DNA from: a virus
DNA: 64,000 nt
IMG/VR virus record: IMGVR_UViG_3300028829_004116
Coordinates: 28,256-92,255 of that record
Strand: one strand, 5' to 3'
Part shown: positions 1-64,000 of the stretch, one piece after another
Layout of the letters: each line of letters begins with the position of its first letter
How positions within the stretch are numbered: position 1 is the first letter of the stretch
Made by a program: the position numbers and the translations under genes
The notes under the pieces: model-generated
Database searches by the model: none
The model's input: the letters and a program-made list of their open reading frames with translations, nothing else
Told to the model about the DNA's origin: nothing

Positions 1-1
1 G

Positions 2-3000
2 GACATACATGGATTAGAATATGTATATGAAGGAAGGTATTACGGCTATAATGCTAAGGTTATTACTGGCGATAAACCTAACGGATTTACAACTTTAGAC
101 TTTGAACCCGAATCTTCCTACTATTCAAACTCTCATATTTTAAATTCACTTAAAGGAAATTTATTAGTATATAGGACTATCTTTGAAGGTAAGATAGAAT
201 CAACAGAAACTAAGGTTGAACAGGGTCAATTTAAATATGAGATAACTGGTAGAGATGTAATAGGCGACCTTTTAAATACTGCTGTAAATACCAATTATAC
301 TTATTCCGATGAATTCGTTTATAGTACAATGAACCCCTTTAATGAAAATTATACAGACATAGGAAGAAATGTTAGTAGTATTTCAGGTGCAGTAGTAACA
401 GCCGATGGTGCGCCTAATGTAAATTTTGGAGATGTTCTTTATCTTAAGGGAACTCATGGTAGTTTAGACCCTTCTTATTATTTACTTGGTGTTGTAAAAA
501 GTGTAAGTGGGAATGATATTACCTTAGTTAAGGATTGCTATATACGCAAACACACTACCTTCGTTGGAGATACAACATTAGCCACTGATATATACAAGGC
601 GAGAAGGAGTGTATTGGCAGGTAAGACATTAGAAACTTCTCTTAGAAATACCGACAGGGCCACGACTTTAATAGGTAGTGCTGATAAAGGGGCGGTATTT
701 ACAACTGGAAAATATTTTGATTACGGAACTGCGTATGCCGATAATGGTAAATTAAATACAATTACAAGTAGGACAATAGAAGGCTGTACTTTTAGTAATA
801 CTTCAACAACCATAACAACACCTGCGGATGGAACTGCTGATTTAATAGCAGGAATGTTAGTAAGGGGAACGGGCATTCCTGATAAAGCAACCATTGTTAG
901 TATAACAAATACAACTACTTTCACCTTATCGGCTAATACAACTTCTGCTTCTGCAACAGGGGGCAACTCTTTAATTTTTGGAGACTTAAATGGTTTTGAA
1001 ATTAATAATTTAATTACAACAATTAGTGATGATACCGATTATACCGACTCACCAATTGCTTTTGATTTTCACTATAATACTATTTCTTCTATGGTTGACT
1101 TTCCGGTATTAAGTGAAGTAGACACAAAGGATGGATTAACACAGTTTGAGATAGGTTATGTTTCCCCTATTGTTGTAGGTAGAATAGAAACAGATAATTT
1201 ATTAGATACCTTTATTGAAAGTAGCGATACCGCACAAGCGAGTAGAAAGAATAATAGTATTTATTTAATTAACGGACAGGGTATGCCTCTCGGTGGTTTC
1301 TTACATTTACTTGGTGGTGAAGTTAATACTGATAAATCGCCCAAGACATTTAATAATGACTTTGAAGAGGACCCTACATTAAATGGAACAGTTAATAGTC
1401 AATATGCTTTAAGATTTAATTCACCTATTTGGAGATATGTAAATAAGTGTTTTGGTAGATTAACCAGAAATCTTGCTACTAAAATAACAAGTGCTAACAC
1501 TACTTATCCATTTCACTACAATGACTACTATGAAAAGGTAAGTAATTATCATTTTTATGCTTCCGGCTACAAAGCAAGTGTTGGTAGAATACCTACGGCT
1601 GATGAACATAAGGATGATACAGATGCCGATAAACCTTACAGGATAGAACTACCGACAGAAAGAACCGGTCTTTTACCAGCAGTAGGTTCGAGGTCATACG
1701 ATATTACCCGCTATCCTGATAATTTTAATACTTCTGAAAATCACTACGGAAGAAGGTTAGAAATTGACGACACCGGAATTAGTATGGTTGATAGATATAA
1801 GGCTACATATGAATTATATGATAACGATAGTGGCCCTTTACATATTTTTTCCATAGGTGACATTTACCCTGAAAGTAAAAAGAACCCTAATAATATAGGA
1901 TTTACCGAAGGAACTTACAGTAGAAGTATTGCTGACTACGGAGTTGTTTTTAAAGGGCAACCCAAAGGTGCTGAAGTGGTTCTTAGCCATACTAATTGGT
2001 CTGGAGTTTCTACTATTAAAAATAGATTAAACGATGATTATTTTTATCAACCTATTGAATCTTCTAAAGGTGATTTAAAAAGAATGAACCTTGTAAGATT
2101 AACTGATGTTACTTATGACATGATGATGAATGAAGTAGACTATGAAAATTACAAATTTGATAATTTTGGTGGACCTAAAACACATCAAATTATTAGTGAA
2201 CAAATTACCAAAAATAGTCACATAATTAAAAGTTTTACTGAATCAGGATTTAGTCCGATTGACATTACACTTACTTCTAATATTTCAGCAGGAACTACTA
2301 TTGCAGTAAATGATGATGGCTGGTTTGACACTGGAGGTAATTATATATATACTCTCTATACTGACCCTTTTGATTCATATTCAGCAAATAGCGCACACAA
2401 TGATTTTGATTACGGAGTCCCATTATTAATAGGGCAGGTTGCGAGTGTAAGTAATAATACTATTACTATTCCTGCTATAAGTGTTTCTCACCCAGCAGTA
2501 GGTTATACTTCCGGTTCAAAACTTTATGTTACAGTTAAGTTAGCCGCAGAAAGCGCAACTACAAATACTTTAAGTATTTCTGGAAATAATAGACAGCAAT
2601 TTCCTATAATAAAGGTAACAGAAGTAGATAATGGTGATGGTGTAATGGACCATAATTACAATACAACTATGGCTTTAGTTAATGTTGGTGACGGAAATAC
2701 TACCGGTCCGGACCTCGATGCCGGTGATGGTGATATTGCTGAAGAAAATAGATTCCCACTTAATGTTGATAATGGTACTATTGCTGCAACACTTCACGAT
2801 ATTAACGGCATTGTTAAACTTCCTTATATTCCTGATTCCATAACAGATGGAAGTCATTTTAACGGTAATAATGGACTCGAAACAACTACTGGAACTAATA
2901 CCCATATGTTTAGATGGAATTTTGATGCTAACTTTAATGGTGCTGTAATGACTATTACAAATGGAAAGGCTTTAGATTTTTTCCAATCAAACGGGCAGGG

Positions 3001-5293
3001 TAAAATGTGGTTTAACGGTACTACAATGGATATAGGTGCTGTTACAACTTCACAAGTATTTAGCCTTACGGTTGGTTCGGACAGCAGTTATAATCAAGTA
3101 ACATTGAGATTAACAAATGTAACTAATACGGCATTAACCTTTGCTACTGACACGGGGAGTACAAGTCCCGGTTGGTCTAATTCGGATGAAACAAATTGTG
3201 TATTAACAATAAAAGGTCACTCTACAACAGTGAGTAAATCTGCACAGAGATTATTCCCAATAAGAGCAATACAGGACAGCAAACATGGAGGTGCATTTAC
3301 ATTTAAAAATATGCACCCAGTTATTTTAGACATACCTACCTATTCTGGAAATACAGGGTCCGACGCATTAGGAACAAGTATTGAATGTAAGGCTACTGGT
3401 GCTATTATTACAGAAGAACCTGAAAGTATTTCACATTTTTCTATACAAGTAGGTGGGTTTAAACATGATGAAAGCGTATATGATGTAGACGGATTAGAAA
3501 TTTTAGTTCATAACGATTCAACAAGTAGTTCTGCTACCCCCGGAATATATGAAAATAATATTGGTGGAACAAATTTTGCTGGAGTAAGACCGATAGAAGT
3601 TTTATTCAAACCATTTATAGATGTATCAGATTTCACAGTAACAACACATGCCGATGATGCTAGTTTAAAAACTACTGAAAAGATTTTATCTACTAATATG
3701 AAGGTAGATGTTTTAGATTATAACGCCGGTAGCGGCACTAATGAATGGTTATGTTATTCTAATAATTTGACAGGTTACTATTTATATGGAAATAATAAAT
3801 TATATAAAATTATTTCTCACACTGTTGCTAAAGACTCTACAACATTTAAACATTATTTAAAAATAGATAATACCAATATTGCCAGCACAGGTCCTACGGT
3901 AGCCGCTACCCCAAGTGGTAATTTAACTCTTATGAAAATTAATCAAACCTGTACTTACGATTATTCACCTAAAGAAATACAATTAAATAAGCCTTCTTAT
4001 CTTTACACTAAAAAACCCGGACATGATAAAATGACAGATAAAGTACCTTCAGCACTTGATATAAGAGGTGGAAAGGAAATTCTTAATGGTGGATATTATT
4101 TAAGTGGTATCGCAAGGGGAGGTATTGAATCTTTATATACTGTAATTGAACCTGATGGCACTGGAGGTAGTTATTTAATACCTCGGACAAATTCTGATAT
4201 TTCATTTACAAATAGTTTTTCAATTAATAGCGAACATTCAGTGTATATAACTGACGGTATTAATTCACTAAGAACTTCTATGTTTGTAAGTAATAATAAG
4301 TCGTTGTCATTTACAGATATGAAAGAGATGAAAGGCACACCTTCTATCGGAAGTATTTTTACTATTACTACTAACCAAAATCCAGACTTTAAACCTGAAT
4401 CAATTAGTATCTGCGCCCCGTTTAAAGTCGTGAGAGAAGCAGAAGAAATTGCCGATGATATTTTATCTAAGGTTGGATTACCGTATAATAAATCAGATAA
4501 TACCGACAGATATTATTTAGCGGCAAATTACACAGGAGAGAATGCTCTTACTGCCACTAATAATGCCTTATCATTTAAAGGTTTAAAATTAAAAACAGCA
4601 GGGCAGGATATAATTATTACCAGTGATGAAGATGAAAAGGATTATAGAGATATTGTTTTTGATGAAGATGATGATAAATATTCTATCATTAGTATTAAAA
4701 AGGACAAAACTCTCTATGATAGATTTAACAAAGTAATTTTATACGGAGATGGAGTTAGAGGGTTTGCTTCTAATTACAGAGATATTAAAAAACGCAATAG
4801 AGAATATGTTAAAGAAGTCTACGACTTTTCAATTGTAGATTCAAAACAAGTACAAGAAAAGGCAATTAAATTATTAAAATTATTTACAAATTTACAGGAA
4901 GCCGTTGAGATTGAAGTTGGCAATAGAATACCTTTCTTAGAATCAGGACATATAGTTACAGTTAGTTTCCCAACTGAGGGTATTGATAGAGGGGAATATG
5001 TGGTAATAGAAGTTAATAGAGAAATGGCCTACCCCGTTAAAATACTGCTTGGACAATATAATAGAGATTTAGCAAATACATTTTCCATGTTACTTTCGGA
5101 AACACGCAATTTACAAGGGAGGTCTAAGCAAAAAGTTTATACGAGTGTGACCTCTCCTAATGTTGATATACAAGCGATGAAGGTGAAATTAGTTAGGGCG
5201 AGCATAACTAAAACAACACAAGCAACTGCCAGTAGTGGTTCAACATTAGGATTAACAAAGGGATTAGGTTTAGATTCGGGGATGGGACTATGA
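2..5293 (+). CDS. Giant tail/baseplate-associated structural protein (5'-truncated by the window edge)
   Basis: The frame of the 329..5293 ORF is open back to position 2, so the gene begins upstream. T/G/S/N-rich beta-type sequence, a C-terminal region resembling phage tail/hub proteins, and position before the fibre gene. Confidence 0.7.
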   Translation, partial: DIHGLEYVYEGRYYGYNAKVITGDKPNGFTTLDFEPESSYYSNSHILNSLKGNLLVYRTIFEGKIESTETKVEQGQFKYEITGRDVIGDLLNTAVNTNYTYSDEFVYSTMNPFNENYTDIGRNVSSISGAVVTADGAPNVNFGDVLYLKGTHGSLDPSYYLLGVVKSVSGNDITLVKDCYIRKHTTFVGDTTLATDIYKARRSVLAGKTLETSLRNTDRATTLIGSADKGAVFTTGKYFDYGTAYADNGKLNTITSRTIEGCTFSNTSTTITTPADGTADLIAGMLVRGTGIPDKATIVSITNTTTFTLSANTTSASATGGNSLIFGDLNGFEINNLITTISDDTDYTDSPIAFDFHYNTISSMVDFPVLSEVDTKDGLTQFEIGYVSPIVVGRIETDNLLDTFIESSDTAQASRKNNSIYLINGQGMPLGGFLHLLGGEVNTDKSPKTFNNDFEEDPTLNGTVNSQYALRFNSPIWRYVNKCFGRLTRNLATKITSANTTYPFHYNDYYEKVSNYHFYASGYKASVGRIPTADEHKDDTDADKPYRIELPTERTGLLPAVGSRSYDITRYPDNFNTSENHYGRRLEIDDTGISMVDRYKATYELYDNDSGPLHIFSIGDIYPESKKNPNNIGFTEGTYSRSIADYGVVFKGQPKGAEVVLSHTNWSGVSTIKNRLNDDYFYQPIESSKGDLKRMNLVRLTDVTYDMMMNEVDYENYKFDNFGGPKTHQIISEQITKNSHIIKSFTESGFSPIDITLTSNISAGTTIAVNDDGWFDTGGNYIYTLYTDPFDSYSANSAHNDFDYGVPLLIGQVASVSNNTITIPAISVSHPAVGYTSGSKLYVTVKLAAESATTNTLSISGNNRQQFPIIKVTEVDNGDGVMDHNYNTTMALVNVGDGNTTGPDLDAGDGDIAEENRFPLNVDNGTIAATLHDINGIVKLPYIPDSITDGSHFNGNNGLETTTGTNTHMFRWNFDANFNGAVMTITNGKALDFFQSNGQGKMWFNGTTMDIGAVTTSQVFSLTVGSDSSYNQVTLRLTNVTNTALTFATDTGSTSPGWSNSDETNCVLTIKGHSTTVSKSAQRLFPIRAIQDSKHGGAFTFKNMHPVILDIPTYSGNTGSDALGTSIECKATGAIITEEPESISHFSIQVGGFKHDESVYDVDGLEILVHNDSTSSSATPGIYENNIGGTNFAGVRPIEVLFKPFIDVSDFTVTTHADDASLKTTEKILSTNMKVDVLDYNAGSGTNEWLCYSNNLTGYYLYGNNKLYKIISHTVAKDSTTFKHYLKIDNTNIASTGPTVAATPSGNLTLMKINQTCTYDYSPKEIQLNKPSYLYTKKPGHDKMTDKVPSALDIRGGKEILNGGYYLSGIARGGIESLYTVIEPDGTGGSYLIPRTNSDISFTNSFSINSEHSVYITDGINSLRTSMFVSNNKSLSFTDMKEMKGTPSIGSIFTITTNQNPDFKPESISICAPFKVVREAEEIADDILSKVGLPYNKSDNTDRYYLAANYTGENALTATNNALSFKGLKLKTAGQDIIITSDEDEKDYRDIVFDEDDDKYSIISIKKDKTLYDRFNKVILYGDGVRGFASNYRDIKKRNREYVKEVYDFSIVDSKQVQEKAIKLLKLFTNLQEAVEIEVGNRIPFLESGHIVTVSFPTEGIDRGEYVVIEVNREMAYPVKILLGQYNRDLANTFSMLLSETRNLQGRSKQKVYTSVTSPNVDIQAMKVKLVRASITKTTQATASSGSTLGLTKGLGLDSGMGL

Positions 5294-5634
5294 TTACAAA
5301 ACAAGCAAGGGCTACAATAAAAGCAGATGTAATTTCTACATACACTCATTTTGAAGTAGGAACAGGTGGAGATTCTACAAACCCTAATGCTAATTCCTTA
5401 GACGCACCTTTAGCAAACAGGGCTACTGTAACTTCTGTTTCAAGTGGCGAATCCTCAGTAGATTTTTCTTTTACAGTTCAAGGTTCTACATTTGTAGGAC
5501 ACACGATTAAAGAAGTAGGAATCTTTTCAGCATCAACGGGTGGTAATATGTTGTTAAGAGTTAATTACGATGGCATTGGGCCATTAACATCACTCGATGA
5601 AATAGAATTTATTATAACAGTGGAAGTGGACTAA
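5290..5634 (+). CDS. Small tail/baseplate-like structural protein
   Basis: ATGA-coupled; VGTGG...IKEVGIF...GNMLLR pattern typical of tail-fibre attachment domains. Confidence 0.6.
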   Translation: MITKQARATIKADVISTYTHFEVGTGGDSTNPNANSLDAPLANRATVTSVSSGESSVDFSFTVQGSTFVGHTIKEVGIFSASTGGNMLLRVNYDGIGPLTSLDEIEFIITVEVD

Positions 5635-7952
5635 TGACAATAACGACAGCAAATCAAAAAGGAATAACAACTTTGGGTGGAACCAGCGGTTTAGTAGACC
5701 AAACAGATAAAATGCACAGTGGACTTATAAAGGCTTTAGAGGTATTTGGACAGGGTAGAAAAATTATGGGACACGCTGGATTTGAAATATATGATTCGGG
5801 TTCCTATGTGGGTTATAGACTTAAACAACCTATACACTTTTTAGATTTAGGTCGCCATGTTACATATGAAACAAATTTAGAAGTTTCATATACTTCTCAA
5901 CAAAGAGATGCTAATTATGATAAATATGATTGGGTTGTATTAGTTCCTAATCATGGTGGTAATCCTGCACTTCTTATTGTTCCGGGGACTCTCGACGGTG
6001 CTAACGCTTTAGTTTCGGATATAACAGAAGGTTGTATTCCCGTTGCTTTGATTAAGGTTCCTGCTGGAACAGATACCGACGATACCACCGGTTATCAAGC
6101 ACAGTTATATACATTTAATAATCGTCGCCAAGATTTATCACTTGGATATGATGACGGGGCAACGCCACCTTATTATAAAAATACATTAACTGCTATTTCA
6201 TCCGCAGGAGGAACTACTTTTACTAATACTATTGGAGATTTAATTTTTGACAATACAGATGTTAACGACCAAATTGTTATGAGATTAGGAACTGATACTA
6301 CTGCTACCGCTTTTGAAGTTAGAAACGATTCCGACACAGCCGCTTTTAAAGTTAATGGTTTATCCGCTACTGATGTTGTAGGTAATTTAGTTGTCACACA
6401 GGGTTCAGCAGGTGGACAAATAGCACTTAAGATTGATAATGATGATGTTGATAAAGTTGCTTTAGGTATTGAAGCCGCAAATACAACTGCTAATGTTTTA
6501 GATATTACTGCTAATGCTTTGACTACCGGTGCGGTTATTAAAAGTTCTTCGACGGCATTAACTACTGGGGCGGCTATTGATTTAATTTCTACTTCTACAC
6601 CTGCTGATGGTAGTGGTTCTACACCCCACACTTTTAAAACTACTCAAGCGGGAACTGGAACTCATACAGTAAAGGGGCTACTTGTAGATGTAAATAAAAC
6701 CGGAGTTACGGATAATGGGAAAACAACTACTCTTACTGGAATACATTTAGATGTTGATGATACGGCTACAAATAATTCAGTAGGAACAGTAACTATGACA
6801 GGTTTAGATATAGATGTGAACTCGGCTAGTGATACTGGAACCATAAAAAACATTGGATTAGATGTAGAGGTTGCAGGGGCAGATACTAATTATGCCGCTT
6901 TATTTAATGGTGGTAATGTTGGTATTGGGACAACAGCACCAGAAAGAGCATTAGAAATAGAAGCCGCTTCAAACCCCGGAATTAGATTACAAGAAACGGG
7001 TCAATCGGGATATTTAGAGATGTTTGGTTTAGCAGATAGCCAAGCACAGATTAAAGCCACTAACGCAACTTCGGGAGAAACATGTAGTCTTGATATAGAT
7101 GTATCAACTGTATCGGGTAATAATCAAGTAATAAGATTTTTCCGTAATGCTAATACATCTTCTGCTGGTATTATCCAAGTTCACGACCCCGGAGAAGTAA
7201 CAACAACTTTAGCAGTTGTAGCCGCTAATGGAAAGACCTCGATAGGAAGTGGAACAGTTGATGCTAATTCAATGCTAACAGTCGAAGGGGCAATTTCTTT
7301 AGATGAAATAGGAGTTGCACCTACTAATACTGCTGATAGAGCGCAACTATATGCAATACAGGGAGATAGACATTTGCGTTATGTAGATGGTGCTGGTGTT
7401 GATTTACCTATATTATTAGGAGGAAAACATTCTATTTGGATTCCCGCAGAAGCAATTAGTCCGAGAAGTAATGCTGGTTGTGGTGCTTTGGCTACAACAG
7501 CCGCCGCTACAAATGGAAGACCTGATATTAGAGCATTACCTTTTGATAAAGATTCAGATGAACATGGACAATTTACAATAGCGATGCCCGCTACTTGGAA
7601 TGGAGGAACTGTGACAGCACAATTTTATTGGACTTCAACTTCTTCAACAACTTCCCATGATGTAACTTGGGCTATTCAAGGTGTTTCTTTAGCAAATGAT
7701 AATCCAATTGACACCGCTTTTGGAACTGCCGTGGTTAAACACGATACAGTAATAGCGGCTAAAGACCTTCATATTAGTGGTGAAACAGGTGCAATAACTG
7801 TTGCAGGTGCAGGTGCAGGAGAATTAGTTTGTTTTCAAGTTTATCGAGATGTTGATGGAAACGGAACTGCCGCTAATGATGATTTAAATGTTGATGCTTT
7901 ATTAATGGGAGTTAAAATATTTTATACTATTTCAAGAGGAAATGAGTCGTGA
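5634..7952 (+). CDS. Tail fibre / receptor-binding protein
   Basis: 772 aa, G/T/A/D-rich; GNVGIGTTAP motif typical of phage fibres; C-terminal beta-sandwich-like domain. Confidence 0.7.
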   Translation: MTITTANQKGITTLGGTSGLVDQTDKMHSGLIKALEVFGQGRKIMGHAGFEIYDSGSYVGYRLKQPIHFLDLGRHVTYETNLEVSYTSQQRDANYDKYDWVVLVPNHGGNPALLIVPGTLDGANALVSDITEGCIPVALIKVPAGTDTDDTTGYQAQLYTFNNRRQDLSLGYDDGATPPYYKNTLTAISSAGGTTFTNTIGDLIFDNTDVNDQIVMRLGTDTTATAFEVRNDSDTAAFKVNGLSATDVVGNLVVTQGSAGGQIALKIDNDDVDKVALGIEAANTTANVLDITANALTTGAVIKSSSTALTTGAAIDLISTSTPADGSGSTPHTFKTTQAGTGTHTVKGLLVDVNKTGVTDNGKTTTLTGIHLDVDDTATNNSVGTVTMTGLDIDVNSASDTGTIKNIGLDVEVAGADTNYAALFNGGNVGIGTTAPERALEIEAASNPGIRLQETGQSGYLEMFGLADSQAQIKATNATSGETCSLDIDVSTVSGNNQVIRFFRNANTSSAGIIQVHDPGEVTTTLAVVAANGKTSIGSGTVDANSMLTVEGAISLDEIGVAPTNTADRAQLYAIQGDRHLRYVDGAGVDLPILLGGKHSIWIPAEAISPRSNAGCGALATTAAATNGRPDIRALPFDKDSDEHGQFTIAMPATWNGGTVTAQFYWTSTSSTTSHDVTWAIQGVSLANDNPIDTAFGTAVVKHDTVIAAKDLHISGETGAITVAGAGAGELVCFQVYRDVDGNGTAANDDLNVDALLMGVKIFYTISRGNES

Positions 7953-8418
7953 TACTATGTTTGGTAGAACAGTAAATGGGTTTGGTTCTTATGCAAATAG
8001 AACAGTAGCGGTTTCAGCAGTATCGGATATTTACAGTGAAGATGATATTGGAACAGGTGCAACAGGTGATGGTAATAGTAAGTTCACTAAAACCGTAGGA
8101 GGTTCTGCAACACATAATCAAAGGGTATTAGAACCATTAGAGGTTTCAGGAGGACAAGCAGTTACAGTTGGATTAAATGGTGAATGGACTGGAACGGAAA
8201 CTTCTATAAGTTGGTCTATATTAGAACTGGATAATGGTGCGGGTTTAGTTACTGGTATTTCTCCATCAAGCGGAACATCGGCAGGTTTTGACCCAGTATT
8301 TACAATAGCAGGTGGTAATCAACAAGGTAATCAGGCACTTTATCAACTTACATTACAGGTAGTAAATAGCGGTGGAACTACAACTAAAAATTGGGATTTT
8401 ATAATACTCGTTCCGTGA
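7942..8418 (+). CDS. Putative structural protein (Ig/PKD-like beta domain)
   Basis: G/T/S-rich, YQLTLQVVN strand pattern, overlaps the end of the fibre gene. Confidence 0.45.
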   Translation: MSRDTMFGRTVNGFGSYANRTVAVSAVSDIYSEDDIGTGATGDGNSKFTKTVGGSATHNQRVLEPLEVSGGQAVTVGLNGEWTGTETSISWSILELDNGAGLVTGISPSSGTSAGFDPVFTIAGGNQQGNQALYQLTLQVVNSGGTTTKNWDFIILVP

Positions 8419-8462
8419 TAATAGACAAATATTAAATAGTCGTTATTAGTTCGTTTATAATA

Positions 8463-8681
8463 GTGGTAGGCATGTCTGATTTAGATGAAGTCCTTGAAAG
8501 AGATTCGGATGGTAAGATTAATTGGCTTGTCTCGAAAGTGAATGACATTGACACACGAGTTCACACTATTGAAACAAACCATTTATTTCACATGGAAAAA
8601 GACATGGCTATGTTACGAAAGGGAGTTTATCTTCTTGCCGCAATCGGTATTACATATTTAACGGGAGTACAATTACTATGA
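8463..8681 (+). CDS. Small membrane protein with coiled coil and C-terminal TM helix (lysis-associated candidate)
   Basis: IETNHLFH followed by hydrophobic C-terminus GVYLLAAIGITYLTGVQLL. Confidence 0.5.
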   Translation: MVGMSDLDEVLERDSDGKINWLVSKVNDIDTRVHTIETNHLFHMEKDMAMLRKGVYLLAAIGITYLTGVQLL

Positions 8682-9118
8682 AACAAACAAAAGATACATT
8701 TAATGACAGAATGGTTAAGCGAACAGTATTACCAGCAATTTATCTATGGCTTTTAGCCGCAGGTTCAGTAGTGGCTATGGGTATTTTAAAACCCGATGTA
8801 GTCTTGAATAACCTTGATGGGTTTATTGCTCTTATAGCAATTATTGGTGGAACTGCCGCCCCTGCTCTTTCAACAGTTTTGCGTATGTGGGAATCCGAAC
8901 AGACCATTGAGATTGATAATATGGGCGTTGAAATGGAACATGAGCGTGACCGTGATGCACTAAAGAAGCAACACTTAATTGACTTAGAAAAGGTTCAACA
9001 GAAGCATGAACACGCCCTACTTACTGCGGCTCAAGAGCATAAACATATTGTTGAGAAGCATAAAGAAACCATTGTTAAACTTACACCTATCCATAAGATG
9101 GGTGAAAATACGGAGTAA
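8678..9118 (+). CDS. Two-TM membrane protein with His/Glu/Lys-rich tail (holin-like candidate)
   Basis: Two hydrophobic segments, charged coiled-coil C-terminus, position after tail genes. Confidence 0.5.
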   Translation: MKQTKDTFNDRMVKRTVLPAIYLWLLAAGSVVAMGILKPDVVLNNLDGFIALIAIIGGTAAPALSTVLRMWESEQTIEIDNMGVEMEHERDRDALKKQHLIDLEKVQQKHEHALLTAAQEHKHIVEKHKETIVKLTPIHKMGENTE

Positions 9119-9123
9119 TAAAT

Positions 9124-9267
9124 ATGTGGCGAGATACTTTAAAAAAGGATGCTGAAACTTATTTTAGAGAAAAAATTGCGGAGTATGAGCGCAGATTAAA
9201 AAGGGACCCGAAAGATGTTAAGGCTAAAAATGCCTTGAAATATTATAGAGAACAATTAGGTGAGTAA
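9124..9267 (+). CDS. Small protein with W-x-D-x-L-K leader variant (47 aa, MWRDTLKK...), not in ORF track
   Basis: Manually translated; fills the gap between neighbouring genes. Confidence 0.6.
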   Translation: MWRDTLKKDAETYFREKIAEYERRLKRDPKDVKAKNALKYYREQLGE

Positions 9268-9381
9268 ATGACACGATGTAATTTTTTAGATACTTGGTTT
9301 GATGAACAGTCAAAGATAATAGATAAAAAAGAAGAGAAAACTAAGAAAGATTTTGTAACTGGAAAGGAGGTAAAAAAATGA
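9268..9381 (+). CDS. Small hypothetical protein (37 aa, MTRCNFLDTWFDEQ...)
   Basis: Manually translated; abuts the upstream stop and is ATGA-coupled to the next gene. Confidence 0.55.
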   Translation: MTRCNFLDTWFDEQSKIIDKKEEKTKKDFVTGKEVKK

Positions 9382-9713
9382 GTTGGCAAGATATATTAAA
9401 AGTTCATCCCATGTCACTAAAAGTTATAGGTTCTGCTATAAGACAGGCAATTAGTAATCATTTAGAAGAAACGGGTAGAAAAGATGTGTATGAGTTTGAA
9501 GAAATTATAAAACTGTTTCCTAAATATTTAGAAATAACGGGACAAAAATCTAAAGCAAGGTTAAAAAATAAATTTGAAAAGATGGTGATGAGATATATTC
9601 CCGAAGGATATGGAAAATTAAAAGAATTATTAACCGATAAAAAAGGTTATGCTATACCGAGTTCTATTGAATCCGCAATTACCGGATGGAAAAAAATAGG
9701 TGAAAACGAATGA
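9378..9713 (+). CDS. MSWQDILK-leader protein
   Basis: GGAGG RBS; shared leader. Confidence 0.75.
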   Translation: MSWQDILKVHPMSLKVIGSAIRQAISNHLEETGRKDVYEFEEIIKLFPKYLEITGQKSKARLKNKFEKMVMRYIPEGYGKLKELLTDKKGYAIPSSIESAITGWKKIGENE

Positions 9714-9886
9714 GTTGGCAGGACATTCTAAAATACAATCGAAAACATTATGTTCGTGCAGGTCGTAAGCATAATGACCCTAAAACAATTAGTGTTCATC
9801 AAAAAATTTTAGAAATAGTTAATGACCCTAATATTCCAAGAAGAGAATTAGGTGCAAGAATAAAACAAATTTTAGAAGAGGAATAA
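9710..9886 (+). CDS. MSWQDILK-leader protein (58 aa), not in ORF track
   Basis: GGTGA RBS, ATGA coupling, identical leader peptide. Confidence 0.75.
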   Translation: MSWQDILKYNRKHYVRAGRKHNDPKTISVHQKILEIVNDPNIPRRELGARIKQILEEE

Positions 9887-9921
9887 CTTTAGGCTAAAAA
9901 ATCAAATCGAAAAATTTGCAT

Positions 9922-9962
9922 AAAAAAAGCCCCGACCCCCTATGGGGCCGAGGCCAAAAAAA
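9922..9962 (-). terminator. GC-rich hairpin with T-tract at the convergence of the late and replication modules
   Basis: AAAAAAA GCCCCGACCCC cta TGGGGCCGAGGC CAAAAAAA; reads hairpin+T7 on the - strand. Confidence 0.6.
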
Positions 9963-10045
9963 GTATCTTTCTAACTGTTATCTTTCTTCATAGGGTATAT
10001 GACCCCCCGAAATTGAACAGAACATTTTTTTAGGTTGAAACTCAA

Positions 10046-10639
10046 TTACCACTCCAAATCAATCTTCACCAACTCTCCTAAGTCTTCATCAAAAAAACTT
10101 AGATTGCCATTTTCCACACCCATTTTCCACACATCTAAAGTAAGTTGAGAATCCTTTAGGCAATACTTTGCCACATCTTCATACTTACCTTCACTCCACC
10201 ACCGGACAGCCATAAGTCCATCACCAGACTTTTGCGAATTAAGATTACACTTAGCGAGATTATCTAATTGAACTCGCTTACCTGCCGCCTTTGTCACCAT
10301 TCTTGATGTATCAATACAACGGGTTTCTTTCTCTTCGAGATACTTACGGACAATGTAAATGTCCATTGAATCTCGCAACGCAGGTAAATCAAATGCTACA
10401 ATATTGTGTCCAAGTAATTTACCTCCTTTTTGAAAGTGGTCGTCTAAGTCATACTTTAATTGCTTTAACTCCTTAACAACCGCACCTTCTATTTCCATAG
10501 GCTTATCAATATAAACCGTATTATTCTCTCCATCCGTAGTAGTAACACAAGTTACTTGCCACATATGGGTATTCTGCCAACCGCCTATATCAGCGGCTGT
10601 ATTTCCTGTTTCTATATCAAACGACAATATATTATTCAT
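10046..10639 (-). CDS. DEDD 3'-5' exonuclease (RNase H-like)
   Basis: SFDIET, GHNIVAFD, YCLKD = Exo I/II/III motifs. Confidence 0.85.
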   Translation of the reverse strand: MNNILSFDIETGNTAADIGGWQNTHMWQVTCVTTTDGENNTVYIDKPMEIEGAVVKELKQLKYDLDDHFQKGGKLLGHNIVAFDLPALRDSMDIYIVRKYLEEKETRCIDTSRMVTKAAGKRVQLDNLAKCNLNSQKSGDGLMAVRWWSEGKYEDVAKYCLKDSQLTLDVWKMGVENGNLSFFDEDLGELVKIDLEW

Positions 10640-10820
10640 TTTTTTTCACTTCCATATTTTTAATTACATCAACGGGATAATTCATGTCCATCATTTCTAT
10701 GATTTTCAATAACATTTCTTCATCTATGTAATTAATAAATAAATCAATTATATCTTCCCTTGAAACTTCTTCTTCATCTAACACTTGTCTAAAGCGTAGT
10801 ATTCTATTTTTCATATACAT
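10632..10820 (-). CDS. Hypothetical protein
   Basis: Coupled ORF in the operon. Confidence 0.55.
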   Translation of the reverse strand: MYMKNRILRFRQVLDEEEVSREDIIDLFINYIDEEMLLKIIEMMDMNYPVDVIKNMEVKKNE

Positions 10821-12322
10821 TACTGCTTCCTCCTAATATACACTCGGTTGTTCATCTTTTTATTCTCGAACAAATGTTCTACATTATTCCATTCCCTATA
10901 AAAGGTTGGGCGACTTTTCTTAGTCATCTTCATATAGTTATTCACCAATTCGGTTTTTGAAACCCAGCCGTCTTTCTTTGAAGCAGATTGATAAACCTTA
11001 GCAATCATCTGCTCACGACCCTTTTCTGCTATACGCTTAGGACTCTTTTTCAATTTATCACTGAACCAAGTAGTAATTGAATCAAAACTTTGGTCTGTAA
11101 GAATCCTTGCTTGGTCAATGTGTCTTGCTGTGACAACCGGACTTTTTTCAGCACAAGCACAAAGAGCCGCCGCATTACACATATTATTAATTGTATTCAT
11201 CAAGAAAGTATTCAGTGCGGCATAAATATGGTCGGGAAAACCTTCCATGTATTTACGCATACCACGCCAAACAGTCTTTAATCTTTTTTGAGCATCCGGT
11301 GTAAAGGTTACAACTTTTCTTTTATCTCCAGTTTGTTTGTAACGCTCATCAGCCCAACAATAAATATCGTAAAGCATTTCCGAAAACTCTACTGTAAAGG
11401 CATCGGAACCATTTTCGTCTTCAACGATATTACCTACCATGTCTAAATATTCTTCTTCCATTTGCATCTTTAATGATTCGGGAACTTCACGGACATATAA
11501 CCACATACGCTGAAAGACACCCTTTGTAAGAATAACCTTTTCTAATCCCTGTGGAGGTAATGTCGTGGCCCACAAACTTCGCTGACAATCTACAACTAAA
11601 TCTTTACCCCATTCAGTCAAACGCTTTTTAATTAAATGGGTATCGGAATCCAACCGATTCATAAACTTTTGAAACATCATCACCGTGTCTTGCTTATGTT
11701 GTGTTTCCTTAAAGATACCTGAATGTTCAAACTCATCAAATGCAATAATACCTGAACCGAATAAAGCCCCGTTAATATTTATATCTATTTCTTCAGGCAT
11801 TGGGTTTCCATCAATATCTAAATTTTCTTCACCTCGCACCCAATCAGGATTAGGTTGACCCATTTTAATAGTTCCTAATAATGCTTGGTCTGTAAATGCG
11901 TCGGGATTTTGAAGGTTAAATTCATTTACACCATTTAGTGGACCTCTTGGGTTTTCTCCCTTTAGTGGGTGTTCATTTACTAATGTAAATGTTCTATTCC
12001 ATACGGGAGAAAGAAAGTCAAACATTGTTGTCTTTCCACTACGGGCTGTTTGAATCCAACAGTAATGTATTCTTGGGTCAAGTGAAAGACGACCTACGGG
12101 AACCCGTAATTTATCTTTTAATAATTGCCCAAGTGTAACAAAAAAGGCCATCTGTGCTGGATAGTCATTATACAGTGAAAACTGAGTTACAACTTCTGTC
12201 CACCTTTCTACAACTTTAGGCATCGTAACTGCACTTCTTCTTTCTGTTTCTATATCACCAACTTGCATTTTTTCCAATGCTTCATATAATTCCCATTCAT
12301 CTACTTCTAAATCTTCTGCCAT
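10820..12322 (-). CDS. MCM-like AAA+ replicative helicase
   Basis: Walker A (TARSGKT), Walker B (IIAFDE), Arg finger (GVFQR), C-terminal wHTH-like region; replication context. Confidence 0.7.
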   Translation of the reverse strand: MAEDLEVDEWELYEALEKMQVGDIETERRSAVTMPKVVERWTEVVTQFSLYNDYPAQMAFFVTLGQLLKDKLRVPVGRLSLDPRIHYCWIQTARSGKTTMFDFLSPVWNRTFTLVNEHPLKGENPRGPLNGVNEFNLQNPDAFTDQALLGTIKMGQPNPDWVRGEENLDIDGNPMPEEIDININGALFGSGIIAFDEFEHSGIFKETQHKQDTVMMFQKFMNRLDSDTHLIKKRLTEWGKDLVVDCQRSLWATTLPPQGLEKVILTKGVFQRMWLYVREVPESLKMQMEEEYLDMVGNIVEDENGSDAFTVEFSEMLYDIYCWADERYKQTGDKRKVVTFTPDAQKRLKTVWRGMRKYMEGFPDHIYAALNTFLMNTINNMCNAAALCACAEKSPVVTARHIDQARILTDQSFDSITTWFSDKLKKSPKRIAEKGREQMIAKVYQSASKKDGWVSKTELVNNYMKMTKKSRPTFYREWNNVEHLFENKKMNNRVYIRRKQ

Positions 12323-13002
12323 TAGTATTTCACCTCTTGTTCTTCATTTAACGCTTTTGATATATTGGTGGCCGTCACTTTACCAATACCTTTTACTTTC
12401 ATAATATCCTTAATTTCGCATGTAGCGATTTCTAATAATGACCCGAACTCTTCTAAAAGAATACGAGCCTTTTCTACTGTTACACCTTGAATCGTGCAAA
12501 GTATATCCAACCTCACATCATCCGTTCTTGTTTTCTTTGGTAACATTTTCTGTAAATCAATTTCTTTATCACAGTGATGTTCACAAGCAACAATAAAGTG
12601 TGCGGCTGATTCTACATCTGCTACCCATATAGGTGTTGTTTTTGTATTCAATGCTATGCTGGATAATGCACCTATAAACATTTTTTGCAGTTTAATCCGC
12701 CACCCTCTATTATTATACGAGTTTTTTACATGGTTAAGATACGAACCCGCATCCGATAGATTACCATAAATAATAATATAATTTCTCGCATACGAGTCTT
12801 CCATGTTGCTAATTTGATTAAACATTCTTTTATTACGCACTGATTGTAAAAAGTCTTCAACACTTTTTGCTTCAATACACACATCACCTATAATGTAATC
12901 CCCCACTTCTAAGAATACTTTTTCTGCACTGATATTAGATAGCATAGAATACTGTATTACCAACTCGCTTAACACTGAATCTTCTCTACTGTCTATCATC
13001 AT
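12322..13002 (-). CDS. ERCC4/XPF-family structure-specific nuclease with HhH motifs
   Basis: IDSRE, GDY..., IEAKS..D nuclease motifs; IQGVT and VKGIG HhH; probable start 13002. Confidence 0.85.
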   Translation of the reverse strand: MMIDSREDSVLSELVIQYSMLSNISAEKVFLEVGDYIIGDVCIEAKSVEDFLQSVRNKRMFNQISNMEDSYARNYIIIYGNLSDAGSYLNHVKNSYNNRGWRIKLQKMFIGALSSIALNTKTTPIWVADVESAAHFIVACEHHCDKEIDLQKMLPKKTRTDDVRLDILCTIQGVTVEKARILLEEFGSLLEIATCEIKDIMKVKGIGKVTATNISKALNEEQEVKY

Positions 13003-14042
13003 TCTAAAGCCCCCTGTGGGTATCTCCAGCACTTTCCTATGCAATACCCCTTACTGATTAAAGTTTGACAAGACGGGGCCATATAACGCTTATTTACTAC
13101 ATAAGAAACAGCCTGTCTCGTTATTCTTTCATCATAGTCAATCCATACATCTTCATCCGATGCAATCTTTTTAATCTCACCTGATATAATACCGGTAATA
13201 TCTACAAGTGCATCCCCACCTACTTCTCTTGGTGAACAATCTAAACCCTTCTCAACAACTGCTAAGTCGGATAAGAACTCATTATACCATTGAACTAAGT
13301 AATGTCGAGATTCATGTAATGGGTTATGAGTCATTACTGCCGCATTAAGACATGGAAGGATAGGTAAATCTCCCGGACTATCTACATTATCTATTTCTAT
13401 TTCTGCCGCTTCCATTTCTTTTACCTGCGGCCATTGAACTAAATTATTACCGTAAAATTGCGTAGGTTGCTTTCGTGGTTTCCTTGCTAATTCTGTAATT
13501 TCCTTTAGCGATTTTTTCAAATCAGCACGAATTAGATTTATTGAAAACAACTTAGCCCCCATATGATATGTGTTCTGTGTTCTTCTCAACCTTGCTGTGT
13601 TAATAACTCGATTGTCTAAACGAGGTGATTTATTACAAACATCGTGACAAATATTAAAAAAAGCCTTTACTCTTCTAAGGTCCCATGTTCTTTTACCATA
13701 AACAAATATGTAGAAACCCCGACCACTGAAAGCCATACTGTGTTTGTAGTTGTTTTCTGTAAGCCATTTATGTAAAACTCTCATATCTTCTAATGCCTCG
13801 TCTAAGGATTCATCTCCATGTGCGTCGATGTCTAAAAACAATCTGTCGATATTTACTGTATGTTCAAGTCCCCGGTCTTTTGAAAACTCATCGTAATCAT
13901 AGACTGAGGTATAAACATTCATGCGCCCGTTGTGCGCTTTTACGAAGTTTGTATATTGTTCTTTATTTTGCACTACAACTCTTCTTGGTTGTATTGCATT
14001 TTCTAATGGGCTACCTGCCCACATTTCTCTCGGATAATTCAT
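12999..14042 (-). CDS. Archaeo-eukaryotic primase (PriS catalytic domain fused to a Cys-rich PriL-like C-terminal domain)
   Basis: FLDID and FSGRGF motifs; C-terminal LPC...PSC...C...C; GGTGA RBS before 14042. Confidence 0.8.
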   Translation of the reverse strand: MNYPREMWAGSPLENAIQPRRVVVQNKEQYTNFVKAHNGRMNVYTSVYDYDEFSKDRGLEHTVNIDRLFLDIDAHGDESLDEALEDMRVLHKWLTENNYKHSMAFSGRGFYIFVYGKRTWDLRRVKAFFNICHDVCNKSPRLDNRVINTARLRRTQNTYHMGAKLFSINLIRADLKKSLKEITELARKPRKQPTQFYGNNLVQWPQVKEMEAAEIEIDNVDSPGDLPILPCLNAAVMTHNPLHESRHYLVQWYNEFLSDLAVVEKGLDCSPREVGGDALVDITGIISGEIKKIASDEDVWIDYDERITRQAVSYVVNKRYMAPSCQTLISKGYCIGKCWRYPQGALE

Positions 14043-14152
14043 CTCATCACCTAATCTATCATATCTAAAAAGTCCCTTGAGTCGCATAGCGAACAAAGTT
14101 CTTTATCTTTGTCTGTAAGTTCTGCCTTACAGTATTTGCATTTCTTTTTCAA

Positions 14153-14548
14153 CTATAACACCTTCGTATCTTTTTTAATCTGTTTTTTCAACTCTTCCTT
14201 TGTAAGAGTAATCTTATCTTTCTGTTCTTCTATGGTAGGGGGGACTTGTGGAACTTGTGAAAGCATTACAGGTGCTTCGTCGATAAGTTCAAGCATCTGC
14301 GTCTTAGCATAAAAGGTAGCCTTTTCCTTCCACCAACCTTTTACTAAGTCTTTCTGTTCTTGGCCTAAGAAATCAAGCATCTCTCCCCAAGAAGGTTCTT
14401 CCATATTATTTATAATTTGAGATATAACATCTTCCATTTTCATTAACTCCTTGAATGTCCACTTGTATTCTGTAATTTCTTTGAGAATTTTAGAACCAAT
14501 CATAATTTGTCCCACCACCGGTTGCTTCACAATGTTCAAAATGTCCAC
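14153..14548 (-). CDS. Hypothetical protein
   Basis: ORF in operon; start uncertain. Confidence 0.5.
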   Translation of the reverse strand: MDILNIVKQPVVGQIMIGSKILKEITEYKWTFKELMKMEDVISQIINNMEEPSWGEMLDFLGQEQKDLVKGWWKEKATFYAKTQMLELIDEAPVMLSQVPQVPPTIEEQKDKITLTKEELKKQIKKDTKVL

Positions 14549-15389
14549 AGTGAATACACTTTTTATGGAAATACGAGAAAGGAAACTCCTTTAGCATATA
14601 TCCGTCTACTAACTTTTGTATAGAATTTTCAACAGAAGTCATTGACCTCTTCTTTGTTTCCTCTACAAATATGTAATTACTCTTAGGAAAAATCCAACCC
14701 CAATGTGTAATTGCGTATTGAGGGTCTAACCCTGCGGCTATTAAATCATCTTCATCTGCGTTTTCATAAAGCATTTGATAGAAGGCCATTTCTTTTCTCA
14801 TATTAGTTTTCTTACTATCTTTCCATGCACCCGTCTTTAACTCAAATGGGATATAACCATTGTCGTCAAAAAACATTCTATCAATAATACCCTGCAAATG
14901 GATATTAATTCCATTAACTCTAATACTAGCGTTTAGTAGTATTTCATTACCAACGGGTATAAAGTGTTCTACTGTTCCTTCGTGGACACACTCGATAAAT
15001 CTTTCTGCTTGCCATGCTGACAAAGCCCTATACAAATCCTTAGTATCTTCATCTTTACCTTCTGGGTAGTAATCTCTAAAGTGTTTAACAAGTTTATTGG
15101 AATCATCAATAAAAGGCATAGCCTTTTCTGTATCAACCATTTTCCAAAAATCTTCTTGAGCGTTGTGAACTATTGTTCCCCTTAACATAGCCTCCGATGT
15201 TTTTTGTTTCTTTTTACCTTCGGCAAATGGGTCATAACTATAACGATAAGAACCGTTGCAGAAGTTAAATGTTCCAAGAGAAGACTTTGTAATCTTCAAA
15301 GTTGGTCCATCTACATCATCGGGGTTCCATTGATAGGTAAATCCATTGTCTAAATCTTTTTTTGTCCATTCTGTTGCGTATTCAATCAT
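14490..15389 (-). CDS. PD-(D/E)XK (RecB/Cas4-like) exonuclease
   Basis: GTIVH, GIIDR, ELKTG, FYQ motifs; C-terminal C-x2-C-x5-C. Confidence 0.85.
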   Translation of the reverse strand: MIEYATEWTKKDLDNGFTYQWNPDDVDGPTLKITKSSLGTFNFCNGSYRYSYDPFAEGKKKQKTSEAMLRGTIVHNAQEDFWKMVDTEKAMPFIDDSNKLVKHFRDYYPEGKDEDTKDLYRALSAWQAERFIECVHEGTVEHFIPVGNEILLNASIRVNGINIHLQGIIDRMFFDDNGYIPFELKTGAWKDSKKTNMRKEMAFYQMLYENADEDDLIAAGLDPQYAITHWGWIFPKSNYIFVEETKKRSMTSVENSIQKLVDGYMLKEFPFSYFHKKCIHCGHFEHCEATGGGTNYDWF

Positions 15390-15880
15390 TGTTTCACTTC
15401 CTTTAATTCATCAATTAAGGCTGATGCTTCACCTCTTGTCATATCCTCTCGGATAGATTCTTCACCACCTAATTTAATTATGTAATTTCTTTGGGCTTCG
15501 GTCACAGGACCGTTATGGTTCTTTACAGTCTTTGTTTGAGTAATGCCCTTTTCTTCAAAAGCGGCTCTACGCAAACTTGCTGTTGTATTGTCATGGCATT
15601 CTTTACAAACTTCAACAACATTACTGCGGGAGTGGATAAGATATTCCTTACCTATCTCTCTACATCTATGCTGTGAAATAATATGATGCCATTCGGTCTT
15701 TCCTTCTGCAAAACAAATATTACAATGCCCTTGTTTTTTCCAAAACTGTCTTTCTTCTTTAACAACTTTTAAAAACTCCTGTTCAATAGTTTCTATTTCT
15801 TCTTGCTTCTTTTTCTTGCGTTGCTGTAATGCCCTTAATGTCTTATAATATGTTCCTTCTTTTTTTCCCATTACCACCAC
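15386..15880 (-). CDS. HNH endonuclease-like protein
   Basis: CNIC...HH...N...CKECH. Confidence 0.75.
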   Translation of the reverse strand: MVVMGKKEGTYYKTLRALQQRKKKKQEEIETIEQEFLKVVKEERQFWKKQGHCNICFAEGKTEWHHIISQHRCREIGKEYLIHSRSNVVEVCKECHDNTTASLRRAAFEEKGITQTKTVKNHNGPVTEAQRNYIIKLGGEESIREDMTRGEASALIDELKEVKQ

Positions 15881-18336
15881 TCCTCTAAAGTTGTTTGGTT
15901 TATGTCTTTCTTTATGAGTTTAATAGGCCACTCCATGCTTTCAAATACAAGCAAAGCCTTCTTAATAATTTCTCCATTAGCGATAAACTCCCAATCAGGT
16001 GTGAACATATCTTTAATATCCTTAAATTTTAAGAACGAAATATATTCACACGATTTAGATACACCGTTTAAGATGTAACATTTTTCTTCTAAGTCTGTAT
16101 TATTAATTTTAAAATAATAATACGCATCACCTTTCTTAATTTTACCTAAACCCTGTTGGTTATGGTAAATAATTCCTGCTGAACCTCCAGCAATCATATC
16201 GTAGTCCTCAATATTTCTTCGAAGTCTACTACGCTTACTAATTTCTCTCAAAGATACCTCACCTTTGACTACTTTTGCATACTCTTTATTACAATAATCT
16301 ATGACTTCCTTTTCCTCTTTGAAAGAAGCAACCATTCTTAGTAGGTTTTCTTGAAATTTCTTAGCAACTTTTGTCTCATTTGACTTTTTCATTTCGAACC
16401 CCATTACGAAGAACTTATCTTCCGGTAAATACTCCCCATCCTTCCAAGAAAGATAGCCGCAATAGCGATTTTTCTTCTTAGAAAGGAAAAACTTACTGGC
16501 AAACTTTTCAAACTCTAATTCTACTGGTTCTCGGAAGATTTCTCGTGAAATATAGTCATTTAACAGGACTCTTAGTTGTTTTGCATCGTCAACATCACGA
16601 ACTTTAACAAAAACTGAATCCGTATGTCCATAAATAACTTCGTAGCCCAACTCTTGCGCTTTAAAAGCAGTTTCACGCATAGCATGACGAGCAGAAGCAG
16701 TAATTGATTGAACCATTTCCATATCAGCCCAACCAAAACCTTCTTTTGCGAGAATACCGTAGAAAGCATTTACGGCTCTCTTCGTAGCCATCTGTGCTGA
16801 GTCCCACTTAATATATTCTTCGTCTGTTTTAGCCTCTTTACGCAGAGTTTTGTATTCATCCCGTAAAGCCATCATGTCGATAACTGCTTGTGGTAAAAGA
16901 CCAAGTGTATCTTTTTCGTAGTAATATGTTGGCTTTTCATCAAAGCCCCCTAAATTTTTAGGTGTATTTACCCACACTGGATAACCATGACCACGCTTAG
17001 TTTCCCATGAGATATTTACTGCGGCCATCATAGAAGGGTAAAGTGATTTGAAATCAAACACGGCTACATTTTCATGTAGTCCGTAAGTCCCTTCTAATGT
17101 TGGGTCCATAACGAAAGCACCGTCATATCTTTCCTTTTCGGTTTTAACTCCCGTTGGGGGAATCCATCCAGACTTACGCATAAAATATACTCCACCCATT
17201 TGAGAATTATGATATGTATTCTCGAAAGGACATACGATAAGTCTTTGTAGGGCAAGACTGTTTTCACTTACATTCAATTTATTATCAATGTTCACACACA
17301 AATCTACATCTACCTTAGCATATTCAAGGTAAGTCTTAGTGTCTTCTAACCATGCCCGTTCATAGAACTCTAAGTCTTCAAATTTAGAACTCTCAACCTT
17401 ACGCTCACTGAGAACAAGATTAGCACAATCATCCAACTTTAGAGAGGGCAATGTACCGTTTTGAGAATCAGTCCAAAGGCGTTCAAATCTATCCATTAGA
17501 CAGAAAGTTAATCTGCCACGAATAGGCTGTGCGCTATTAAAGTATTTTTCATCTCCTGTACCTTTTCCTAATTGCCAACCTGTGGTTTCTCCATTACTAA
17601 ACTTTCTACGAACATCTTTAATTTCCCCACAAGGAGACATGCGATTAGGGTCAATACCTAATTTACACATACGCTTGATAATTTGAGGAATATCGTAGCC
17701 GAGAACATACCAACCAATAATCATATCAGGGTCTTGTTCCTCCATCATTTCAATAAATGCGTAAAACATTTCTGTTTCACTTTGATAAACCTGCACATAA
17801 TCAAGGCTGGAAAACTTTACATTTTTGTAATCCACACGGGCCTCTTTAGGAAACCAAGTCATCACCGTATTCTTTTTAGTAAATGAATCGTAGATACTTA
17901 GCACTGTTGTTTTACCATCATGCACTCCACCTACTTGAGACTCAATATCAAAATACCATTTACGGTGTTCGTATTCTTTAATCTCAGTCATTCGGTCAAC
18001 AGCATAAAGACGCTTAATATCAACATCTGCTTGATAGGTAGCGATTCCCTGATTATGAAATTCATTCATAAGAGTCCAACGGTCTTTAGGGTTATGATAA
18101 GTAATCTTTTTTAGTCCTTTACCGTGTAGGCTTTCCCAATCCCCCCATTCAATATCTACGGGTATTGCTCTTTTCTTCCCATAGTTTTTAACAACCATTT
18201 GAGACTGATGCCAATGAGATGCGCCGGAGATAAAGAAATAAGGTTTGTAGTCCTTTATTGTTTCTTCCTTTCTTTTCCCACCTTCTCTCCATCGTAGATG
18301 TATATTACTGCCCTTCGTGTCTATTATCATTTTCAA
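15871..18336 (-). CDS. polB: Family B DNA polymerase with proofreading exonuclease
   Basis: FDIE exonuclease motif, DFKSLYPS, K..VNAFYG, YGHTDS, KKKNRY; no intein. Confidence 0.97.
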   Translation of the reverse strand: MKMIIDTKGSNIHLRWREGGKRKEETIKDYKPYFFISGASHWHQSQMVVKNYGKKRAIPVDIEWGDWESLHGKGLKKITYHNPKDRWTLMNEFHNQGIATYQADVDIKRLYAVDRMTEIKEYEHRKWYFDIESQVGGVHDGKTTVLSIYDSFTKKNTVMTWFPKEARVDYKNVKFSSLDYVQVYQSETEMFYAFIEMMEEQDPDMIIGWYVLGYDIPQIIKRMCKLGIDPNRMSPCGEIKDVRRKFSNGETTGWQLGKGTGDEKYFNSAQPIRGRLTFCLMDRFERLWTDSQNGTLPSLKLDDCANLVLSERKVESSKFEDLEFYERAWLEDTKTYLEYAKVDVDLCVNIDNKLNVSENSLALQRLIVCPFENTYHNSQMGGVYFMRKSGWIPPTGVKTEKERYDGAFVMDPTLEGTYGLHENVAVFDFKSLYPSMMAAVNISWETKRGHGYPVWVNTPKNLGGFDEKPTYYYEKDTLGLLPQAVIDMMALRDEYKTLRKEAKTDEEYIKWDSAQMATKRAVNAFYGILAKEGFGWADMEMVQSITASARHAMRETAFKAQELGYEVIYGHTDSVFVKVRDVDDAKQLRVLLNDYISREIFREPVELEFEKFASKFFLSKKKNRYCGYLSWKDGEYLPEDKFFVMGFEMKKSNETKVAKKFQENLLRMVASFKEEKEVIDYCNKEYAKVVKGEVSLREISKRSRLRRNIEDYDMIAGGSAGIIYHNQQGLGKIKKGDAYYYFKINNTDLEEKCYILNGVSKSCEYISFLKFKDIKDMFTPDWEFIANGEIIKKALLVFESMEWPIKLIKKDINQTTLEEWW

Positions 18337-18478
18337 TCACTATCCATTCATTAATCTTGAAACTTATTCCTTCACCTTGAAGGTATTCCATAAACAAATA
18401 CTCTAAATGCTCTCGCAAATAATTAGTATCTTCCCATTCCTCACCGACTTCAATGTGTCCGTTAATATTAATTTTCAT
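18305..18478 (-). CDS. Hypothetical protein (57 aa), not in ORF track
   Basis: TAATG-coupled; manually translated MKININGHIEVGEEW... Confidence 0.5.
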   Translation of the reverse strand: MKININGHIEVGEEWEDTNYLREHLEYLFMEYLQGEGISFKINEWIVIENDNRHEGQ

Positions 18479-18717
18479 TAAACTTCCTCCATTAAGTCTG
18501 CAAATTCTTCACCATATTTAGCGGCTAACTTCAATCTCTCAAAGTCTCTCATTAGTCTTTCAACATATACAGCCGCATCCATTAGTTCTTCTTGTAAGTG
18601 AACAAGCCATTCAAGTGTGTTTAAATCAGTGCGTTCCATTGTAACGCCGTATTTATTCTTACCCACTTCGGCTCTTTCACGAATTTTTTTAATTACCTGT
18701 TCTTCGTATTTACTCAT
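18478..18717 (-). CDS. Conserved phage protein, possibly all-alpha NTP pyrophosphohydrolase-like
   Basis: G..KYG.T..R.DL...WL.HLQEELMDAAVY motif. Confidence 0.55.
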   Translation of the reverse strand: MSKYEEQVIKKIRERAEVGKNKYGVTMERTDLNTLEWLVHLQEELMDAAVYVERLMRDFERLKLAAKYGEEFADLMEEV

Positions 18718-18723
18718 TCTTTT

Positions 18724-18987
18724 TCACCAACTTAAACCACTTGGGTATTGAGAAGGATTGTAGCCCCCTCCAAAATTCCATACTATCGTGTAACCTAAAC
18801 CCTTCCAGTGTCTAATAATAGAATCCCAATGATGTTGATTCTTAAAGTGAAGTCCTGAACTACATTTCATTCTTCCATCTTTTATGGCTCTTTTTATACA
18901 GCGTTCACCTTCTTCGATAATTAATCTTTCTTCTATTTGGTATAGTTCTGTTTGTTCAACTATTTTTCTTGCTTCATCTGCTCTCAT
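18724..18987 (-). CDS. Hypothetical protein
   Basis: ATGA-coupled ORF. Confidence 0.55.
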   Translation of the reverse strand: MRADEARKIVEQTELYQIEERLIIEEGERCIKRAIKDGRMKCSSGLHFKNQHHWDSIIRHWKGLGYTIVWNFGGGYNPSQYPSGLSW

Positions 18988-19208
18988 TCTTCTTCACCCA
19001 TTTGTTTTAATACGCTATCAGCCATCATTATAGCCATACTTCGACTACCCATAGCAAATGCGATTTGAACAGACTTACTCTTAGCATACATTCTTAGAAA
19101 CTGCGCTTCATCTATGTTCTTACTTTGTAGTAATTGTTGTATTCTTGCATCTAATTGTCTTACTGTTTCTACTAATTCATCCATATTAAACACCCAACCT
19201 CGGCGCAC
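18984..19208 (-). CDS. Hypothetical protein
   Basis: Coupled ORF. Confidence 0.5.
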   Translation of the reverse strand: MRRGWVFNMDELVETVRQLDARIQQLLQSKNIDEAQFLRMYAKSKSVQIAFAMGSRSMAIMMADSVLKQMGEEE

Positions 19209-19959
19209 GAAGCACAGTTACTTGCTCATTAGCAAAGATAACGGGTTTTTCATCGTCGTAAAGAATGATAACTTCTCGTTCTCTACTTACTAATTTGCTA
19301 ATAGGTAAAGAGATTTCAACAGTAGCCTTTCTGTCTGTACCAACGGCAGCAATTTCTGTAAATACACTTTCGTTATTCTTGGTAGAACTGACGAGAAGTT
19401 TATCTCCATCCCATTCAATTCTATAAATTGAATTACCTACCTTCTCGGCAAGCATCATCGCTTCTGTAAGTTCGTCGGATTCAACATCAAGCATTGTTTT
19501 TAGTGCAAGTTTTTCAGTAACAAAAATGTCCTGTTCCTCTCTTACCATTTTTCTAATTGACCTACGGGTTAAGTTTCGCAACTTGTCTTTTAATCTGTAT
19601 ATAACATGAAGTTCTTCATGTCTACCCAATACCGGCAGGGTTACAATACTATTACCTGAAGCCAATTCTATTTTTCCATCATCACTTCTAAACACTAAGT
19701 CGGTATCTGTTAAATACTTTTCAAGTGTAGAGCCGGACAAATTAACCATTCCGTTAACCGCCTCTTCATCGTTGTGTCTATAAACCACATAAGTAAAATT
19801 ATTTGCATTTTGAATATACACCATTCCGTCTTCCACTTCGATAAATAAATCGTCGCATAAGACACTGGTTTTATTACTCATACCTTCATTGTATTTTCCC
19901 CGTAGTCTGCAAATATTAATTGCTTCTTTTAATTCTTTTCCATTCATTCTAAATTCCAT
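19186..19959 (-). CDS. Sliding clamp (PCNA-like)
   Basis: 257 aa, two repeated alpha/beta halves, ends VLRAPR like PCNA; near PolB and RFC. Confidence 0.7.
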   Translation of the reverse strand: MEFRMNGKELKEAINICRLRGKYNEGMSNKTSVLCDDLFIEVEDGMVYIQNANNFTYVVYRHNDEEAVNGMVNLSGSTLEKYLTDTDLVFRSDDGKIELASGNSIVTLPVLGRHEELHVIYRLKDKLRNLTRRSIRKMVREEQDIFVTEKLALKTMLDVESDELTEAMMLAEKVGNSIYRIEWDGDKLLVSSTKNNESVFTEIAAVGTDRKATVEISLPISKLVSREREVIILYDDEKPVIFANEQVTVLRAPRLGV

Positions 19960-20019
19960 TTAAATTCCTCCATAATATAACATAACATAACAGCACCCCT
20001 ATATCAAAAACCATTACAC

Positions 20020-20928
20020 TCAAAGGTTGTTTTCTTTGATTGGCACTAAGCCATTCCAAGTAACCTTACCTTTGTTGTTTTCAAACAACATGAAGGATTG
20101 TCCCTCATTGTCTGCGTTGGTCTTTGACTTGAGAACCTTAGCGTGTAATTTTGTCGTGTTGTTTCTTTCTTCACGATATGTGTGGATATGTTGAAACAAC
20201 TTTGCAGTAGTAGACTTTTCCCAATCGGGCTTTTGTCCAACAACTTCAAATCCATCATGCACTTCTTTCATATGTGTGATGAAAAACTTATGACATTGGA
20301 GTTGACAAGCGGCCTTAAACAATCGCTTGTATTCTTCTGTTCGTGCATACCATTGTGTCGGAACCATTTTGACTTTATCAGCCGCTCTTGGGTCCTTACC
20401 TTTAATGTGGTTTAGTCTGGCAATCATATTTGTAGTATCAAGCCAAGTATCAAGACCATCAAAAACGATAGCCTTTACACCTTCAACTTCAATTGTTTCT
20501 TCACCGTATTCAATTTTCTTTGTTTCAATTGCTTCCTTAACCATTCCCATAAAGAAACGGGCCATATCAGCAGTAGCCAAGTAATCCACTGTCATGTCTT
20601 CTTTGTAGACATGAGGATTATAGATAAACACTTTATCATCACTCGACCAATGTTGCCTCCATGTAGGTTCTGCACCTTCATCAAAGTCAAGAATAAAAAC
20701 CCAATGGGTTTCTTTTTCTTCATCAGTTCTGCAATCAATTGCTAATCCGGTTTTTCCAGTACCGGGGTCTCCGCTAATTCCACACAACATATATGCTGAT
20801 TCATTTTCCATCAAACGCTTTCGCTGATTAAAAGCCTTAGCCTTTGCACTTGCGAAAGCACTTTTCACATCTTCTTCTTTTGCACTCTTTACGAGATTAC
20901 TCGCCTTTCCTTTTCCTTTCAAACTCAT
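20020..20928 (-). CDS. RecA-superfamily P-loop ATPase (Sak4/RadA-like recombinase)
   Basis: GDPGTGKT, ILDFDEG, IVFDG, FITH motifs; next to SSB. Confidence 0.75.
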   Translation of the reverse strand: MSLKGKGKASNLVKSAKEEDVKSAFASAKAKAFNQRKRLMENESAYMLCGISGDPGTGKTGLAIDCRTDEEKETHWVFILDFDEGAEPTWRQHWSSDDKVFIYNPHVYKEDMTVDYLATADMARFFMGMVKEAIETKKIEYGEETIEVEGVKAIVFDGLDTWLDTTNMIARLNHIKGKDPRAADKVKMVPTQWYARTEEYKRLFKAACQLQCHKFFITHMKEVHDGFEVVGQKPDWEKSTTAKLFQHIHTYREERNNTTKLHAKVLKSKTNADNEGQSFMLFENNKGKVTWNGLVPIKENNL

Positions 20929-21116
20929 TATTCTTCCTCCTTAAATTGTTCACTTAATATTTTTAGTTGTTTTTCATGCACTAAGCGTGTGAACATTTTA
21001 CCGCTTTTCATGTGAAAACGAACACTGTATCTGTCGTATTCGTTATCATCTTCTTTCCATTCTATTGTTTCTACCTCTTCGAGGTCTAGTAGTATTTCAT
21101 TCATTTTAATTATCAT
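20928..21116 (-). CDS. Hypothetical protein
   Basis: GGTGA RBS, coupled. Confidence 0.6.
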   Translation of the reverse strand: MIIKMNEILLDLEEVETIEWKEDDNEYDRYSVRFHMKSGKMFTRLVHEKQLKILSEQFKEEE

Positions 21117-21192
21117 CTTTTCACCTTTTTAAATATAGGCTTCGCACCTATCCGAATGTCATTCAGCCGCCAACATTTACACGGAAGTTAAA

Positions 21193-21348
21193 TCAAAGCA
21201 TATCTTCAATCTTGTCCGAGAGCAACAATAAGGTTGAAGCCCACAGACCAACAAAAATACCCAAGTTTTCATCGTAAGCGGCATAAACACCGATACTAAG
21301 CAAAATCGAGGCAACGCTTGTAATCAAACCAATTTTCTTGTAATTCAT
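21193..21348 (-). CDS. Small two-TM membrane protein (51 aa), not in ORF track
   Basis: MNYKKIGLITSVASILLSIGVYAAYDENLGIFVGLWASTLLLL...; GGTGA RBS. Confidence 0.65.
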   Translation of the reverse strand: MNYKKIGLITSVASILLSIGVYAAYDENLGIFVGLWASTLLLLSDKIEDML

Positions 21349-21353
21349 TTAAA

Positions 21354-22592
21354 TCACCAAAACTCCATTGATTCGCCTTCTGCTTCTTCTTCAACGACTA
21401 CACCGGTTGCACTTCGAGCATAAACACCATACAAGTTAATTGTCACAGGGTTATATTCACCGTCAATAGGCATTCCGTCTTCATCCTTCTTTTGGGTTTG
21501 ATTTGTTCGCCCAACAATAATAACATCGGAACCAACTCCGAAGTTAATATCAATATGAGAAGGAACCCAAATAGGTGTTGATTCAGGAATATCGTCTTCA
21601 TCGAAACCGTAATTAGCATCGACAGGTTCAACCCAAATAACTCGGTTTCCACTTCGCTCATTAGGAGTAAGATTCATACTCGTAACAATTCCATCAGTAA
21701 CTACAAGGCGCAAACCTTGTTGTTGAGAAATTAGGTCATGGTAAGAATCCAACTCAATCATATCTGCAAGGTATTCTGCTGTATGCTCAACGAGAATGTC
21801 TTCCATAGATTCACCGGAAACATCAATCCATCGAGGGTCTTCTTCATCAAGAACATCGAGATAATTCATACTCGATAGAGTCTTGTTGCGAATACCGTAA
21901 ATTGCATTTCTTTCTTCATTAAACAAACCATAAATGGTAGTCCAACGGAATGTTTCAACATTGAAATTCTTTGCTTGGTCGTTCTTCAATTGAAGGGACC
22001 AAAGTTGCATATCGCCATCTTCTTTCATTCCAATGAAATGCGCTCGAAGTTTAAACTCTTCTTTAGGCAAAGGCTTTCCGTAATTCTTATTTGTATCGCC
22101 AGATGCCCAAGACTTAACAGGGTCAACAGGAACAATCCAATGGTCTTCACCAACTTCCATAGCCGAAGCCGGAAGTTGAGGAATAACTCTTGTGTCCCAT
22201 TCACCATTCTTAACTTGAGTCTTTTCGTAAGACCCACCTTCTGTAAGTGTCACTTCTGCAATCAATTCATCTTTCAATGCTTGTGAAGAATCACTGTTAA
22301 ACTTACTCAACACATTCTTTCGCTTCCATTCCATTACATCACGGGCCGGTTCAATACCGATAAAGAAACCTGTTCCCGCATTACCGAAACCTGTTGAGGC
22401 TGTTCGATTAGATGCAAGACGGCCACGAACATAATTACGAGTCAAAGTCAAAGCAACAAGTTGTTGTCGCTCATCTTCCAAGTCGAGATTATTGCTACTG
22501 CCAATCTCCGTGTATTTTTCATTCATTTCTCCGACTTCAATACTTAGTCGGGTCGCCAAACTGTTCAGTTCTTTTTCTACTCTTTCAATCAT
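21354..22592 (-). CDS. Putative OB-fold ssDNA-binding protein (RPA-like)
   Basis: OB-like C-terminus (FGVGSDVIIVGR...INLYG), acidic tail ending EFW, between RFC and recombinase. Confidence 0.6.
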   Translation of the reverse strand: MIERVEKELNSLATRLSIEVGEMNEKYTEIGSSNNLDLEDERQQLVALTLTRNYVRGRLASNRTASTGFGNAGTGFFIGIEPARDVMEWKRKNVLSKFNSDSSQALKDELIAEVTLTEGGSYEKTQVKNGEWDTRVIPQLPASAMEVGEDHWIVPVDPVKSWASGDTNKNYGKPLPKEEFKLRAHFIGMKEDGDMQLWSLQLKNDQAKNFNVETFRWTTIYGLFNEERNAIYGIRNKTLSSMNYLDVLDEEDPRWIDVSGESMEDILVEHTAEYLADMIELDSYHDLISQQQGLRLVVTDGIVTSMNLTPNERSGNRVIWVEPVDANYGFDEDDIPESTPIWVPSHIDINFGVGSDVIIVGRTNQTQKKDEDGMPIDGEYNPVTINLYGVYARSATGVVVEEEAEGESMEFW

Positions 22593-22621
22593 ATTTTTCA
22601 CTTTCCTTTTTTTTATTTTTT

Positions 22622-23527
22622 TTATTTCATAAACTGTGCTGTGAACCAAGCCACAAGCACCTTTGGAGTCACACTTCTGCTTCTCCACTCCATTTCTCCT
22701 ACTGCACCTACTACCTTAAACTTCTCGGTAGCAGATAATTCCATATCCAAAACACATTGTAAGAGTTTCCCACATATATCTTTTACAGTATGACCTGCAA
22801 AAACAAGCCTATGTAAAAAGTCTAATGCTTCGGGGTTCTTATCAAGAAGTTGCTTCAAACAATTCTTGTAAGGTCCCATGTGTTCATTAAGTAGATTATC
22901 CGGTGTTTTTCCGGAATAAATACACGCCTGTAATTCATTGATTGCTCGGCGCATATCCCCCCCACAAATATCTACAATTTTGCGAGCGTTTTCTTCAGTA
23001 AAATCTGCATTATTCTCGGTAATAATTTCCATTAAACGATTTACCTGAACATCTTCAGGGATTGGTGTAAAGAAATAGTTCGCACAACGAGAACGAATTG
23101 CGTCATCAACAGCATATGGGTCGTTGCAAGCAATAATAAAACGAACATTGGTCGCCCGTTCCATTACTCTTTTCAAGGCCCGTTGCGAATCACGAGTCAT
23201 TCCTTCTAATTCATCAAGAAAACAAATTTTAAACTTGTTCCCAGTTACTGAACGAGTGTTGACAAAGTTGGTAATAGTCTGTCGAACTGTTTCTAATTTA
23301 CGGTCTTGACTCGCATTAATTTCTAAGAAGTCTGTGTCTTTATCATCACCAAGAAAGTGATTAGCCAATACATGGGCCGCAGTTGTTTTACCAATCCCCG
23401 GAACTCCATACATAAGAACCGGAGGTAAATTACCTTTACTTATCCATGTTTCTGCATCGGCAACAAACTTATGTTGTCCAATCAAATCTCCTATTACATT
23501 CGGTCTATATTTTTCTGTCCAATTCAT
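22622..23527 (-). CDS. rfcS: Replication factor C small subunit (clamp loader)
   Basis: WTEKYRP, GVPGIGKT, EINAS, LDE, SRC, GDMRRAIN. Confidence 0.95.
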   Translation of the reverse strand: MNWTEKYRPNVIGDLIGQHKFVADAETWISKGNLPPVLMYGVPGIGKTTAAHVLANHFLGDDKDTDFLEINASQDRKLETVRQTITNFVNTRSVTGNKFKICFLDELEGMTRDSQRALKRVMERATNVRFIIACNDPYAVDDAIRSRCANYFFTPIPEDVQVNRLMEIITENNADFTEENARKIVDICGGDMRRAINELQACIYSGKTPDNLLNEHMGPYKNCLKQLLDKNPEALDFLHRLVFAGHTVKDICGKLLQCVLDMELSATEKFKVVGAVGEMEWRSRSVTPKVLVAWFTAQFMK

Positions 23528-23714
23528 TCAAATCTCTCCTTACTATATTTATCGCATTTGATGGGTCAGTTGCCATCACTTCGACTATTTTTTCTTCTCC
23601 ATTTATTTTAAATTTTACAACATGTAATACTGTTTCCATCATATCCGTTTCTGGAGTATTTGGATATTTGGTATATGAAATAAAGTTTGTAAAGTAGTAT
23701 GGTTCACCCTCCAT
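23505..23714 (-). CDS. Hypothetical protein
   Basis: ORF in operon. Confidence 0.5.
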   Translation of the reverse strand: MEGEPYYFTNFISYTKYPNTPETDMMETVLHVVKFKINGEEKIVEVMATDPSNAINIVRRDLNELDRKI

Positions 23715-23716
23715 TA

Positions 23717-25258
23717 CTACTCACCTATCAAACAATTTGCTGTTAAGACATAACCTGCCACACTAACAGCCGAGCGTAGTGAAGACTTTACAACTCGAAC
23801 AGGGTCAAAAATTTCACCATTTTCTATGAAAGTGTTGGTAATACCGTCGTAAAAGTGTCCCTTCATAATGTCTTTATTAAATGATGAATCCATTCTTTTT
23901 CCATTAATATTATAATATATCTTTTTCAAAGGAGACTTTAATGCTTCATAGAAAACTTTTTGAACACCTAAAGATTGTATATTATTATTACTAATCGAAG
24001 GGGTCAAGTTATAAAGTTCAACACCTGCACCTCGGATAACTCCTTCTGCAATAGCCGCCCTTGTAGCATTCAAGGCATCGTCTACCCTTTCTAATTTATT
24101 TTGAATCTCTTGTTCGGACATTCCACTAATACCAATAACTGCGGCACTACCTTGAAGTTTTCCATAACGAACTGAGTGTTTCTTTTGGTAAAACTCATTC
24201 TCGGCCATAGATTCTTCAACTGCAATTTCATCAAGGCGTTCTAAAAGTAAATCATCATTACCCATGAATCCCAAGAATGCGGCCTTCTTGGATGAAATAA
24301 TTGCCTTATTACATTGTCCGTAGTATGAGGCGTTAATATCAAGTAGCGACATATCTAATTCTTTGTTAATCATTTTACCACCCGTAAAGATAGCCAAGTC
24401 GTTTAACTTCTCAGTCTGCCAAAATGAAATATCTTCTGCTTGCACAATACAAGCGTTGATATTTCCGTTCACTTGATTCATTACAAATGTATTTAGTGCA
24501 ACTGCCCCAATAGAAGTGCATAGAACAATCAAAGGTCGGTTCTTTTTCTTAGCGAATTCAAGTGCAGGAATAAGTTGAGCAAAGTCATTAATATCTGCAT
24601 TTGAAATTAGTATCCACGGTTTTTCAAATGTATTGCTTTCACCAAATATTTTTGTCAAAACAGGGTTAATATATCCCTTGTCGCATTCAAAGCCCTCGAT
24701 AAAAGAAACAGTGTCCTCACCCGTAGGTGAAGGTTCAACTGAGATAACTCCATCGTATCCTATTTTTTCTACGGCTGAGTAAATTAGTTCAGCCATATTT
24801 TCATCATTGTTTGCACTGATTTTTGCTACATGGTAAATATCTCTACCCTCAATCTTCGAGGATAAATTATCCAATTCTTTACATGTTATTTCACACAGTC
24901 TTTCGAGTTCACTACGAATAGCAACACCTGTATATTGACTTAGTAGATTTTTACCATTTTCAATTAGAGATTGAGCCATGATTGTCGAACTCGTAGTTCC
25001 ATCACCAGCATTTTCTTGCGCTCTTGATGCAACTTCGATGACAAGTTTAGCACCTGCATTAGCCATTTTATCTTCAAGAACAATATTTTTTGCAACAGTC
25101 ACACCATCATTAACAACCAAAGGAGGCAAGCCATCTCTTCTATCAATAATAACACTACGAGTTGCAGGGCCTAAAGTCACACCAACTGCATTAGCAACTG
25201 CGTTAACCCCTTCGATTAATTTTTCTCTCGCTTCATTTCCATACAAAATAGACTTCAT
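23717..25258 (-). CDS. groEL: Group I chaperonin GroEL-like
   Basis: TLGP, NDGVTVAK, AGDGTT, DDALNATRAA, DPVRVVKS. Confidence 0.93.
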   Translation of the reverse strand: MKSILYGNEAREKLIEGVNAVANAVGVTLGPATRSVIIDRRDGLPPLVVNDGVTVAKNIVLEDKMANAGAKLVIEVASRAQENAGDGTTSSTIMAQSLIENGKNLLSQYTGVAIRSELERLCEITCKELDNLSSKIEGRDIYHVAKISANNDENMAELIYSAVEKIGYDGVISVEPSPTGEDTVSFIEGFECDKGYINPVLTKIFGESNTFEKPWILISNADINDFAQLIPALEFAKKKNRPLIVLCTSIGAVALNTFVMNQVNGNINACIVQAEDISFWQTEKLNDLAIFTGGKMINKELDMSLLDINASYYGQCNKAIISSKKAAFLGFMGNDDLLLERLDEIAVEESMAENEFYQKKHSVRYGKLQGSAAVIGISGMSEQEIQNKLERVDDALNATRAAIAEGVIRGAGVELYNLTPSISNNNIQSLGVQKVFYEALKSPLKKIYYNINGKRMDSSFNKDIMKGHFYDGITNTFIENGEIFDPVRVVKSSLRSAVSVAGYVLTANCLIGE

Positions 25259-25479
25259 CCTTTCACCGCCACTACATCTTCTAATTTAATAGCAACATAT
25301 TCTATTCCTTCATCGTGAAATGTATATCCATTTTTGTAATAGACATACCTTCCAACCATATCACCAACAGGAGAATCATATACAATTCCTCCATTTTGGT
25401 TCGCATTCAATATAATACCACTGTCAGTGGTAGTTCTTCTTTCATTTTTTATTAACACATAGTCATTCATTTGTTTCAT
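25255..25479 (-). CDS. groES: Co-chaperonin GroES-like
   Basis: MNDYVLIK...TTTDSGIIL mobile loop, ends EDVVAV; coupled to groEL. Confidence 0.85.
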   Translation of the reverse strand: MKQMNDYVLIKNERRTTTDSGIILNANQNGGIVYDSPVGDMVGRYVYYKNGYTFHDEGIEYVAIKLEDVVAVKG

Positions 25480-25748
25480 TTTTTTCACCTCATTAGTCCC
25501 CACGCAATTACTACGAGGGTGATTACATTAACAATAGAAACGCTTATTGCGATTTTATTGGTAATGTGTAATTCGCTTGCCATTTTCTTAGTCAGTTCAA
25601 TTAGAGTCTTCATGTCTTCTTTCATACTCTTTCACCGCCTCGTCTAATGTCATCTCGTTTTCATAACACTCACGCATGAACTTATAGGGTAGCCTATTAA
25701 GCATTTCCCCAGCCCATTTTGTAAATGCTTCTCCATTTCCTTTTCTCA

Positions 25749-26588
25749 TTAAAATTCCTCTAATCCTTTCATTTTTCTTGTTGTTATTCTCTTTCTTCTT
25801 TCCTTACTAATACCCAAAACTTTACATTCTTCGGGTAATAATTTCTTAGCGGCCCACTTAGCATACTCAACATCTTTTACAAGGTTGCGAACTAAGTAGC
25901 CATCTGTTTCCTTTAGTCCTAATTTAAGACATATAGCCGGAAACAGACTCGAAGACTTTCTCTTAGGTGGAGTCATTGTGACATAACCACCCTCCCAAGA
26001 ATAAGCCAATAGCGCATAGAAATAGTCCTTCGGCCATCTATGTAGCGTTGATGCTACAAATGCTAATTTATTGTTATTAGGCATTGAGGCTGAAGCCCAT
26101 GAAAGTATCTGCATAGGTGGGGGTTCATGCAAACGCACACCTTTGTAAAAGTCATCACGGTCTTTCATTTTAATGTAGTTGCCCGTAAGCGACCACATAT
26201 TTGCCTCAAAGGTTTTAACCTCATCACAGTTTTTAGCATATAGTGTTTTAATCACCATTTGATTTCTGTTGGTTCTGCCGCACAGTTTAACTTGACACGC
26301 ATTGATAATTGCTTTAGGAACATCTTTCTTATTAATAGATGTAAGCACTACCTTTCTACCGGAATAGATTAAATCCATAATCTTTTCCTTGTCGGCTTTG
26401 TAATGCACATCTTCAATAATAATGCTCACATCAATAGGCCAAGAATATACATCGTCGATTGGTATATCATTGGCTTGATAACGCACATATTCTTTTGTTT
26501 CTAATGCGGCTGTCGCACTGTAAGTTTTACCTGTACCGGCTTTACCTACAAAAATTTTAGGTTTCTTCTTCTCTTCTGTTATCTTCAT
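25749..26588 (-). CDS. Divergent AAA+ ATPase, possible RFC large subunit
   Basis: GKAGTGKT, IIIEDVH; C-terminal PIP-like KGLEEF. Confidence 0.55.
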   Translation of the reverse strand: MKITEEKKKPKIFVGKAGTGKTYSATAALETKEYVRYQANDIPIDDVYSWPIDVSIIIEDVHYKADKEKIMDLIYSGRKVVLTSINKKDVPKAIINACQVKLCGRTNRNQMVIKTLYAKNCDEVKTFEANMWSLTGNYIKMKDRDDFYKGVRLHEPPPMQILSWASASMPNNNKLAFVASTLHRWPKDYFYALLAYSWEGGYVTMTPPKRKSSSLFPAICLKLGLKETDGYLVRNLVKDVEYAKWAAKKLLPEECKVLGISKERRKRITTRKMKGLEEF

Positions 26589-26907
26589 TTAAAATCATCT
26601 CGAACTCATATCTACTATCGTTGTTCATATGTTCACCGTTGCGAACCATTTCCATTAACCGGATAAATTTACCCCACACTTTGCTCTTTGACGGAACATT
26701 TCGGGGAAAAATATCACATATTCGTAAAACATCAAGTCTTCTACGAATAACTATTGTATCTACTCTACGACCACGCTCTCTTTTTAACTGACAATTAACT
26801 TGTAGTCTTTCAAGTGCTTGGGTCATTGGTATTAACATCTGTTCGGGTAATCGCAACTTAATGTCATACCTCGGTTCCCAACCTCGCTTACTAATAATTC
26901 CTACCAC
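26557..26907 (-). CDS. LAGLIDADG-fold-like protein; frame open upstream to about 26967
   Basis: Upstream in-frame YTEGQIQGILLLAG helix; C-terminal ..V..GEH pattern. Confidence 0.45.
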   Translation of the reverse strand: MVGIISKRGWEPRYDIKLRLPEQMLIPMTQALERLQVNCQLKRERGRRVDTIVIRRRLDVLRICDIFPRNVPSKSKVWGKFIRLMEMVRNGEHMNNDSRYEFEMILNEDNRREEET

Positions 26908-26967
26908 TTTGAACTGTGGTATTCCTGCGAGTAAAAGTATTCCTTGAATCTGTCCTTCTGTATAAAT

Positions 26968-27192
26968 TTAAAGCCCACCGAAGGTATCATACAATGTGAT
27001 TTCCCATGTGTGAAACTCTTTGTGTCCTTTAATAAACATTCCGGCTTTGTCTTTTGGTCCTATGAATTTTTCTCCACAGACAAAACAATGAACGGCAACT
27101 ATTTCACTACCACGCTTTACTCCGTCGTGGCTGATAATGTCTACAATGTTGCCTTCTTCGATAGGTTGTTGGTCTAATTCTTCATCCCACAT
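26968..27192 (-). CDS. Small Zn-finger protein
   Basis: CFVCG...H...H. Confidence 0.55.
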   Translation of the reverse strand: MWDEELDQQPIEEGNIVDIISHDGVKRGSEIVAVHCFVCGEKFIGPKDKAGMFIKGHKEFHTWEITLYDTFGGL

Positions 27193-27505
27193 ACTCTCTC
27201 ATATAATCCCTGAGAGTTTTATTCTTATTATACTTTGCATCAGGAGAGGAGACAATTTTCGTTTTCACGATTTTAGTTTCCGTTTTATTATCCATCATAT
27301 TTTTTAATCTTTTATACAAAACTTTTGCTGCTCTATCGTATCTTTTTTTATCTGCATCTTTCCATGAAGGATAGTTACTAAATGGGGACTTCTTATAAAG
27401 TCCCATTTCTTCTTCTAATACCTCCCACAAAATGCTTTCTAAAAGTCTACTAACTCCTTCTTCTACATTTTTAGGTGCATCTTCGTCGCCATACATAAAT
27501 ATCAA
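27182..27505 (-). CDS. Hypothetical protein
   Basis: ORF in operon. Confidence 0.5.
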   Translation of the reverse strand: MIFMYGDEDAPKNVEEGVSRLLESILWEVLEEEMGLYKKSPFSNYPSWKDADKKRYDRAAKVLYKRLKNMMDNKTETKIVKTKIVSSPDAKYNKNKTLRDYMREYVG

Positions 27506-27699
27506 CTCAATGGTGAAGAAGTAACTTCTTCTAATGTCCAGCGTAGGGTTTTCAAAACTCCACGCAACGCTGTGTAGTTACGCAGACATTCTGCATTTTC
27601 TTTTGTGTCCATTGTTCGTGAATGAAAACGGTCACGCCAATATTTTGCTTCACCTTCTGCTTGTAACAACATTGCCCTAATTTCTTCTTCGCTTTTCAT
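27502..27699 (-). CDS. Hypothetical protein
   Basis: ORF in operon. Confidence 0.55.
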   Translation of the reverse strand: MKSEEEIRAMLLQAEGEAKYWRDRFHSRTMDTKENAECLRNYTALRGVLKTLRWTLEEVTSSPLS

Positions 27700-27701
27700 A
27701 T

Positions 27702-27950
27702 TTATTTCTCCTTATAATTCGGATGATTTTTTGGCAATCTATGTAGTCTGCGGTCACACATATTTTGCATATATTGTGCCACACTTGCTACTGATTGTCC
27801 AAACCTTTTTTCCGCTACATCATCATTAGCGGGAACCATGTCATACTTTACACGCTCAATTGCTTCAGCAATTACTGAAGAATCGAGAAGTGCTTGTAAG
27901 ATTTCATATTCACCGTGGGTCACTGTCTTGATTCTCGACAACATTTTCAC
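27702..27950 (-). CDS. Hypothetical protein
   Basis: ORF in operon. Confidence 0.55.
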   Translation of the reverse strand: MKMLSRIKTVTHGEYEILQALLDSSVIAEAIERVKYDMVPANDDVAEKRFGQSVASVAQYMQNMCDRRLHRLPKNHPNYKEK

Positions 27951-28069
27951 CCCATAGTGCGTGTGTAAATCCTAAAGTATAGTTGCGAATCAATGTAAGT
28001 TTTGCAACCAAAGCCTTTTGACTTGATTTGTTTGCCATGTCGATTGCTTCATCAATTTGTTTAATTAAA

Positions 28070-28372
28070 TTATTCAGCATTCCAATCACCGAACTCTTCT
28101 TCAGTCATTTCTGTTTCTCTTGAAATTACTTCACCTGTATAGGCTTCTTCATCTATTTCATCCACACGATTATCCAACATTGTAAGGTATGCCAATCGAA
28201 CATCTGTTGCTCGTAAGCGTGAATTATTACCACGCTTTTGTGCTTCATAGTTCGACAAGTTAACCAATGCTTCAATCAGTTGTTTCGCTCTTTCTTGAAA
28301 TTCAATTGCCGCATCTTGTGTAACGCCACGCTTTCCTTTCCACATTCTCATTATTTCTCTAATACTAACCAT
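28070..28372 (-). CDS. Histone-fold protein with acidic C-terminal tail
   Basis: VTQDA-x33-ATDVRLA matches archaeal HMf VSDDA-x32-AEDIELA; GGAGG RBS. Confidence 0.7.
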   Translation of the reverse strand: MVSIREIMRMWKGKRGVTQDAAIEFQERAKQLIEALVNLSNYEAQKRGNNSRLRATDVRLAYLTMLDNRVDEIDEEAYTGEVISRETEMTEEEFGDWNAE

Positions 28373-28776
28373 TTTTTCAGTCCTCCTTCTTTATAAAAGT
28401 GTTTTGTTTCAGCAGTTTGGATATTAATACATATCCACATTGAACCTATTAGACTACTGACCTCTAATACTTCCCAATTCTTTTTGAGAATGCCCAATGT
28501 TTTCATAATCATTCCGGAACCATAAATTGTATTATATTCCTTAGAAAGGATGGGCAAGTTATCATGCACATACTGTATAATATGCGGTTGTTGAATACTT
28601 GCCCAAACCTCTCCACTTATTTCAAAAAATCCTGTTCCATTACATACGATACATTTATTTCCCTCGCATACGGGACACTCAATTTCTCTATCACCAAATG
28701 TAGGAAACCTTACAACTCGAAGGCTTCTCGGTCTACTATCTTCGTCATTCTTTCCCCTTCTGTTGTTTTCTCCCAT
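28351..28776 (-). CDS. Zn-finger protein (DnaJ-like CxxCxG repeats)
   Basis: CPVCEGNKCIVCNGTG. Confidence 0.6.
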   Translation of the reverse strand: MGENNRRGKNDEDSRPRSLRVVRFPTFGDREIECPVCEGNKCIVCNGTGFFEISGEVWASIQQPHIIQYVHDNLPILSKEYNTIYGSGMIMKTLGILKKNWEVLEVSSLIGSMWICINIQTAETKHFYKEGGLKKWLVLEK

Positions 28777-29447
28777 ATCATGTGTTCTCCTTTTCCAATA
28801 ACAATTGCTTCTTGATTAATAGGTCGCCAATTACGCAGGGTTCTATTATCTGTTCCAGACCAAAAGGCATAACCAAAGGGATGAGTATGAATCCAACAAC
28901 GGATAGGAATACTCATTCCTGTAACATTTACCCCGCCATAATCTACATAACCCGGACTTCCACTATTCATAAATAGTTTTCCTTTACGGTCTACAATAAC
29001 TGATACTTCAAGGCCCGGTAGAATACTGGTAGAAGCATTCCAAATTGCATCTAAAAATCTACGGTCACGAGGAATATCTTCTCCTTTTCGCAATAAATGT
29101 CCCCAAACTTCATTAATTTCTTTTTGCCAGACTTCAGCAGGAATATCTGTATGTTGAACATTTAGTGGGCCTTTTGGTTCTGTTCCACGGAAAAAGGAAC
29201 TCATAGCCCCTCCTTCGTATTTAGGTTCAACTTTAGCACCGTAAGTTTGTAGGGTTTCTTGAACCCATTCGGTGTTATCTTCTTCACGAATTATTGCTAC
29301 AACTTCATACCTTGAGTTGATAACTAATTCATCAATGTATTCCGCATCGTTCTCAGGTTCCCAAGTTTCATAGAACAAGTCTATCATATCCTCGGTCACT
29401 TCTTCTTCATGTCCAATTATTTCTTCTCTTACTATTTTATCACTCAT
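28710..29447 (-). CDS. JAB/MPN+ metallo-isopeptidase
   Basis: Catalytic E (LEVSV) and H-T-H-P-x5-S-x2-D (HTHPFGYAFWSGTD); probable start 29447, coupled to ThiF. Confidence 0.88.
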   Translation of the reverse strand: MSDKIVREEIIGHEEEVTEDMIDLFYETWEPENDAEYIDELVINSRYEVVAIIREEDNTEWVQETLQTYGAKVEPKYEGGAMSSFFRGTEPKGPLNVQHTDIPAEVWQKEINEVWGHLLRKGEDIPRDRRFLDAIWNASTSILPGLEVSVIVDRKGKLFMNSGSPGYVDYGGVNVTGMSIPIRCWIHTHPFGYAFWSGTDNRTLRNWRPINQEAIVIGKGEHMIWEKTTEGERMTKIVDREAFEL

Positions 29448-30022
29448 GCGCTCACCACAATATGTTTTGGAGTATAATCTCCAGCAAAGAATCTTTGAAC
29501 CCATTGTGCGCCATAACCTGCAACCGCTACATGAGTAAAGTGGACTCCTTGATTACTTTTATCCCAATTATCACCTTGACATGAAAAAGAACCTTCCGGT
29601 CCTGCTGTTAATGTCGAGTAAAGTTTCGGGTCTTCATCCGAACTTACAAGCAAACCGGCTCGACCCTGCGCTCTCAAATCAAGCCATCTAATGCCTGATT
29701 TATAAAGCATCTTTCGCACATCTAAGTTATCAGCACAACATATAACTAAGTCATACCCTTCAATTTGAGAAGGTGTAAGAACCTTATATGGTTGAGATTT
29801 AAAGACAAATCTTTGTGATAGTGCTTCTGCTTTATTCAAGCCAACATCATCAGCATCAAAGTTTTGATAACTTAGGTTTTTCATTTCAACAACATCAGGG
29901 TCATACACTGTAATGTCGTATAACCTCGTAGTTGTAATCATTCTATTTGGTCTATCTAATAGTGAAATCAAGTAAGACCCAATTCCACCGCATCCAATAA
30001 TCATTATTTTATTTTTCTTCAT
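29444..30022 (-). CDS. ThiF/MoeB/E1-family adenylyltransferase
   Basis: GCGGIGS, DPDVVE..NLSYQ, NKAEAL, CCADN; candidate catalytic Cys in FSCQ. Confidence 0.92.
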   Translation of the reverse strand: MKKNKIMIIGCGGIGSYLISLLDRPNRMITTTRLYDITVYDPDVVEMKNLSYQNFDADDVGLNKAEALSQRFVFKSQPYKVLTPSQIEGYDLVICCADNLDVRKMLYKSGIRWLDLRAQGRAGLLVSSDEDPKLYSTLTAGPEGSFSCQGDNWDKSNQGVHFTHVAVAGYGAQWVQRFFAGDYTPKHIVVSA

Positions 30023-30621
30023 ACATATTTCCCCATTTTTTTTACATGTCGCCATACGGTATTTTCACTTACATGAAACATTCTTGCTACCTTACCGTAT
30101 GACAAGTCGGTAGCCAAATATATACAGGACATGAGAACTTCTTTCGTTATTTTCATGTCATCAGATACATAGGTAATTAATTTCTTCGCATTCAAATTAT
30201 GTGTATCACAGAACTCATGCGCCTCTTCAACTGAATAAACTAAGTCTATGTTGAAAATGTTCTGTAATCTTTTAACAACGGTTTTAGCCCTGCGTGTTTT
30301 AACCCCCATGAAGCCGCCCAACTTTGCTAAATTGAGCGACTTGTTGTTAAGGAACACTACTGCTACTGATAGTTCCGACATAGTATAATTACCCTTGAGT
30401 AAGGCAACATAAGATGAGCGAAACATTTTTTTAATTTCTTCTGTTTTTTCTATTCCAAATTCACTACAAATTAGAGATAATTCTACTAAGTTTCTATCCA
30501 CTTTAACGGAATTATTTATCTCCATAATTCTCGAAACATTAATAAAATTACAAGCCTCGCATACATAGAGGTTTATCTCCTTGTCGAATTTATTTCTACC
30601 GGAACAATATAGACAAGGCAT
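30019..30621 (-). CDS. Divergent transcription factor B (TFB/TFIIB)-like protein
   Basis: N-terminal Zn ribbon CxxC-x14-CxxC, cyclin-like helices (CIYLA), C-terminal HTH (YGKVARMFHVSENTV). Confidence 0.7.
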   Translation of the reverse strand: MPCLYCSGRNKFDKEINLYVCEACNFINVSRIMEINNSVKVDRNLVELSLICSEFGIEKTEEIKKMFRSSYVALLKGNYTMSELSVAVVFLNNKSLNLAKLGGFMGVKTRRAKTVVKRLQNIFNIDLVYSVEEAHEFCDTHNLNAKKLITYVSDDMKITKEVLMSCIYLATDLSYGKVARMFHVSENTVWRHVKKMGKYV

Positions 30622-31882
30622 CCCAATCGACTCTATTTTTTATTTTGTATCTTTCATATCCTCTTAGGGTTGAAACTTGGGAAAAGGTATGAACATCGTT
30701 TAACAATGCCATAGACCTTGCCGCAAATTGGTCTCCAATTGAAATACCTGTATGTGCTTGGTCGATACATATTGGTCCGAAAAGATAGTATTTTTTACCG
30801 GATTTTTTATCTGACCACAGTTGGTCTGCCCTAACATTAGGTAGTCCAGTATCACTATTCGCCTCATACACAGGTGTACCGTTTTGTTTTGTTATTTTAA
30901 AATTACTTATACAAAACACAGCGTATGTAGAAACATCTTGTCTTCCTGCCTTATAGCCTCTATCGACTACCAACCAATCTAAGTTCTTTCCCCTAACTGC
31001 CATGCTTTGTTTTTCAACTTTATCAATAATCATAGCCTTTTCGAAGATTTTACCCTTGAACCTTTCTGTGAGGTCTTTGAATAATTCCATGCTTCTTTTT
31101 TCGACAAGTGAAGACTTGCGATTTTGTTCCAAGAACGCATATACTACTTGTATTTCGCTTTTGGATAAGAACTCTTCACGGGATAAGTAATATAGTTCTT
31201 CGGGACTTACACCTAAGAATTTGTTTTTATTCCCTCTACATGAATTAATAAAAGACTTGATTTGAGTGTCTTTAAATTCCACCCACACGCCTTCATAAAG
31301 TTCAATTGCAGAATGTTCCTTTCCAGTTTTTTCTAAATTGAGAAGGGTGGTAATTTTATTATTATTATTATCAAAAAATGTGTATTCAATTTTGTTAACA
31401 ATTGCTGAAGAGATTTTCGGGTCTGTTTCAATAATCATATCTACGAATTTACTAAACTTTTTCTCATCTTTACTGATAGCAAGTTTCATTAAAATACCGG
31501 GAACACAAGAATTAAGGCGGGTTTTAGTTAATTTATTACCGTTCAAATAGTATTTACCTTCATAGTGTTGAAAGATAACCTTGCCATATGCACTAAAAAA
31601 TGCAAAGGTTTCTTGTCTTTTAAAGCAATTATTTAACAGTTTAACGACGGTTCTGGCAAAATAATTTATAGTTTGGTCGTTTCCTTCCCTAACCGAATGG
31701 TCGTTAACACCCCGGTTTCTATAATATCTATATCCCCGATATTCCGTATGGGTAGAAACCGTAGAAATAAAGGTCGTCAGTTGTCTTTGTCTTGCAGTAA
31801 TTGTAACACTGAAAGTTTGACCGCCCCCAGCCTTTACCCTTTTAATTAATTTTGTTACGCTTTTAATTCCTTCTTCATTCAT
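30596..31882 (-). CDS. Protein with C-terminal Cys-containing domain (GPICID...GD...ALLND), candidate E2-like
   Basis: Motif shared with late genes 45351/46033/46730; same operon as E1 and JAB; function is inference. Confidence 0.5.
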   Translation of the reverse strand: MNEEGIKSVTKLIKRVKAGGGQTFSVTITARQRQLTTFISTVSTHTEYRGYRYYRNRGVNDHSVREGNDQTINYFARTVVKLLNNCFKRQETFAFFSAYGKVIFQHYEGKYYLNGNKLTKTRLNSCVPGILMKLAISKDEKKFSKFVDMIIETDPKISSAIVNKIEYTFFDNNNNKITTLLNLEKTGKEHSAIELYEGVWVEFKDTQIKSFINSCRGNKNKFLGVSPEELYYLSREEFLSKSEIQVVYAFLEQNRKSSLVEKRSMELFKDLTERFKGKIFEKAMIIDKVEKQSMAVRGKNLDWLVVDRGYKAGRQDVSTYAVFCISNFKITKQNGTPVYEANSDTGLPNVRADQLWSDKKSGKKYYLFGPICIDQAHTGISIGDQFAARSMALLNDVHTFSQVSTLRGYERYKIKNRVDWDALSILFR

Positions 31883-32114
31883 ATTCCTCATCCGCCTGTG
31901 CAAATCTAATTTGTTCTCGCAAGTAGCCATCACATAATTCTGTTAACTTATCCTGCATTTGTTGTGCCATCCCCGGAATTGCATTTCTCATCAACCCCAA
32001 CCAAACTCGGTGATGTTGGTTAATATATAATATTGGGTGTAGGCCACCTTCATCCATAGTAATAGTCAAGGGTGGTAGTTCCATATCATCAACAATGTGA
32101 AATTCGATTCTCAT
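31875..32114 (-). CDS. Hypothetical protein
   Basis: Coupled ORF. Confidence 0.55.
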   Translation of the reverse strand: MRIEFHIVDDMELPPLTITMDEGGLHPILYINQHHRVWLGLMRNAIPGMAQQMQDKLTELCDGYLREQIRFAQADEEYE

Positions 32115-32311
32115 TGTTTATCCCCCAAGTCTTTTAGATATTCCAAGTGTGGCTTTTTCAGCGTTTGTCTACTTACCATCACATGAGGAAATTGCGTGTA
32201 AAGAACAGGCAATACCTCAAGTAATTTCTTTTCTTCTTCATATGTCTTAGTCCAAACCGAACCATTCGATTTGAAACTCGTCACTCTAAAAATTATATTT
32301 TCTTTCTCCAT
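32111..32311 (-). CDS. Hypothetical protein
   Basis: Coupled ORF. Confidence 0.55.
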   Translation of the reverse strand: MEKENIIFRVTSFKSNGSVWTKTYEEEKKLLEVLPVLYTQFPHVMVSRQTLKKPHLEYLKDLGDKQ

Positions 32312-32574
32312 ATTTTTTCATCTCCTTTACTTATACATTCATAAATTGGGTTATTTTTTAGATACATGGCTACCTCCTGTGTTGTAGGTATTATTCTTCT
32401 TATTCGCCCGCCATGTGTGGGCAAATCAATTACTGCTGATATAATTTGTTTATTGCTACGAGGTTCCCCATCCTCCATAACAGTATCAATTGGTATCAGT
32501 GCGTGTTTCTTTTTAAATTTCACAGACTCCACCTGCACAAGCAATTTCTCCCTTGAGGTCTGTATTGTCCTCAA
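32293..32574 (-). CDS. Small wHTH-like protein
   Basis: Helix pattern and terminal KIW; start uncertain. Confidence 0.4.
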   Translation of the reverse strand: MRTIQTSREKLLVQVESVKFKKKHALIPIDTVMEDGEPRSNKQIISAVIDLPTHGGRIRRIIPTTQEVAMYLKNNPIYECISKGDEKIWRKKI

Positions 32575-34390
32575 GTTCAGTTATTTGTGTGAGGTCTACC
32601 TTATTCAAGGTTCCTACGAGTTCGTTGTATTGTTCTTCTGTGATTGTTTCAAATGGTGCTTGTTTGTATGAACCACCGTCATAAGGTAGTACGGAAAGAC
32701 CGTTATAGTATTCACGGTTATTCCACATCCATTCTCCAACAAAATCCCATTCTACATCCTTTAATGAAACGGTTGCAGAAACATTGTGGGTGTTAATGCC
32801 ATCAACATGACCATTACGAACCCAAGTCTTTGAAAACAAACGGATTCTTTCAAGGAGTGAAAGTGCTGACTCTTTACGAGTTGTAGAACCTTCGGGTGCT
32901 TTTTGAGGAATACTAATTACTGCCGTATCATGTGGCGAGAAGTATTCATCTTCAACAAGTTGAGGGTGTTCATTAACAAGGTATGAGTAAATTGCCTCAT
33001 TCTTTCCAACACGAATGCGTCTAATGTAGAAGTCATCGTGCCATGCGTGGATTCCGGAAGAAGTTCCTAAAACCAAACTGGTAGTTCCAGCAGGTTTGAT
33101 ACAGGTCAACCTACTCGCAGGTTTTATTCCAATTTTTTCTGCATATATTCTATTAGTTTGCTTGATAACTTCTGTCCCATAATTCAATAAAGTTTCAGGA
33201 TTTACCCCAAGTTTTTCATAAGTATTTGAGGCAATTCCCGTCATACTTACACCTAAAAGTGCATCTTTTTCTGTTGCCTTTTTCCAACAATCTCGCAAAT
33301 AATGGAAGTCAGAATAACCAGCCTGAAGAGTTCCTAATAATGCCGCTGCTTCGCATCGCCCATAGAAATCTAATTCCGAATCTACCGATGAAGCGTTAAT
33401 TTCTGTAAGATTACAGAACTGATATGGTCTCAAAGCAATCTCGCAACACGGGTTTGTTCCCCAATCTTTGTCATTACTAAAGTAAATACCCGGTTCTCCT
33501 GCTCCAGATTCCTGAATTCGTTTCCACAGTCCCAAAAAGAACGGTTTTGTTACACGATTTCTAATTAAAACTGCTGAATTATTTGCTCTCCCACGCTGAG
33601 GATTTTGTTCCCACCATGTTCCACTTTTACATGAAATCATATCTTTATCGTCAGCACTAAATAATGAAATTAATGCGGCTCTACGAATACCACCTGCAAG
33701 AACTGAGTCTGCAATATGACACATCATGTCGTGAACTTCGATAGGTTTTAGTGAATAACCATCAGGTTTTCCTAATAAAAGATTCTCAATCTTAACTAAA
33801 CATTCCCGCAAAGGTGCAGGGCCGGGAGCCTTTCCACCACTTGTGACTAATAGAGAACCCTTGACTCTAATATCCGAGTAATCAAATACGGGTGTGCTTA
33901 GATTTTGTCCCATGTAAGCCTTTAGTAGAATCTTAACTGCGTCTGCCCACCCTTCGATAGAGTCGCTAACTAAATATCGTCGCTTCTTATCAGGACTTGG
34001 TTTACGGATTAAAGGCAATCTTTCAACATGGTGTCTTTGGACAGAATATCCAACTCCAGTTCCACCAAGAAGTAGAAACATTGCTTCGGAAAAACATTCC
34101 AAAGAATCAACAGGCATATATGCACAATTATAGATTCGATTCGGTGAAATTTCAATTGACTTTCCACCAAATTGTAGGCTACGCATTGAAGGCAAAACTT
34201 TCTTCTTCAACACATAATTTTCATACAACTTTCGTATATCTCCCTCAAGTTGAGGGTAATGTTGAATGTGCATATTCATGTTTCGTTCACACAGTTCATC
34301 CCATGTTTCTCTTCGTAATTTGTCCTTTTGATACTTGGCATACTTCATATGTACGGTAATATCGCTCAAAATGTCTGTTTCTTTGTTCAT
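32513..34390 (-). CDS. nrdJ: Class II (adenosylcobalamin-dependent) ribonucleotide reductase
   Basis: PSMR, NCAY, GTGVG, NPCCEI, CNLTE, KPAGT; C-terminal CAGGVCEI. Confidence 0.93.
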   Translation of the reverse strand: MNKETDILSDITVHMKYAKYQKDKLRRETWDELCERNMNMHIQHYPQLEGDIRKLYENYVLKKKVLPSMRSLQFGGKSIEISPNRIYNCAYMPVDSLECFSEAMFLLLGGTGVGYSVQRHHVERLPLIRKPSPDKKRRYLVSDSIEGWADAVKILLKAYMGQNLSTPVFDYSDIRVKGSLLVTSGGKAPGPAPLRECLVKIENLLLGKPDGYSLKPIEVHDMMCHIADSVLAGGIRRAALISLFSADDKDMISCKSGTWWEQNPQRGRANNSAVLIRNRVTKPFFLGLWKRIQESGAGEPGIYFSNDKDWGTNPCCEIALRPYQFCNLTEINASSVDSELDFYGRCEAAALLGTLQAGYSDFHYLRDCWKKATEKDALLGVSMTGIASNTYEKLGVNPETLLNYGTEVIKQTNRIYAEKIGIKPASRLTCIKPAGTTSLVLGTSSGIHAWHDDFYIRRIRVGKNEAIYSYLVNEHPQLVEDEYFSPHDTAVISIPQKAPEGSTTRKESALSLLERIRLFSKTWVRNGHVDGINTHNVSATVSLKDVEWDFVGEWMWNNREYYNGLSVLPYDGGSYKQAPFETITEEQYNELVGTLNKVDLTQITELEDNTDLKGEIACAGGVCEI

Positions 34391-34704
34391 GCTTTTTCAC
34401 TCCTTTCTTCTACTTTATCAACCTTTACTTGCCAGATTTTGACAACTCTTTTTACCCCCAAACCACTGTTCGTTGATTCTTCTCCAACGGCTTCAAAGGG
34501 ACCCTTAGATAATACATTTACGAGTGCGTTAATCTGCAATCCGTGTTTAGTATTATCGTTTAACCAGTAGTAAATATCGAGAGTATTTGCTTGACCTCCG
34601 GCCATAGATAAATACTCAGTAATCCACTGAATAAACTTTTTATGTTTGTTATTACCAACAGCGGGTGCTGGTCTTTCATGTAATTTTATTCTTCTATTAT
34701 TCAT
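34387..34704 (-). CDS. wHTH-like protein, paralogous to 36758-37009
   Basis: GAGGTGA RBS before ATG at 34704; the longer ORF call overlaps tRNA-Leu. Confidence 0.55.
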   Translation of the reverse strand: MNNRRIKLHERPAPAVGNNKHKKFIQWITEYLSMAGGQANTLDIYYWLNDNTKHGLQINALVNVLSKGPFEAVGEESTNSGLGVKRVVKIWQVKVDKVEERSEKA

Positions 34705-34725
34705 TTTAATCACCTCAATAATAAG

Positions 34726-34809
34726 TGGCGGGGGTGGGATTCGAACCCACGAAGCAATACGCACCGGAATTTAAGCCCGGCCCCTTTGACCGTACTTGGG
34801 AACCCCGCC
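34726..34809 (-). tRNA. tRNA-Leu(UAA)
   Basis: Cloverleaf: acceptor GGCGGGG/CCCCGCC, anticodon loop CTTAAAT, long variable arm, GTTCGAATC. Confidence 0.93.
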
Positions 34810-34821
34810 CTTATTATTTAT

Positions 34822-35130
34822 TTATTCTTCACCCTCTTCAACTTTAGGGTGACAGTTACATTCGCAAGAATCTTCACAAACTCTTACAGGTGCTTTACCA
34901 ACAGCAAGGCGGTAGCATCCAAAATCCATTCGTTGAAACTTTTTACAGCCTCCACCATTTTCACATTGATAACGGAAAACAGGGGCATCTGGCTTTGAGC
35001 AAGCACAAAGTTGTCGCTCGCAATCTGCCCACGGTTTTTTTAATTCTAATCTCGTACCATTAACTGTCAGCACATTCTTCTTGTCTTTACTTACAAATCT
35101 TTCATAATTCATCATATTATATTCCTCCAT
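34822..35130 (-). CDS. Cys-rich hypothetical protein
   Basis: Many Cys in 102 aa; coupled ORF. Confidence 0.55.
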   Translation of the reverse strand: MEEYNMMNYERFVSKDKKNVLTVNGTRLELKKPWADCERQLCACSKPDAPVFRYQCENGGGCKKFQRMDFGCYRLAVGKAPVRVCEDSCECNCHPKVEEGEE

Positions 35131-35294
35131 ATTATTTGGTTATCCTTTTTAATGGCGATAACTTTCCATTCTGTTGCATAAATTTGGTTGGTATTATTAT
35201 CAACCTGCAAGTTACAACACTTACATATTCTATATCCCCGTAGGGTTTCTTTCAGTATTAATACTGTATCGCAGTTAAAACATTTTATCATCAT
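35112..35294 (-). CDS. Small Zn-ribbon protein
   Basis: CFNC...CKCC; GAGG RBS. Confidence 0.55.
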   Translation of the reverse strand: MMIKCFNCDTVLILKETLRGYRICKCCNLQVDNNTNQIYATEWKVIAIKKDNQIIWRNII

Positions 35295-35313
35295 TTTAAT
35301 TACCTCGAATAGG

Positions 35314-35388
35314 TGGACAATACCGGATTTGAACCGGTGGTCGCTCGGTTATGAGCCGAGTGCATTAACCATACTATGCTAATTGTCC
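35314..35388 (-). tRNA. tRNA with CAU anticodon (elongator Met or Ile2)
   Basis: GGACAAT/ATTGTCC acceptor, CTCGG-CTCATAA-CCGAG anticodon arm, GGTTCAAATCC. Confidence 0.9.
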
Positions 35389-35390
35389 AT

Positions 35391-35465
35391 TGGCGGGCAT
35401 ATCAGGAATCGAACCCGAATCTTCGGCTTAGAAGGCCAAAATGCTATCCATTACACCATATGCCC
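35391..35465 (-). tRNA. tRNA-Arg(UCU) with encoded CCA
   Basis: GGGCATA/TATGCCC acceptor, anticodon loop CTTCTAA, GGTTCGATTCC, 3' GCCA. Confidence 0.93.
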
Positions 35466-35472
35466 AATTGAT

Positions 35473-35856
35473 TCATTCTTCTTCCCATTTCCTCCAACTA
35501 TCATCGGGTTCAACAGGGGTATCTACTCTTTTTAGAATACCATATTCCTCACCTTTTGCAAGAAACCATTTTATTTCTTTAGGAGAATATTTTTCTTTAT
35601 TATCCATAACTTCAGGTAGCATATCCATATATATTTCTACTTCAGCACTTTCAAAGGATGGGTAGGTTAACATGGTCTTGAAACCAGCAATTGAACCTTC
35701 CCTCTTCTCTACCTTCTGTATTTTGCTCATCATAATGTGTGATTTACGAAATGTTAGTATTGCTTTCGGCAAATCAATTATCATTCTCAGCGACCAGTGC
35801 ATCGAATTCCTCCTTTCTTTTGTTGTAGACCGCTTTGAGAAGATGTTTATTTTCAA
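35473..35856 (-). CDS. Hypothetical protein
   Basis: ORF in operon; start uncertain. Confidence 0.5.
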   Translation of the reverse strand: MKINIFSKRSTTKERRNSMHWSLRMIIDLPKAILTFRKSHIMMSKIQKVEKREGSIAGFKTMLTYPSFESAEVEIYMDMLPEVMDNKEKYSPKEIKWFLAKGEEYGILKRVDTPVEPDDSWRKWEEE

Positions 35857-36136
35857 AGGACTTCATTGTTCTGCGAAACTGCCTTAGAGTATTAAGATTA
35901 AATTCATTCCAATCAGATATAATTACTTGCATTATTTCTTTTGAATTAACATAGACATAACTATTATGGTTAGGTAAAGTTATGGACAGACACTTTTGTA
36001 TGTGTTTTCTAGTTTGCTGGGTATAATCATAGATATACGGCCAATTAGAGTTACGGTCTTCAGTTTCATTTTCTCTTTCAATTTCTTCAATAATTTGAGG
36101 CCAGTATTTAGCCTTCCACGATTTTTTTACAGTCAT
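35774..36136 (-). CDS. Hypothetical protein
   Basis: GAGG RBS. Confidence 0.55.
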   Translation of the reverse strand: MTVKKSWKAKYWPQIIEEIERENETEDRNSNWPYIYDYTQQTRKHIQKCLSITLPNHNSYVYVNSKEIMQVIISDWNEFNLNTLRQFRRTMKSFENKHLLKAVYNKRKEEFDALVAENDN

Positions 36137-36150
36137 AGTAATTCCTCAAT

Positions 36151-36256
36151 AAAAAAAGCGGGTTTTTTAGCAGACCCGAAACTGCACTTGTTATGCCCAC
36201 AAGTTGGGCTACTCACTATACCTGCGAGATAAGGTTGGCAACAGAGAATTACCTAT
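36151..36256 (-). ncRNA. Structured 3' element (two hairpins, H-type pseudoknot, U-tract) downstream of the Ubl gene
   Basis: CTCGC/GTGAG and GCCCA/TGGGC hairpins; GCAG-TTT-CGGGT-CTGC-TAAAAA-ACCCG-C-T7. Confidence 0.45.
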
Positions 36257-36463
36257 TCAATAGCAACCTCCAACAATTGCTTGAGTTAGCACTACATCTG
36301 TAATGTCTTCTGCGTTCATGTTTGCTATTTCGTCATGCGAAACCAATTCACCGTTAATGTAAGCCCAGTGTGTCGGGTGGTCCAAAATCTGCTGAATTGC
36401 TTCGTCTGCCGATAAGTCTAATTCTGTGTGTCCTGTCTGATTTAAAATTGTTACCTTTACCAT
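36257..36463 (-). CDS. Ubiquitin-like beta-grasp protein (ThiS/MoaD/SAMP type) ending GG-CY
   Basis: 68 aa; AYINGELV...DVVLTQAIVGG pattern; GGAGG RBS. Confidence 0.8.
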   Translation of the reverse strand: MVKVTILNQTGHTELDLSADEAIQQILDHPTHWAYINGELVSHDEIANMNAEDITDVVLTQAIVGGCY

Positions 36464-36465
36464 AT

Positions 36466-36765
36466 TTATTCCTCCAATGTTCCATTTTCTGTTACCTTTT
36501 TGCCGTCTTTTATCATCTCGCTGACGGCCTTACGAGTTTTTCTCTTTGTACTTTCAATTCTTGCGTCGGAAATGATACCGATTGCATGGAGTGAATTAAT
36601 CATCCCCATGTAGGTAGCCATAGCCGTTTCCAATTGCGCCTGTTGTTCTTCATCGAGCCAAAGACCACCCGTTGCTTTCTTCAACATCTTTTCAATTTCT
36701 TCCTGTCCTATCAGGCCCATGTTCATTAGTCCTTCAAGTTGCTTCATATATCCTTCTTCATTCAT
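36466..36765 (-). CDS. Hypothetical protein
   Basis: ORF in operon. Confidence 0.55.
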   Translation of the reverse strand: MNEEGYMKQLEGLMNMGLIGQEEIEKMLKKATGGLWLDEEQQAQLETAMATYMGMINSLHAIGIISDARIESTKRKTRKAVSEMIKDGKKVTENGTLEE

Positions 36766-37009
36766 TATTATCTCTCCTTATGTCCCATAGGTTAACGGAG
36801 TATTTGACTCCAGTTTCTCCTGTGAGTGTTACCTTATCAATCTTGCGAATCATAGAATCGCACTTCATAATCATACCTAAACTTCTAGCAGTTGCACCGC
36901 CAAGTCCAGTCGTTTTTTTCTCAATATAATTGAGAACTTCTTGTGTAGTTGCTGGACCATTTTCCCTCAAAAATTCTCTACACCAGTTTCTTTTTCTTAT
37001 TTGGGCCAT
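36758..37009 (-). CDS. wHTH-like DNA-binding protein
   Basis: FLRENGPATTQEV...; similar to 34387-34704 (GVK..V.[LI]W). Confidence 0.55.
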   Translation of the reverse strand: MAQIRKRNWCREFLRENGPATTQEVLNYIEKKTTGLGGATARSLGMIMKCDSMIRKIDKVTLTGETGVKYSVNLWDIRRDNNE

Positions 37010-37135
37010 TTTATCCCCTCATTGAGTGAACTCTTTTGTTCTGTAATGTTGCACATTCTTCGTGATAGCCCAGTTTAATTTCATCTGGGTGTAATAGAGA
37101 CCCACCACATATTACGCAGTTTGTATGAATTCCAT

Positions 37136-37405
37136 TCATTCTTCATCACCCCAAACATAGTCATCAAAGTCCATCATTGCTGAATCATTGTGAAGAACTT
37201 GCTTGTAAGCCCATTTAGTCGCCCTTGTTAACTGTTCACTCAACCTCTTGATGTATGCTTCTTTTTCCTTTACTTGTCTTTTTAAAACAACAACAGGGTT
37301 ATCTTCACTACCTGCCCAACCGCAACGGTAACAAACATAGTAGTCTTCATCAACTTGTTCAGCCATTCTTCCACAGCCTTCTCCTTGACATTGTATTTCT
37401 TTCAT
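37136..37405 (-). CDS. Zn-ribbon plus coiled-coil protein
   Basis: CQGEGC...CYRC. Confidence 0.55.
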   Translation of the reverse strand: MKEIQCQGEGCGRMAEQVDEDYYVCYRCGWAGSEDNPVVVLKRQVKEKEAYIKRLSEQLTRATKWAYKQVLHNDSAMMDFDDYVWGDEE

Positions 37406-37635
37406 TCTTCATCTCTCCTTAGTGTGTGGTCGGCATAGTAGCCTTCACGGTATATCTCTTTTGCCAAGCCCGAAAAACAAGCCTTGCAGAAGTGTGTAGC
37501 AAGGCTACCACCTCCGGTCCAATCGTATATTATCTGACCTTTTAATGAGTGGACTTCGAGTATATTAAGTCTACCTTCGGTAAGAATTACCTCCGCAGGT
37601 GAATCACATATATGACACTTTGATAGTTCAGTCAT
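37402..37635 (-). CDS. Small Zn-finger protein
   Basis: CHIC...CKAC. Confidence 0.55.
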   Translation of the reverse strand: MTELSKCHICDSPAEVILTEGRLNILEVHSLKGQIIYDWTGGGSLATHFCKACFSGLAKEIYREGYYADHTLRRDEE

Positions 37636-37970
37636 TCTTCTTCACCTACCATTTCCACTAATGCTTCTATACCAAATGCCCCAACCATTAGGTCAAGGTG
37701 ATGATTAGTTTCTTCAAACAATGCAGTAAGCCGCTTGACTTCCTCGCACTTCTCTTTGTAAGCGTCAAAAATAAGTGGTGCGTCTGCTATCAAGTTTGCA
37801 TCAGCATCGGAAAACCCAACGAGAGTATGTCTTCCATCATGCTGTTGAGCATAAGCGATGAATCTAAATGAAGGTGATTCCCCATTCATAACAAAGTTAT
37901 CCCCAACTATTCTCCAACCGACTTCATTATCACCTTTCGTATGTCCTTCGTACTTGTCTGTGTTAATCAT
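37632..37970 (-). CDS. Phage early protein with ADANLIADAP motif
   Basis: GHT..W...DA.LIA.AP motif common in small phage proteins. Confidence 0.55.
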   Translation of the reverse strand: MINTDKYEGHTKGDNEVGWRIVGDNFVMNGESPSFRFIAYAQQHDGRHTLVGFSDADANLIADAPLIFDAYKEKCEEVKRLTALFEETNHHLDLMVGAFGIEALVEMVGEEE

Positions 37971-38085
37971 TCTTCCTCATCCCCTGACCCTTGCATCTTT
38001 TCTTCGATTTTTATCATTTTGAACAAAAGTTCAGCGAAAAACATGATAATAATTATGAGAATTCCGGAGTAAATCATCTTAATAA

Positions 38086-38514
38086 TCATCCGAAAATCAC
38101 CTTGCTAAATAGAGCATATTGTAGAAAAACATCTGCTGTAATTGCGTCCCAGTTTTCGGTAATAAAATCGTTGTAATGTCTAGGACTTTCCTCGTGCATT
38201 AATTTTAGACCTTCGAACAATTTATCAATTGTTAGGTAAAACTTGCCTTCCGGGGTGTCTATTTCTAATTCATGTCCTTTGTAACCCGATGTTCCATCCA
38301 AAACAAAAGGAACTTGGTGATACCACCGCCAACTTGTAATAGTATGTGAGAAATCGTTAGCAAAAAGACTGTGAAGTTTTCTTGTTTCCACACTGACATT
38401 TATAGTGCCGAACCAATAATTACTTCCACCTTCAAAGGCTGTCACCATTAGGTCCCAAAGTTCTTCTTCTTCAAATTTTCTACCATCTACTTCTACAGTT
38501 CTTCTATTTCTCAA
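38086..38514 (-). CDS. Conserved phage hypothetical protein
   Basis: EGG..YW...DA..AD...Q.ALF..VIFG motif. Confidence 0.6.
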   Translation of the reverse strand: MRNRRTVEVDGRKFEEEELWDLMVTAFEGGSNYWFGTINVSVETRKLHSLFANDFSHTITSWRWYHQVPFVLDGTSGYKGHELEIDTPEGKFYLTIDKLFEGLKLMHEESPRHYNDFITENWDAITADVFLQYALFSKVIFG

Positions 38515-38749
38515 GTCTATTCCCCCACCAAGTAATGTCTACTTTATTACACATTTCGTGCGTTATTTCAATGTCTTCTACCGTCAAATCGTTTGATGTA
38601 TCAAGTGCCGCCTTAATCAAAACCTTTACAGCAATATCATATGCTTCATCCATGTTAACATCAAGCATCAAAGCAATCTTCATTGAATCCTGCTTTGATA
38701 TTTTATTTTCCAAAAAGTCTTTCAAATAATCTTTCATTTCTTCGCTCAT
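38504..38749 (-). CDS. Hypothetical protein
   Basis: GGTGA RBS. Confidence 0.55.
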   Translation of the reverse strand: MSEEMKDYLKDFLENKISKQDSMKIALMLDVNMDEAYDIAVKVLIKAALDTSNDLTVEDIEITHEMCNKVDITWWGNRLEK

Positions 38750-38864
38750 TCGTCACCACCACACTTACATTTTTCTTGTAATGCTCGCCATGCGTCTACA
38801 TAGTTCACATTACTACTATCTTCATACCAAGTGTCTACGCCGCATTTGCATGTTATTTCTCTTC

Positions 38865-39179
38865 TCATTCTTCTTCACCTTCGCATGTTTTACAATGTAT
38901 TTTTGCTTCAAATTCTGGCCTATGAACCATAGGTCTTCGGCATTTGATAGCCGTCTTCATTCCTGCCAGTTGAAAAGCCTCATCGGTTTCCATGTGAACT
39001 TCTCTATGGTAGTCGCCCATTCTATTCCATAGTTCCATACGGCATATCATTTCACCGTCTACTTCTGCATAGAATACACAGTTACGGTATCGAATGTAAA
39101 ATTCCTTACCGCCCATTAGTTTCCCTTCAATTTGTGTCGGGGCCACTCCACTTGTTATTTTATAATTTTTAATTATCAT
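38865..39179 (-). CDS. Hypothetical protein
   Basis: PTQIEG...G..FYIRYR motif; GGTGA RBS. Confidence 0.55.
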   Translation of the reverse strand: MIIKNYKITSGVAPTQIEGKLMGGKEFYIRYRNCVFYAEVDGEMICRMELWNRMGDYHREVHMETDEAFQLAGMKTAIKCRRPMVHRPEFEAKIHCKTCEGEEE

Positions 39180-39315
39180 TTTCGTTCACCTACTGTTATT
39201 TTAAAACTTTCACTACAACCGATACATCTAAATTTCCACACATTAGGTGCTCTTTCGTAATTTATAAACGCCATTCGCCATCCAGTTTCACAGTTATTTT
39301 TACATTTTATATTTT

Positions 39316-39801
39316 TTATTTTAGCCATTCTGGTCTTCCTCCTTTTCTATACTTTGCGAAATGTTTTTTCTCTGCAATGTAATAGTTACGATACGCTTGT
39401 ATTGTATCGTCACATTTGTACTTCTCAGGCATACACTGTGGAGGTTCTCTCCAACCTGTGCCTAAATCTTCGGGTGGTTTATCCAACACACCTATGAATC
39501 TCGAACTGCCGTGTATCTTTCCATAACGGCGAGTGTATTCTTTGCACATCTCGACATATAGTTCATAATGCCATAGATATTGCTCATTTGTCTCCCTTGT
39601 CCAAATGGTTGAGGGATGACCTACATGAGCAGGTTTGAACAACTTTGCACAATTTAGTCTCTCAACCTTTTCTAAAGTGTTTGCTTTACACCAATGAGCG
39701 GCGCATAACATTTGAGCCGATTCGGTTATCATTTTCACTACATGTTTGTCGCATAATTCTTGTGCAGAAATCTGCGGGTTTCCTAAATAAAATATGTTCA
39801 T
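39316..39801 (-). CDS. Pyrimidine-dimer DNA glycosylase (DenV)-like protein
   Basis: MNIFYL...CDKHVVKM..ESAQML, HP.T.W, EYT.RYGKIH, AYRNYY family motifs. Confidence 0.7.
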   Translation of the reverse strand: MNIFYLGNPQISAQELCDKHVVKMITESAQMLCAAHWCKANTLEKVERLNCAKLFKPAHVGHPSTIWTRETNEQYLWHYELYVEMCKEYTRRYGKIHGSSRFIGVLDKPPEDLGTGWREPPQCMPEKYKCDDTIQAYRNYYIAEKKHFAKYRKGGRPEWLK

Positions 39802-39917
39802 TTTTGTTCACCTTTTTATTTTTTTTTATTTTGTTTTTTCCTCGATGCTTGTCTTGTTAGGGAAACTTACATTTCCCTGATGAAAAGTTAGATTGTGTTA
39901 GATATGGGTCATATTGA

Positions 39918-40205
39918 CCGACATTCTCACCGTGAGACATATGAGAAACACAAAGTGTAGGAGATAATCGCCCTACCTCATACATTTCGCATGACATTCT
40001 CACTTTCTCATGTTTCTCACTCAGTATGCCTTACACATATATACATACATAATACATACTGATATATATAATAATAATAATAAGAAAATAGAGTTAAGAG
40101 TATATGAGAATATTGAGAATATGAGAATGTGAAACACTTTGTTTTCTATAATCCCAATATATACTACAAACTGTTTTCTCATGTGTGTCTCAAATGAGAA
40201 TGTCC
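39918..40205. repeat. TTCTCA/TGAGAA iteron-like repeats around an AT-rich core (candidate replication origin)
   Basis: About 10 copies in both orientations, non-coding, near the strand switch. Confidence 0.5.
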
Positions 40206-40514
40206 AACGGATTGTAATACATAGTATAAATTAAATAAAACATAATAAAGTAAATAATACAAAGTGTTTTTTAGGTTTGGTTTCTTATGTGAACATTTGA
40301 AATAATTGGTTCAATGCGTTCAAGTGACTTGAGATAGTCAATGAGGGGGCCAAATGGCTATAAGGTGGTGGCGGTTTGAATGCAGCGAATGAAAGTAAGT
40401 GTAGCACTCTACACTAGGTGTAGCGCATAACACCACTATTATTCACCAATAATTATTATCTGTTTTAACTACCATATGGTTGCGGTATCGTTAATTTGTT
40501 TAGTAGCAACCTCG

Positions 40515-40556
40515 AAAAAAAGGCCCCCCACCCCTCCGAAGAAGGGTGAGGAGCGG
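40515..40556 (-). terminator. GC hairpin plus T-tract
   Basis: CTCACCCTTC-TTCG-GAGGGGTGGG followed by T7 on the - strand. Confidence 0.6.
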
Positions 40557-40599
40557 CACTCCTACTTAAAAGCAGGTGAAAACGACTAATTCGACTTAA

Positions 40600-40626
40600 T
40601 CATTCATCATCATCAAAGAGGTTCAT
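40600..40626 (-). CDS. Micro-ORF MNLFDDDE
   Basis: ATGA-coupled to the upstream gene; peptide recurs elsewhere. Confidence 0.5.
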   Translation of the reverse strand: MNLFDDDE

Positions 40627-40976
40627 TGAGAAGCCGCCTTAATGGATGCGATTTTGGCTTTAGTGAGTCGCTCACTGATGTTTTCGATTGTTCGGTCACG
40701 AGGAACCGACAAATCGGGATAAGCATTGAAAATTGCATGAAGCATCTTTGACGATTCTACAACATCGGCTTTTTCAGCCTCATTCAATACCACTTTCAAG
40801 CGTGTTCCCTTGATAATAAGGTGAACCTGTTCAACCCATTGTCCGACTCTTGGCGAGTCGGGGTGTTGTTCAATTCGCTCCAAATACATTTGAACATCAT
40901 CAATGTTCATTGGGTCGTTTGCTTCATTTTCAAGCCATATGTTGGCCTTCGCTACTACTTTTTCGGTGTCAAGCAT
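40623..40976 (-). CDS. Hypothetical (probably early) protein
   Basis: GGAG RBS; preceded by the palindrome/TATA cassette. Confidence 0.6.
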   Translation of the reverse strand: MLDTEKVVAKANIWLENEANDPMNIDDVQMYLERIEQHPDSPRVGQWVEQVHLIIKGTRLKVVLNEAEKADVVESSKMLHAIFNAYPDLSVPRDRTIENISERLTKAKIASIKAASQ

Positions 40977-41704
40977 TCTTATCTCTCCTGCCCTTTCGGG
41001 TATTATTATCATCTAATTAAACCCTATAAGGTAGTAAGCAAATCAGCCTTACCATATGGTTCAAGATTTCAAAAAATAAAAAGTTCAGGCGAAGCGAAAC
41101 TTGTTAAAGGGTGGCTTGAGGGTGGTGAAAAGAACAAGTCTTTACTTTGCGGTTTTTTGAAACAACGAAGTGTCTTTAATCTCAGGCTCGTACCTTACCA
41201 TATGGTAATAACGACAAGTGAAGTGTAAGGAGTAAGCAGTATTCAATGAACAATACTGCTACGACGCAACATTCTTCACCGAGTTTATCCTTAATAAAAG
41301 GTATGGACATTCCATTTTCCGAGGGAGTGAACTCCCCGTGACAAAATATTGCCCACCCTCATACCACCCTATTTTATCACTATCGGAACCATATGGTAAG
41401 GAAACATAATGTTTTCTATGTTAAGCGAAAAGAAATGTATGCAAAGACTAATACATTCTTTGAGCGGCAGGGCTATTAGCCCAATAGAAGGGCATTAGTA
41501 TTGCGAAACCTGACGAAAAATAAGGACCGTAAAAGACGACTTCGCAAACCTTTGCTTCATTTCCCTCCCACATGCACACCCATATTCTGCAAAATTTGCC
41601 TCACCGTTTTTTACTTGCTTCGCATCCATATGGTAAGGAAAATTTGTCGAACACCTTATATCTATTTCGTCATAGGTAATGATACCCGAAGGGGGTTAAG
41701 TATT

Positions 41705-42370
41705 ATGGCTGATAAAACAGACAAAAAAATGATGACTGACGATGAATGGAATGCGTGGACCGCTGATGTTAAAACATTTGTAGAAAACAAGGCTGAGGTT
41801 TTGCGACTTACAGCACTTCCCGAAAACGATGAACAGTTGCGTGGAGGCGAGGCATTTAATGCCGATAACTTTGAAGATGATTTTCAAGATATTGTTAATT
41901 TCTTAAGCCGTGGTTCTACCCGAATCGCTATGCGTGGAATATACAAGACTGATATTCTTTCCCGTGGTCGAAAAATGTCACTTTGGCCTAAGCGTCAAGG
42001 TGGCGGTGTTTCAATGCCAGCATATCAACAAACGGTTCTTAATCAAGCGGATGCAATTTACTCAGAAGCATATACCGCTTTTTGGAATGTTCTTGAAGAA
42101 CACGGTGCTTCTCACCTTGAAATGACTCGTGCTTCAAATGTCAAACAAGAAGATGGGCAACCTTACTCGAATGTTCAAGCATTCGTTAAGACTCGAAAGA
42201 CTTCAAAGATTGCAGGTCTTAAAGCAGACATCAAGGACAATCTTTGGGTTGATGCAAATAACGAAAAGAAGTTCAGTATTTCAAATGCACTTCTTCGACC
42301 TGCCGACCCATCAAAAGCACCTGTGGTCGAACAGGCTCAAGACGACAATGAAGAAGAGGACTCTCAATGA
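41705..42370 (+). CDS. Hypothetical (probably early) protein with acidic C-terminus
   Basis: Probable start MADKTDKK at 41705, after the palindrome/TATA cassette and a GGGGG RBS. Confidence 0.7.
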   Translation: MADKTDKKMMTDDEWNAWTADVKTFVENKAEVLRLTALPENDEQLRGGEAFNADNFEDDFQDIVNFLSRGSTRIAMRGIYKTDILSRGRKMSLWPKRQGGGVSMPAYQQTVLNQADAIYSEAYTAFWNVLEEHGASHLEMTRASNVKQEDGQPYSNVQAFVKTRKTSKIAGLKADIKDNLWVDANNEKKFSISNALLRPADPSKAPVVEQAQDDNEEEDSQ

Positions 42371-42396
42371 GTATCTTCTTTGACGACGATGAATGA
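42367..42396 (+). CDS. Micro-ORF MSIFFDDDE
   Basis: ATGA-coupled; peptide recurs. Confidence 0.5.
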   Translation: MSIFFDDDE

Positions 42397-42543
42397 TTTT
42401 TAATCATTCGGGGAATTGACGGGTTAAAGAAAAGAACTCGCTGTGTTGAGTAAACAATGCAGGGCAAAACAAATCGGAGTTATGGATTCTCCTTAAAAAT
42501 CCACCTTTTTTAAGGCAAGGTCTATCATACAAATTACTTTGAT

Positions 42544-42602
42544 ACCATATGGTAAGGATAATTTGTAGCACACCTCATATAGGTTTTGATGGCGGCTAAG
42601 GT
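42544..42602 (+). promoter_or_regulatory. Promoter-like cassette CCATATGGTAAGG-n3-ATTTG-n7-ACCTYATA
   Basis: Same cassette at 41626(+) and 41059(-); TATA-like box about 22 nt before ATG 42603. Confidence 0.55.
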
Positions 42603-42776
42603 ATGTTTTGGAAGAAACGAGAACCGAAGTTTGTAATTAAAGTTAAGCAGAACCGCTACGAGAAGTTCATCATTGATGAATTGCGTGTAAGTGCGGATAG
42701 TCAAGAAGAGTTAGAAAAAGAACTCATTCTTGCACTAAAACAAATCTCTCAACAACTTCAGGAGATGAACGCTTGA
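42603..42776 (+). CDS. Hypothetical protein (57 aa), not in ORF track
   Basis: MFWKKREPKF...; probably leaderless; coupled to the next ORF. Confidence 0.6.
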   Translation: MFWKKREPKFVIKVKQNRYEKFIIDELRVSADSQEELEKELILALKQISQQLQEMNA

Positions 42777-42970
42777 TGAGAATTGGCCCTGTTGCACCTT
42801 TAGGTCATGGCTTTGTTGAAAAGCCTTATACTAATTGTAAATGGTGTCAAACAAAACTCGACCCCAACCAACACATGATGTATTATTGCGATACCGCTTG
42901 TTTTCATAAACAAAACATAACGGGTGGAATGATACAAACCTTTTATGTTCCAAAGGAGGAAGAAGAATGA
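42776..42970 (+). CDS. Small Zn-finger protein
   Basis: CKWC...YCDTAC. Confidence 0.6.
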   Translation: MRIGPVAPLGHGFVEKPYTNCKWCQTKLDPNQHMMYYCDTACFHKQNITGGMIQTFYVPKEEEE

Positions 42971-43131
42971 AATACCCAGAAAAATTCATAACAGCGGCTC
43001 TAATTAAAATGGACTCCGAAGAACTTTCTGCTTTGGCAGATGCTCTATGGGAAGATTGGAAAAGAGTCAACGATGCTTTGAATGTAGTTAAGGATATGGA
43101 ACTACAACAAAGTGAAGCAAGTGAAGAATAA
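42967..43131 (+). CDS. Hypothetical protein (54 aa), not in ORF track
   Basis: GGAGG RBS, ATGA-coupled; MKYPEKFITAALIK... Confidence 0.6.
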   Translation: MKYPEKFITAALIKMDSEELSALADALWEDWKRVNDALNVVKDMELQQSEASEE

Positions 43132-43134
43132 TTC

Positions 43135-43460
43135 CTTAGCGGTGGAGGGTGGCATAAGGTGGGGTATGATAATGATGGTAAGTTATCTACGCCCTTTCTA
43201 CCTAATCTTGGTGATTAAAGTGATAAATATAAAAGAGAGTAGTAATTCTAATCTCGGCCAAAAATAATTACCGAAAGGGTGTAAGGCCCTTTTCTACTCC
43301 CTAAAAAGAGATATGTGGGTTTGTTTAATAAAAATACTAAAAGTTTAAGGCTTGTTTTCGTTTGTGCTTCGTTTATTCGGGGTTTTTTGATAGAACATAA
43401 GATGGCGGCTGTGAAAAGTCGGTCTTAGGTATTTTCCCACTATCTTTTTTTTCTTTTTTT
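43135..43460 (+). ncRNA. Putative structured non-coding RNA
   Basis: Three multi-stem domains ending in a long T-tract; no ORF. Confidence 0.35.
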
Positions 43461-43534
43461 ATGATAAGGCTTGGTTACAAATTACCCCTTACCATATGGT
43501 ATGCACAGCATAATACCGCAGGAGGTGAACAGGA

Positions 43535-43570
43535 ATGATTTGTGAAGACGATGAATGCGATTGCGAATAA
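43535..43570 (+). CDS. Micro-ORF MICEDDECDCE
   Basis: Strong GGAGGTG RBS in the repeated ACCGCAGGAGGTG cassette. Confidence 0.45.
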   Translation: MICEDDECDCE

Positions 43571-43631
43571 TCATTCTATTTCTGTTACCATATGGTAGGC
43601 GTAAGCATAATCTACCGCAGGAGGTGTAAAA

Positions 43632-43655
43632 GTGTTCTTTGACGATGACGAGTAA
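43632..43655 (+). CDS. Micro-ORF MFFDDDE (GTG start)
   Basis: Strong GGAGGTG RBS; peptide recurs. Confidence 0.5.
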   Translation: MFFDDDE

Positions 43656-44673
43656 CCCCGTATCTAACTTTTCTTACCATATGGTAGGGCTGGCGTGACA
43701 TGTAAATGTATAGCCAAAATGCACACCTTACCTATATATAAGGACATATCTTATGGAACTTTAACACAGCCGTTCCTTATTCCCACCCTCAAGCACACCC
43801 TACATTCGTCACTCTCCGTGTTAAAATTCCATAACATACTTTCTACTACATAGAACCATATGGTAATAATAATGAGGAAGGAGTAGGCAGTATTCACAAG
43901 ATAATACTGCTACGACTGAACGAGTATATATATATCCTTAAAAAATAAGGACATAATGTCATTATTTTCGTTAGTAAGTGAAAATATCTTCCCACCCACA
44001 TACCTACCCATATTTTTATTATCTACGAACCATATGGTAAGTAAAAAGGTAGTCCAAAAATTTACCTTACCATATGGTTCACTTTGGGAATTTTTTTATT
44101 AAAAAACATTAAATACGCAAAGCCCGTCATAATAAATATGCGAGATTTTATGAAAAAAGTTGTGCGCCAACATAAAAATACCTTATATCTACCCTCAATG
44201 TGGGCCATGATGGAAGAAATAGATAAAATATTATGGCTTTGGGACCATTTTGACACACTTTGGCGCAACTCATACCCCCCTCCAGCCAATAATCAAGAAG
44301 AATTAGGCTTAATACTTGCGGAGATACGCAAAACTCGGCAAAACTGTAAAACTTTATATAGACATTGCGAGTTAGACTGTAATAGTTGGAGTGCATTACA
44401 AGACTTACCTTTAGAAACTCTCGTAATTCGCCAAAAGGGGAATACACTTGACAAAAAAGACTCAAATAAACAAAAAGATACGGCGAAAGAAAGGAGAGCC
44501 AAGTAAAAAGAGTGAAAAGTTAAGGCCAAATAAACCAAACTATCAAAGAAAACAAAGGAGAAATAAATAATGTCGGGAATAAACTTTCGCTGGGAATGGA
44601 TTAAAAAAGAAAAATTTTTTTTCGCTAGTCCCAAAAAAATTCCCGGCCAATTTTTGAAAAAGGCGGTGTAATA

Positions 44674-45345
44674 ATGGATTGGAAGGATATATTAAAAATT
44701 AAAATAAACAGTTTAAGTGATGCTTCAAGGGTAGCGAGAGATTATGTGCCGGAAGATTACATAGAGGGGCATTTACTTACACAAGAAGAATATGATAAAT
44801 TGTCCAATGAGGAAAAAAGAAAATATCATAAGAAAGTTTATAATAAATACGCAAATTTAAATCTAAATAATAGAAGAGAGGCCAAATGGCATAATAACAA
44901 TGCAGGGCGAATAAAGACCGATATAGGAAATGCTATTTTAAAACCCCACCCCACAGAAGAAGAAGATTTTAAGCCAGCACCAACAGGCTTTCCGGCAAAA
45001 CCAAATAGTTATAAAAATATTTTACAAGGGTCAGGTAGAAGATTATATGGACCATATAGACTTCGTACAGCAAAAGCACACGGATATAGAGTACCGAGAA
45101 AACCACAAAGAAAAAGGGGTCCAAAAAGAAAAAGGGGTGCAAAAAAGGGTTCAAAACACGAGTCTACAAAATTAAGAGAAAAACGACAAAACGAGAAAAT
45201 CAACCAAATCATCGTTGATTATTTTAAAATCTATAACAGTAGGTTTGGCCGTAATCCCACTTTACAAGAAATAGCAAATGAAGAGGATAGACCCCTTACA
45301 GTAGATGAAATTGAATCGTTTAAGAGATATGCACAGGGTAGGTAA
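44674..45345 (+). CDS. MDWKDILK-leader basic protein
   Basis: Leader; K/R-rich; C-terminal RNPTLQEIA HTH-like segment. Confidence 0.75.
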   Translation: MDWKDILKIKINSLSDASRVARDYVPEDYIEGHLLTQEEYDKLSNEEKRKYHKKVYNKYANLNLNNRREAKWHNNNAGRIKTDIGNAILKPHPTEEEDFKPAPTGFPAKPNSYKNILQGSGRRLYGPYRLRTAKAHGYRVPRKPQRKRGPKRKRGAKKGSKHESTKLREKRQNEKINQIIVDYFKIYNSRFGRNPTLQEIANEEDRPLTVDEIESFKRYAQGR

Positions 45346-45350
45346 TTAAA

Positions 45351-46031
45351 ATGGGTTGGCAGGATATTTTAAAGTCGAAAGAGGAAAGTCGAAAACAAGA
45401 ACGAGATAAACTTTTAGAGGAATTAGTAAATAATGTTCATTTTTTTAACCCTAATATAGGAATATTTCCTATTGTTCGACGGCCTGTGCCGAGATTGAAA
45501 CCCTTAGTAAGAAGTTTAGAGTTTATGAGGCCCATTAAAGATGATATAAAATTTTTCCCATTCGGTGAACGAAAGATTTATGTCGAATATACTTTTGAAG
45601 TATTTGGGATAGAATGTGGTATTAGTTATAGGTTAAGAGAATTAGGTCAAATTTCTGAAGATAATTTTATTACGATAGGCGGAAATGAAGTATGTGTGAA
45701 GGCTACCAGTGAAATGACGAATGGAGATTTTTTAACTACCTTAGTGTATGCGGTAAAAAATAATGCTATTCCCGACATTGTAAAATTCGTCACCTATTCG
45801 TCATCCAAAGGACATAAATATCGTGTGGACTCACATGTTTATGATTCCAGTGAAAAGAATTATAAAAGGTCTTTTCTTATTCAACTTTACACGGAATGGG
45901 AAGAATCTGATTTATTTGATAATAATGAAGATATAAATATGGAATTAATAAATAACAGTTTTAATTTAAATGATATTAATTTCTGGCTTGCTCAATTTGA
46001 AGTGCCTGAAGACATTTTAGGGAGATGGTAA
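45351..46031 (+). CDS. MGWQDILK-leader protein, paralog of 46033-46728
   Basis: Shared LEFM.P, C.KAT.EMTNGDF, PE..LG.W. Confidence 0.8.
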   Translation: MGWQDILKSKEESRKQERDKLLEELVNNVHFFNPNIGIFPIVRRPVPRLKPLVRSLEFMRPIKDDIKFFPFGERKIYVEYTFEVFGIECGISYRLRELGQISEDNFITIGGNEVCVKATSEMTNGDFLTTLVYAVKNNAIPDIVKFVTYSSSKGHKYRVDSHVYDSSEKNYKRSFLIQLYTEWEESDLFDNNEDINMELINNSFNLNDINFWLAQFEVPEDILGRW

Positions 46032-46032
46032 T

Positions 46033-46728
46033 ATGGGTTGGCAAGATATATTAAAGAATAGAAGACGAGATACGGCTCAAGAGATACTAATTTCCTTCCG
46101 AGAATTTACACCAATACGAGAAATAACTAAAGAGGAAGAAGACCGAGTTCTTTCATCTATGTATTTCGACACTAGGCCCCTTGTTTATAAAAGAACTTTA
46201 GAATTTATGAAACCCTTTGATGAAATTAAGAGAGATGGTTTAGATTTTGTTTTTAAATTCGATATAGAGGGAGTGCCTTTTACATATAAATTGCCGTTTT
46301 TACCGGATAGTGCGGCTCGTGCGGGTAGAGGTATTGGTGAAAAAGCATTCGATAATTTCCCGAAAATGGACTCAACTGGAATGCGTTTTTGCATAAAGGC
46401 CACAAGAGAAATGACAAATGGGGATTTTATGGTTACACTTCTTCTCGCAAGTGAAAATAACTCATTACCTCCAATTCTTACTCTTCCCGCATATGTAGAA
46501 AGACACATGCCGGAAACTAAAATGCACGAATCATTATCTTTCCCCACAGACAGCAATGTGAGAACCATTTTTGATGGAAATGAACTCGATTACAAGACAA
46601 CACTTTTAGAGAGAATATGGGAACATGTAGAAGGTCTTGATGAAATGGACTGGCCGAAGGTTTTCATTTGGAAGATTAATGAACAGTTAAAGGAATACAT
46701 ACCTGAAGAATTATTAGGGAAATGGTAA
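46033..46728 (+). CDS. MGWQDILK-leader protein, paralog of 45351-46031
   Basis: Shared LEFM.P, C.KAT.EMTNGDF, PE..LG.W. Confidence 0.8.
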   Translation: MGWQDILKNRRRDTAQEILISFREFTPIREITKEEEDRVLSSMYFDTRPLVYKRTLEFMKPFDEIKRDGLDFVFKFDIEGVPFTYKLPFLPDSAARAGRGIGEKAFDNFPKMDSTGMRFCIKATREMTNGDFMVTLLLASENNSLPPILTLPAYVERHMPETKMHESLSFPTDSNVRTIFDGNELDYKTTLLERIWEHVEGLDEMDWPKVFIWKINEQLKEYIPEELLGKW

Positions 46729-46729
46729 T

Positions 46730-48094
46730 ATGGGTTGGCAAAATATATTAAAGGCTTTTGACCGAGACGAATGGGAAAAATTTTTTAACGAACACATAAA
46801 CCCACAATTAAAAGGGTGGGAAATTAGGCCATTCTGGTCTGGAGATGTAGTTTTTCAAAGTTTAACCGAGAACTTAAGCATTAGGGGTAATATTCCAAAA
46901 GAGATATTTGTTCGAAATCCAAAAGACGGGGGTTTCTTTAATATTAACCTAATCTTGAGGTTACTAAAACCTTCTATTCGTTCATTAGATTGGTTTTTAG
47001 AAGTTACTAAAAATCTCGATGTAAAGTATGAGAGTGATTTAATTACTGTCACAGGCGAATCCTCGTTAAGTTATACTATTATGTCAACTCAACTGAAATC
47101 GAGTGGCTGTTATGAAGTGGAAACTGAAGAAGGTTATAATATTTGTATAGAAATAGATGGTGCAAAACCAGTAGGAGATAATATATTAGCATTAACATTG
47201 GCGTTGTTAAATGATGAATCAACAAGAAATGAAATTCAAGGTATTGACGAATATTTAGACCGAACCGGAGAGGTTGAATGTCAGATTTGTGGCAATTACG
47301 AACAAGTAGCATTTGGTGATTATAATTATGAATTTAGATGTGATGCATGTGGGGCTTCCTCAAATGTTGAACAAATTAATTTTGCTCCCGGTTTTTCAGC
47401 CGAAACAACTGTTTTATACGCAGAAGGACCTGAGGGGACATTTGACCCACAGTATAATCATGCTTATGGTGATAAATTTTATCAGGGTAATAAGTTATTT
47501 TCACTATATGACCCTGAAAATTATGAATTATTTGTAGTAGGTTATGGTGATAATGACTTTAACGATATATTGTTTGAGACAAATGTGGAGGGCGTATATG
47601 AAATAGAACATGGTACGGAACTATATTCGGAAGACGGTTATGAAATTGATATAGAAACTGTATATAATAATATTGGAGACGAAAATGAATTTATTAATTT
47701 TGCGAAAGAATATTATGATATGGAATTAATTTTAAATACTTTAGAGTATGAGGAAGACGGAGAATATTGGACCAAAGATGGAAAAAAATACGAACTCGTT
47801 GACGGAGAAATGATTGAACAGGATAAAGATGAAATTACAAAGAACTTAAGTAGTAAAGCCGTTCTCCCTATTAATATGAAGTGGACAGACTATCTTAAAA
47901 AAACTTCTAAAACAGAGGCTGGGGATTGGGAATCTGCCTTAAAGAGTTTTATTTCCGATGGTAAAAAATTGGGAATACCTTTGTCGGTAATGGAATTATT
48001 AAAGTTGGCTAAAGAAGCAACGACTTCGCAAAGCGAAGGTTTTGAAACCCTACACCGACCTACCTTCAGTGAGGAGGAAGAGGAAGATGTTTGA
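46730..48094 (+). CDS. MGWQNILK-leader acidic protein with CI...GD...LALLND domain and Zn ribbon
   Basis: ICIEIDGAKPVGDNILALTLALLND; CQICG/CDACG; internal MKWTDYLK at 47876. Confidence 0.75.
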   Translation: MGWQNILKAFDRDEWEKFFNEHINPQLKGWEIRPFWSGDVVFQSLTENLSIRGNIPKEIFVRNPKDGGFFNINLILRLLKPSIRSLDWFLEVTKNLDVKYESDLITVTGESSLSYTIMSTQLKSSGCYEVETEEGYNICIEIDGAKPVGDNILALTLALLNDESTRNEIQGIDEYLDRTGEVECQICGNYEQVAFGDYNYEFRCDACGASSNVEQINFAPGFSAETTVLYAEGPEGTFDPQYNHAYGDKFYQGNKLFSLYDPENYELFVVGYGDNDFNDILFETNVEGVYEIEHGTELYSEDGYEIDIETVYNNIGDENEFINFAKEYYDMELILNTLEYEEDGEYWTKDGKKYELVDGEMIEQDKDEITKNLSSKAVLPINMKWTDYLKKTSKTEAGDWESALKSFISDGKKLGIPLSVMELLKLAKEATTSQSEGFETLHRPTFSEEEEEDV

Positions 48095-49208
48095 ATGGGA
48101 CCGACAAGGTGCATTGGCATTATTTGGGGAATATAAGGCTTTTTGGGGACCAAGTAAAAATGCTGAATTTGGCATTACAGGTAGGCCTGATGCTAATACA
48201 AGAAAAGTTAATGCTAAGTCTGTTTATCTTTCAGTAGAGAATCATGGCCGTGTCGGAATGTCAAGAAAAAATATAGACTTTTCCGGCGGTGGTGCAATTT
48301 TAGAAAAACTTTTATCTTTCTTAGAGCGAGAAACTTTTCTTGAAGAAGACCTTCTCGATTTTGAAGACATGGAAAGAGATTTAGACAGATTAGAAACGAG
48401 GCCAAATAGAAATCCCGCTAATATAACATTTAGAACTATGACCTCCTTCAAACCTCCAGCAACCGATGATGATGAACCTGAAATTAAAAGAGGTGTAGTC
48501 GCTGGACATTTTTTAACAATACCTTACTGGGAATACCGAAAATGGAAGGCTGATAAAATAAATGACTCCTTTCCGAGTGACAGACCTAAAGAGGAGTGGT
48601 ATGCGTTTTCTAAGGATGGTGGTGAGCCACCAAAGAATAAAGCAAAACCTCCTCTATGGCAAGCATTATTGGGTGAGAAAAATAGCCTTAGAAAACTTGT
48701 AAATGATATTAAAGAATTAGTTGAAAAGAGTATGGGGCCGGGCGGCGCACCAATAAAAATTGATGTTAATGCTAATTTAGGCCCAAGAACTGGAGAAAGG
48801 TTGGCCGCTATTGCTGGGCTAAATAAGGCAATACGAGAAGTTATGGCTGACGGGACTATTTACACAAAGGGTAGAAGATTTCCCGTGAAGAGTAGACTTA
48901 ACGATGCGGTGAGAAATAAAACATTTAATATTAGTTCTTCGGACCTTGCCATACTCGTAGAAACCTGTACTGTTAAGATTGACGGTGAGCGTGTTGAGAT
49001 TGACGAAGTGGTTAATTACGAGAAGATAAATAATATTACAATGCGTTTCCCGAAGAGTAATAAGACACTTAATAATGTAGTTCGAGCAGTAATGGGCGAA
49101 CAAATGGAAACATTCAAAGTTCCCGGTAGCACTGAGGGAGATGGAATTACTCTCAAGCAACTCGATGCTATGGAAGCGTTTAGTAATTTAATGAAGGCGA
49201 TAAAATGA
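48087..49208 (+). CDS. Hypothetical protein
   Basis: Probable start 48087 after GAGG; long ORF. Confidence 0.7.
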   Translation: MFEWDRQGALALFGEYKAFWGPSKNAEFGITGRPDANTRKVNAKSVYLSVENHGRVGMSRKNIDFSGGGAILEKLLSFLERETFLEEDLLDFEDMERDLDRLETRPNRNPANITFRTMTSFKPPATDDDEPEIKRGVVAGHFLTIPYWEYRKWKADKINDSFPSDRPKEEWYAFSKDGGEPPKNKAKPPLWQALLGEKNSLRKLVNDIKELVEKSMGPGGAPIKIDVNANLGPRTGERLAAIAGLNKAIREVMADGTIYTKGRRFPVKSRLNDAVRNKTFNISSSDLAILVETCTVKIDGERVEIDEVVNYEKINNITMRFPKSNKTLNNVVRAVMGEQMETFKVPGSTEGDGITLKQLDAMEAFSNLMKAIK

Positions 49209-49756
49209 ATAACAGTAGAGGACCGTTAAATAGTAGTGGAAATTGGTGGTCGATTATTAAGGCATACGAAGATTTACAAGAAGAAAGTTATCAGGCCGCT
49301 TACATTGTAGTTGAAGAAATTATCAACTCTATCGGTAATGAAGAAATTTCCGAATTATTAACAGAAATGTTAGATATTTGGGATGGAGATAACTTAAGAG
49401 TTCACGCTACAGGTGGACTAGTATCTGGTGGAACTCAACATGTGGGTTATGCTCAAGAAAATAGATTAACCCCCGCACAGCAAACAAGAATGGATGAATT
49501 AGAGGAACAAGTGAAAGAGGGAACTATTACCAGAGTAGATAATAAAGAATATGAAAGATTAGTAACTTTAGCAGGTTTCGCATTACAAAAACCCCAATCA
49601 GCCGGAATAATTATGTTTGCTGTAAGAACTCCGGATTCAGTATATGCGACTGAACCTACACAAATTTATTTTAATGAAGAGGGCGATGATAAGTTTTCAA
49701 CCACCACAATAGCGGAGTTTATTAAAGATTTAAATGAGGTAATAGAAAATGCGTAA
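49205..49756 (+). CDS. Hypothetical protein with NWWSIIK leader variant
   Basis: ATGA-coupled. Confidence 0.65.
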   Translation: MNNSRGPLNSSGNWWSIIKAYEDLQEESYQAAYIVVEEIINSIGNEEISELLTEMLDIWDGDNLRVHATGGLVSGGTQHVGYAQENRLTPAQQTRMDELEEQVKEGTITRVDNKEYERLVTLAGFALQKPQSAGIIMFAVRTPDSVYATEPTQIYFNEEGDDKFSTTTIAEFIKDLNEVIENA

Positions 49757-50411
49757 AATTCGTAAGTCTTGCCCTCTTTGTAATCATCCTGATAGGGATA
49801 ACTTAGAAATAGAAATTCTTGAAGGTCGCATGGATGCGAATGCTCTTGATAGAGAAGAAGGTTGGAGAGCCGGAACTACAAGAAAACATATGCAGGAACA
49901 TTTGAATGCGTATCACGATGATTCAAATGATAAGTGCGCTTTATGTGTAGCACCAAATAGAAAGGATTTGGAAGCGGCAATTGTAGACGGACATATGAAA
50001 CCGAGTAAGGTTGCAGAATATTTAGAAGTCGGTGTCGATGCTATTAACCTACATATGAAAAAACACCTCAAACCTATCGTTCAACAATCGGCGGCATTAG
50101 ATGTAGCCCGTGTAGAATTGAATGAGATTGACTTACTTTCACAAAATGTTTCAATGTTGCAGGGCAAGATTCAACAATTTATCACAGACAATGAAGATTT
50201 AGATTTCAAGACAGTGGATTCTTTGGTAAAACTTAGTAAAGAAATTCGTGAGTCGCTAAAGTATGCGCTGGAATTTAAGGGCAAATTAATACATAAAAGA
50301 GAAGAAACAGTGGTTATTCAACAGATTGAAGTTATACAAAAGGTTCTTATAGAAAGATACCCCGAAGTATGGACTGAGATACGAGATGATATTGCGGAGA
50401 GATTAGCATGA
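49749..50411 (+). CDS. Duplicated C-x2-C...H-x3-H Zn/HTH protein with coiled coil; terminase small subunit candidate
   Basis: Two repeats CPLCNHP...KHMQEH and CALCVAP...LHMKKH; HTH plus coiled-coil layout typical of TerS. Confidence 0.5.
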   Translation: MRKIRKSCPLCNHPDRDNLEIEILEGRMDANALDREEGWRAGTTRKHMQEHLNAYHDDSNDKCALCVAPNRKDLEAAIVDGHMKPSKVAEYLEVGVDAINLHMKKHLKPIVQQSAALDVARVELNEIDLLSQNVSMLQGKIQQFITDNEDLDFKTVDSLVKLSKEIRESLKYALEFKGKLIHKREETVVIQQIEVIQKVLIERYPEVWTEIRDDIAERLA

Positions 50412-50875
50412 GTTGGTGGAATATAATTAAACAAGATTGGGAACTTTATGCTATGCAATTTTCACTTCAATTATCTTTTGATAATTTAACTGCCTATCGA
50501 ATCACCCTTAACCAAGAAGAACAAAACTATTTTAAGGAAATATTTAGTAAAACACCAGCAATGCACCATTTATTTATTGCACCTCATAGTGCCTCTATAA
50601 GAGTTAATGAAATACCAGAAAAAATAAATAATTTAGATGAAGAAGTTATGTCTATGACAGGTATGGGTAGACTAAGTGATAAAGAAAAATTAGATTTAGT
50701 AAGGTTGCGACCAAACACATACTCTTTAATTGAGCATGATGGTGGTTTTAGCAACCCATCTCAATTAAAATATGTTATGGGAAATGAGTTAATATTCCGC
50801 CGTACAGTAATTGCTATGGAAAATTCAGTACAACAGATTAAAGATAATAAAAGAGATGTCGGGTTTATTCCGTAA
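50408..50875 (+). CDS. MSWWNIIK-leader protein
   Basis: Leader; ATGA-coupled. Confidence 0.7.
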   Translation: MSWWNIIKQDWELYAMQFSLQLSFDNLTAYRITLNQEEQNYFKEIFSKTPAMHHLFIAPHSASIRVNEIPEKINNLDEEVMSMTGMGRLSDKEKLDLVRLRPNTYSLIEHDGGFSNPSQLKYVMGNELIFRRTVIAMENSVQQIKDNKRDVGFIP

Positions 50876-50899
50876 ATATAAAAATGGGGAGAGATTACA

Positions 50900-51112
50900 A
50901 TGAGTTGGAAAGATATACTAAAGGAACACCCGATGGAACGCAAAAAGCGGTTGAAAAAAGAAAAGAAAGAAATACGAAGAAGAGAAGAGGCTAATTGCAA
51001 ATGTCCTAGAAAACCAGATGGTAGTCACGATTTAGAAAGAAATTGCATGTGCGGGTTTTTCCAAGATACCAGTAATGATGGAGAAAAATTAGATTTTAAG
51101 TTGTTTGAATGA
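50900..51112 (+). CDS. MSWKDILK-leader small basic Cys protein
   Basis: Leader; CKC...H...CMC. Confidence 0.7.
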   Translation: MSWKDILKEHPMERKKRLKKEKKEIRRREEANCKCPRKPDGSHDLERNCMCGFFQDTSNDGEKLDFKLFE

Positions 51113-51121
51113 GGGATTAGC

Positions 51122-51745
51122 ATGAATTGGTTTGATATTCTAAAAATTAAATTTAAGCCAGTAGACCGTGATAGACCTGCACCTAATATTAAAGTGGAAC
51201 CGTCATTATCAGGTGAAGTAGGGAGTTATAATTCGGAAACAGGTGAAACCGTTATTTCAGCCAATCCCGATGTGACTCCTGAACAACTTGCAGATACATT
51301 AGCACATGAATCAACACATGAAGTCCAATTTGGTACAGAACCCATATTAAGAGAAATTATAAATAATTCAGCAAATAGTATTATTGCATTACTTTATGCT
51401 GCAAAGGCTACACCGATAGAAGAATTAACCGATGAAGTAGTAAATGATTTACTTTCAGATGTAGAACTGGGCTTAGGTAATTCTATAAAATTATTCCTCG
51501 AACAAGAATTTACAATAGAAACACAAGCCTACTCATTGGATAGAAATTTTGAAACTCGACAAGACCGAAATAAATTTGCTGGACATATTATAGACCATTT
51601 TGAGCGAAGAATTTTAATGTCGATGAAGGTAATTGATTTAGAAGATGAAAAGGTAGAAATACTGTTGAGGGGATTGATAGAAACTCTCGAACCCATACTT
51701 TTAAGGATTTTTAGAACTTTTGTAATAAGGGAGGGTAGACAATGA
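51122..51745 (+). CDS. MNWFDILK-leader zincin-like metallopeptidase
   Basis: GSY...TLAHESTH...E.QAY (HExxH plus downstream E). Confidence 0.7.
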   Translation: MNWFDILKIKFKPVDRDRPAPNIKVEPSLSGEVGSYNSETGETVISANPDVTPEQLADTLAHESTHEVQFGTEPILREIINNSANSIIALLYAAKATPIEELTDEVVNDLLSDVELGLGNSIKLFLEQEFTIETQAYSLDRNFETRQDRNKFAGHIIDHFERRILMSMKVIDLEDEKVEILLRGLIETLEPILLRIFRTFVIREGRQ

Positions 51746-52101
51746 AGTGGCAAGATATTTTAAAATACGACGACATACCGGCTATGTTTGAAGACCTGCG
51801 TAGAGAAATTGTAGAATACTTCCCACCTCGTTATATTGGTGATGCCAACCAACCAACTTCAATAATAGGTATTATATTTTTATTAATAGACCATTTAGAA
51901 AGTCCTATGTATGCCGAGCCGAGAACACAGGGAGTATTACGAACATTAATGAGAAAAATTGATAAAGCGCAAGACCAATTTTCCGAAGACGAGGGACATG
52001 ATGAAGCCTTTGTAGATGGCAATACTTTATTTTATGCAACTGTTTCTGGAATAATTGACAAAATTAGTGAAGCGTTAAAAGTAAGGGAGGAATATACATG
52101 A
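51742..52101 (+). CDS. MKWQDILK-leader protein
   Basis: Leader; ATGA-coupled. Confidence 0.7.
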   Translation: MKWQDILKYDDIPAMFEDLRREIVEYFPPRYIGDANQPTSIIGIIFLLIDHLESPMYAEPRTQGVLRTLMRKIDKAQDQFSEDEGHDEAFVDGNTLFYATVSGIIDKISEALKVREEYT

Positions 52102-52304
52102 GTTGGGAAACTATCCTTAAACTTGATTGGCGAGAAATGCTCGACTCTTATATAACCGAAGACAGTTTATTTCAAAACATTTATAAACACCTTACCGACA
52201 GTCTTGGTTATAACGCACCGTCGAAAGACGAGGTTATTGACTATTTAGAAGAAAATTACGAAAGACATAAATTATGGTCAAACTTATGGAGTGAAAAAAA
52301 ATGA
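52098..52304 (+). CDS. MSWETILK-leader protein
   Basis: Leader; ATGA-coupled. Confidence 0.7.
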   Translation: MSWETILKLDWREMLDSYITEDSLFQNIYKHLTDSLGYNAPSKDEVIDYLEENYERHKLWSNLWSEKK

Positions 52305-52657
52305 ACTGGAAAAATATACTAAAAAACGCAACCGTACCACAAGATTACGATGAAAAACTAATTGCCGCCATGATGAAGCGAGGTAATGAAAAGCCTAACT
52401 TTGGTTATATTAATTTTGACAATGCAAGGCAGTTGGCTTCATTTAAACTTAATGAGCCATTGAATGTGACGACAGAATATCGAAAAGTGGCAATGCACAT
52501 GAGAGATTTATTGGGAGAAGCATTGGCTGGAACTTACAACCATCGAGATTTCGATGCTAGCGAGTACCTCAATAATCCCGAATCTTATGTTAGTGATGCT
52601 CAAACACAATCTAGTTTTCCTATAGAAAAAATTGCTGAGAGAATTGGCGGAAGATAA
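52301..52657 (+). CDS. MNWKNILK-leader protein
   Basis: Leader; flanked by a direct repeat. Confidence 0.7.
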   Translation: MNWKNILKNATVPQDYDEKLIAAMMKRGNEKPNFGYINFDNARQLASFKLNEPLNVTTEYRKVAMHMRDLLGEALAGTYNHRDFDASEYLNNPESYVSDAQTQSSFPIEKIAERIGGR

Positions 52658-52696
52658 GGGAGATTACGAAAGACATAAATTATGGAGTGAAAAAAA

Positions 52697-52984
52697 ATGA
52701 ACTGGGAAAATATACTTAAAGCAAAATTTATGAAAGATACCGAAGGAAAATATACTGTTTCTGATGCTTATGAACCTAGAGAATTTGATAAAATCTTACA
52801 TGACCCAGCAAAACAGACTGAAAGGAATCAAATTACAGTAGATAGATTTCCTCACAAACATACAAGTGAGGGTCATCAATATTATGAAACAGATTATGGT
52901 TTTTCAGTCTGTATGCAATGTAAAGTAAAGGTTCGACCTAAAGTTCACAAAGAAATAACAGGAAGAGCAGCATCAGGATATTAG
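52697..52984 (+). CDS. MNWENILK-leader protein with H-x-H...CxxC
   Basis: Leader; HKH...CMQC. Confidence 0.7.
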   Translation: MNWENILKAKFMKDTEGKYTVSDAYEPREFDKILHDPAKQTERNQITVDRFPHKHTSEGHQYYETDYGFSVCMQCKVKVRPKVHKEITGRAASGY

Positions 52985-52996
52985 GTAAGTGAAAGA

Positions 52997-53218
52997 ATGA
53001 CATGGAAAGATATTACTAAAAACCTTACACCGGAACAAGTAAGAACTATGGAACGAAGTGTAAAAAAAACAGGCGTTTGCCGAAGATGTAAAAGAAGTGT
53101 TAAAACTTGGGAACCATGTCCTATGAATTTACCCCCACTACCAATAAAACCTAATTGTCCAATGAAGACTGAATACAAGGACTCTAATAGTAGGGGTCCA
53201 TTTACTGCGAGGGATTAA
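52997..53218 (+). CDS. MTWKDITK-leader small Cys protein
   Basis: Leader; CRRC...C...C. Confidence 0.7.
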   Translation: MTWKDITKNLTPEQVRTMERSVKKTGVCRRCKRSVKTWEPCPMNLPPLPIKPNCPMKTEYKDSNSRGPFTARD

Positions 53219-53219
53219 C

Positions 53220-53432
53220 TTGTGGTTCGATGTATTGCGTAAGAAAAGTAAAGCCCGACGAAAAAAGGGTAGTAAGCAATATAAGAAAAAGAAATCTAAA
53301 ACAAAGAAAGACGCTTGTTATCGCAAGGTAAAAAGTCGTTATAAAAAATGGCCCTCCGCCTACGCTTCAGGTGCTTTAGTCCAATGTCGTAAAGTTGGTG
53401 CGGCTAATTGGGGTAATTCAAAAAAGAAGTGA
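53220..53432 (+). CDS. MWFDVLRK-leader, very basic protein with DACY.KVKSRY..WPSAYASGALV.CRK motif
   Basis: Motif recalled from marine viral hypothetical proteins; TTG start. Confidence 0.65.
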   Translation: MWFDVLRKKSKARRKKGSKQYKKKKSKTKKDACYRKVKSRYKKWPSAYASGALVQCRKVGAANWGNSKKK

Positions 53433-53436
53433 TACT

Positions 53437-54258
53437 ATGAATTGGCAGGAAATACTCAAGGAAGAATGGTTTAATAATCTTCCTAAGAGTAAGCAAAAAC
53501 AACTTAATTCCGAACCTTCATTCAATGTTAGTATTCCTGAAATGTCATTTCCCGATAACGAGAAGGAAATACCAAAGGTTCTAAAAATTATGGAAGGTCA
53601 AGATTTAGATAAAAAAACTATTCACAATTTAGACAAAAATAACCATAAGATGATGCTCGACATTGTTGAGGAAAAAATGTCCGATTGGAAGGGTTTTCTT
53701 GAAGATTTAGATATATATTCGTTTCGCCTAAAAAAGAAATACGGTAGAAAGAGACCTTATTTAGTTTCGGATAAAATTAAATCTTTAACAGATACAGATG
53801 ACACACCTTCTTTTCCAAGCGGTCACGCCATTGACGCACATGCGTTGGCAAAGGTTCTCGGTGAGAAATATCCTGATAAGAAAAAAGAACTTAACATTAT
53901 GGCAGATTCAATTTCACTTTCCCGTGTTCAAATGGGAAGTCATTATCCAAGTGATATAGAAGCAGGTAAAAAAGTAGGACTTATGCTCGCTGATGCGTAT
54001 TTAGATATTTCTAAATCTTGGGAAGATATTTTACAAAGTGGCGATAACTTTAAGAGAGAGAAGGCGGAAGGCTTACATGGGTGGTTTTCTCGACGGGGCG
54101 GAAAGGGTAAATCAAAAGGTTGGGTAAGTTGTTCTTCATGTGGAAAGAAAAACGGACCTAAACCTTGTGGAAGAAAAGACGCTTCAAAGGGAACAAAGAG
54201 AAGATGCCGCCCAACTTGTGGCGCGTGTAAAACTTACAAAAGGAGGAAAGGAAAATGA
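53437..54258 (+). CDS. MNWQEILK-leader PAP2/vanadium-haloperoxidase-family phosphatase fused to a basic Cys-rich domain
   Basis: K-x6-RP, PSFPSGH, SR-x5-H-x3-D motifs; second leader-like SWEDILQ before the C-terminal domain. Confidence 0.8.
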   Translation: MNWQEILKEEWFNNLPKSKQKQLNSEPSFNVSIPEMSFPDNEKEIPKVLKIMEGQDLDKKTIHNLDKNNHKMMLDIVEEKMSDWKGFLEDLDIYSFRLKKKYGRKRPYLVSDKIKSLTDTDDTPSFPSGHAIDAHALAKVLGEKYPDKKKELNIMADSISLSRVQMGSHYPSDIEAGKKVGLMLADAYLDISKSWEDILQSGDNFKREKAEGLHGWFSRRGGKGKSKGWVSCSSCGKKNGPKPCGRKDASKGTKRRCRPTCGACKTYKRRKGK

Positions 54259-54599
54259 GTTGGCAAGACATATTAAAAAGGGGAAAGCGTAAAAAAATTA
54301 ATATGCCTCTTTTTAGAGAAGCCCTCGGAGTCGCTACGGCTACCCTAAACACATTTACTCTTTCAGAAATTTTACCACTTGCACAAGAATTATATAAAGA
54401 GTATTTACTTAGGGATGGTATTTTTACTAAGGCTGGACCTGCCACCCATCACGCTAAAATCGTTTTTAGTACCCGTGGTAGAGCCGGTACATTTTTTGGT
54501 ACGGTCATTAATAATCTAGGGGTTCATCGTTCTACTACCCGAAGGAAAAAACTACCATCGGGAGCAGCAGAAACTATTTACGAAAAAGTGGAGGAATAG
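54255..54599 (+). CDS. MSWQDILK-leader protein
   Basis: Leader; GGAGG RBS; ATGA-coupled. Confidence 0.75.
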   Translation: MSWQDILKRGKRKKINMPLFREALGVATATLNTFTLSEILPLAQELYKEYLLRDGIFTKAGPATHHAKIVFSTRGRAGTFFGTVINNLGVHRSTTRRKKLPSGAAETIYEKVEE

Positions 54600-54601
54600 A
54601 A

Positions 54602-55018
54602 ATGAGTTGGCAAGATGGTCTAAAGAAAAAACAAACTAAGTTTGGTTTTCAAAGAACTTTGGGCGGTGAAAGTATTGCTAATCTTGACCCGATTGAAGAA
54701 GCGGTAAGACAAAAAGAGGAGGCCGACAAATCTTTATCCGAAAGAAAAAGGCGTGAAGCAGAAAGGTTGGCAGTAGCAAATCGTAAGGGACAAGAAAATT
54801 TTAAAAAGGAAATTACAAGTACAGATTTAAGAGTTGACCGATTTGAAGAATTGATAGAACAAATTCAAATAATGATTGATTTAATAAATGAAAGAGAAAG
54901 AGACCCCGATAATAGTTATAGAGTAAAAATTGCTGAGGCATATAATACTATTCTGGGTTCATTCAACGAAGTAAGAGAAGATATGTTTCAGTTTAAAATA
55001 GAACTTGATTTGGAATAA
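54602..55018 (+). CDS. MSWQDGLK-leader coiled-coil protein
   Basis: Leader; GGAGG RBS. Confidence 0.7.
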   Translation: MSWQDGLKKKQTKFGFQRTLGGESIANLDPIEEAVRQKEEADKSLSERKRREAERLAVANRKGQENFKKEITSTDLRVDRFEELIEQIQIMIDLINERERDPDNSYRVKIAEAYNTILGSFNEVREDMFQFKIELDLE

Positions 55019-55157
55019 CTATAAATACCCCATTCCTCTAAGAGGTAATTAGGGATTCATATGAGTACAGAAGAAAGTATAAGGCTTTGATTCAAAAGGC
55101 GTTGCCGAAAGTAATAATTGTTTTGGGTGGAGTTTTGGGAATTTACATGATGCTTAA

Positions 55158-56852
55158 GTGATAGGTATGGTTAATTCTATAAAGGGTAGCCTTGCTCGTG
55201 CTGTGCGTGAGCGCAAGGGAAATGATACTGCGTATTTAGATAAACTTAGAAATCGTGAGTTGTCTTTTAATAATATGAAAGATATTTTAGAATTAATTGA
55301 TGAAGCAAAAGATGAAAAAAGTATGTTTTATGATGATATAGTTTCTAATAAAAGAGACCCTGAAGAAGTTATTGAAACCTTACAAGCCCTGTATGATGAG
55401 AAATCCGGTGACGGGTTTGGCGCATATTATTCATTACCCTACGGTGACGGTCAAACAATTGGTGATAAAACTACGGGCAATCCGGTTAATTGGGTAGAAG
55501 AAAATATTCAAGAATTGTATGATGAAATACTCAAAGGTAATCCAGTTGCTTTTTTAAGCGGCATGGCTATATTGGTGAGTAGAGAAAGAATAGGGGATTC
55601 GGGTAGACAAAGAACCCTCGACCGATTAAAAATATTATTTTCTAAAATACAAACCGATGCTGAACGCTGGGAATCCGTTAACAAAGAACAGTTAGAAGGA
55701 GCCATAGAAGGTAATGAAATAACGCAGGGGTATAACATAGTCCAAAAACTCAATGCCCTACATGTGGAAGATAAAGAATATGCTAAAGTAAATCTATCAA
55801 CATGGATGAGAAGTTCAAATTACGATGAAGAGAGTTTCGTCAAGGTAATGAGAATATACACACATATGTTAAATCGCTCAACATCTAATTTTACCGGCCC
55901 ACTTGTTGACTTTTACGAAGGTAGCAATTTTGAAGTCAAGACTTCGCTATTGGCTAAACTAATAAAAGCAAGAGGCTCTTTAGCCTTAGAAACCCTTTTC
56001 AGCAACTATCTTACATTTAGATTTTCACGGGGAGGCAGGGGAGGTTCTGCCGTAGGTGGTGGAGATTTAATTAGTAGAAAAAATGTTACGGACTGGATTC
56101 TCAATAATAATACAGATGCCTATTCAACATTAAGACTTAAAACTTCGGAAGACGCAGGATTTGATGAAGATGAAACTGAGGAAGATAGACAACGGCGTAT
56201 TCGTCGTAATGTAAGAATATCGAATAGCGAAACTCAAAGACAATTTAATGAATGGAAAGGCTCTCTTATCCCCCAAGCCGATGATGTAGGACCAAGAATT
56301 AGACGCGCTATTTTACAGTCTCGCACAGTATTAGAAAAATACGACTATGTTTTTATGCTTAGTGTCTACCATAGACTTTTGAAAATAAAATTTGAAGAGG
56401 AACAATTTGATGTAATACCTTCACAATATAATTTTTCCTTGTTGGAAGAAGAAGGTAAAGAATCATTTGAAATAAAGGCAGAACAATTTAAAAATGCTAT
56501 CTCATTAGCACTTACATTTAACCCAACTTCGATAGAAGGAATAAATAATGTCCTTTCTACTTTAAAAGACTTAGAAGATGAAGAACCAAGAGATTACTTC
56601 AACACCGTTGCTCAAAATGCACCGGCTCTCGAAAAACAAATATTAGATGGGATAGATAAATTATTTAGCCCAATACCAAAAATAATAGTAGAAGAAATAT
56701 CTAAGGTTCTTTCGACTCTAAATCCAAATCAAATAGAATCTCAACGAAATTATATAAAAATAGGTAATCAAAACCCATATGAGTATCTACATAGCATAGA
56801 TGCACTTTATGATGAAAACTTGGAAAGAGACCCCGACTACTACAAAAGGTGA
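55158..56852 (+). CDS. Large alpha-helical hypothetical protein
   Basis: 564-aa ORF upstream of the packaging genes. Confidence 0.7.
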   Translation: MIGMVNSIKGSLARAVRERKGNDTAYLDKLRNRELSFNNMKDILELIDEAKDEKSMFYDDIVSNKRDPEEVIETLQALYDEKSGDGFGAYYSLPYGDGQTIGDKTTGNPVNWVEENIQELYDEILKGNPVAFLSGMAILVSRERIGDSGRQRTLDRLKILFSKIQTDAERWESVNKEQLEGAIEGNEITQGYNIVQKLNALHVEDKEYAKVNLSTWMRSSNYDEESFVKVMRIYTHMLNRSTSNFTGPLVDFYEGSNFEVKTSLLAKLIKARGSLALETLFSNYLTFRFSRGGRGGSAVGGGDLISRKNVTDWILNNNTDAYSTLRLKTSEDAGFDEDETEEDRQRRIRRNVRISNSETQRQFNEWKGSLIPQADDVGPRIRRAILQSRTVLEKYDYVFMLSVYHRLLKIKFEEEQFDVIPSQYNFSLLEEEGKESFEIKAEQFKNAISLALTFNPTSIEGINNVLSTLKDLEDEEPRDYFNTVAQNAPALEKQILDGIDKLFSPIPKIIVEEISKVLSTLNPNQIESQRNYIKIGNQNPYEYLHSIDALYDENLERDPDYYKR

Positions 56853-56857
56853 AATGA

Positions 56858-59455
56858 ATGAATATTATAAGTGAACAGGAATTTGGAGAACTATTAGACG
56901 AATTTATACGAGAAGGTGAGTTTAAAAATAAAACTGGAAATTTAGAAGAGGATAAACAGATTCTAAATAGAATAGCAGGTAAGACAGAAAAATTAGAAAA
57001 TATCGAAGCCCGCCTACCACAGATGGATGAACGCATAAAGACAATTGCCGCCCTTTCCGATTTAGCAGAAATTGTAGAAGTAGATATGTTATTAGGTCCG
57101 GACAAAATTTTTACAAAACAAACCTCTAAGGTTTTATCCGATTCATATTCCGTTGCTGAGGTATTTAACAGACTTACGGATATTACACAGACGGCTTGGG
57201 ATGAAAGAGTATCTCTTACGGGCGATAACTGGAAAGTAACAATGGCCCAATGTGAGGCATATATACAAGATGGAGTTTTTAAAGAATACCCTGAAATAGA
57301 TGATATTTTAGTTGGTGTGATTATTGCTGGAGAAAAGCAGACCGAGGGAAGAGAAGAGGTTCAAGTAGACACCAAAAAACTTGACGAACTCTTTGACGGT
57401 TTTAGAAAATATCAATTGGAAGACGCTGGAGATAGAAAAAAGATTTACGAATACTGGGCAGGAACAGATGCTACATTTAAGTCATTTGAGGAAATAGTAA
57501 TTGAAATGCCAATTATGGATGCAGTTATTAGACTAAAAAGAGAAGACCCCGAACAAGCAAGAACTTCGATGGACAATACAAGAAAGGTTATTCTTGAAAA
57601 ATATAGTAAAGTAATTGATAAAATTAATAATTTAAAAATACCCAAATATACTATTACATATCCAACTCCACCAACAATGGACCAATATTCTCAAGAAGTT
57701 TCTTTGGTTAAGTTAGCCGGAGATTTGGTCTATCAAATCACAAGAGTAGATACAAAAGAATATAGAGAAATATTTTCAAGAGGAATTTCAAGCGATGAGG
57801 TAGACATTCAAGATGAAACTCAATACGCACAAAATGAAAATCCCGGCGATAATACAACAACTTCTTCCGTTGATTACGATGTTCAAGTTGGTGAAGAATT
57901 AGTAGCCGAAGTAGAAATGATAGAAAAAATGGCCGACCCACTTTCTCTATTAGCGGCTAAATTAAATAAATCTCAATTGTATGTTGAAGACGGTTTAGCA
58001 ACAAAGGTTGAAGAGAAGGTTGTTGAAGAATTATCGGAATATTTACAGAACCCTGATATTTTAGATATGGTAAAGGAAAGTTATTTGGACCAAATAAAGG
58101 AATTCGTGGGAGAGATAAAAAGCGACTTCGTAAAAGAAGGGCCTTACACTTTTATGATTTTAGACGATAAGAAAAATAGTAGTATATTGACTAAATTTAA
58201 ATCCGACACGGAAAAATATAAATTTACCTTAGAATACTACCAACCAGTGACACAAGATAATAATATTAAACTAATATTAAAAACAGTTGAAAAAAATTCA
58301 TATATAGATTATATTAATTCTGTAAATGAAATGGCAAACGAGTTATTCGACACCATAGTTGAAATTAAAAATATATTACCAGAAGCCCGCTTTAACAGAA
58401 ATGTAGCAAGAAAGCCAGTTAGAAAAAAGCCCGGTTCGGCAAGAACCGCTTCTTTATCGGGTGGTAATTATATTGAACAGCCGGGAGAATTCTCAGAAAC
58501 ATTACAAGGGAAAGATGATTTGACCTACGGGTTCTTCGAACAATTAGTTTCTATATTTAATCAATATTATTTTGACATTATAGACTCCCGCTATCTGTTT
58601 GAAATGGATAAACCTAATTTTATTCAATCAGATTCATACAAAAAAATTGCCGCACTTTCTACAAAAACTGGAACAAGTGTAAGAGCGGGCATTAGAAGGG
58701 CTATGGTTAAAAGAGCAAATATCAATATTACCAAAGAGGATTTTAAAAAATTAAATGGCTTTTTTGATGGTCTTAAGCGTTACAGTCAACTTGAAACCCA
58801 AAAGGCGATTGAACTTTTTGATAATGTAACGCCTGTTTTTAGAAAATTATATTTGATGGATTTACCTGAGAGCGATTCGAGAAGAAAACAGATTACTTCT
58901 ATTAACCAAAATCTTACAAATTACATGGGCAAATTACTATTTGAAATACTTGTAGCCTCACAAAGAATAAGTGAAGGTGACGCAAATATATCCGTTTCTT
59001 ACAAGGGTAAATCTTTAGACGAATACAGAGATGCGTCAACGGACATAACACAGTTAAAAATATTTGATGTTTTAGAAGACGAAGAGTTTATAGAATACGC
59101 AAGAGATAATGGTTTAGCCACCTCACTTAGAAAACTAAAGAGAACCCTACGAAGAAATCCATTAAAGATTACAAGAAAACTTACTGATAAAGATGCCATG
59201 TATAAAGCATATGTTGAGGCTCTCGATACTCTTAAAAGTAATAGAGGTGAAAAAATCTACAAGGCATATTTCGACTTTAACGATGTTGGTGATGTAGAAT
59301 ATGTATTAGATTTAATAGAAAAGGAGGACCACATCGACCTTTATGCTCGTGATATTGAGGGTATTATAAAATCATACGATTCATTTAACACGCTATCTTC
59401 TTACTACGGAATTAGCGACGATATAATTTACAAAGTCAAGGGGCTATTTAGATGA
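56858..59455 (+). CDS. Large alpha-helical hypothetical protein
   Basis: 865-aa ORF; GGTGA RBS. Confidence 0.75.
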   Translation: MNIISEQEFGELLDEFIREGEFKNKTGNLEEDKQILNRIAGKTEKLENIEARLPQMDERIKTIAALSDLAEIVEVDMLLGPDKIFTKQTSKVLSDSYSVAEVFNRLTDITQTAWDERVSLTGDNWKVTMAQCEAYIQDGVFKEYPEIDDILVGVIIAGEKQTEGREEVQVDTKKLDELFDGFRKYQLEDAGDRKKIYEYWAGTDATFKSFEEIVIEMPIMDAVIRLKREDPEQARTSMDNTRKVILEKYSKVIDKINNLKIPKYTITYPTPPTMDQYSQEVSLVKLAGDLVYQITRVDTKEYREIFSRGISSDEVDIQDETQYAQNENPGDNTTTSSVDYDVQVGEELVAEVEMIEKMADPLSLLAAKLNKSQLYVEDGLATKVEEKVVEELSEYLQNPDILDMVKESYLDQIKEFVGEIKSDFVKEGPYTFMILDDKKNSSILTKFKSDTEKYKFTLEYYQPVTQDNNIKLILKTVEKNSYIDYINSVNEMANELFDTIVEIKNILPEARFNRNVARKPVRKKPGSARTASLSGGNYIEQPGEFSETLQGKDDLTYGFFEQLVSIFNQYYFDIIDSRYLFEMDKPNFIQSDSYKKIAALSTKTGTSVRAGIRRAMVKRANINITKEDFKKLNGFFDGLKRYSQLETQKAIELFDNVTPVFRKLYLMDLPESDSRRKQITSINQNLTNYMGKLLFEILVASQRISEGDANISVSYKGKSLDEYRDASTDITQLKIFDVLEDEEFIEYARDNGLATSLRKLKRTLRRNPLKITRKLTDKDAMYKAYVEALDTLKSNRGEKIYKAYFDFNDVGDVEYVLDLIEKEDHIDLYARDIEGIIKSYDSFNTLSSYYGISDDIIYKVKGLFR

Positions 59456-60036
59456 AGAGTATGAAGATGAAGGATGGAACAGTAATTACTTTTCCTGATA
59501 AAATATACTCGGATGATGAACTTGTAGATTTATGGGCCGCAGTTGGTTGGAAACATATACCGAGAAGAGAAAGACTTACTATTGCGGAAATTAGTCGTGT
59601 AGAACCCGATGGGTATTATATTGCTATGGATGGTGAATATATTGTTGCTCATTGTGGTTGGGTTGATAGAGGAGATATTTTTCAAACCTGTGGGACAAAG
59701 GTAAGTAAAGGTTATACATTTAGAAGTTATAAAGGTGAAGGCATATCCAATGTTCTTCGTCAAAAAAGACTTGAGGTAATAGGTAGTAATCCCGCCATGT
59801 CGTTTATTAATAATTCAACCGAAGGTTGGTTAAAAAGTTTAATGAAAGAAGGCTGGGAAATAGGAAGTGCTGAAGATTTACCAGAACAGTATCAAGACCT
59901 TGCTCAACAATTATCCGACTCTTATACTATCCTAATATTAAATATTAAATCAAAGGCTATGAAAAAGGCTTGGGAAATTTTAAAGAATCGTCGTAGTAAA
60001 AAGGCATATAAGCGTAAAAAGGAGAGGAAAGAATAA
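59452..60036 (+). CDS. GNAT-fold acetyltransferase-like protein
   Basis: YYIAMDGEYIVAHCGW...YKGEGIS acetyl-CoA motif A-like; C-terminal AWEILK. Confidence 0.55.
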   Translation: MKSMKMKDGTVITFPDKIYSDDELVDLWAAVGWKHIPRRERLTIAEISRVEPDGYYIAMDGEYIVAHCGWVDRGDIFQTCGTKVSKGYTFRSYKGEGISNVLRQKRLEVIGSNPAMSFINNSTEGWLKSLMKEGWEIGSAEDLPEQYQDLAQQLSDSYTILILNIKSKAMKKAWEILKNRRSKKAYKRKKERKE

Positions 60037-61448
60037 TGGACTTACTTACAGAAATGGATATGAAAGCCTCCGATGGTAATTTTGAATATTTCTTTACAAA
60101 AATTCTCGGAATGGAAATGGCAGACTTTCACCGTGATTGGCTACAATCAGTTCACGACACTCAAAGAACTGTAATTATTTGTTCTCGTGACCACGGAAAA
60201 TCTGTATTCTTTCACTCTTGGTGTATCTATCAATTAATTTTTCAACCTCCGCCGTATCAAATGATTTACATTTCATCAAACCAAAAGCAGACAATGGTTC
60301 ACATGAAAGACATTGACCGAATGTTCACAAACATTCCTGCCCTAAGAAAATATAAACCTAAAGCAGGTTGGGCTGTCGGCTCAATGAGATTAACAAACGG
60401 AAATGAAATACTTGAGCGTTCCGTTGGTTCACAAATTCGTGGACTTCACCCTCAAGAGATTATTATTGACGACCCGATGAAGGAGTTTTCTGTTGCCGCT
60501 ATACAGCGAGTCACAGATTGGTTTTGGGGTGACATGATTCCTACTCTTCACCACACCGCTACTTTGCGAATGGTCGGTACACCTTTCACATACACTGATA
60601 TATTTGCCGCATTGGAGGAAAACCCTGAATATGATGTGCAACGCTATCCAGCGATAAATGAAACAGGGGATGCTCTTTGGCCCTCCCGTTGGGATATAGA
60701 TTCTTTAGAAAAGAGAAGGCGAGAAATCGGTTCTTCTAAGTTTACAAGAGAATATCTTTGCATACCAATTTCATCCAACACGATGTTATTTGGAAAAGAA
60801 TTTATCGACAAGTCTAAAGACCGAACAAGTAAGTTATCGTATCATGGCAATACTGAGGCATTCAAATACTACATTGGCTATGACCCCTCACTTTCAGCAG
60901 ACGGGGATTACACAGTAATGATGGTTATTGAAGTAGATGAGGATATGAATAAAAAGGTGGTTTGGATGGTAAGAGAAAAAAATATGGATTTCCGTTCACA
61001 CATCACCCGCATTACAGACCTTTGCGAGAGATACAAACCCGAAGTTGTAATGATTGAAACTAATACATTCGCAAAGTCCTTCGCTATGGAATTGCGTGAC
61101 ATATCCGACTTTCCCGTTAAAGAATTTACAATGCACCGTAAGAAGAAAGAGGAAATTATTCTTAACTTGCAGATGAATTTGGAGAATAATAAAATTATAC
61201 TACCCTATGCGGATGAAAAAGCAAAGGGTGTTTCCGACGCAATTATACAAGAACTCGAAGCATTCGGTATTAGCAGTACGGGAAAAATTGAAGGTTTGGG
61301 CGCACACGATGATATTGTTATTGCCCTCGCTTTGGCTAATCACGCCACAAAGTCTTTTAATGATGCTTTCATAGACATAGACAGTAGCGGGTTATTTGGA
61401 ACACCAAAACAAGATTTCGGAGGTGGAATATATGGAATTAATATGTAA
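60036..61448 (+). CDS. terL: Terminase large subunit
   Basis: SRDHGKS Walker A, IIIDD Walker B, VGTP, IGYDPS and HDDIVIALALA nuclease motifs. Confidence 0.95.
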   Translation: MDLLTEMDMKASDGNFEYFFTKILGMEMADFHRDWLQSVHDTQRTVIICSRDHGKSVFFHSWCIYQLIFQPPPYQMIYISSNQKQTMVHMKDIDRMFTNIPALRKYKPKAGWAVGSMRLTNGNEILERSVGSQIRGLHPQEIIIDDPMKEFSVAAIQRVTDWFWGDMIPTLHHTATLRMVGTPFTYTDIFAALEENPEYDVQRYPAINETGDALWPSRWDIDSLEKRRREIGSSKFTREYLCIPISSNTMLFGKEFIDKSKDRTSKLSYHGNTEAFKYYIGYDPSLSADGDYTVMMVIEVDEDMNKKVVWMVREKNMDFRSHITRITDLCERYKPEVVMIETNTFAKSFAMELRDISDFPVKEFTMHRKKKEEIILNLQMNLENNKIILPYADEKAKGVSDAIIQELEAFGISSTGKIEGLGAHDDIVIALALANHATKSFNDAFIDIDSSGLFGTPKQDFGGGIYGINM

Positions 61449-62805
61449 GGAAGATGAAATTAATACAGACGAACTTCGCAGAAAGTTGCCAGAACTTGAA
61501 GAGGCACAAAGACTTGAAGCGGAAAAAAAGAAAGAAATAAAAGATTTATTGAAACTTAGTGAATGGCTACCATATCAGTCAATTGATGAAACTGAAGTTA
61601 TCAAAGACATTTCTAAAATATATCAAGTTAATCTCACCGAAGCAAGAAATATGCTTTCTTCTTTTCCTGAAGAACCACTAATTGATAACAAACCTATACC
61701 GGATATTGTTAAAGATTTACGAAATATGCGTAGAAAATTGAAGGGTGATTCGAGAATGAAAATGAGTAAGACAATAGACCATCTGATTAACGCATATGGT
61801 GAACATTTGAATAAGTGCATGGATTCTATATATTGGATTTCGCCATACAAGCCCGCACTTAAATTACTTACTCCAGATTTAGTCACTCTAAGAAAATTGG
61901 AACATATTAAAGACGGAGATGTGAGGGCAAATATTCTTGATAATCTTACAAAGATGTGGGAGGCTAATATATTTAAAAATGAATTAGACTACGGTAAAGA
62001 ATATACTGATTATACTAAAGTGTTTAAGGAGAGTAAGAAAAATATTCGCTCTACAATTAAAGACATTTCACATCAATCAATTAGAAAGTCAAGACAAGAT
62101 GTATTGGATAACATTATCACTAAAACTATTTGTAATAATCCGGGTATCTCAAGTAATAGTATTCACTCGATGTTGCCCAAAAGTTATCATCGTTCTACTA
62201 CACCACAGACAATTTCTAAAATGTTAAGAAGAATTAACGCCACGAATGTTAACGGAGATTACTACATTCTTAGTGATACTATAAAGAAAGACCTTTATGG
62301 ATATGTAGCAGGATTTATTGACTCGGATGGTTATATTACTATGGACTCGTCTTATTCTCCCCGTGTAGGCATGATTGCCACAGGAGATAGAGGTCGTGCA
62401 TTTTTCCAAGAAATGGAAAAGGAACTAAAAATTGGCCGCCTACATTTAGACCAAAAGGTGGGAGAAAATAACCGTAGTCAGCATAGGTTAAATTTTTATA
62501 GTCAAAACGATATTACAAAATTGTTAGACAAGTGCCTACCCCACCTTCGTATGAAAAAGGAACAAGGTAGGCTTTTACAAGAGGCTATTAAAATTAAGAA
62601 ACATTACAAGAAAGAACCGTGGGCAAAAGACAGAATGGTAGAAATTTTTAAACTTATCAAGTGGGAAAACTGGAAGGATGCCCGCAAGCAAGGTGCTGTT
62701 GAATTTGAAAAATATGATATACGGCCCGATAATATTTCAAAATATAAGGATAACTGTAAGTGGGATTTAATGAACGAGATGGATTCTATCGTTAAGGAGG
62801 AATAA
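61432..62805 (+). CDS. LAGLIDADG endonuclease-domain protein with long N-terminal helical/wHTH region
   Basis: YVAGFIDSDGYI; LPHLRMKKEQ; GGAGGTG RBS before 61432. Confidence 0.8.
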   Translation: MELICKEDEINTDELRRKLPELEEAQRLEAEKKKEIKDLLKLSEWLPYQSIDETEVIKDISKIYQVNLTEARNMLSSFPEEPLIDNKPIPDIVKDLRNMRRKLKGDSRMKMSKTIDHLINAYGEHLNKCMDSIYWISPYKPALKLLTPDLVTLRKLEHIKDGDVRANILDNLTKMWEANIFKNELDYGKEYTDYTKVFKESKKNIRSTIKDISHQSIRKSRQDVLDNIITKTICNNPGISSNSIHSMLPKSYHRSTTPQTISKMLRRINATNVNGDYYILSDTIKKDLYGYVAGFIDSDGYITMDSSYSPRVGMIATGDRGRAFFQEMEKELKIGRLHLDQKVGENNRSQHRLNFYSQNDITKLLDKCLPHLRMKKEQGRLLQEAIKIKKHYKKEPWAKDRMVEIFKLIKWENWKDARKQGAVEFEKYDIRPDNISKYKDNCKWDLMNEMDSIVKEE

Positions 62806-62807
62806 AT

Positions 62808-64000
62808 ATGGGACTAAGAGATAGATTTAGAACACTAATAAGGAGAAGAACACCTATTCCTACTGAAAAGGAAGTATATAATTTAGGTATTCAAGAGCGC
62901 AGATACCCCCAACATTACGCAGGGCGGTATTTATACGATACGGCTAAAAACTCAACTGTTGTTCGAACTTGTTTGGTTCAACTTAAAAATGAGGTTTTCC
63001 GCCGAGGGTATGAATGGAAAAAGGCATTTGACATGAAGTGTAATAACTGTGGATATGAACACCAAAAACATGTAGAAGAGTGTATGAACTGCGATTCTAC
63101 TGATTTGAGAACTCCAAATTACAGTCAAAAGGTGTATGCTGAAAATTTCTTTAAGCACCATGTAAATGATTCACACCAGTTATTTATTGACATTCTAAAG
63201 GAACTTGAAACTGACCTCAATGTTATGGATGATGCGTTCCTGATTTTAGTTAAGGATTATTTCTTAGAAGAAAATGGTGAAATAGCCATGTCTAAAATAA
63301 ATGAAATTTATAGAGGCGACCCAACGACAATGTTTATTGAAGTTGATGAGGATGGAGATAGGGGGCATGAAAGATATACCTGTGTCACACATAGAGATTT
63401 TATTTCTGAGGAAAGATATGAAAAGTGTGGGATATGTGGGAGTAATTTGCATCCTATCGAATTTACAAATAAAACCGCTCAAGCAGAACAACATTATATT
63501 ACAGGTGAGGTGGTTCATTTTAGTAAGTATTCACCTACAAGATTATACGGCCACCCACCTGTGATTACCCTATTTAATTACATATTTACCCTACAGGCTA
63601 TGGAGTCTTATATCAGCACTTCATACCAAAAGATGAGAACACCAAAGGGTATTCTTGCTGTGCAGACGAATAACATGGAGTCGCTGGTAAAGTATTGGAA
63701 GGGTGTTAAGGAAAAGTTGGAACAAGACCCACACTATATTCCTATCATGGGTATTGAATCCGAAGGTGGTTCTCGTGGTTCAGTTGAATGGATTCCGTTT
63801 ATGAACAGTCTAAAAGAAATGGATTATACTGCCGTTAAGGAAGACTTGAGAACAAGAATCTCCGCTTTCTACGGTGTAAGTAATATATTCATGGCAGATA
63901 ATACTGCTTCCGGTGGACTTAATTCGGAAGGTATGCAAATTCTCGTTACAAATCGTGCTGTTGAAATGGCTCAAGGTGTCTATAACAAATATTTATTTCC
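62808..64000 (+). CDS. Portal protein (3'-truncated), not in ORF track
   Basis: GGAGG RBS; frame open to the window end; LYGHPP, TPKGIL, ISAFYGVS portal-like motifs; follows terminase. Confidence 0.85.
   Translation, partial: MGLRDRFRTLIRRRTPIPTEKEVYNLGIQERRYPQHYAGRYLYDTAKNSTVVRTCLVQLKNEVFRRGYEWKKAFDMKCNNCGYEHQKHVEECMNCDSTDLRTPNYSQKVYAENFFKHHVNDSHQLFIDILKELETDLNVMDDAFLILVKDYFLEENGEIAMSKINEIYRGDPTTMFIEVDEDGDRGHERYTCVTHRDFISEERYEKCGICGSNLHPIEFTNKTAQAEQHYITGEVVHFSKYSPTRLYGHPPVITLFNYIFTLQAMESYISTSYQKMRTPKGILAVQTNNMESLVKYWKGVKEKLEQDPHYIPIMGIESEGGSRGSVEWIPFMNSLKEMDYTAVKEDLRTRISAFYGVSNIFMADNTASGGLNSEGMQILVTNRAVEMAQGVYNKYLF

Follow-up and report, generated by a model that had tools for sequence, protein, structure and literature searches.

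What are the very short open reading frames (micro-ORFs) that recur in one region of a marine viral genome and encode acidic peptides such as MNLFDDDE: genes for a peptide, control elements of the mRNAs that carry them, or nucleic-acid motifs that resemble a gene? The window (the whole stretch of DNA analysed, 64,000 nucleotides) is the terminal 64 kb of a 92-kb (92,255-bp) genome resembling that of magrovirus group B. Viruses of this group have linear tailed-virus genomes of about 100 kb that encode a family B DNA polymerase, GroEL, ribonucleotide reductase (RNR), tRNA-Leu and tRNA-Arg (PMC5434244). Consistently, the present genome is 92 kb in length and carries genes for a DNA polymerase, GroEL, RNR, tRNA-Leu and tRNA-Arg. 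A tRNA-Met gene is also present, and the PHROG matches comprise DNA polymerase, GroEL, RNR and terminase. The viral DNA polymerase is nearest to that of haloarchaeal tailed viruses, and the viral GroEL is 36–37% identical to GroEL of MGII MAGs. A first contig scan with the viral GroEL as query gave no match, nor did a DNA similarity search against 50,697 phage records. The virus was assigned by gene content and similarity; the host of magrovirus group B is Marine Group II (MGII) archaea, which are uncultured.

All of the micro-ORFs in the window lie within a control region of 3.6 kb (40470–44079) that contains 12 copies of the palindrome TACCATATGGTA. Thirteen matches to this palindrome with two mismatches or fewer occur in the window, 12 of them inside the control region, against 3.4 expected for the window. 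The palindromes have the appearance of promoters or operators that serve numerous short transcription units of both strands. An earlier note on this DNA had described four micro-ORFs. Direct reading of the sequence and a six-frame scan have confirmed all four, coordinates included, and the phenomenon is larger than first noted. MNLFDDDE (40600–40626, minus strand; ATG AAC CTC TTT GAT GAT GAT GAA TGA) starts at an ATG that overlaps the TGA of the upstream early gene P0002, and MSIFFDDDE (42367–42396, plus strand; ATG AGT ATC TTC TTT GAC GAC GAT GAA TGA) overlaps the TGA of the early gene P0001 in the same way, so that the ATGA coupling proposed for both is present. MFFDDDE (43632–43655, plus strand; GTG TTC TTT GAC GAT GAC GAG TAA) had been given an ATG start, but its actual start is GTG. 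MICEDDECDCE (43535–43570, plus strand; ATG to TAA) had been called a relative of the other three; it is related in kind but belongs to a second conserved cassette class. As described, the DDDE codons differ synonymously among the copies. A six-frame search of the complete 92,255-bp genome finds only three strings of the form F-[DE]4-stop; in 200 simulations under a first-order Markov model, such strings averaged 0.14, with no more than 2 in any run.

MICEDDECDCE and MFFDDDE are stand-alone copies, and each has the ribosome-binding site of its own that had been ascribed to it, namely ACCGCAGGAGGTG at 43515–43527 and 43614–43626, respectively. The second-class cassette (43490–43570, plus strand) consists of the palindrome TACCATATGGTA at 43490–43501, ACCGCAGGAGGTG and the ATG-to-TAA frame. 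The first-class cassette (43586–43686, plus strand) runs from a palindrome at 43586–43597 through ACCGCAGGAGGTG and the GTG-to-TAA frame to a T-rich CTAACTTTTCTT and a further palindrome at 43675–43686. The stand-alone cassettes are thus built of GGAGGTG, a spacer of 5–7 nt, 6–12 sense codons and a stop codon, with palindromes on both sides and no neighbouring ORF to regulate.

Fifty-five distinct micro-ORF instances have been found on about 18 related marine viral contigs. They are about 5–13 codons long, and each genome carries 3–7 copies, all inside the early control region; in a complete 90.8-kb relative, all five motif matches are confined to one 3.7-kb segment. A micro-ORF lies behind the P0001 homologue (93–46% identity) at 23/23 loci that include the gene end, and a distant homologue (29% identity, relative L109) is also trailed by one. 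All P0002 homologues are followed by such a micro-ORF, as are two other small genes, and the same peptide trails at least four unrelated genes. The orthologous peptides of the P0002 type are MNHFDDDE, MNRFDDDE, MNFNDDDE, MRFNDDEE, (GTG)ISFDDDE, (GTG)IFNEDDE and MSFNEDEE, and the first-class stand-alone peptides of the relatives are MFFDDDE, MFNDDDE, MFNDDEE, MFNEEDE, MFNEDDE, MFNDEDE, MFNEDEE and MFYDDDE. Each stand-alone copy comes with a palindrome and a near-perfect Shine-Dalgarno (SD) cassette of its own, and a locus holds three or fewer. Homologous cassettes of the second class encode MICEDDECNCE (L042), MINPDDDLDQDGE (L036) and MINPDDDIDHDGE (L054), and this class is missing from the relative L001.

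The conserved and putatively functional part of the peptide is the C-terminal hexapeptide F-[F/N]-[D/E]-D-[D/E]-E-COOH. The last residue is Glu in 41/41 unique copies, and this invariant Glu-stop ending would also suit a constraint imposed within the ribosome. Asp stands at position −3 in 38/41 copies, Phe and Asn at −6 and −5 are conserved, and the N-terminal part varies from 0 to 6 residues in length. The codon pairs GAT/GAC, GAA/GAG, TTT/TTC and AAT/AAC are all in use, and in the last three codons the first and second bases are invariant while the third bases vary; variation in the acidic codons is confined to the third base. A check of synonymous bias, which the earlier note had suggested, found that 31 codon changes were synonymous and 33 nonsynonymous, with 16 of the 33 between D and E, so that 48% are synonymous compared with 12% expected by chance. 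The C-terminal tails of P0001 diverge freely and the core of the adjoining micro-ORF is kept. Because start, stop and frame are kept in the relatives while the nucleotides drift, the sequence comparison supports the earlier proposal that selection acts at the level of the peptide. An untranslated (GAN)4 purine repeat with a hairpin, recognised as RNA or DNA, would account for the invariant GA dinucleotide with its period of 3, and the copies do lie in a region dense with regulatory repeats. However, the period-3 wobble, the conserved start, SD and stop, the TTY/AAY synonymy and the variable N-terminal length fit a coding sequence and not a fixed binding site, and such a motif is very improbable. 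An Rfam search of 39500–45000 returned one miRNA match only, at chance level.

A start codon is present in 55/55 instances of the closer relatives. The gene-trailing copies start at ATG, GTG or TTG overlapping or abutting the upstream stop; the junction is an NTGA overlap at 23/23 P0001 loci, and TGATG, TGA-ATG and near-overlap junctions are found behind other genes. All of these copies have an SD-like GAGG, AAGG or GGTG 4–14 nt before the start, within the upstream coding sequence, and a scan for SD motifs placed GAGGA 8 nt upstream of the MSIFFDDDE start, within codons of P0001. Both P0001 and P0002 end in ...SQ-stop, and the junction with the micro-ORF reads TCTCAATGA. This shared ending, to which attention had been drawn before, holds in the window and in close relatives but not elsewhere, where the upstream genes end in ...ESA, ...ASE, ...DSE or ...EQV before the stop. 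The ATGA/GTGA/TTGA/TGATG overlaps and the SD-like motif inside the upstream gene end are features of termination-reinitiation coupling in bacteria and archaea. Here, however, the coupled cistron has only 5–13 codons, the same peptide stands behind unrelated genes, and the cistron ends inside a hairpin.

The same junctions raise the question of whether some of the P0001 and P0002 protein receives an FDDDE tail through a −1 frameshift at the upstream gene end. At nearly all P0001 and P0002 loci the micro-ORF occupies the −1 frame, with the NTGA stop overlap, and both junctions of L109 are CTGA, without a canonical start at the overlap, as such recoding would allow. However, a slippery heptamer is absent, the −1 frame stays open over no more than 3–5 codons upstream, and the junction sequences vary by lineage. 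Furthermore, the micro-ORF of L058 lies in frame 0 after the stop (TGA ATG), and the LFDDE frame is +1 in L044 and L050 and −1 in L001 because of a G-run indel. With a start always present in the closer relatives and with stand-alone cassettes in existence, frameshifting retains hardly any probability and has been rejected.

P0001 (41705–42370, plus strand) encodes 221 aa ending in ...NEEEDSQ. It has no Pfam, PHROG or PDB match, neither PDB sequences nor the ESM Atlas gave a hit in a profile search, and its AF2 model is unreliable (pLDDT 51). None of its 18 database homologues carries an in-frame FDDDE tail. P0002 (40623–40976, minus strand) encodes 117 aa from the ATG at 40976, in an ORF open to 41012, and ends in ...KAASQ. 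Its homologues have been aligned (alignment A2), and it is predicted to be all-helical with five helices (AF2 model, pLDDT 86); no Pfam or PHROG match was found, and Foldseek gave no match in the PDB below E = 0.9. The neighbouring proteins of the micro-ORFs have no Pfam or PHROG family match.

In the RRNPP and arbitrium systems (Phr, AimP), a small peptide gene stands directly behind the gene of a helical protein or overlaps it; the arrangement found here is similar and is likewise virus-carried. The micro-ORF peptide might act as a signal, either as an intracellular timer, adding up early transcription and exerting feedback on the palindrome promoters, or as an arbitrium-like signal that is released upon lysis and enters neighbouring host cells. 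A single pool fed by every early transcript would suit this role, as would the joint inheritance of cassettes and palindromes, which extends to L108 and L109 although P0001 is missing there or has only 29% identity. However, RRNPP and arbitrium peptides derive from secreted precursors of 30–60 aa and bind TPR receptors, whereas these ORFs of 5–13 codons have no signal sequence or pro-peptide. P0001 and P0002 are helical but show no match to TPR or another receptor family in Pfam, the P0002 fold being unmatched in the PDB and the P0001 model unreliable, and the recurrence of one peptide behind unrelated genes also speaks against a signal. Magroviruses have been inferred to be lytic, without integrases (PMC11706807), and the present virus appears lytic as well. 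A signalling role is therefore doubtful, and it is just as doubtful that the pool would be read by a factor at the TACCATATGGTA palindromes, which would time the exit from early expression, or by neighbouring infected cells after lysis. If true, it would give archaeal viruses a first peptide-based counting circuit, made from the shortest multi-copy protein-coding genes known.

The gene-trailing copies end in RNA hairpins. The hairpin behind P0001 (42391–42409, plus strand; GAAUGAUU-UUU-AAUCAUUC) begins at the last Glu codon, with the UGA stop in its 5′ arm, then GGGG. The same fold, stop codon included, is present in 14/14 distinct relatives, as judged from single-sequence folds, and compensatory variants occur (GAGUGAUU/AAUCACUU, AGAAUGA/UCAUUCU and GAAUAAGU/ACUUGUUC). 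When the hairpins were aligned without gaps by MAFFT, RNAalifold yielded no base pairs, as their loops are not of the same length. On the minus strand, a hairpin at 40577–40609 holds the last codons and the stop of MNLFDDDE in its 5′ arm (MFE −15.5 kcal/mol, z = −2.5), and a second hairpin and a T-run lie further 3′. The conserved hairpin suggests a cis role of the gene-trailing copies at the mRNA 3′ end, one for which a purely trans-acting peptide would have no need.

The main rival to a trans-acting peptide is action of the micro-ORF in cis on the ribosome. The acidic nascent chain, the tRNA-Glu in the P site and the hairpin-buried stop would cause slow termination, intrinsic ribosome destabilisation (IRD) or peptidyl-tRNA drop-off, with the peptide as a by-product. 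This would set the stability of early mRNAs or the way their 3′ ends form, the extent of read-through into the following unit, or the supply of ribosomes or tRNA. In phage lambda, SD-led minigenes acting via peptidyl-tRNA are known. Conservation limited to the six C-terminal residues, which are nearest the peptidyl-transferase centre, with an N-terminal length free to vary, fits such a mechanism, and so do the invariant Glu-stop ending and the compensated hairpin that starts at the last Glu codon in 14/14 P0001-type copies and has a comparable counterpart after the P0002-type copy. Two reports describe how, in bacteria and eukaryotes, ribosomes become unstable while translating D/E-rich stretches close to the N-terminus (PMC9718836; PMC12673854), which also favours an effect in cis. 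However, four D/E residues caused little or no destabilisation in published tests (PMC9718836). Nor do the stand-alone cassettes fit, which have no partner ORF and no strong hairpin (z = +0.9), and the conservation extends to Phe and Asn at −6 and −5. Starvation for a single tRNA is disfavoured by the occurrence of both GAA and GAG as the last codon and by the heavy use of Glu in the virus itself.

Two known systems bear on this mechanism. The lambda bar minigenes are, like the present ones, virus-encoded SD-led ORFs of a few codons outside any protein gene; however, they have two codons, are toxic and cause peptidyl-tRNA drop-off, in which the tRNA and not the peptide matters, whereas here the amino-acid sequence is selected, synonymous codons are freely exchanged, the last codon is GAA or GAG, and the host is archaeal. 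Leader and arrest peptides, including the Mg2+-sensing MgtL (IRD), share a conserved short ORF, acidic residues near the start and an adjoining RNA hairpin, but they lie upstream of the gene they control, whereas the micro-ORFs either follow a gene on its 3′ side or form isolated units of about 70–90 nt, and have four acidic residues only. Bar-like tRNA starvation and strong IRD were both weighed and then down-weighted. Action in cis is possible, but somewhat unlikely.

The micro-ORFs look like real genes, and the most likely reading of the sequence, which we hold tentatively, is that they are translated minigenes producing an acidic peptide that acts in trans early in infection. The gene-trailing copies would be translated by termination-reinitiation, and the stand-alone copies, with transcripts of about 70 nt, would rely on ordinary SD-led initiation. 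Discrete transcripts of about 70–90 nt would then be expected to begin a little before GGAGGTG and to finish at CTTTTCTT. A minigene on several early mRNAs, together with the dedicated cassettes, could build up a large pool of peptide at an early stage of infection. This peptide would bind in trans to a viral or host protein, at a site that is basic or contains metal, and might be, for example, a co-factor of a palindrome-reading factor or of P0001 or P0002. Peptides of 6–9 residues are normally degraded rapidly, a point against a free peptide. The L109 copy behind P0002, which has lost the Phe and has CTG as its sole possible start, also counts against a trans-acting peptide.

The earlier note had proposed metatranscriptome coverage as a check. 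Contigs from marine metatranscriptome libraries match 40450–40692, 42220–42441 and 43508–43853 at 99.6–100% identity, which places the micro-ORF stretches in RNA libraries only; the contigs come from one study at low depth, carry no information on strand or transcript ends, and do not prove transcription or translation. Mimicry of protein-interaction tails had also been put forward earlier; a host protein tail of the same sequence as its model is not supported: the motif occurs as a C-terminal codon string in 2/401 genomes of Poseidoniales, the host group, which is about the chance level, and in 0/5 further MGII genomes. MccA, the seven-codon precursor of microcin C, is likewise a heptapeptide gene with its own ribosome-binding site. 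However, MccA ends in Asn and adjoins mccB and export and immunity genes, whereas the present peptides end in Glu and are multi-copy. No mccB-type adenylyltransferase, export or immunity genes are neighbours of the micro-ORFs, and the sole ThiF-family gene (203 aa, 29444–30055) lies about 10 kb away.

No paper on these peptides or on the palindrome region was found in the literature, and no gene of this kind appears to have been described before. If the peptides are made, the micro-ORFs would rank with the shortest protein-coding genes known to be conserved, and no archaeal virus would have provided such genes before. Gene callers miss them, as the earlier note had stated, and together with surveys of small ORFs that apply cut-offs of 15–30 aa they overlook a class of conserved coding elements, which can be found through a repeated C-terminal motif with wobble-only variation. 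Magroviruses are abundant ocean viruses whose hosts are unculturable, and these minigenes are built into their early control region. With a 90-nt cassette, a synthetic 7-mer and the two small partner proteins, they offer a concrete and inexpensive way into the takeover of MGII by these viruses.

Minigenes of 6–13 codons that encode acidic peptides (micro-ORFs) lie in a 3.6-kb region (40470–44079) between the leftward and rightward genes of the virus, and the sequence together with a six-frame scan places all four copies reported by the earlier note exactly where it had put them. Two of them trail early genes through the ATGA coupling that had been claimed: the ATG of MNLFDDDE (40600–40626, minus strand) overlaps the TGA of P0002 (40623–40976 or 41012, minus strand), and that of MSIFFDDDE (42367–42396, plus strand) overlaps the TGA of P0001 (41705–42370, plus strand), both junctions being TCTCAATGA. 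The other two are stand-alone cassettes on the plus strand, MICEDDECDCE (43535–43570), which represents a second class, and MFFDDDE (43632–43655), which starts with GTG rather than ATG; ACCGCAGGAGGTG lies 5–7 nt upstream of each start codon, in agreement with the ribosome-binding sites attributed to them. A scan of the whole genome (92,255 bp) in all six frames finds F-[DE]4-stop strings only in the three FDDDE ORFs; Markov simulations put the chance expectation at a mean of 0.14. The motif has five matches in a complete relative of 90.8 kb, all of them inside one 3.7-kb segment.

Homologues of P0001 were compared at 4 viral and 24 metagenomic loci with identities of 93–46%. At all 23 loci reaching the gene end, the TGA shares bases with the start codon (ATG, GTG or TTG) of a micro-ORF for MSIFFDDDE, MSYFFDDDE, MSSFFDDDE, MRFSFDDEE, MKFFEDDEE, (GTG)KFFEDDDE, (TTG)KSFFEDDEE, MKTFDDDE, MKHFFHFFEDDEE or MRVFFNEDEE. 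None of the 18 database homologues of P0001 has an in-frame FDDDE tail, and the C-terminal tail of P0001 varies freely (...EEDSQ, ...TEESA, ...EEASE, ...KGDSE, ...DEDEQV) next to a constant micro-ORF core. Homologues of P0002 are trailed by MN[LHR]FDDDE, MNFNDDDE, MRFNDDEE, (GTG)ISFDDDE, (GTG)IFNEDDE or MSFNEDEE, and micro-ORFs also follow two other small genes, which encode a 55–56-aa Cys-rich protein (MFDDDE, MFNDDDE, MLNEDEE, MIEDDE) and a 70-aa protein (LFDDE). In the related locus L001, the 56-aa and 70-aa genes (4650–5032, minus strand), the latter with (TTG)LFDDE behind it, are extra relative to the window, from which they are missing between 44028 and 44068.

A stand-alone cassette consists of a palindrome, a Shine-Dalgarno (SD) sequence and an ORF that starts with GTG or TTG; the encoded peptide is MFFDDDE, MFN[DE][DE]D[DE]E or MFYDDDE, and a locus has up to three such cassettes. 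Across IMG/VR, the strict cassette pattern was found only in this clade, in one chance match and in two more distant viruses. One of these, L108, has the palindromes and a cassette, with P0001 undetectable. In the other, L109, a P0001 homologue (29% identity) is followed by (TTG)LNRFFDDDDD-stop, which ends in Asp, and a P0002 homologue (34% identity) by SRRDDDE-stop, which has lost Phe and has CTG as its sole possible start; CTGA stands at the ends of both genes (3221–3942 and 4345–4760). The system of L109 may be decaying, or translation may be started there in another way. MICEDDECDCE, claimed to be a related micropeptide, indeed recurs as a cassette class, ..CCGCAGGNGGTGAACAGGA ATG ATT.., encoding MICEDDECNCE in L042, MINPDDDLDQDGE in L036 and MINPDDDIDHDGE in L054, every peptide being acidic with a terminal Glu; the cassette is missing from L001. 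The D-x-D-x-D-G and C-x-C spacings of these peptides are reminiscent of metal-binding loops.

Across the 41 distinct forms of the last eight codons, Glu occupies position −1 throughout (GAA 26, GAG 15). Position −2 has D (29) or E (12), position −3 has D in 38 forms, and position −4 has an acidic residue, D or E, also in 38. N (19) and F (14) occur at position −5, and F occurs at position −6 in 27 forms. TGA closes 31 of the forms and TAA the other 10. The first and second bases of the last three codons are invariant and the third ones vary. Joined in a minimum spanning tree, the 39 unique cores are linked by 31 synonymous and 33 nonsynonymous codon changes, 16 of the latter being exchanges between D and E, and the synonymous share expected from random mutation is 12%. 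This wobble-only variation and the synonymous excess bear out the peptide-level selection proposed in the earlier note. A canonical start codon opens each of the 55 instances from the closer relatives, and an SD-like motif lies 4–14 nt upstream of every gene-trailing copy. Loci that lose the start, stop or frame and keep the nucleotide motif were looked for, and the opposite was found, the P0002-trailing copy of L109 being a partial exception; an untranslated motif is very unlikely. Recoding, in which a frameshift would extend the upstream gene, is extremely unlikely: a slippery site is lacking, upstream the −1 frame stays open over just 3–5 codons, start codons are never missing in the closer relatives, the ORF of locus L058 lies in frame 0 directly behind the stop, and an indel in a run of 5 or 6 Gs switches the relative frame of the LFDDE copy between lineages. 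The micro-ORFs form a conserved multi-copy minigene family under peptide-level selection, with some copies tied to early genes by stop/start overlap and the others placed in promoter–SD units of their own.

In all 14 distinct P0001-type sequences, a hairpin of 6–8 bp starts with the last Glu codon; its 5′ arm includes the stop codon in 13 of them. Its arms show compensated variants (GAAUGAUU/AAUCAUUC, GAGUGAUU/AAUCACUU, AGAAUGA/UCAUUCU, GAAUAAGU/ACUUGUUC), GGGG follows on the 3′ side in most sequences, and the P0002-type copy of the window has a terminal hairpin too (z = −2.5). Strong hairpins are absent from the stand-alone cassettes, where a T-rich stretch is followed by the next palindrome. 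The hairpin at the Glu-stop ending and a conservation confined to the residues nearest the peptidyl-transferase centre favour the main alternative, that the nascent acidic chain and this ending act on the ribosome and the mRNA 3′ end. Studies of acidic N-terminal runs back the principle, but the effect of four D/E residues is weak there (PMC9718836), and we consider this alternative rather unlikely. Because the copies are many and some cassettes are isolated, the product is argued to act in trans.

The palindrome TACCATATGGTA has 12 copies in the region (40470, 41050, 41196, 41387, 41624, 42543, 43490, 43586, 43675, 43854, 44028 and 44068), with a short unit behind each. It occurs in two asymmetric forms: CCATATGGTAAGG-(A/T)AATTTGT-N-ACC-T(T/C)ATA(T/G) heads protein genes (P0001, P0002 and a gene at 42603), and shorter forms head tiny units, the palindrome centre lying about 25 nt from the SD in both peptide cassettes. 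The palindromes may act as bidirectional archaeal promoters or operators that a TFB-like factor of the virus recognises. Palindrome-headed units at 41196–41390, 43854–44030 and also 41387–41625 are without a convincing ORF and are kept in relatives; they carry a conserved hairpin, GCAGTATT-N8-AATACTGC (41236–41259 and 43887–43910), and a C-rich box of the type CCCACCC-N-CACCC (41352, 41563, 43782, 43991) closes the units. They are candidate small RNAs, for which Rfam gave nothing beyond a chance miRNA match at 41213–41279. Metatranscriptome contigs from four marine runs of one study cover 40450–40692, 42220–42441 and 43508–43853 at 99.6–100% identity and low depth, showing that the micro-ORF stretches occur in marine RNA libraries, a matter of sequence presence rather than of strand, transcript ends or translation.

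The genome is that of a tailed virus with terminase, family B DNA polymerase, GroEL-type chaperonin, ribonucleotide reductase and tRNA-Leu (TAA), tRNA-Met (CAT) and tRNA-Arg (TCT) genes (34725–35465, minus strand). The polymerase has its nearest counterparts in haloarchaeal tailed viruses (26% identity), the GroEL is 36–37% identical to GroEL of Thalassarchaeaceae and Poseidoniales MAGs, and all relatives come from marine samples. Judged by sequence, the gene set, including tRNA-Leu and tRNA-Arg, matches that published for magroviruses of group B, whose hosts are Marine Group II archaea (PMC5434244). Mimicry of protein tails, as suggested previously, did not hold for a copied host tail, nor did a host minigene, the codon pattern being present in 2 of 401 Poseidoniales genomes, about as expected by chance. 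Many genes across the window end in ...EEE-stop or ...DEE-stop (e.g., 37136, 37402, 37632, 37967, 38865, 42956), and Glu is the last residue in 16 of the 87 ORFs that reach 100 aa, likely because the last codons also spell out the SD (GAGGAAGAATGA) of the overlapping gene that comes next. A ThiF-family (E1-like) protein of 203 aa is encoded at 29444–30055 (minus strand; Pfam E = 4e-14). The enzymes of its superfamily activate carboxylates at C-termini, among them the C-termini of short peptides when microcin C and pantocin are made; no link between this gene and the minigenes was found.

The gene-trailing micro-ORFs share the ordinary geometry of termination-reinitiation. In the lambda bar minigenes, the peptide sequence is irrelevant, whereas here it is under selection. 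MccA has a C-terminal Asn and lies next to MccB, and the micro-ORFs have neither feature; leader peptides lie upstream of the gene that they control, and the micro-ORFs are not so placed. RRNPP/arbitrium peptides are made as secreted precursors and bind TPR receptors; the micro-ORFs encode no such precursor, the helical P0001 and P0002 have no TPR match in Pfam, and a signalling role is quite unlikely. The literature searched contains no mention of these peptides, and the magrovirus literature examined none of palindromes, promoters or small ORFs. Since the micro-ORFs depart from all four systems in defining features that could be tested, they are rated, on sequence conservation, as a putative new kind of element. 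The reading that we tentatively prefer is that early genes and dedicated cassettes would supply the virus with a large early pool of free acidic peptide, whose C-terminal hexapeptide may bind a protein of the virus or the host at a site that is basic or contains metal.

Follow-up and report, generated by a model that had tools for sequence, protein, structure and literature searches.

A short N-terminal tag on unrelated proteins of a group B magrovirus: a candidate capsid-loading peptide

In a group B magrovirus, an ocean archaeal virus, 22 of the 69 plus-strand genes, about a third of the capsid strand, begin with the peptide M-(x)-W-x-[DN]-I-L-K, and the two overlapping halves of this tag recur in the virus's own head proteins. 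We give an even chance to the reading that the tag is a capsid-loading peptide of the kind represented by the capsid-targeting sequence (CTS) of phage T4, removed by the prohead protease. Magroviruses rank among the most abundant viruses of archaea in the surface ocean, and no function is assigned to most of their genes (PMC5434244). We found no mention of the tag in the literature searched.

Results

The window analyzed here is a stretch of 64,000 nucleotides (positions 28,256 to 92,255) of the 92,255 bp contig IMGVR_UViG_3300028829_004116, and 19 of the 22 tagged genes lie inside it; three further tagged starts are located upstream, at genome positions 3194, 15829, and 16701. The preliminary description of the window had listed 16 tagged starts in the array and three more at 9124-9886, and the motif or a close variant is indeed present in all 19, the latter three starting at 9124, 9378, and 9710. 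The tagged genes and their context are as follows (window coordinates, unless genome positions are given).

9124..9267, plus strand: tagged ORF, 47 aa, M-W form, basic
9378..9713, plus strand: tagged ORF, 111 aa, basic
9710..9886, plus strand: tagged ORF, 58 aa, basic
44674..45345, plus strand: tagged ORF, 223 aa, basic (pI 10)
45351..46031, plus strand: tagged ORF, 226 aa, paralogue of the 46033 gene
46033..46728, plus strand: tagged ORF, 231 aa, paralogue of the 45351 gene
46730..48094, plus strand: tagged ORF, 454 aa, acidic, two CxxC pairs
49205..49756, plus strand: ORF, 183 aa, tag-like W-x-x-I-I-K at residues 14-19, after a 12-residue extension
50408..50875, plus strand: tagged ORF, 155 aa, variant I-I-K, without a homologue among about 300 related loci
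50900..51112, plus strand: tagged ORF, 70 aa, basic
51122..51745, plus strand: tagged ORF, 207 aa, HExxH motif, weak DUF6782 (putative metallopeptidase) match
51742..52101, plus strand: tagged ORF, 119 aa, acidic
52098..52304, plus strand: tagged ORF, 68 aa
52301..52657, plus strand: tagged ORF, 118 aa
52697..52984, plus strand: tagged ORF, 95 aa, CxxC
52997..53218, plus strand: tagged ORF, 73 aa, variant I-T-K, basic, CxxC
53220..53432, plus strand: tagged ORF, 70 aa, TTG start, variant V-L-R-K, pI 10.8, weak DUF5872 match
53437..54258, plus strand: tagged ORF, 273 aa, soluble PAP2 phosphatase domain and basic Cys-rich C-terminal domain
54019..54042 (approximate), plus strand: internal tag-like W-E-D-I-L-Q at the junction of the PAP2 and C-terminal domains
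54255..54599, plus strand: tagged ORF, 114 aa, basic
54602..55018, plus strand: tagged ORF, 138 aa, variant G-L-K
60036..61448, plus strand: large terminase (context)
62808..63998, plus strand: portal protein (context), cut by the window end
Genome 3194-5617, upstream of the window, same strand as the array: 807-aa tagged protein
Genome 5621-5857, upstream of the window, same strand as the array: p78, a conserved protein of 78 aa
Genome 8418-9578, upstream of the window, same strand as the array: S78 protease-scaffold
Genome 9571-10818, upstream of the window, same strand as the array: capsid protein

The tag had been reported on one strand only, and this holds across the contig: none of the 61 minus-strand genes is tagged (Fisher p = 1.4e-7 versus the plus strand), with a chance expectation of about 0.012 matches per 130 genes. 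The array lies directly 3' of a divergent control region and continues into the packaging and head genes without any gap of more than 140 nt. Each tagged start has a Shine-Dalgarno-like GGAGG or GGTGA 5-12 nt to its 5' side. The tag itself is short and amphipathic, and it is found 22 times at the N-terminus versus twice internally.

The tag is conserved as a peptide, and its conservation ends at residue 8. Among 399 unique contexts, Ile is encoded by ATA, ATT, and ATC and Leu by all six codons in near-background proportions, and the information content falls from 2 bits in the tag to about 0.1 bit just after the Lys codon. This free choice of codons, with conservation confined to the stretch up to the Lys, shows selection at the peptide level, as had been proposed from the synonymous codon variation within the array. 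Orthologues of the ORF at 52098 likewise keep W, I, L, and K, and their x positions vary.

Behind the tag, the proteins diverge as first described: after trimming, nearly all of the 22 are unrelated, with one clear paralogue pair (45351/46033) and one weak pair left. Nearly all are soluble and many are basic; their median pI is 8.8, compared to 5.7 for the untagged plus-strand proteins. No transmembrane segment was found in the tagged proteins (no 19-residue Kyte-Doolittle window above 1.6), and a membrane or secretion signal peptide was rejected because the same analysis revealed no hydrophobic core. The cargo genes turn over fast, their modules are shuffled among relatives, and at least 336 distinct sequences follow the tag in the relatives sampled. 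The domain of the 52098 ORF is also found fused behind other tagged modules; fused homologues keep the tag between domains, and in homologues of the 53437 ORF the PAP2-junction site reads W-x-x-I-L-K. Two enzymes had been named among the cargo. The PAP2 phosphatase is borne out by Pfam (E = 3e-13); for the metallopeptidase, the HExxH motif is present, but the DUF6782 match is below threshold. Pfam and PHROGs otherwise gave almost no matches to the cargo, and searches of the ESM Atlas with it gave no usable lead.

A scan of related genomes for enrichment, suggested in the preliminary description, showed that related IMG/VR contigs are rich in the tag, again on one strand. Related terminase loci carry 197 tags on the terminase strand versus two on the opposite strand (counts that are not phylogenetically independent), and four long related records have 4-9 pattern matches each versus none for a reversed control pattern. 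In 596 Gb of prokaryotic genomes, there were 36 scattered single matches, which is the chance level, and none in Poseidoniales; a host signal was therefore rejected, and the tag is virus-specific. No close relative was found in the GenBank phage collection. The nearest cultured virus, HVTV-1, has a capsid protein of 26% identity and the same order of head-module genes, and it has no tag. Sister A-type magroviruses carry a tag of their own, M-T-A-F-D-x-A-W-x-L-L-K.

The Lys and the residue after it are under tight constraint. Lys is present in 215 of 230 unique tags, which are not phylogenetically independent, against a background of 8.8%; in 13 of the 15 tags without it, Lys comes one residue later, and Arg is not accepted in its place. 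Pro never follows the tag Lys, either in 454 B-type tags (20.6 expected) or in 207 A-type tags (15.3 expected), and by cluster the count is likewise 0 in 336 for B and 0 in 156 for A. These tag counts, too, are not phylogenetically independent. One position further on, Pro makes up 6-9% (B) and 30-36% (A) of residues.

We also searched for tag matches at scaffold, capsid protein, and protease sites, and its halves were found at the scaffold C-terminus, the capsid protein N-terminus, p78, and the protease/scaffold junction. The protease-scaffold ends in M-x-W-x-[DEQ]-[VIAL] in 41 of 41 unique sequences, and the p78 family (74-81 aa) has the same ending; both C-termini thus hold the first half of the tag without the Lys. 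The second half, without the Trp, occurs in the capsid protein and the scaffold: residues 25-30 of the capsid protein read [DN]-x-[LI]-[LM]-K-[AS], kept down to 44% identity, with K29 invariant in 40 sequences, and the protease/scaffold junction has h-L-K followed by an acidic run. A [DN]-h-[LM]-K motif is also present in the middle of p78. Across the proteome, [DNST]-h-h-K is not enriched inside proteins, so the case for the head-protein sites is their conservation. By Pfam, the protease belongs to Peptidase_S78, with a His and a Ser that line up with H65 and S114 of HK97 gp4; in HK97 gp5, K103 immediately precedes S104, the mature N-terminus.

The scaffold terminus matches the virus's own tag in B-type magroviruses. 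In A-type viruses, the scaffold C-terminus resembles the A-type tag weakly and L-L-K is absent from the capsid protein N-terminus, so scaffold mimicry is not a general rule. Between B and A, tag and scaffold C-terminus covary in part: the residue that precedes Trp is small and polar in the tag and the scaffold of B alike and tiny in the two elements of A, but the A-type scaffold and tag otherwise differ. An AlphaFold2 model of the capsid protein with 40 relatives, made to place I-L-K relative to the HK97-fold N-arm, reached a mean pLDDT of 40.

Discussion

The preliminary description had proposed a removable label that targets proteins to the capsid, and this is partly supported. The sequence fits the proposal in the scaffold C-terminus, the [DN]-h-L-K sites, the S78 protease, the Lys, and the lack of Pro, and from it we infer packaging, cleavage, and injection. 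The tag may be a portable peptide of two overlapping halves. Its first half, M-x-W-x-[DE]-h, copies the C-termini of the protease-scaffold and of p78 and, as the procapsid assembles, probably docks cargo to the partner that these bind, the capsid protein or else the scaffold core. The second half, [DN]-h-L-K, repeats the head-protein site, and the HK97-type (S78) prohead protease probably cuts it behind the Lys, which would free the cargo inside the head, to exit with the DNA at infection and so reach the host. Several observations count against this reading. The putative cut motif is not enriched inside proteins overall, the A-type scaffold and capsid protein show little or nothing of their tag, and the location of the array next to the divergent control region would allow early as well as late expression. 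Asp seldom follows the tag Lys directly, although it is frequent behind the Lys of the scaffold junction, and the one-residue slip of the Lys suits an acceptor no less than it does the register of a protease.

An acceptor Lys is what a second reading, raised as an alternative in the preliminary description and held unlikely here, would call for. The tag could be a substrate motif of a viral ubiquitin-like (Ubl) system consisting of a 68-aa Ubl candidate, a ThiF-type E1, and a JAB protein, with W-x-x-I binding the Ubl like a LIR or SIM and the adjacent Lys as the acceptor; such a system would pick out some 20 late proteins with neither an E2 nor an E3. Atg8-interacting motifs have W-x-x-[ILV] as their core, and a Lys that is strictly needed, not replaced by Arg, and free to slip by one residue is what one would expect of an acceptor beside a docking site. 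Pfam confirms the E1 (E = 4e-14) but gives no match for the Ubl candidate. Although 12 of 14 long tag-bearing contigs encode the E1, this co-occurrence is uninformative because it is clade-wide, and with the E1 nearly universal in these contigs, the phyletic pattern cannot separate the tag from the Ubl system. The Ubl reading also gives no account of tag halves that lack the Lys at the scaffold and p78 C-termini or lack the Trp at the capsid protein and scaffold sites, and it leaves unexplained the exclusion of Pro, the near-exclusive N-terminal location, and the tags between fused domains. A two-function tag seems very unlikely: here the viral E1-Ubl-JAB system would read the same W-x-x-I and Lys on some 20 late proteins, again without E2 or E3, and conjugation would be coupled to capsid loading or to release within the capsid. 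If true, this would amount to a ubiquitin-like sorting system that a virus encodes and uses in archaea.

It is also unlikely that the tag is a propeptide or processing signal only, one that the viral S78 protease or a protease of the host removes so that activation is timed or polyproteins are split, and that it plays no part in capsid loading. Cleavage, and not targeting, is what the strict Lys, the lack of Pro after it, and the tags at domain junctions bear on. However, a propeptide of eight residues would hardly inhibit 20 or more folds that are unrelated to one another, a cut site has no need of the M-x-W half common to the scaffold C-terminus, and the tag is missing from host genomes. S78 proteases, moreover, act inside proheads.

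Quite unlikely, in our judgment, is a docking helix for another hub (the viral chaperonin, the portal or terminase, or a replication or assembly compartment) or an N-degron that sets protein lifetime. A short, amphipathic tag conserved as a peptide would suit such roles, and the virus encodes a chaperonin, but proteins of 47-70 aa hardly need one; the most abundant late proteins (capsid protein, portal, and terminase) have no tag, and the motif sharing with scaffold and capsid protein and the Pro exclusion are left unexplained. Finally, a nucleotide- or translation-level signal (downstream box, mRNA structure, or promoter) or a remnant of duplicated-gene ancestry is scarcely credible: despite the Shine-Dalgarno-like element common to the starts and the A/T-rich tag codons, the free use of Leu codons, including first-position changes, already contradicts the former, the near-complete lack of similarity among the unrelated trimmed cargo domains led us to reject the latter, the sequence flanking the tag on both sides is not conserved, and highly expressed head genes have no tag.

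If the capsid-loading reading is true, about a sixth of the genes per genome, along with hundreds of ORFan families throughout the clade, would gain a role as virion cargo, probably delivered to the host. It would also predict the cleavage specificity of an archaeal-virus prohead protease and give a simple rule to find candidate host-takeover or anti-defence proteins in uncultured viruses, and a working tag could possibly serve as a protein-loading handle for HK97-fold capsids. The question is testable without host culture.

Comparison with known systems

Encapsulin cargo-loading peptides are short conserved peptides that dock diverse cargo inside an HK97-fold shell; they are usually C-terminal and uncleaved, and they belong to cellular compartments, not virions. 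We rejected this class for the tag, which is N-terminal and has a consensus different from their G-S-L type. In phage P1, the N-terminal 30 residues of DarB direct the protein and a reporter into the capsid for host delivery (PMC9024508); in contrast to the tag, this is a longer signal on one protein, with no motif common to a gene array. Giant phages (SPN3US, phiKZ-like) have many head-internal ejection proteins that the prohead protease cuts at one common motif as the head matures (PMC7411985, PMC10052503). The propeptides of these proteins are long and unlike one another, and a common eight-residue address has not been described for them.

In 2013, Duda and colleagues are said to have described a C-terminal capsid-binding peptide on the HK97 protease. 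Scaffold C-terminal capsid-binding peptides are known from the 80alpha scaffold, SaPI1 CpmB, and P22 (PMC12749128). As with the tag, a short terminal peptide decides what an HK97-fold procapsid encloses, and CpmB in 80alpha/SaPI1, like p78 here, is a second small protein with the scaffold's peptide. In the tag, however, the peptide is copied to the N-termini of many proteins that have no relation to one another, and a putative cut site adjoins it.

The T4 CTS is an N-terminal peptide of about 10 aa on non-essential, often basic internal proteins and is removed by the gp21 prohead protease (PMC9958956). It ends at the head protease consensus site, which is also used in the capsid and scaffold proteins, and the cargo exits with the DNA (PMC9958956). 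According to the statement in PMC9958956 that cites Mullaney and Black 1996, it suffices to load foreign proteins into the scaffolding core. Both are short N-terminal peptides on several, often basic proteins, 22 ORFs in this virus. They differ in the protease (gp21 versus an HK97-type S78) and in the cut, after Glu in T4 and, as proposed, after Lys in the tag; the T4 CTS is conserved on IPII and IPIII, whereas the tag is on 22 genes per genome, has an archaeal host, and is known here from sequence alone. To our knowledge, the tag resembles no T4 CTS sequence. By this comparison, the tag is best regarded as an analogue of T4-type CTSs, not as a member.

Genomic setting of the tagged genes

The window spans bases 28,256-92,255 of a virus contig of 92,255 bp. 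Its minus strand holds the genes for a family B DNA polymerase, a Cpn60-type chaperonin, and a class II ribonucleotide reductase, as well as three tRNA genes. The plus strand carries the large terminase and portal genes and, upstream of the window, the genes for a protease-scaffold fusion and an HK97-type capsid protein, with an ATP-dependent DNA ligase gene lying within the head module. The features are as follows; genome coordinates refer to the whole contig (L001).

Window 34725-35465, minus strand: tRNA-Leu(TAA), tRNA-Met(CAT), and tRNA-Arg(TCT), as reported for group B magroviruses
Window 44674-55018, plus strand: block of tagged genes (the array)
Genome 8418-9578, plus strand: protease-scaffold fusion
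Genome 9571-10818, plus strand: capsid protein

For group B magroviruses, which are viruses of Marine Group II archaea (Poseidoniales), the published description lists the reductase, tRNA-Leu and tRNA-Arg, a ligase in the structural module, and genomes of about 100 kb (PMC5434244). Because the gene content agrees with this description, we infer that the contig is a group B magrovirus. Downstream of a divergent control region, the array comes first. Its genes and those for terminase and portal follow one another head to tail, often with ATGA overlaps and with a single 139-nt gap.

An N-terminal peptide marks plus-strand genes

Every start listed as tagged in the preliminary description indeed shows M-(x)-W-x-[DNE]-[IV]-[LI]-K, exactly or with a one-residue difference (hereafter the B-type tag). 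Over the whole contig, 22 of the 69 plus-strand genes are tagged versus none of the 61 minus-strand genes (Fisher p = 1.4e-7), where about 0.012 tags would be expected by chance, and a Shine-Dalgarno-like purine run lies 5-12 nt upstream of every tagged start. Inside proteins, the motif is found only at chance level (2 observed versus 0.5 expected), so the N-terminal position is part of the signal. Other magroviruses have a sister tag in the same place, M-T-A-F-D-x-A-W-x-L-L-K (A-type; 250 unique examples in the fetched loci).

We then analyzed codon usage in 399 unique tag contexts from related contigs. Leu is encoded by all six of its codons and Ile by all three, near the background proportions of the same genes, and the per-base information content falls from 2 bits to about 0.1 bit directly past the Lys codon. 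Among orthologues of one cargo protein (cargo being the part behind the tag), W, I, L, and K are kept while both x positions vary freely. The earlier proposal that selection acts on the peptide is thus borne out: conservation is at the amino acid rather than the nucleotide level, with synonymous codons free and the downstream sequence divergent. When the 22 proteins were compared without their tags, only two paralogue pairs emerged, a clear one (45351 and 46033) and a weak one. Both members of the clear pair end in [DE]-[IL]-L-G-[RK]-W (window 46010-46031 and 46707-46728), which abuts the tag of the next gene and resembles a reversed echo of W-x-x-I-L-K. W-x-x-I-L-K also lies inside a further protein:

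Genome 17904-18941 (L001): 345-aa protein that starts with a degenerate tag and has a complete W-x-x-I-L-K at residues 103-108

Here W-x-x-I-L-K separates a basic N-terminal from an acidic C-terminal part, and the protein is possibly a two-module precursor.

Cargo proteins

The tagged proteins have a median pI of 8.8, versus 5.7 for untagged plus-strand proteins; 13 of the 22 are basic, and none has a transmembrane-like segment. As to the identities first given to the cargo, the PAP2 phosphatase stands as the only secure name (a soluble protein, Pfam E = 3e-13), whereas the metallopeptidase comes down to an HExxH motif with a sub-threshold match. One basic cargo protein has a weak DUF5872 match. 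In about 300 related loci, homologues of several array members are absent, while adjacent untagged genes have 30-70. By eye, the three signature motifs of the phosphatase all appear to be kept in the tagged PAP2 protein (window 53437-54258), which lacks a membrane segment. Allowing for differences in start calling, nearly all PAP2 homologues among the 120 listed (252 found) are tagged, and those listed come from metagenomic sources only. Since the PAP2, DUF5872-like basic, and 68-aa domains occur in differing orders behind a single tag in relatives, the cargo modules recombine.

The structural module contributes three tagged proteins (807, 288, and 336 aa), which are highly charged, rich in Lys, Arg, and Glu, and, as read from sequence, not tube- or fibre-like. 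In the closest cultured relative, HVTV-1 (L316, NC_020158), three large genes lie between portal and protease in the region at 64-73 kb, one of them encoding 1313 aa with the annotation of a zeta toxin domain protein, and the tagged 807-aa protein occupies the equivalent position. This comparison suggests that head-internal proteins are encoded at the portal-protease position in both HVTV-1 and the magrovirus.

The tag shares motifs with head proteins

The protease-scaffold fusion ends in M-[SD]-W-x-[DE]-[VIA]-[HN]-x-[LF], of which M-x-W-x-[DEQ]-[VIAL] is kept in 41 of 41 unique protease-scaffold C-termini of relatives. This stretch equals tag residues 1-6, including the Met, which is the start codon in the tag and internal yet invariant in the scaffold. 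The same C-terminal peptide is found in a second, small protein:

Genome 5621-5857 (L001): p78, 74-81 aa, conserved clade-wide, with a C-terminal peptide as in the protease-scaffold

The scaffold of a distant magrovirus group has a C-terminus nearly identical to that of p78. The acidic N-terminal helix of p78 finishes in I-L-K, and the centre of the protein holds [DN]-x-h-h-K-[SA]-G, the same motif as the N-terminal site of the capsid protein. By analogy with CpmB of SaPI1, p78 may act as a mini-scaffold or as a factor for size or assembly.

In the capsid protein, a conserved N-terminal helix and a Gly/Ser linker lead to [DN]-x-[LI]-[LM]-K-[AS] at residues 25-30. This site is present in every relative down to 44% identity, and K29 is invariant in an alignment of 40 sequences. 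Most protease-scaffold proteins likewise have h-L-K followed by an acidic run near residue 203, at the border between protease domain and scaffold. At the protease N-terminus (genome 8418-8490, L001), about 22 residues finishing in h-I-L-K-S precede the first conserved strand, and A-type relatives have D-F-L-L-K-S at the equivalent place. The segment may serve for autoprocessing or may just belong to the fold.

Peptides that keep scaffold or protease inside the HK97-fold procapsid were reportedly described by Duda et al. in 2013, and they serve this role in other HK97-fold viruses (PMC12749128). Because its two halves match the scaffold and p78 C-termini and the head-protein linker sites, respectively, the tag looks like a composite, one half shared with scaffold-type holding peptides and the other with linker sites.

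Signs of possible cleavage after the tag lysine

The protease domain belongs to Pfam Peptidase_S78, and an alignment with HK97 gp4 places its His70 and Ser127 opposite His65 and Ser114, which we take to be the catalytic pair. Cutting after Lys has a precedent in this family, since Lys103 of HK97 gp5 directly precedes Ser104, the known mature N-terminus. Lys occupies the last tag position in 215 of 230 unique tags; among the 15 with R, Q, L, or N instead, 13 have Lys one residue later versus 8.8% expected (binomial p ~2e-12, though p-values overstate independence because the tag counts include related sequences). Pro never follows the tag Lys, either in 454 B-type (20.6 expected) or in 207 A-type tags (15.3 expected), while one position further on it reaches 6-9% (B) and 36% (A). 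Its absence persists after clustering to 336 (B) and 156 (A) groups; serine-protease sites typically exclude Pro at P1'. In fused PAP2 homologues, W-x-x-I-L-K is kept at the domain junction across wide divergence, as would be expected for a site of inter-module processing.

The best reading, on which our confidence is evenly divided, is that the tag would be a removable capsid-loading tag. The capsid-targeting label of the preliminary description is partly supported: it gains from the motifs shared with head proteins, the Lys specificity, and the exclusion of Pro, and it is weakened by the putative cut motif, which is not enriched inside proteins generally, and by the A-type viruses. There, the scaffold C-terminus resembles the A-type tag solely in a tiny residue before Trp, and the capsid protein N-terminus has N-A-W-A-Y where the B-type has D-N-L-L-K. 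In both groups the capsid protein element resembles the tag of its own group, but in different halves, which suggests a common partner, while a simple cut-site model does not fit the A-type capsid protein.

Improbable in our estimate is the alternative that the tag Lys is an acceptor for the viral Ubl. The virus encodes a ThiF-type E1 (window 29444-30055, minus strand) and a candidate Ubl, and a slip of the Lys by one residue matters little for an acceptor, yet shifts the register of a protease. E1 is present in 12 of 14 long tag-bearing contigs, so the phyletic pattern does not set this reading apart from removable loading. In one IMG/VR contig (L226/G011, 184,733 bp), two copies of the E1 gene are separated by about 90 kb; this contig probably represents a ~92 kb genome assembled as a dimer rather than a larger virus.

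Distribution among relatives

A terminase search yielded 80 IMG/VR loci (67-99% identity), in which 197 tagged starts share the strand of the terminase and 2 lie opposite to it, and the tag extends to a distant group with 45% capsid protein identity. Crude clustering leaves at least 336 distinct sequences behind the tag in the loci sampled. Using a degenerate DNA tag pattern against IMG/VR, we found up to 13 tags per ~14 kb, nearly always on one strand, among the matches listed; the pattern occurs 4-9 times in each of four long related records, and a reversed control 0 times. In bacterial and archaeal genomes totalling 596 Gb, a comparable pattern matched only 36 times, singly and scattered, which is about chance level, and none of these matches is in Poseidoniales. 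Being enriched and strand-biased in relatives but at chance level in prokaryotes, the tag belongs to these viruses, and this distribution rules out that it is a signal of the host for targeting or processing.

Comparison with known systems

The tag is unmentioned in the main magrovirus papers and in the archaeal Caudoviricetes survey, and literature searches with the literal motif returned only unrelated frog peptides. These dermaseptins start with A-L-W-K-D-I-L-K, almost the tag sequence; the likeness is certainly convergence, and it shows that a peptide of this kind is able to adopt a short amphipathic helix.

The closest analogue is the capsid targeting sequence of T4, about 10 N-terminal residues on IPII and IPIII that suffice to load GFP into the core, which the head protease gp21 digests after loading (PMC9958956). 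The P1 DarB signal is a second such case (PMC9024508). The magrovirus tag lies outside the T4 family, with no known sequence similarity, another protease family, and a proposed cut after Lys. It also differs in scale, with a third of the capsid-strand genes and hundreds of cargo families, and, unlike that of T4, it is visibly derived from motifs of the virus's own scaffold and capsid protein. If the reading is true, the system would be the first of its kind from an archaeal virus.

What the first reader, a model, noticed from the sequence alone, without database searches (positions are those of the whole stretch)
45351..47260. A Cys-centred domain from the E1/JAB operon is repeated in three leader-tagged late proteins
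Seen: 30596 has VRG...PICIDQAHTGISIGDQFAARSMALLND; 46730 has VTG...NICIEIDGAKPVGDNILALTLALLND; 46033 has FCIKATREMTNGDFMVTLLLASEN; 45351 has VCVKATSEMTNGDFLTTLVYAVKN. All keep C-x8-9-GD followed by a hydrophobic helix. Inference: an invariant Cys in four divergent copies suggests catalysis, possibly a thioester carrier. This would link the Ubl operon to the putative packaged proteins, as one core E2-like enzyme plus diversified, possibly injected, variants or decoys.
Basis: partly seen in the sequence, partly recalled or inferred. Interest (0 to 1): 0.8.

Follow-up and report, generated by a model that had tools for sequence, protein, structure and literature searches.

The report
E2-like domain repeated in an archaeal virus
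A marine archaeal virus of the magrovirus type has four proteins sharing a ubiquitin-conjugating-enzyme-like domain with an invariant cysteine: one lies beside the virus's own ubiquitin-like protein, E1 and JAMM protease genes, and three carry the N-terminal tag common to its late proteins, which suggests a virus-encoded protein-tagging system with several carrier enzymes.

Summary
All four quoted strings are at the stated ORFs. The spacing is C-x9-GD in the three tagged proteins and C-x10-GD in the operon protein.

The similarity is more than chance. Profile comparisons of independent homologue sets align the same 41-44 columns: operon family vs 46730 family, E 7.7e-6 and 1.6e-6; 45351/46033 family vs 46730 family, E 2e-8. 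Motif HMMs find each other reciprocally among all 787 six-frame ORFs of the 92-kb genome. The genome has only four copies. The Cys and GD are invariant in every complete homologue of all three families.

The operon protein is syntenic with ThiF E1, JAMM and a Zn protein in 76-79 of 80 related viral loci. A small protein ending in an invariant ...GG occurs in about 70 of them.

Best reading: a new sequence family of E2-like domains, with one core enzyme and three tagged paralogues. Thioester chemistry, packaging and injection are untested.

Other first-stage notes on this same genome flagged the operon and the tag. The scan holds nothing on other DNA.

The parts
45351..46031 (+). Tagged protein A4a (226 aa). 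It has the MGWQDILK leader, an alpha1 motif RSLE at residue 54, Cys115 (nt 45693-45695), GD at 125-126, and an invariant C-terminal Trp.
46033..46728 (+). Tagged protein A4b (231 aa), a tandem paralogue of A4a. It has Cys120 (nt 46390-46392), GD at 130-131, and an invariant C-terminal Trp.
46730..48094 (+). Tagged protein A2 (454 aa). From N to C terminus: leader, small alpha/beta subdomain, UBC/RWD-like core, 4-Cys Zn ribbon, beta-rich variable region, and a near-invariant 84-aa acidic tail.
46943..47260 (+). UBC/RWD-like core of A2 (residues 72-177). It runs helix 72-93 (RSLD at residue 84), five strands, Cys139 on the last strand (nt 47144-47146), a loop, then helix 148-160 starting with GD.
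   Evidence: AF2 model, block pLDDT about 75-94. VIA matches to RWD/UEV/E2 over residues 82-168.
30596..31933 (-). Operon protein A1 (445-aa ORF; the likely start is Met18 at nt 31882). It is conserved across magrovirus-like contigs.
30623..31123 (-). Complete UBC-like domain of A1 (ORF residues 271-437). It has an alpha1 motif RSME at residue 280, Cys389 (nt 30767-30769), GD at 400-401, then three helices.
   Evidence: AF2 model, mean pLDDT 86. VIA aligns it end to end with whole E2 cores and with the TSG101 UEV domain.
29444..30055 (-). ThiF/E1-like adenylating enzyme (203 aa). The GxGGxG motif and Cys159 are conserved in 65 homologues.
   Evidence: Pfam ThiF 3.9e-14. PADLOC E1-E2 models match in the E1 part only. 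Conservation. Synteny in 79 of 80 loci.
28710..29504 (-). JAMM/JAB metalloprotease with a complete E...HxHx7Sx2D motif.
   Evidence: Synteny in 78 of 80 loci.
28351..28776 (-). 141-aa protein with a conserved CPxCxGxxCxxC zinc knuckle. It belongs to the same conserved cluster.
   Evidence: (76 of 80 loci)
36257..36463 (-). Candidate ubiquitin-like protein (68 aa). It ends in an invariant ...IVGG followed by 2 extra residues here and 0-8 variable residues in relatives.
   Evidence: No Pfam or PDB sequence support.

Best explanation
The shared Cys-centred segment is the active-site half of a UBC (E2)-like domain: the last strand, the Cys loop and helix alpha2. This is a new sequence family confined to magrovirus-type archaeal viruses.

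Shown:
- The four copies are homologous.
- The two modelled families have the UBC/RWD fold class.
- The Cys, the GD at the helix start and the [ND][DN] at the helix end are invariant.
- The 445-aa operon protein (A1) is fixed in a gene cluster with a ThiF E1, a JAMM protease, a Zn-knuckle protein and, a few kb away, a small protein ending in GG.

Inferred:
- The E1 adenylates the GG end of that Ubl, after the JAMM trims its short tail.
- The E1 passes the Ubl, possibly through its conserved Cys159, to Cys389 of A1.
- A1 then transfers it to lysines of viral or host proteins, and the JAMM reverses the modification.
- The three proteins at 45351, 46033 and 46730 are lineage-specific duplicates of this domain that kept the Cys. 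They are more likely additional Ubl carriers with other partners than dead copies.
- Their MxWxxILK leader, shared with about 20 + strand proteins of this genome, would send them wherever that tag sends its cargo, perhaps the capsid.
For: - Homology. Low-stringency and global hhalign also line up the leader, an alpha1 motif RS[LM][DE] and the Cys-GD motif in the same order.
- Invariance of Cys and GD.
- Models: pLDDT 86 and 78.5. The Cys sits at the end of the last strand, 9-10 residues before alpha2.
- Synteny over 80 IMG/VR loci, even where A1 is only 25-30% identical: ThiF in 79, JAMM in 78, Zn protein in 76.
- The GG-ended protein occurs in about 70 loci. Its IVGG is nearly invariant (QGG in three divergent loci) and is followed by 0-8 variable residues.
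- E1 and JAMM catalytic motifs are conserved.
Against: - No sequence model of E2 matches: Pfam including UQ_con and the Prok-E2 families, and the PADLOC Cap2 E2 part. A PDB profile search was empty.
- Foldseek gave nothing at E <= 0.001.
- There is no HPN motif.
- The Cys directly follows a strand rather than sitting in a long loop.
- I could not superimpose coordinates, so equivalence to the E2 catalytic Cys, and its exposure, are inferred from topology only.
- The 45351/46033 family was not modelled.
- The tagged genes lie 13-15 kb away from the operon on the other strand, so no genomic link ties them to the Ubl genes.
- The Ubl candidate has no Pfam or PDB sequence support.
- Archaeal SAMP systems work without any E2.
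Confidence: 0.5

Rival explanations
1. These are non-catalytic UBC/RWD/UEV-like adaptor domains. The domain only binds partners such as the Ubl, the E1 or capsid parts, as TSG101 UEV or kinetochore RWD domains do. On this reading the conserved residues are structural: Asp as the N-cap and Asn/Asp as the C-cap of helix alpha2, with the Cys packed in the core.
For: - There is no HPN motif.
- GD and ND sit exactly at the helix ends in both models.
- A2 lacks the C-terminal helices of a full E2 core.
Against: - UEV and RWD domains characteristically lack the Cys. Here it is invariant in more than 150 sequences of three families that are otherwise too diverged to align.
- A purely structural Cys would be expected to be replaced now and then by Ala, Ser or Val.
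- A1 is fixed next to an E1 and a JAMM.
Confidence: 0.2
2. This is a Cys-dependent activity other than E2-type transfer, carried on a UBC-like scaffold. Candidates are a thiol protease or deconjugase, an E3-like Cys relay, a redox or persulfide carrier for sulfur transfer from the ThiF/Ubl pair, or a metal ligand.
For: - ThiF with a GG-ended beta-grasp protein also serves sulfur transfer (ThiS/MoaD; established knowledge).
- A2 has a second nearly invariant Cys127 twelve residues upstream, and a Zn ribbon right after the domain.
- Local geometry differs from canonical E2, because the Cys is at a strand end.
Against: - No conserved His accompanies the Cys in any of the three families, so a Cys/His protease dyad is unlikely.
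- No thiamine, molybdopterin or tRNA-thiolation genes were seen near the cluster.
- The presence of a JAMM and a tail after the GG points to conjugation and deconjugation.
Confidence: 0.12
3. This is a convergent or chance short motif with no common origin. The about 40-residue strand-loop-helix pattern arose independently, and the four proteins are unrelated outside it.
For: - At default stringency hhalign aligns only 27-44 columns.
- The 45351/46033 family vs the operon family is not significant on its own (E 0.27-0.48).
- The 45351/46033-motif HMM does not find 46730 significantly (E 2.4).
Against: - There are reciprocal significant hits between independent alignments.
- The invariant positions coincide in all three families.
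- A second collinear motif, RS[LM][DE] in alpha1, is shared.
- Two independently built models give the same fold class and overlapping hit lists.
Confidence: 0.05

Closest known systems
Canonical ubiquitin-conjugating enzymes (UBC core, e.g. UbcH5, Ubc1, Ubc9; Pfam UQ_con)
   Different: No HMM match to UQ_con. No HPN motif. The Cys directly follows a strand. A1 has extra strands inserted in the sheet and a 250-residue N-terminal extension. A2 and A4 lack the last helices.
Prokaryotic E2-like proteins of E1/JAB operons: Prok-E2 families (Iyer et al. 2006, PMC1779556), CBASS Cap2, Bil, Bub (PMC11601596)
   Different: No sequence match to any Prok-E2 or Cap2 E2 model. The E2-like gene is separate from the E1 rather than fused as in Cap2. 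It has a Cys, not the Ser/oxyester chemistry of Bub. It is encoded by a virus of archaea rather than by a bacterial defence island. It has three extra tagged paralogues.
UEV and RWD domains (TSG101, Vps23, FANCL, Knl1, GCN2)
   Different: They are non-catalytic and lack the Cys. Here the Cys is invariant.
Archaeal SAMP/UbaA/HvJAMM1 sampylation (PMC4443979, PMC2948915)
   Same: A small GG-ended protein, a ThiF-type E1 and a JAMM protease in an archaeal setting.
   Different: Sampylation needs no E2. Here an E2-like domain is fixed in the cluster, and the whole set is viral.
Asgard virus Nidhogg E1-like genes (bioRxiv 10.1101/2021.07.29.454249)
   Same: An archaeal virus carrying ubiquitin-system genes.
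   Different: Only E1-like genes were reported there. Here the cluster also holds a candidate Ubl, an E2-like domain and a JAMM. The magrovirus papers I read (PMC5434244, PMC10160649, PMC11706807) do not mention any of them.

Membership tests
UBC/E2 superfamily | UBC fold: N-terminal helix, antiparallel sheet, then helix alpha2 (with alpha3 and alpha4 in full E2s) | tested here: met
   [not shown]
UBC/E2 superfamily | Invariant Cys between the sheet and alpha2 | tested here: met
   The Cys is invariant in all three families. In the models it sits 9-10 residues before alpha2.
UBC/E2 superfamily | The Cys superimposes on the E2 catalytic Cys and is solvent-exposed | not testable with these tools
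   Model coordinates and residue-level structural alignments were not available. Only aligned ranges were given.
UBC/E2 superfamily | HPN motif upstream of the Cys | tested here: not met
   No H-P-N or similar conserved His/Asn appears in the family consensus before the Cys. Some accepted E2-like families also lack it (established knowledge).
Pfam UQ_con / Prok-E2_A-E | Sequence match to the family HMM above the cut-off | tested here: not met
   hmmscan found no such hit for the four proteins or for 101 A1-family members, even at E <= 1. PF00179 found nothing in the genome at E <= 10.
E1/E2/JAB/Ubl operon systems | Conserved neighbourhood with an E1-like gene, a JAB gene and a GG-ended Ubl | tested here: met
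   For A1: ThiF in 79, JAMM in 78 and the Ubl candidate in about 70 of 80 loci. This is not met for A2 and A4, which lie 13-15 kb away on the other strand.
E1/E2/JAB/Ubl operon systems | Thioester (or oxyester) intermediate with the Ubl | not testable with these tools
   This needs biochemistry.
CBASS Cap2 / Bil / Bub E2-like | Sequence match to the E2 part of Cap2-type models, or fusion to the E1 | tested here: not met
   PADLOC E1-E2 models match only the ThiF protein, and only in their E1 part. The E2-like gene and the E1 gene are separate.
UEV/RWD non-catalytic UBC-like domains | Absence of the catalytic Cys | tested here: not met
   The Cys is invariant in all three families.
Frataxin/CyaY fold | Best structural match to frataxins | tested here: inconclusive
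   [not shown]

The most novel reading that the evidence does not exclude
A virus of marine archaea runs its own multi-E2 ubiquitin-like conjugation system. One early, universally conserved E2-like enzyme sits with the Ubl, E1 and JAMM genes. Three late E2-like enzymes are sent by the MxWxxILK leader into the capsid. They would be delivered with the DNA and so modify host or viral proteins at the very start of the next infection. In a bolder variant, the W-x-x-[IL] core of the leader is itself a Ubl-binding motif, so that Ubl conjugation organises cargo loading.
Probability: 0.15. Interest if true: 0.85.

Novelty: new variant of a known kind. Interest (0 to 1): 0.68.

Why it matters
Ubl conjugation with an E2 step is known from eukaryotes, a few archaea and bacterial defence islands. 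Archaeal sampylation works without an E2. In the literature I could search, archaeal viruses have been reported to carry only E1-like genes.

If the reading is right, the widespread magroviruses of Marine Group II archaea carry a compact Ubl/E1/E2-like/JAMM set. Its E2-like domain is invisible to sequence models. One lineage has multiplied that domain on proteins carrying the genome's late-protein tag.

That would give a tractable, minimal viral system for asking three questions: what Ubl conjugation does during archaeal infection, how E2-like domains diversify, and whether virions carry such enzymes. It would also supply a new family for annotating about 150 clusters of hypothetical marine viral proteins.

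Tried and rejected
- Complex prediction of A2 residues 1-178 with the mature Ubl gave no answer (score 0.01, mark 0.32). This counts neither for nor against binding.
Synteny was taken instead from IMG/VR loci.
- tblastn against GenBank phages found nothing for 45351 or the operon protein.
- PDB profile searches with the A1, A2 and domain-only A7 alignments gave no relevant hit.
- Foldseek against PDB and against BFVD gave nothing at E <= 0.001.
- ESM Atlas had no usable hit for A1. For A2 its own model is too poor to use (pLDDT 0.37).
- A full-library HMM search with the A1 domain profile returned 154 proteins. All were the same family or fragments of it. None was cellular or annotated, and no A2 or A4 member was listed among the 150 best.
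- The weak Pfam hit Hom_end_hint in A1 (E 0.03, outside the motif) was set aside as noise. So were intein-like, PTP-loop, glutamine-amidotransferase and transglutaminase readings of the Cys motif, because their defining spacings or partner residues (CX5R, GxCxG, Cys/His) are absent from the consensus.
- The first paper search was too broad to be useful.

Full report
**Setting.** The window is the last 64 kb of a 92,255-bp viral record with about 35% GC. It encodes family B DNA polymerase, an RFC-like clamp loader, a group II chaperonin, a PD-(D/E)XK nuclease, a class II-type ribonucleotide reductase and a large terminase. A head protease and major head protein lie in the part before the window. 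Relatives are marine metagenome contigs of about 90 kb. This is the gene set and genome size described for magroviruses of Marine Group II archaea (PMC5434244). I use "magrovirus-type" as a description, not a taxonomic assignment.

**The observation.** The four ORFs and the quoted strings are real.
- ORFs 45351-46031 (226 aa, "A4a") and 46033-46728 (231 aa, "A4b") are full-length tandem paralogues (31% identity, E 3e-23).
- ORF 46730-48094 (454 aa, "A2") follows directly.
- ORF 30596-31933 (445 aa, "A1") is on the minus strand.
- The spacing is C-x9-GD in the three + strand proteins and C-x10-GD in A1.

**Is it more than chance?** I collected homologues for each family: 119 for A1, 37 for A2 and 46 for A4. 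The alignments show the following.
- In A1 the Cys, the next two residues (I, D), the GD(Q) and the ND are invariant in 21 and in 101 sequences. The Cys-GD motif was found in 78 of the 80 IMG/VR loci and is identical in its Cys and GD in all of them; 75 were taken forward.
- In A2 the Cys, the GD, two Leu and the final Asp are invariant in every complete sequence.
- In A4 the Cys and GD are invariant in 26 sequences.

So the invariant positions of three families, each derived separately, fall on the same columns. Profile-profile comparison aligns exactly these columns:
- A1 vs A2: probability 84%, E 7.7e-6. With an A1 alignment rebuilt only from IMG/VR loci: 90%, E 1.6e-6.
- A4 vs A2: 95%, E 2.1e-8.
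- A4 vs A1: the same columns come out as the best alignment, but the match is not significant alone. That link is therefore transitive through A2.

Motif HMMs were searched against all 787 six-frame ORFs of the genome. They find each other reciprocally (A1 to A2 at E 9.9e-5, A2 to A1 at E 6.4e-4) and find no fifth copy. At low stringency the A4-A2 alignment runs collinearly from the leader through a second shared motif, RS[LM][DE] in a helix, to the Cys-GD motif. A1 carries the same short motif in the corresponding helix. I conclude that the four copies are homologous over a whole domain, of which only the Cys half is well conserved.

**Fold.** The AlphaFold model of A1 (101-sequence alignment, mean pLDDT 86) ends in a domain made of a helix, a sheet and three helices. 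The Cys comes right after the last strand and 10 residues before the next helix. The GD starts that helix and the ND closes it.

The model of A2 (33 sequences, mean pLDDT 78.5, N-terminal half mostly 75-94) shows the same arrangement in residues 72-177. The Cys lies on the last strand, 9 residues before the helix. A 4-Cys zinc ribbon, a beta-rich variable region and a poorly modelled tail follow.

Foldseek found nothing significant. An exhaustive VIA-align search over 48,161 representative chains gave lists dominated by one fold class.
- About 19 entries occur in both lists.

**Context of A1.** In 80 IMG/VR loci holding an A1 relative, tblastn finds the window's ThiF protein downstream in 79, the JAMM protein in 78 and the Zn-knuckle protein in 76. 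The reductase lies upstream in 61. This holds even where A1 is only 25-30% identical.
- The ThiF protein keeps its nucleotide-binding glycines and a conserved Cys159.
- The JAMM keeps the full E...HxHx7Sx2D motif.
- The Zn protein keeps four Cys.

Following a first-stage note, I checked the 68-aa ORF at 36257-36463. It is present in about 70 of the loci. It always carries ...IVGG (QGG in three divergent ones), followed by 0-8 unconserved residues, and in some relatives the stop codon comes right after GG. That is the pattern expected of a ubiquitin-like modifier made with or without a short tail. It has no Pfam or PDB sequence support. Some members give sub-threshold hits to the T4 PinA family.

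**Context of A2 and A4.** They sit on the + strand in a run of genes that leads to the terminase. They start with the leader MxWxxILK, which about 20 + strand ORFs of the genome share. Codons vary synonymously among the copies, so the peptide is what is conserved. A2 and A4 relatives are far fewer than A1 relatives, and they occur only in contigs close to this one. Relatives carry one or two A4 genes. This fits a lineage-specific duplication of the A1 domain, then of A4.

**Mechanism.**
- Shown: homology, invariant residues, fold class, synteny, and intact E1 and JAMM motifs.
- Inferred: the E1 activates the GG end of the small protein. A1 takes it on Cys389 and passes it on. The JAMM matures and removes it. 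A2, A4a and A4b kept the Cys, so they are more likely further carriers than dead copies. The leader directs them with the other tagged proteins.
- Unresolved: whether the Cys lies at the E2 catalytic position and is exposed. Equally unresolved is everything about targets, timing and packaging.

**Comparison and novelty.** No E2 sequence model matches. A search of 1.84 billion cluster representatives with the domain profile found only this viral family. The three magrovirus papers I could read do not mention ThiF, JAB or ubiquitin. An Asgard virus preprint reports E1-like genes only. I therefore class this as a new variant of a known kind: a new, structurally recognisable but sequence-orphan E2-like family, viral, with tagged paralogues.

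Noticed in passing
window 36257-36463 (-): A 68-aa protein ending ...IVGG plus two residues. It is conserved in about 70 of 80 related loci, with a nearly invariant IVGG and a variable tail of 0-8 residues, so it is a candidate viral ubiquitin-like modifier. 16 of 37 members give sub-threshold Pfam hits to T4 PinA (Inhibitor_I24, best E 1.5e-4, 22 bits against a cut-off of 27).
   Followed up: partly
window 9124-9886 and 44674-54599; genome positions 3194, 15829, 16701, 17904 (L090): About 20 + strand ORFs start with MxWxx[IL]LK or a close variant. They include a PAP2 phosphatase and an 807-aa protein encoded just before the head protease region. Codons differ synonymously among the copies, so the peptide is under selection.
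   Followed up: partly
window 47840-48091 (+): The last 84 residues of the 454-aa protein are almost invariant, even in homologues that are only 34% identical overall. This stretch contains an internal copy of the leader-like motif (MKW..YLKK) and ends in an acidic run. Its model confidence is low.
   Followed up: no
window 46005-46031 and 46702-46728 (+): Both 226/231-aa paralogues, and all 26 aligned homologues, end in P-x-x-[IL]-L-x-x-W. The final Trp is invariant as the very last residue.
   Followed up: no
window 48042-49208 (+): The next gene probably starts at the ATG at 48087, which overlaps the stop of the 454-aa gene (ATGTTTGA). It is much better conserved than its upstream neighbour: 88% vs 43% identity in L001.
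   Followed up: no
window 30019-30621 (-): A protein with an N-terminal Zn ribbon and a C-terminal helix-turn-helix, which looks TFB-like, sits between the E2-like gene and the E1 gene. tblastn detected it in only 19 of 80 loci at that position.
   Followed up: partly
window 29444-30055 (-): The E1-like protein is only 203 aa, but 65 homologues keep a conserved Cys159 in an S-x-S-C-Q context. This is a candidate E1 catalytic Cys.
   Followed up: partly
[not shown]
   Followed up: no
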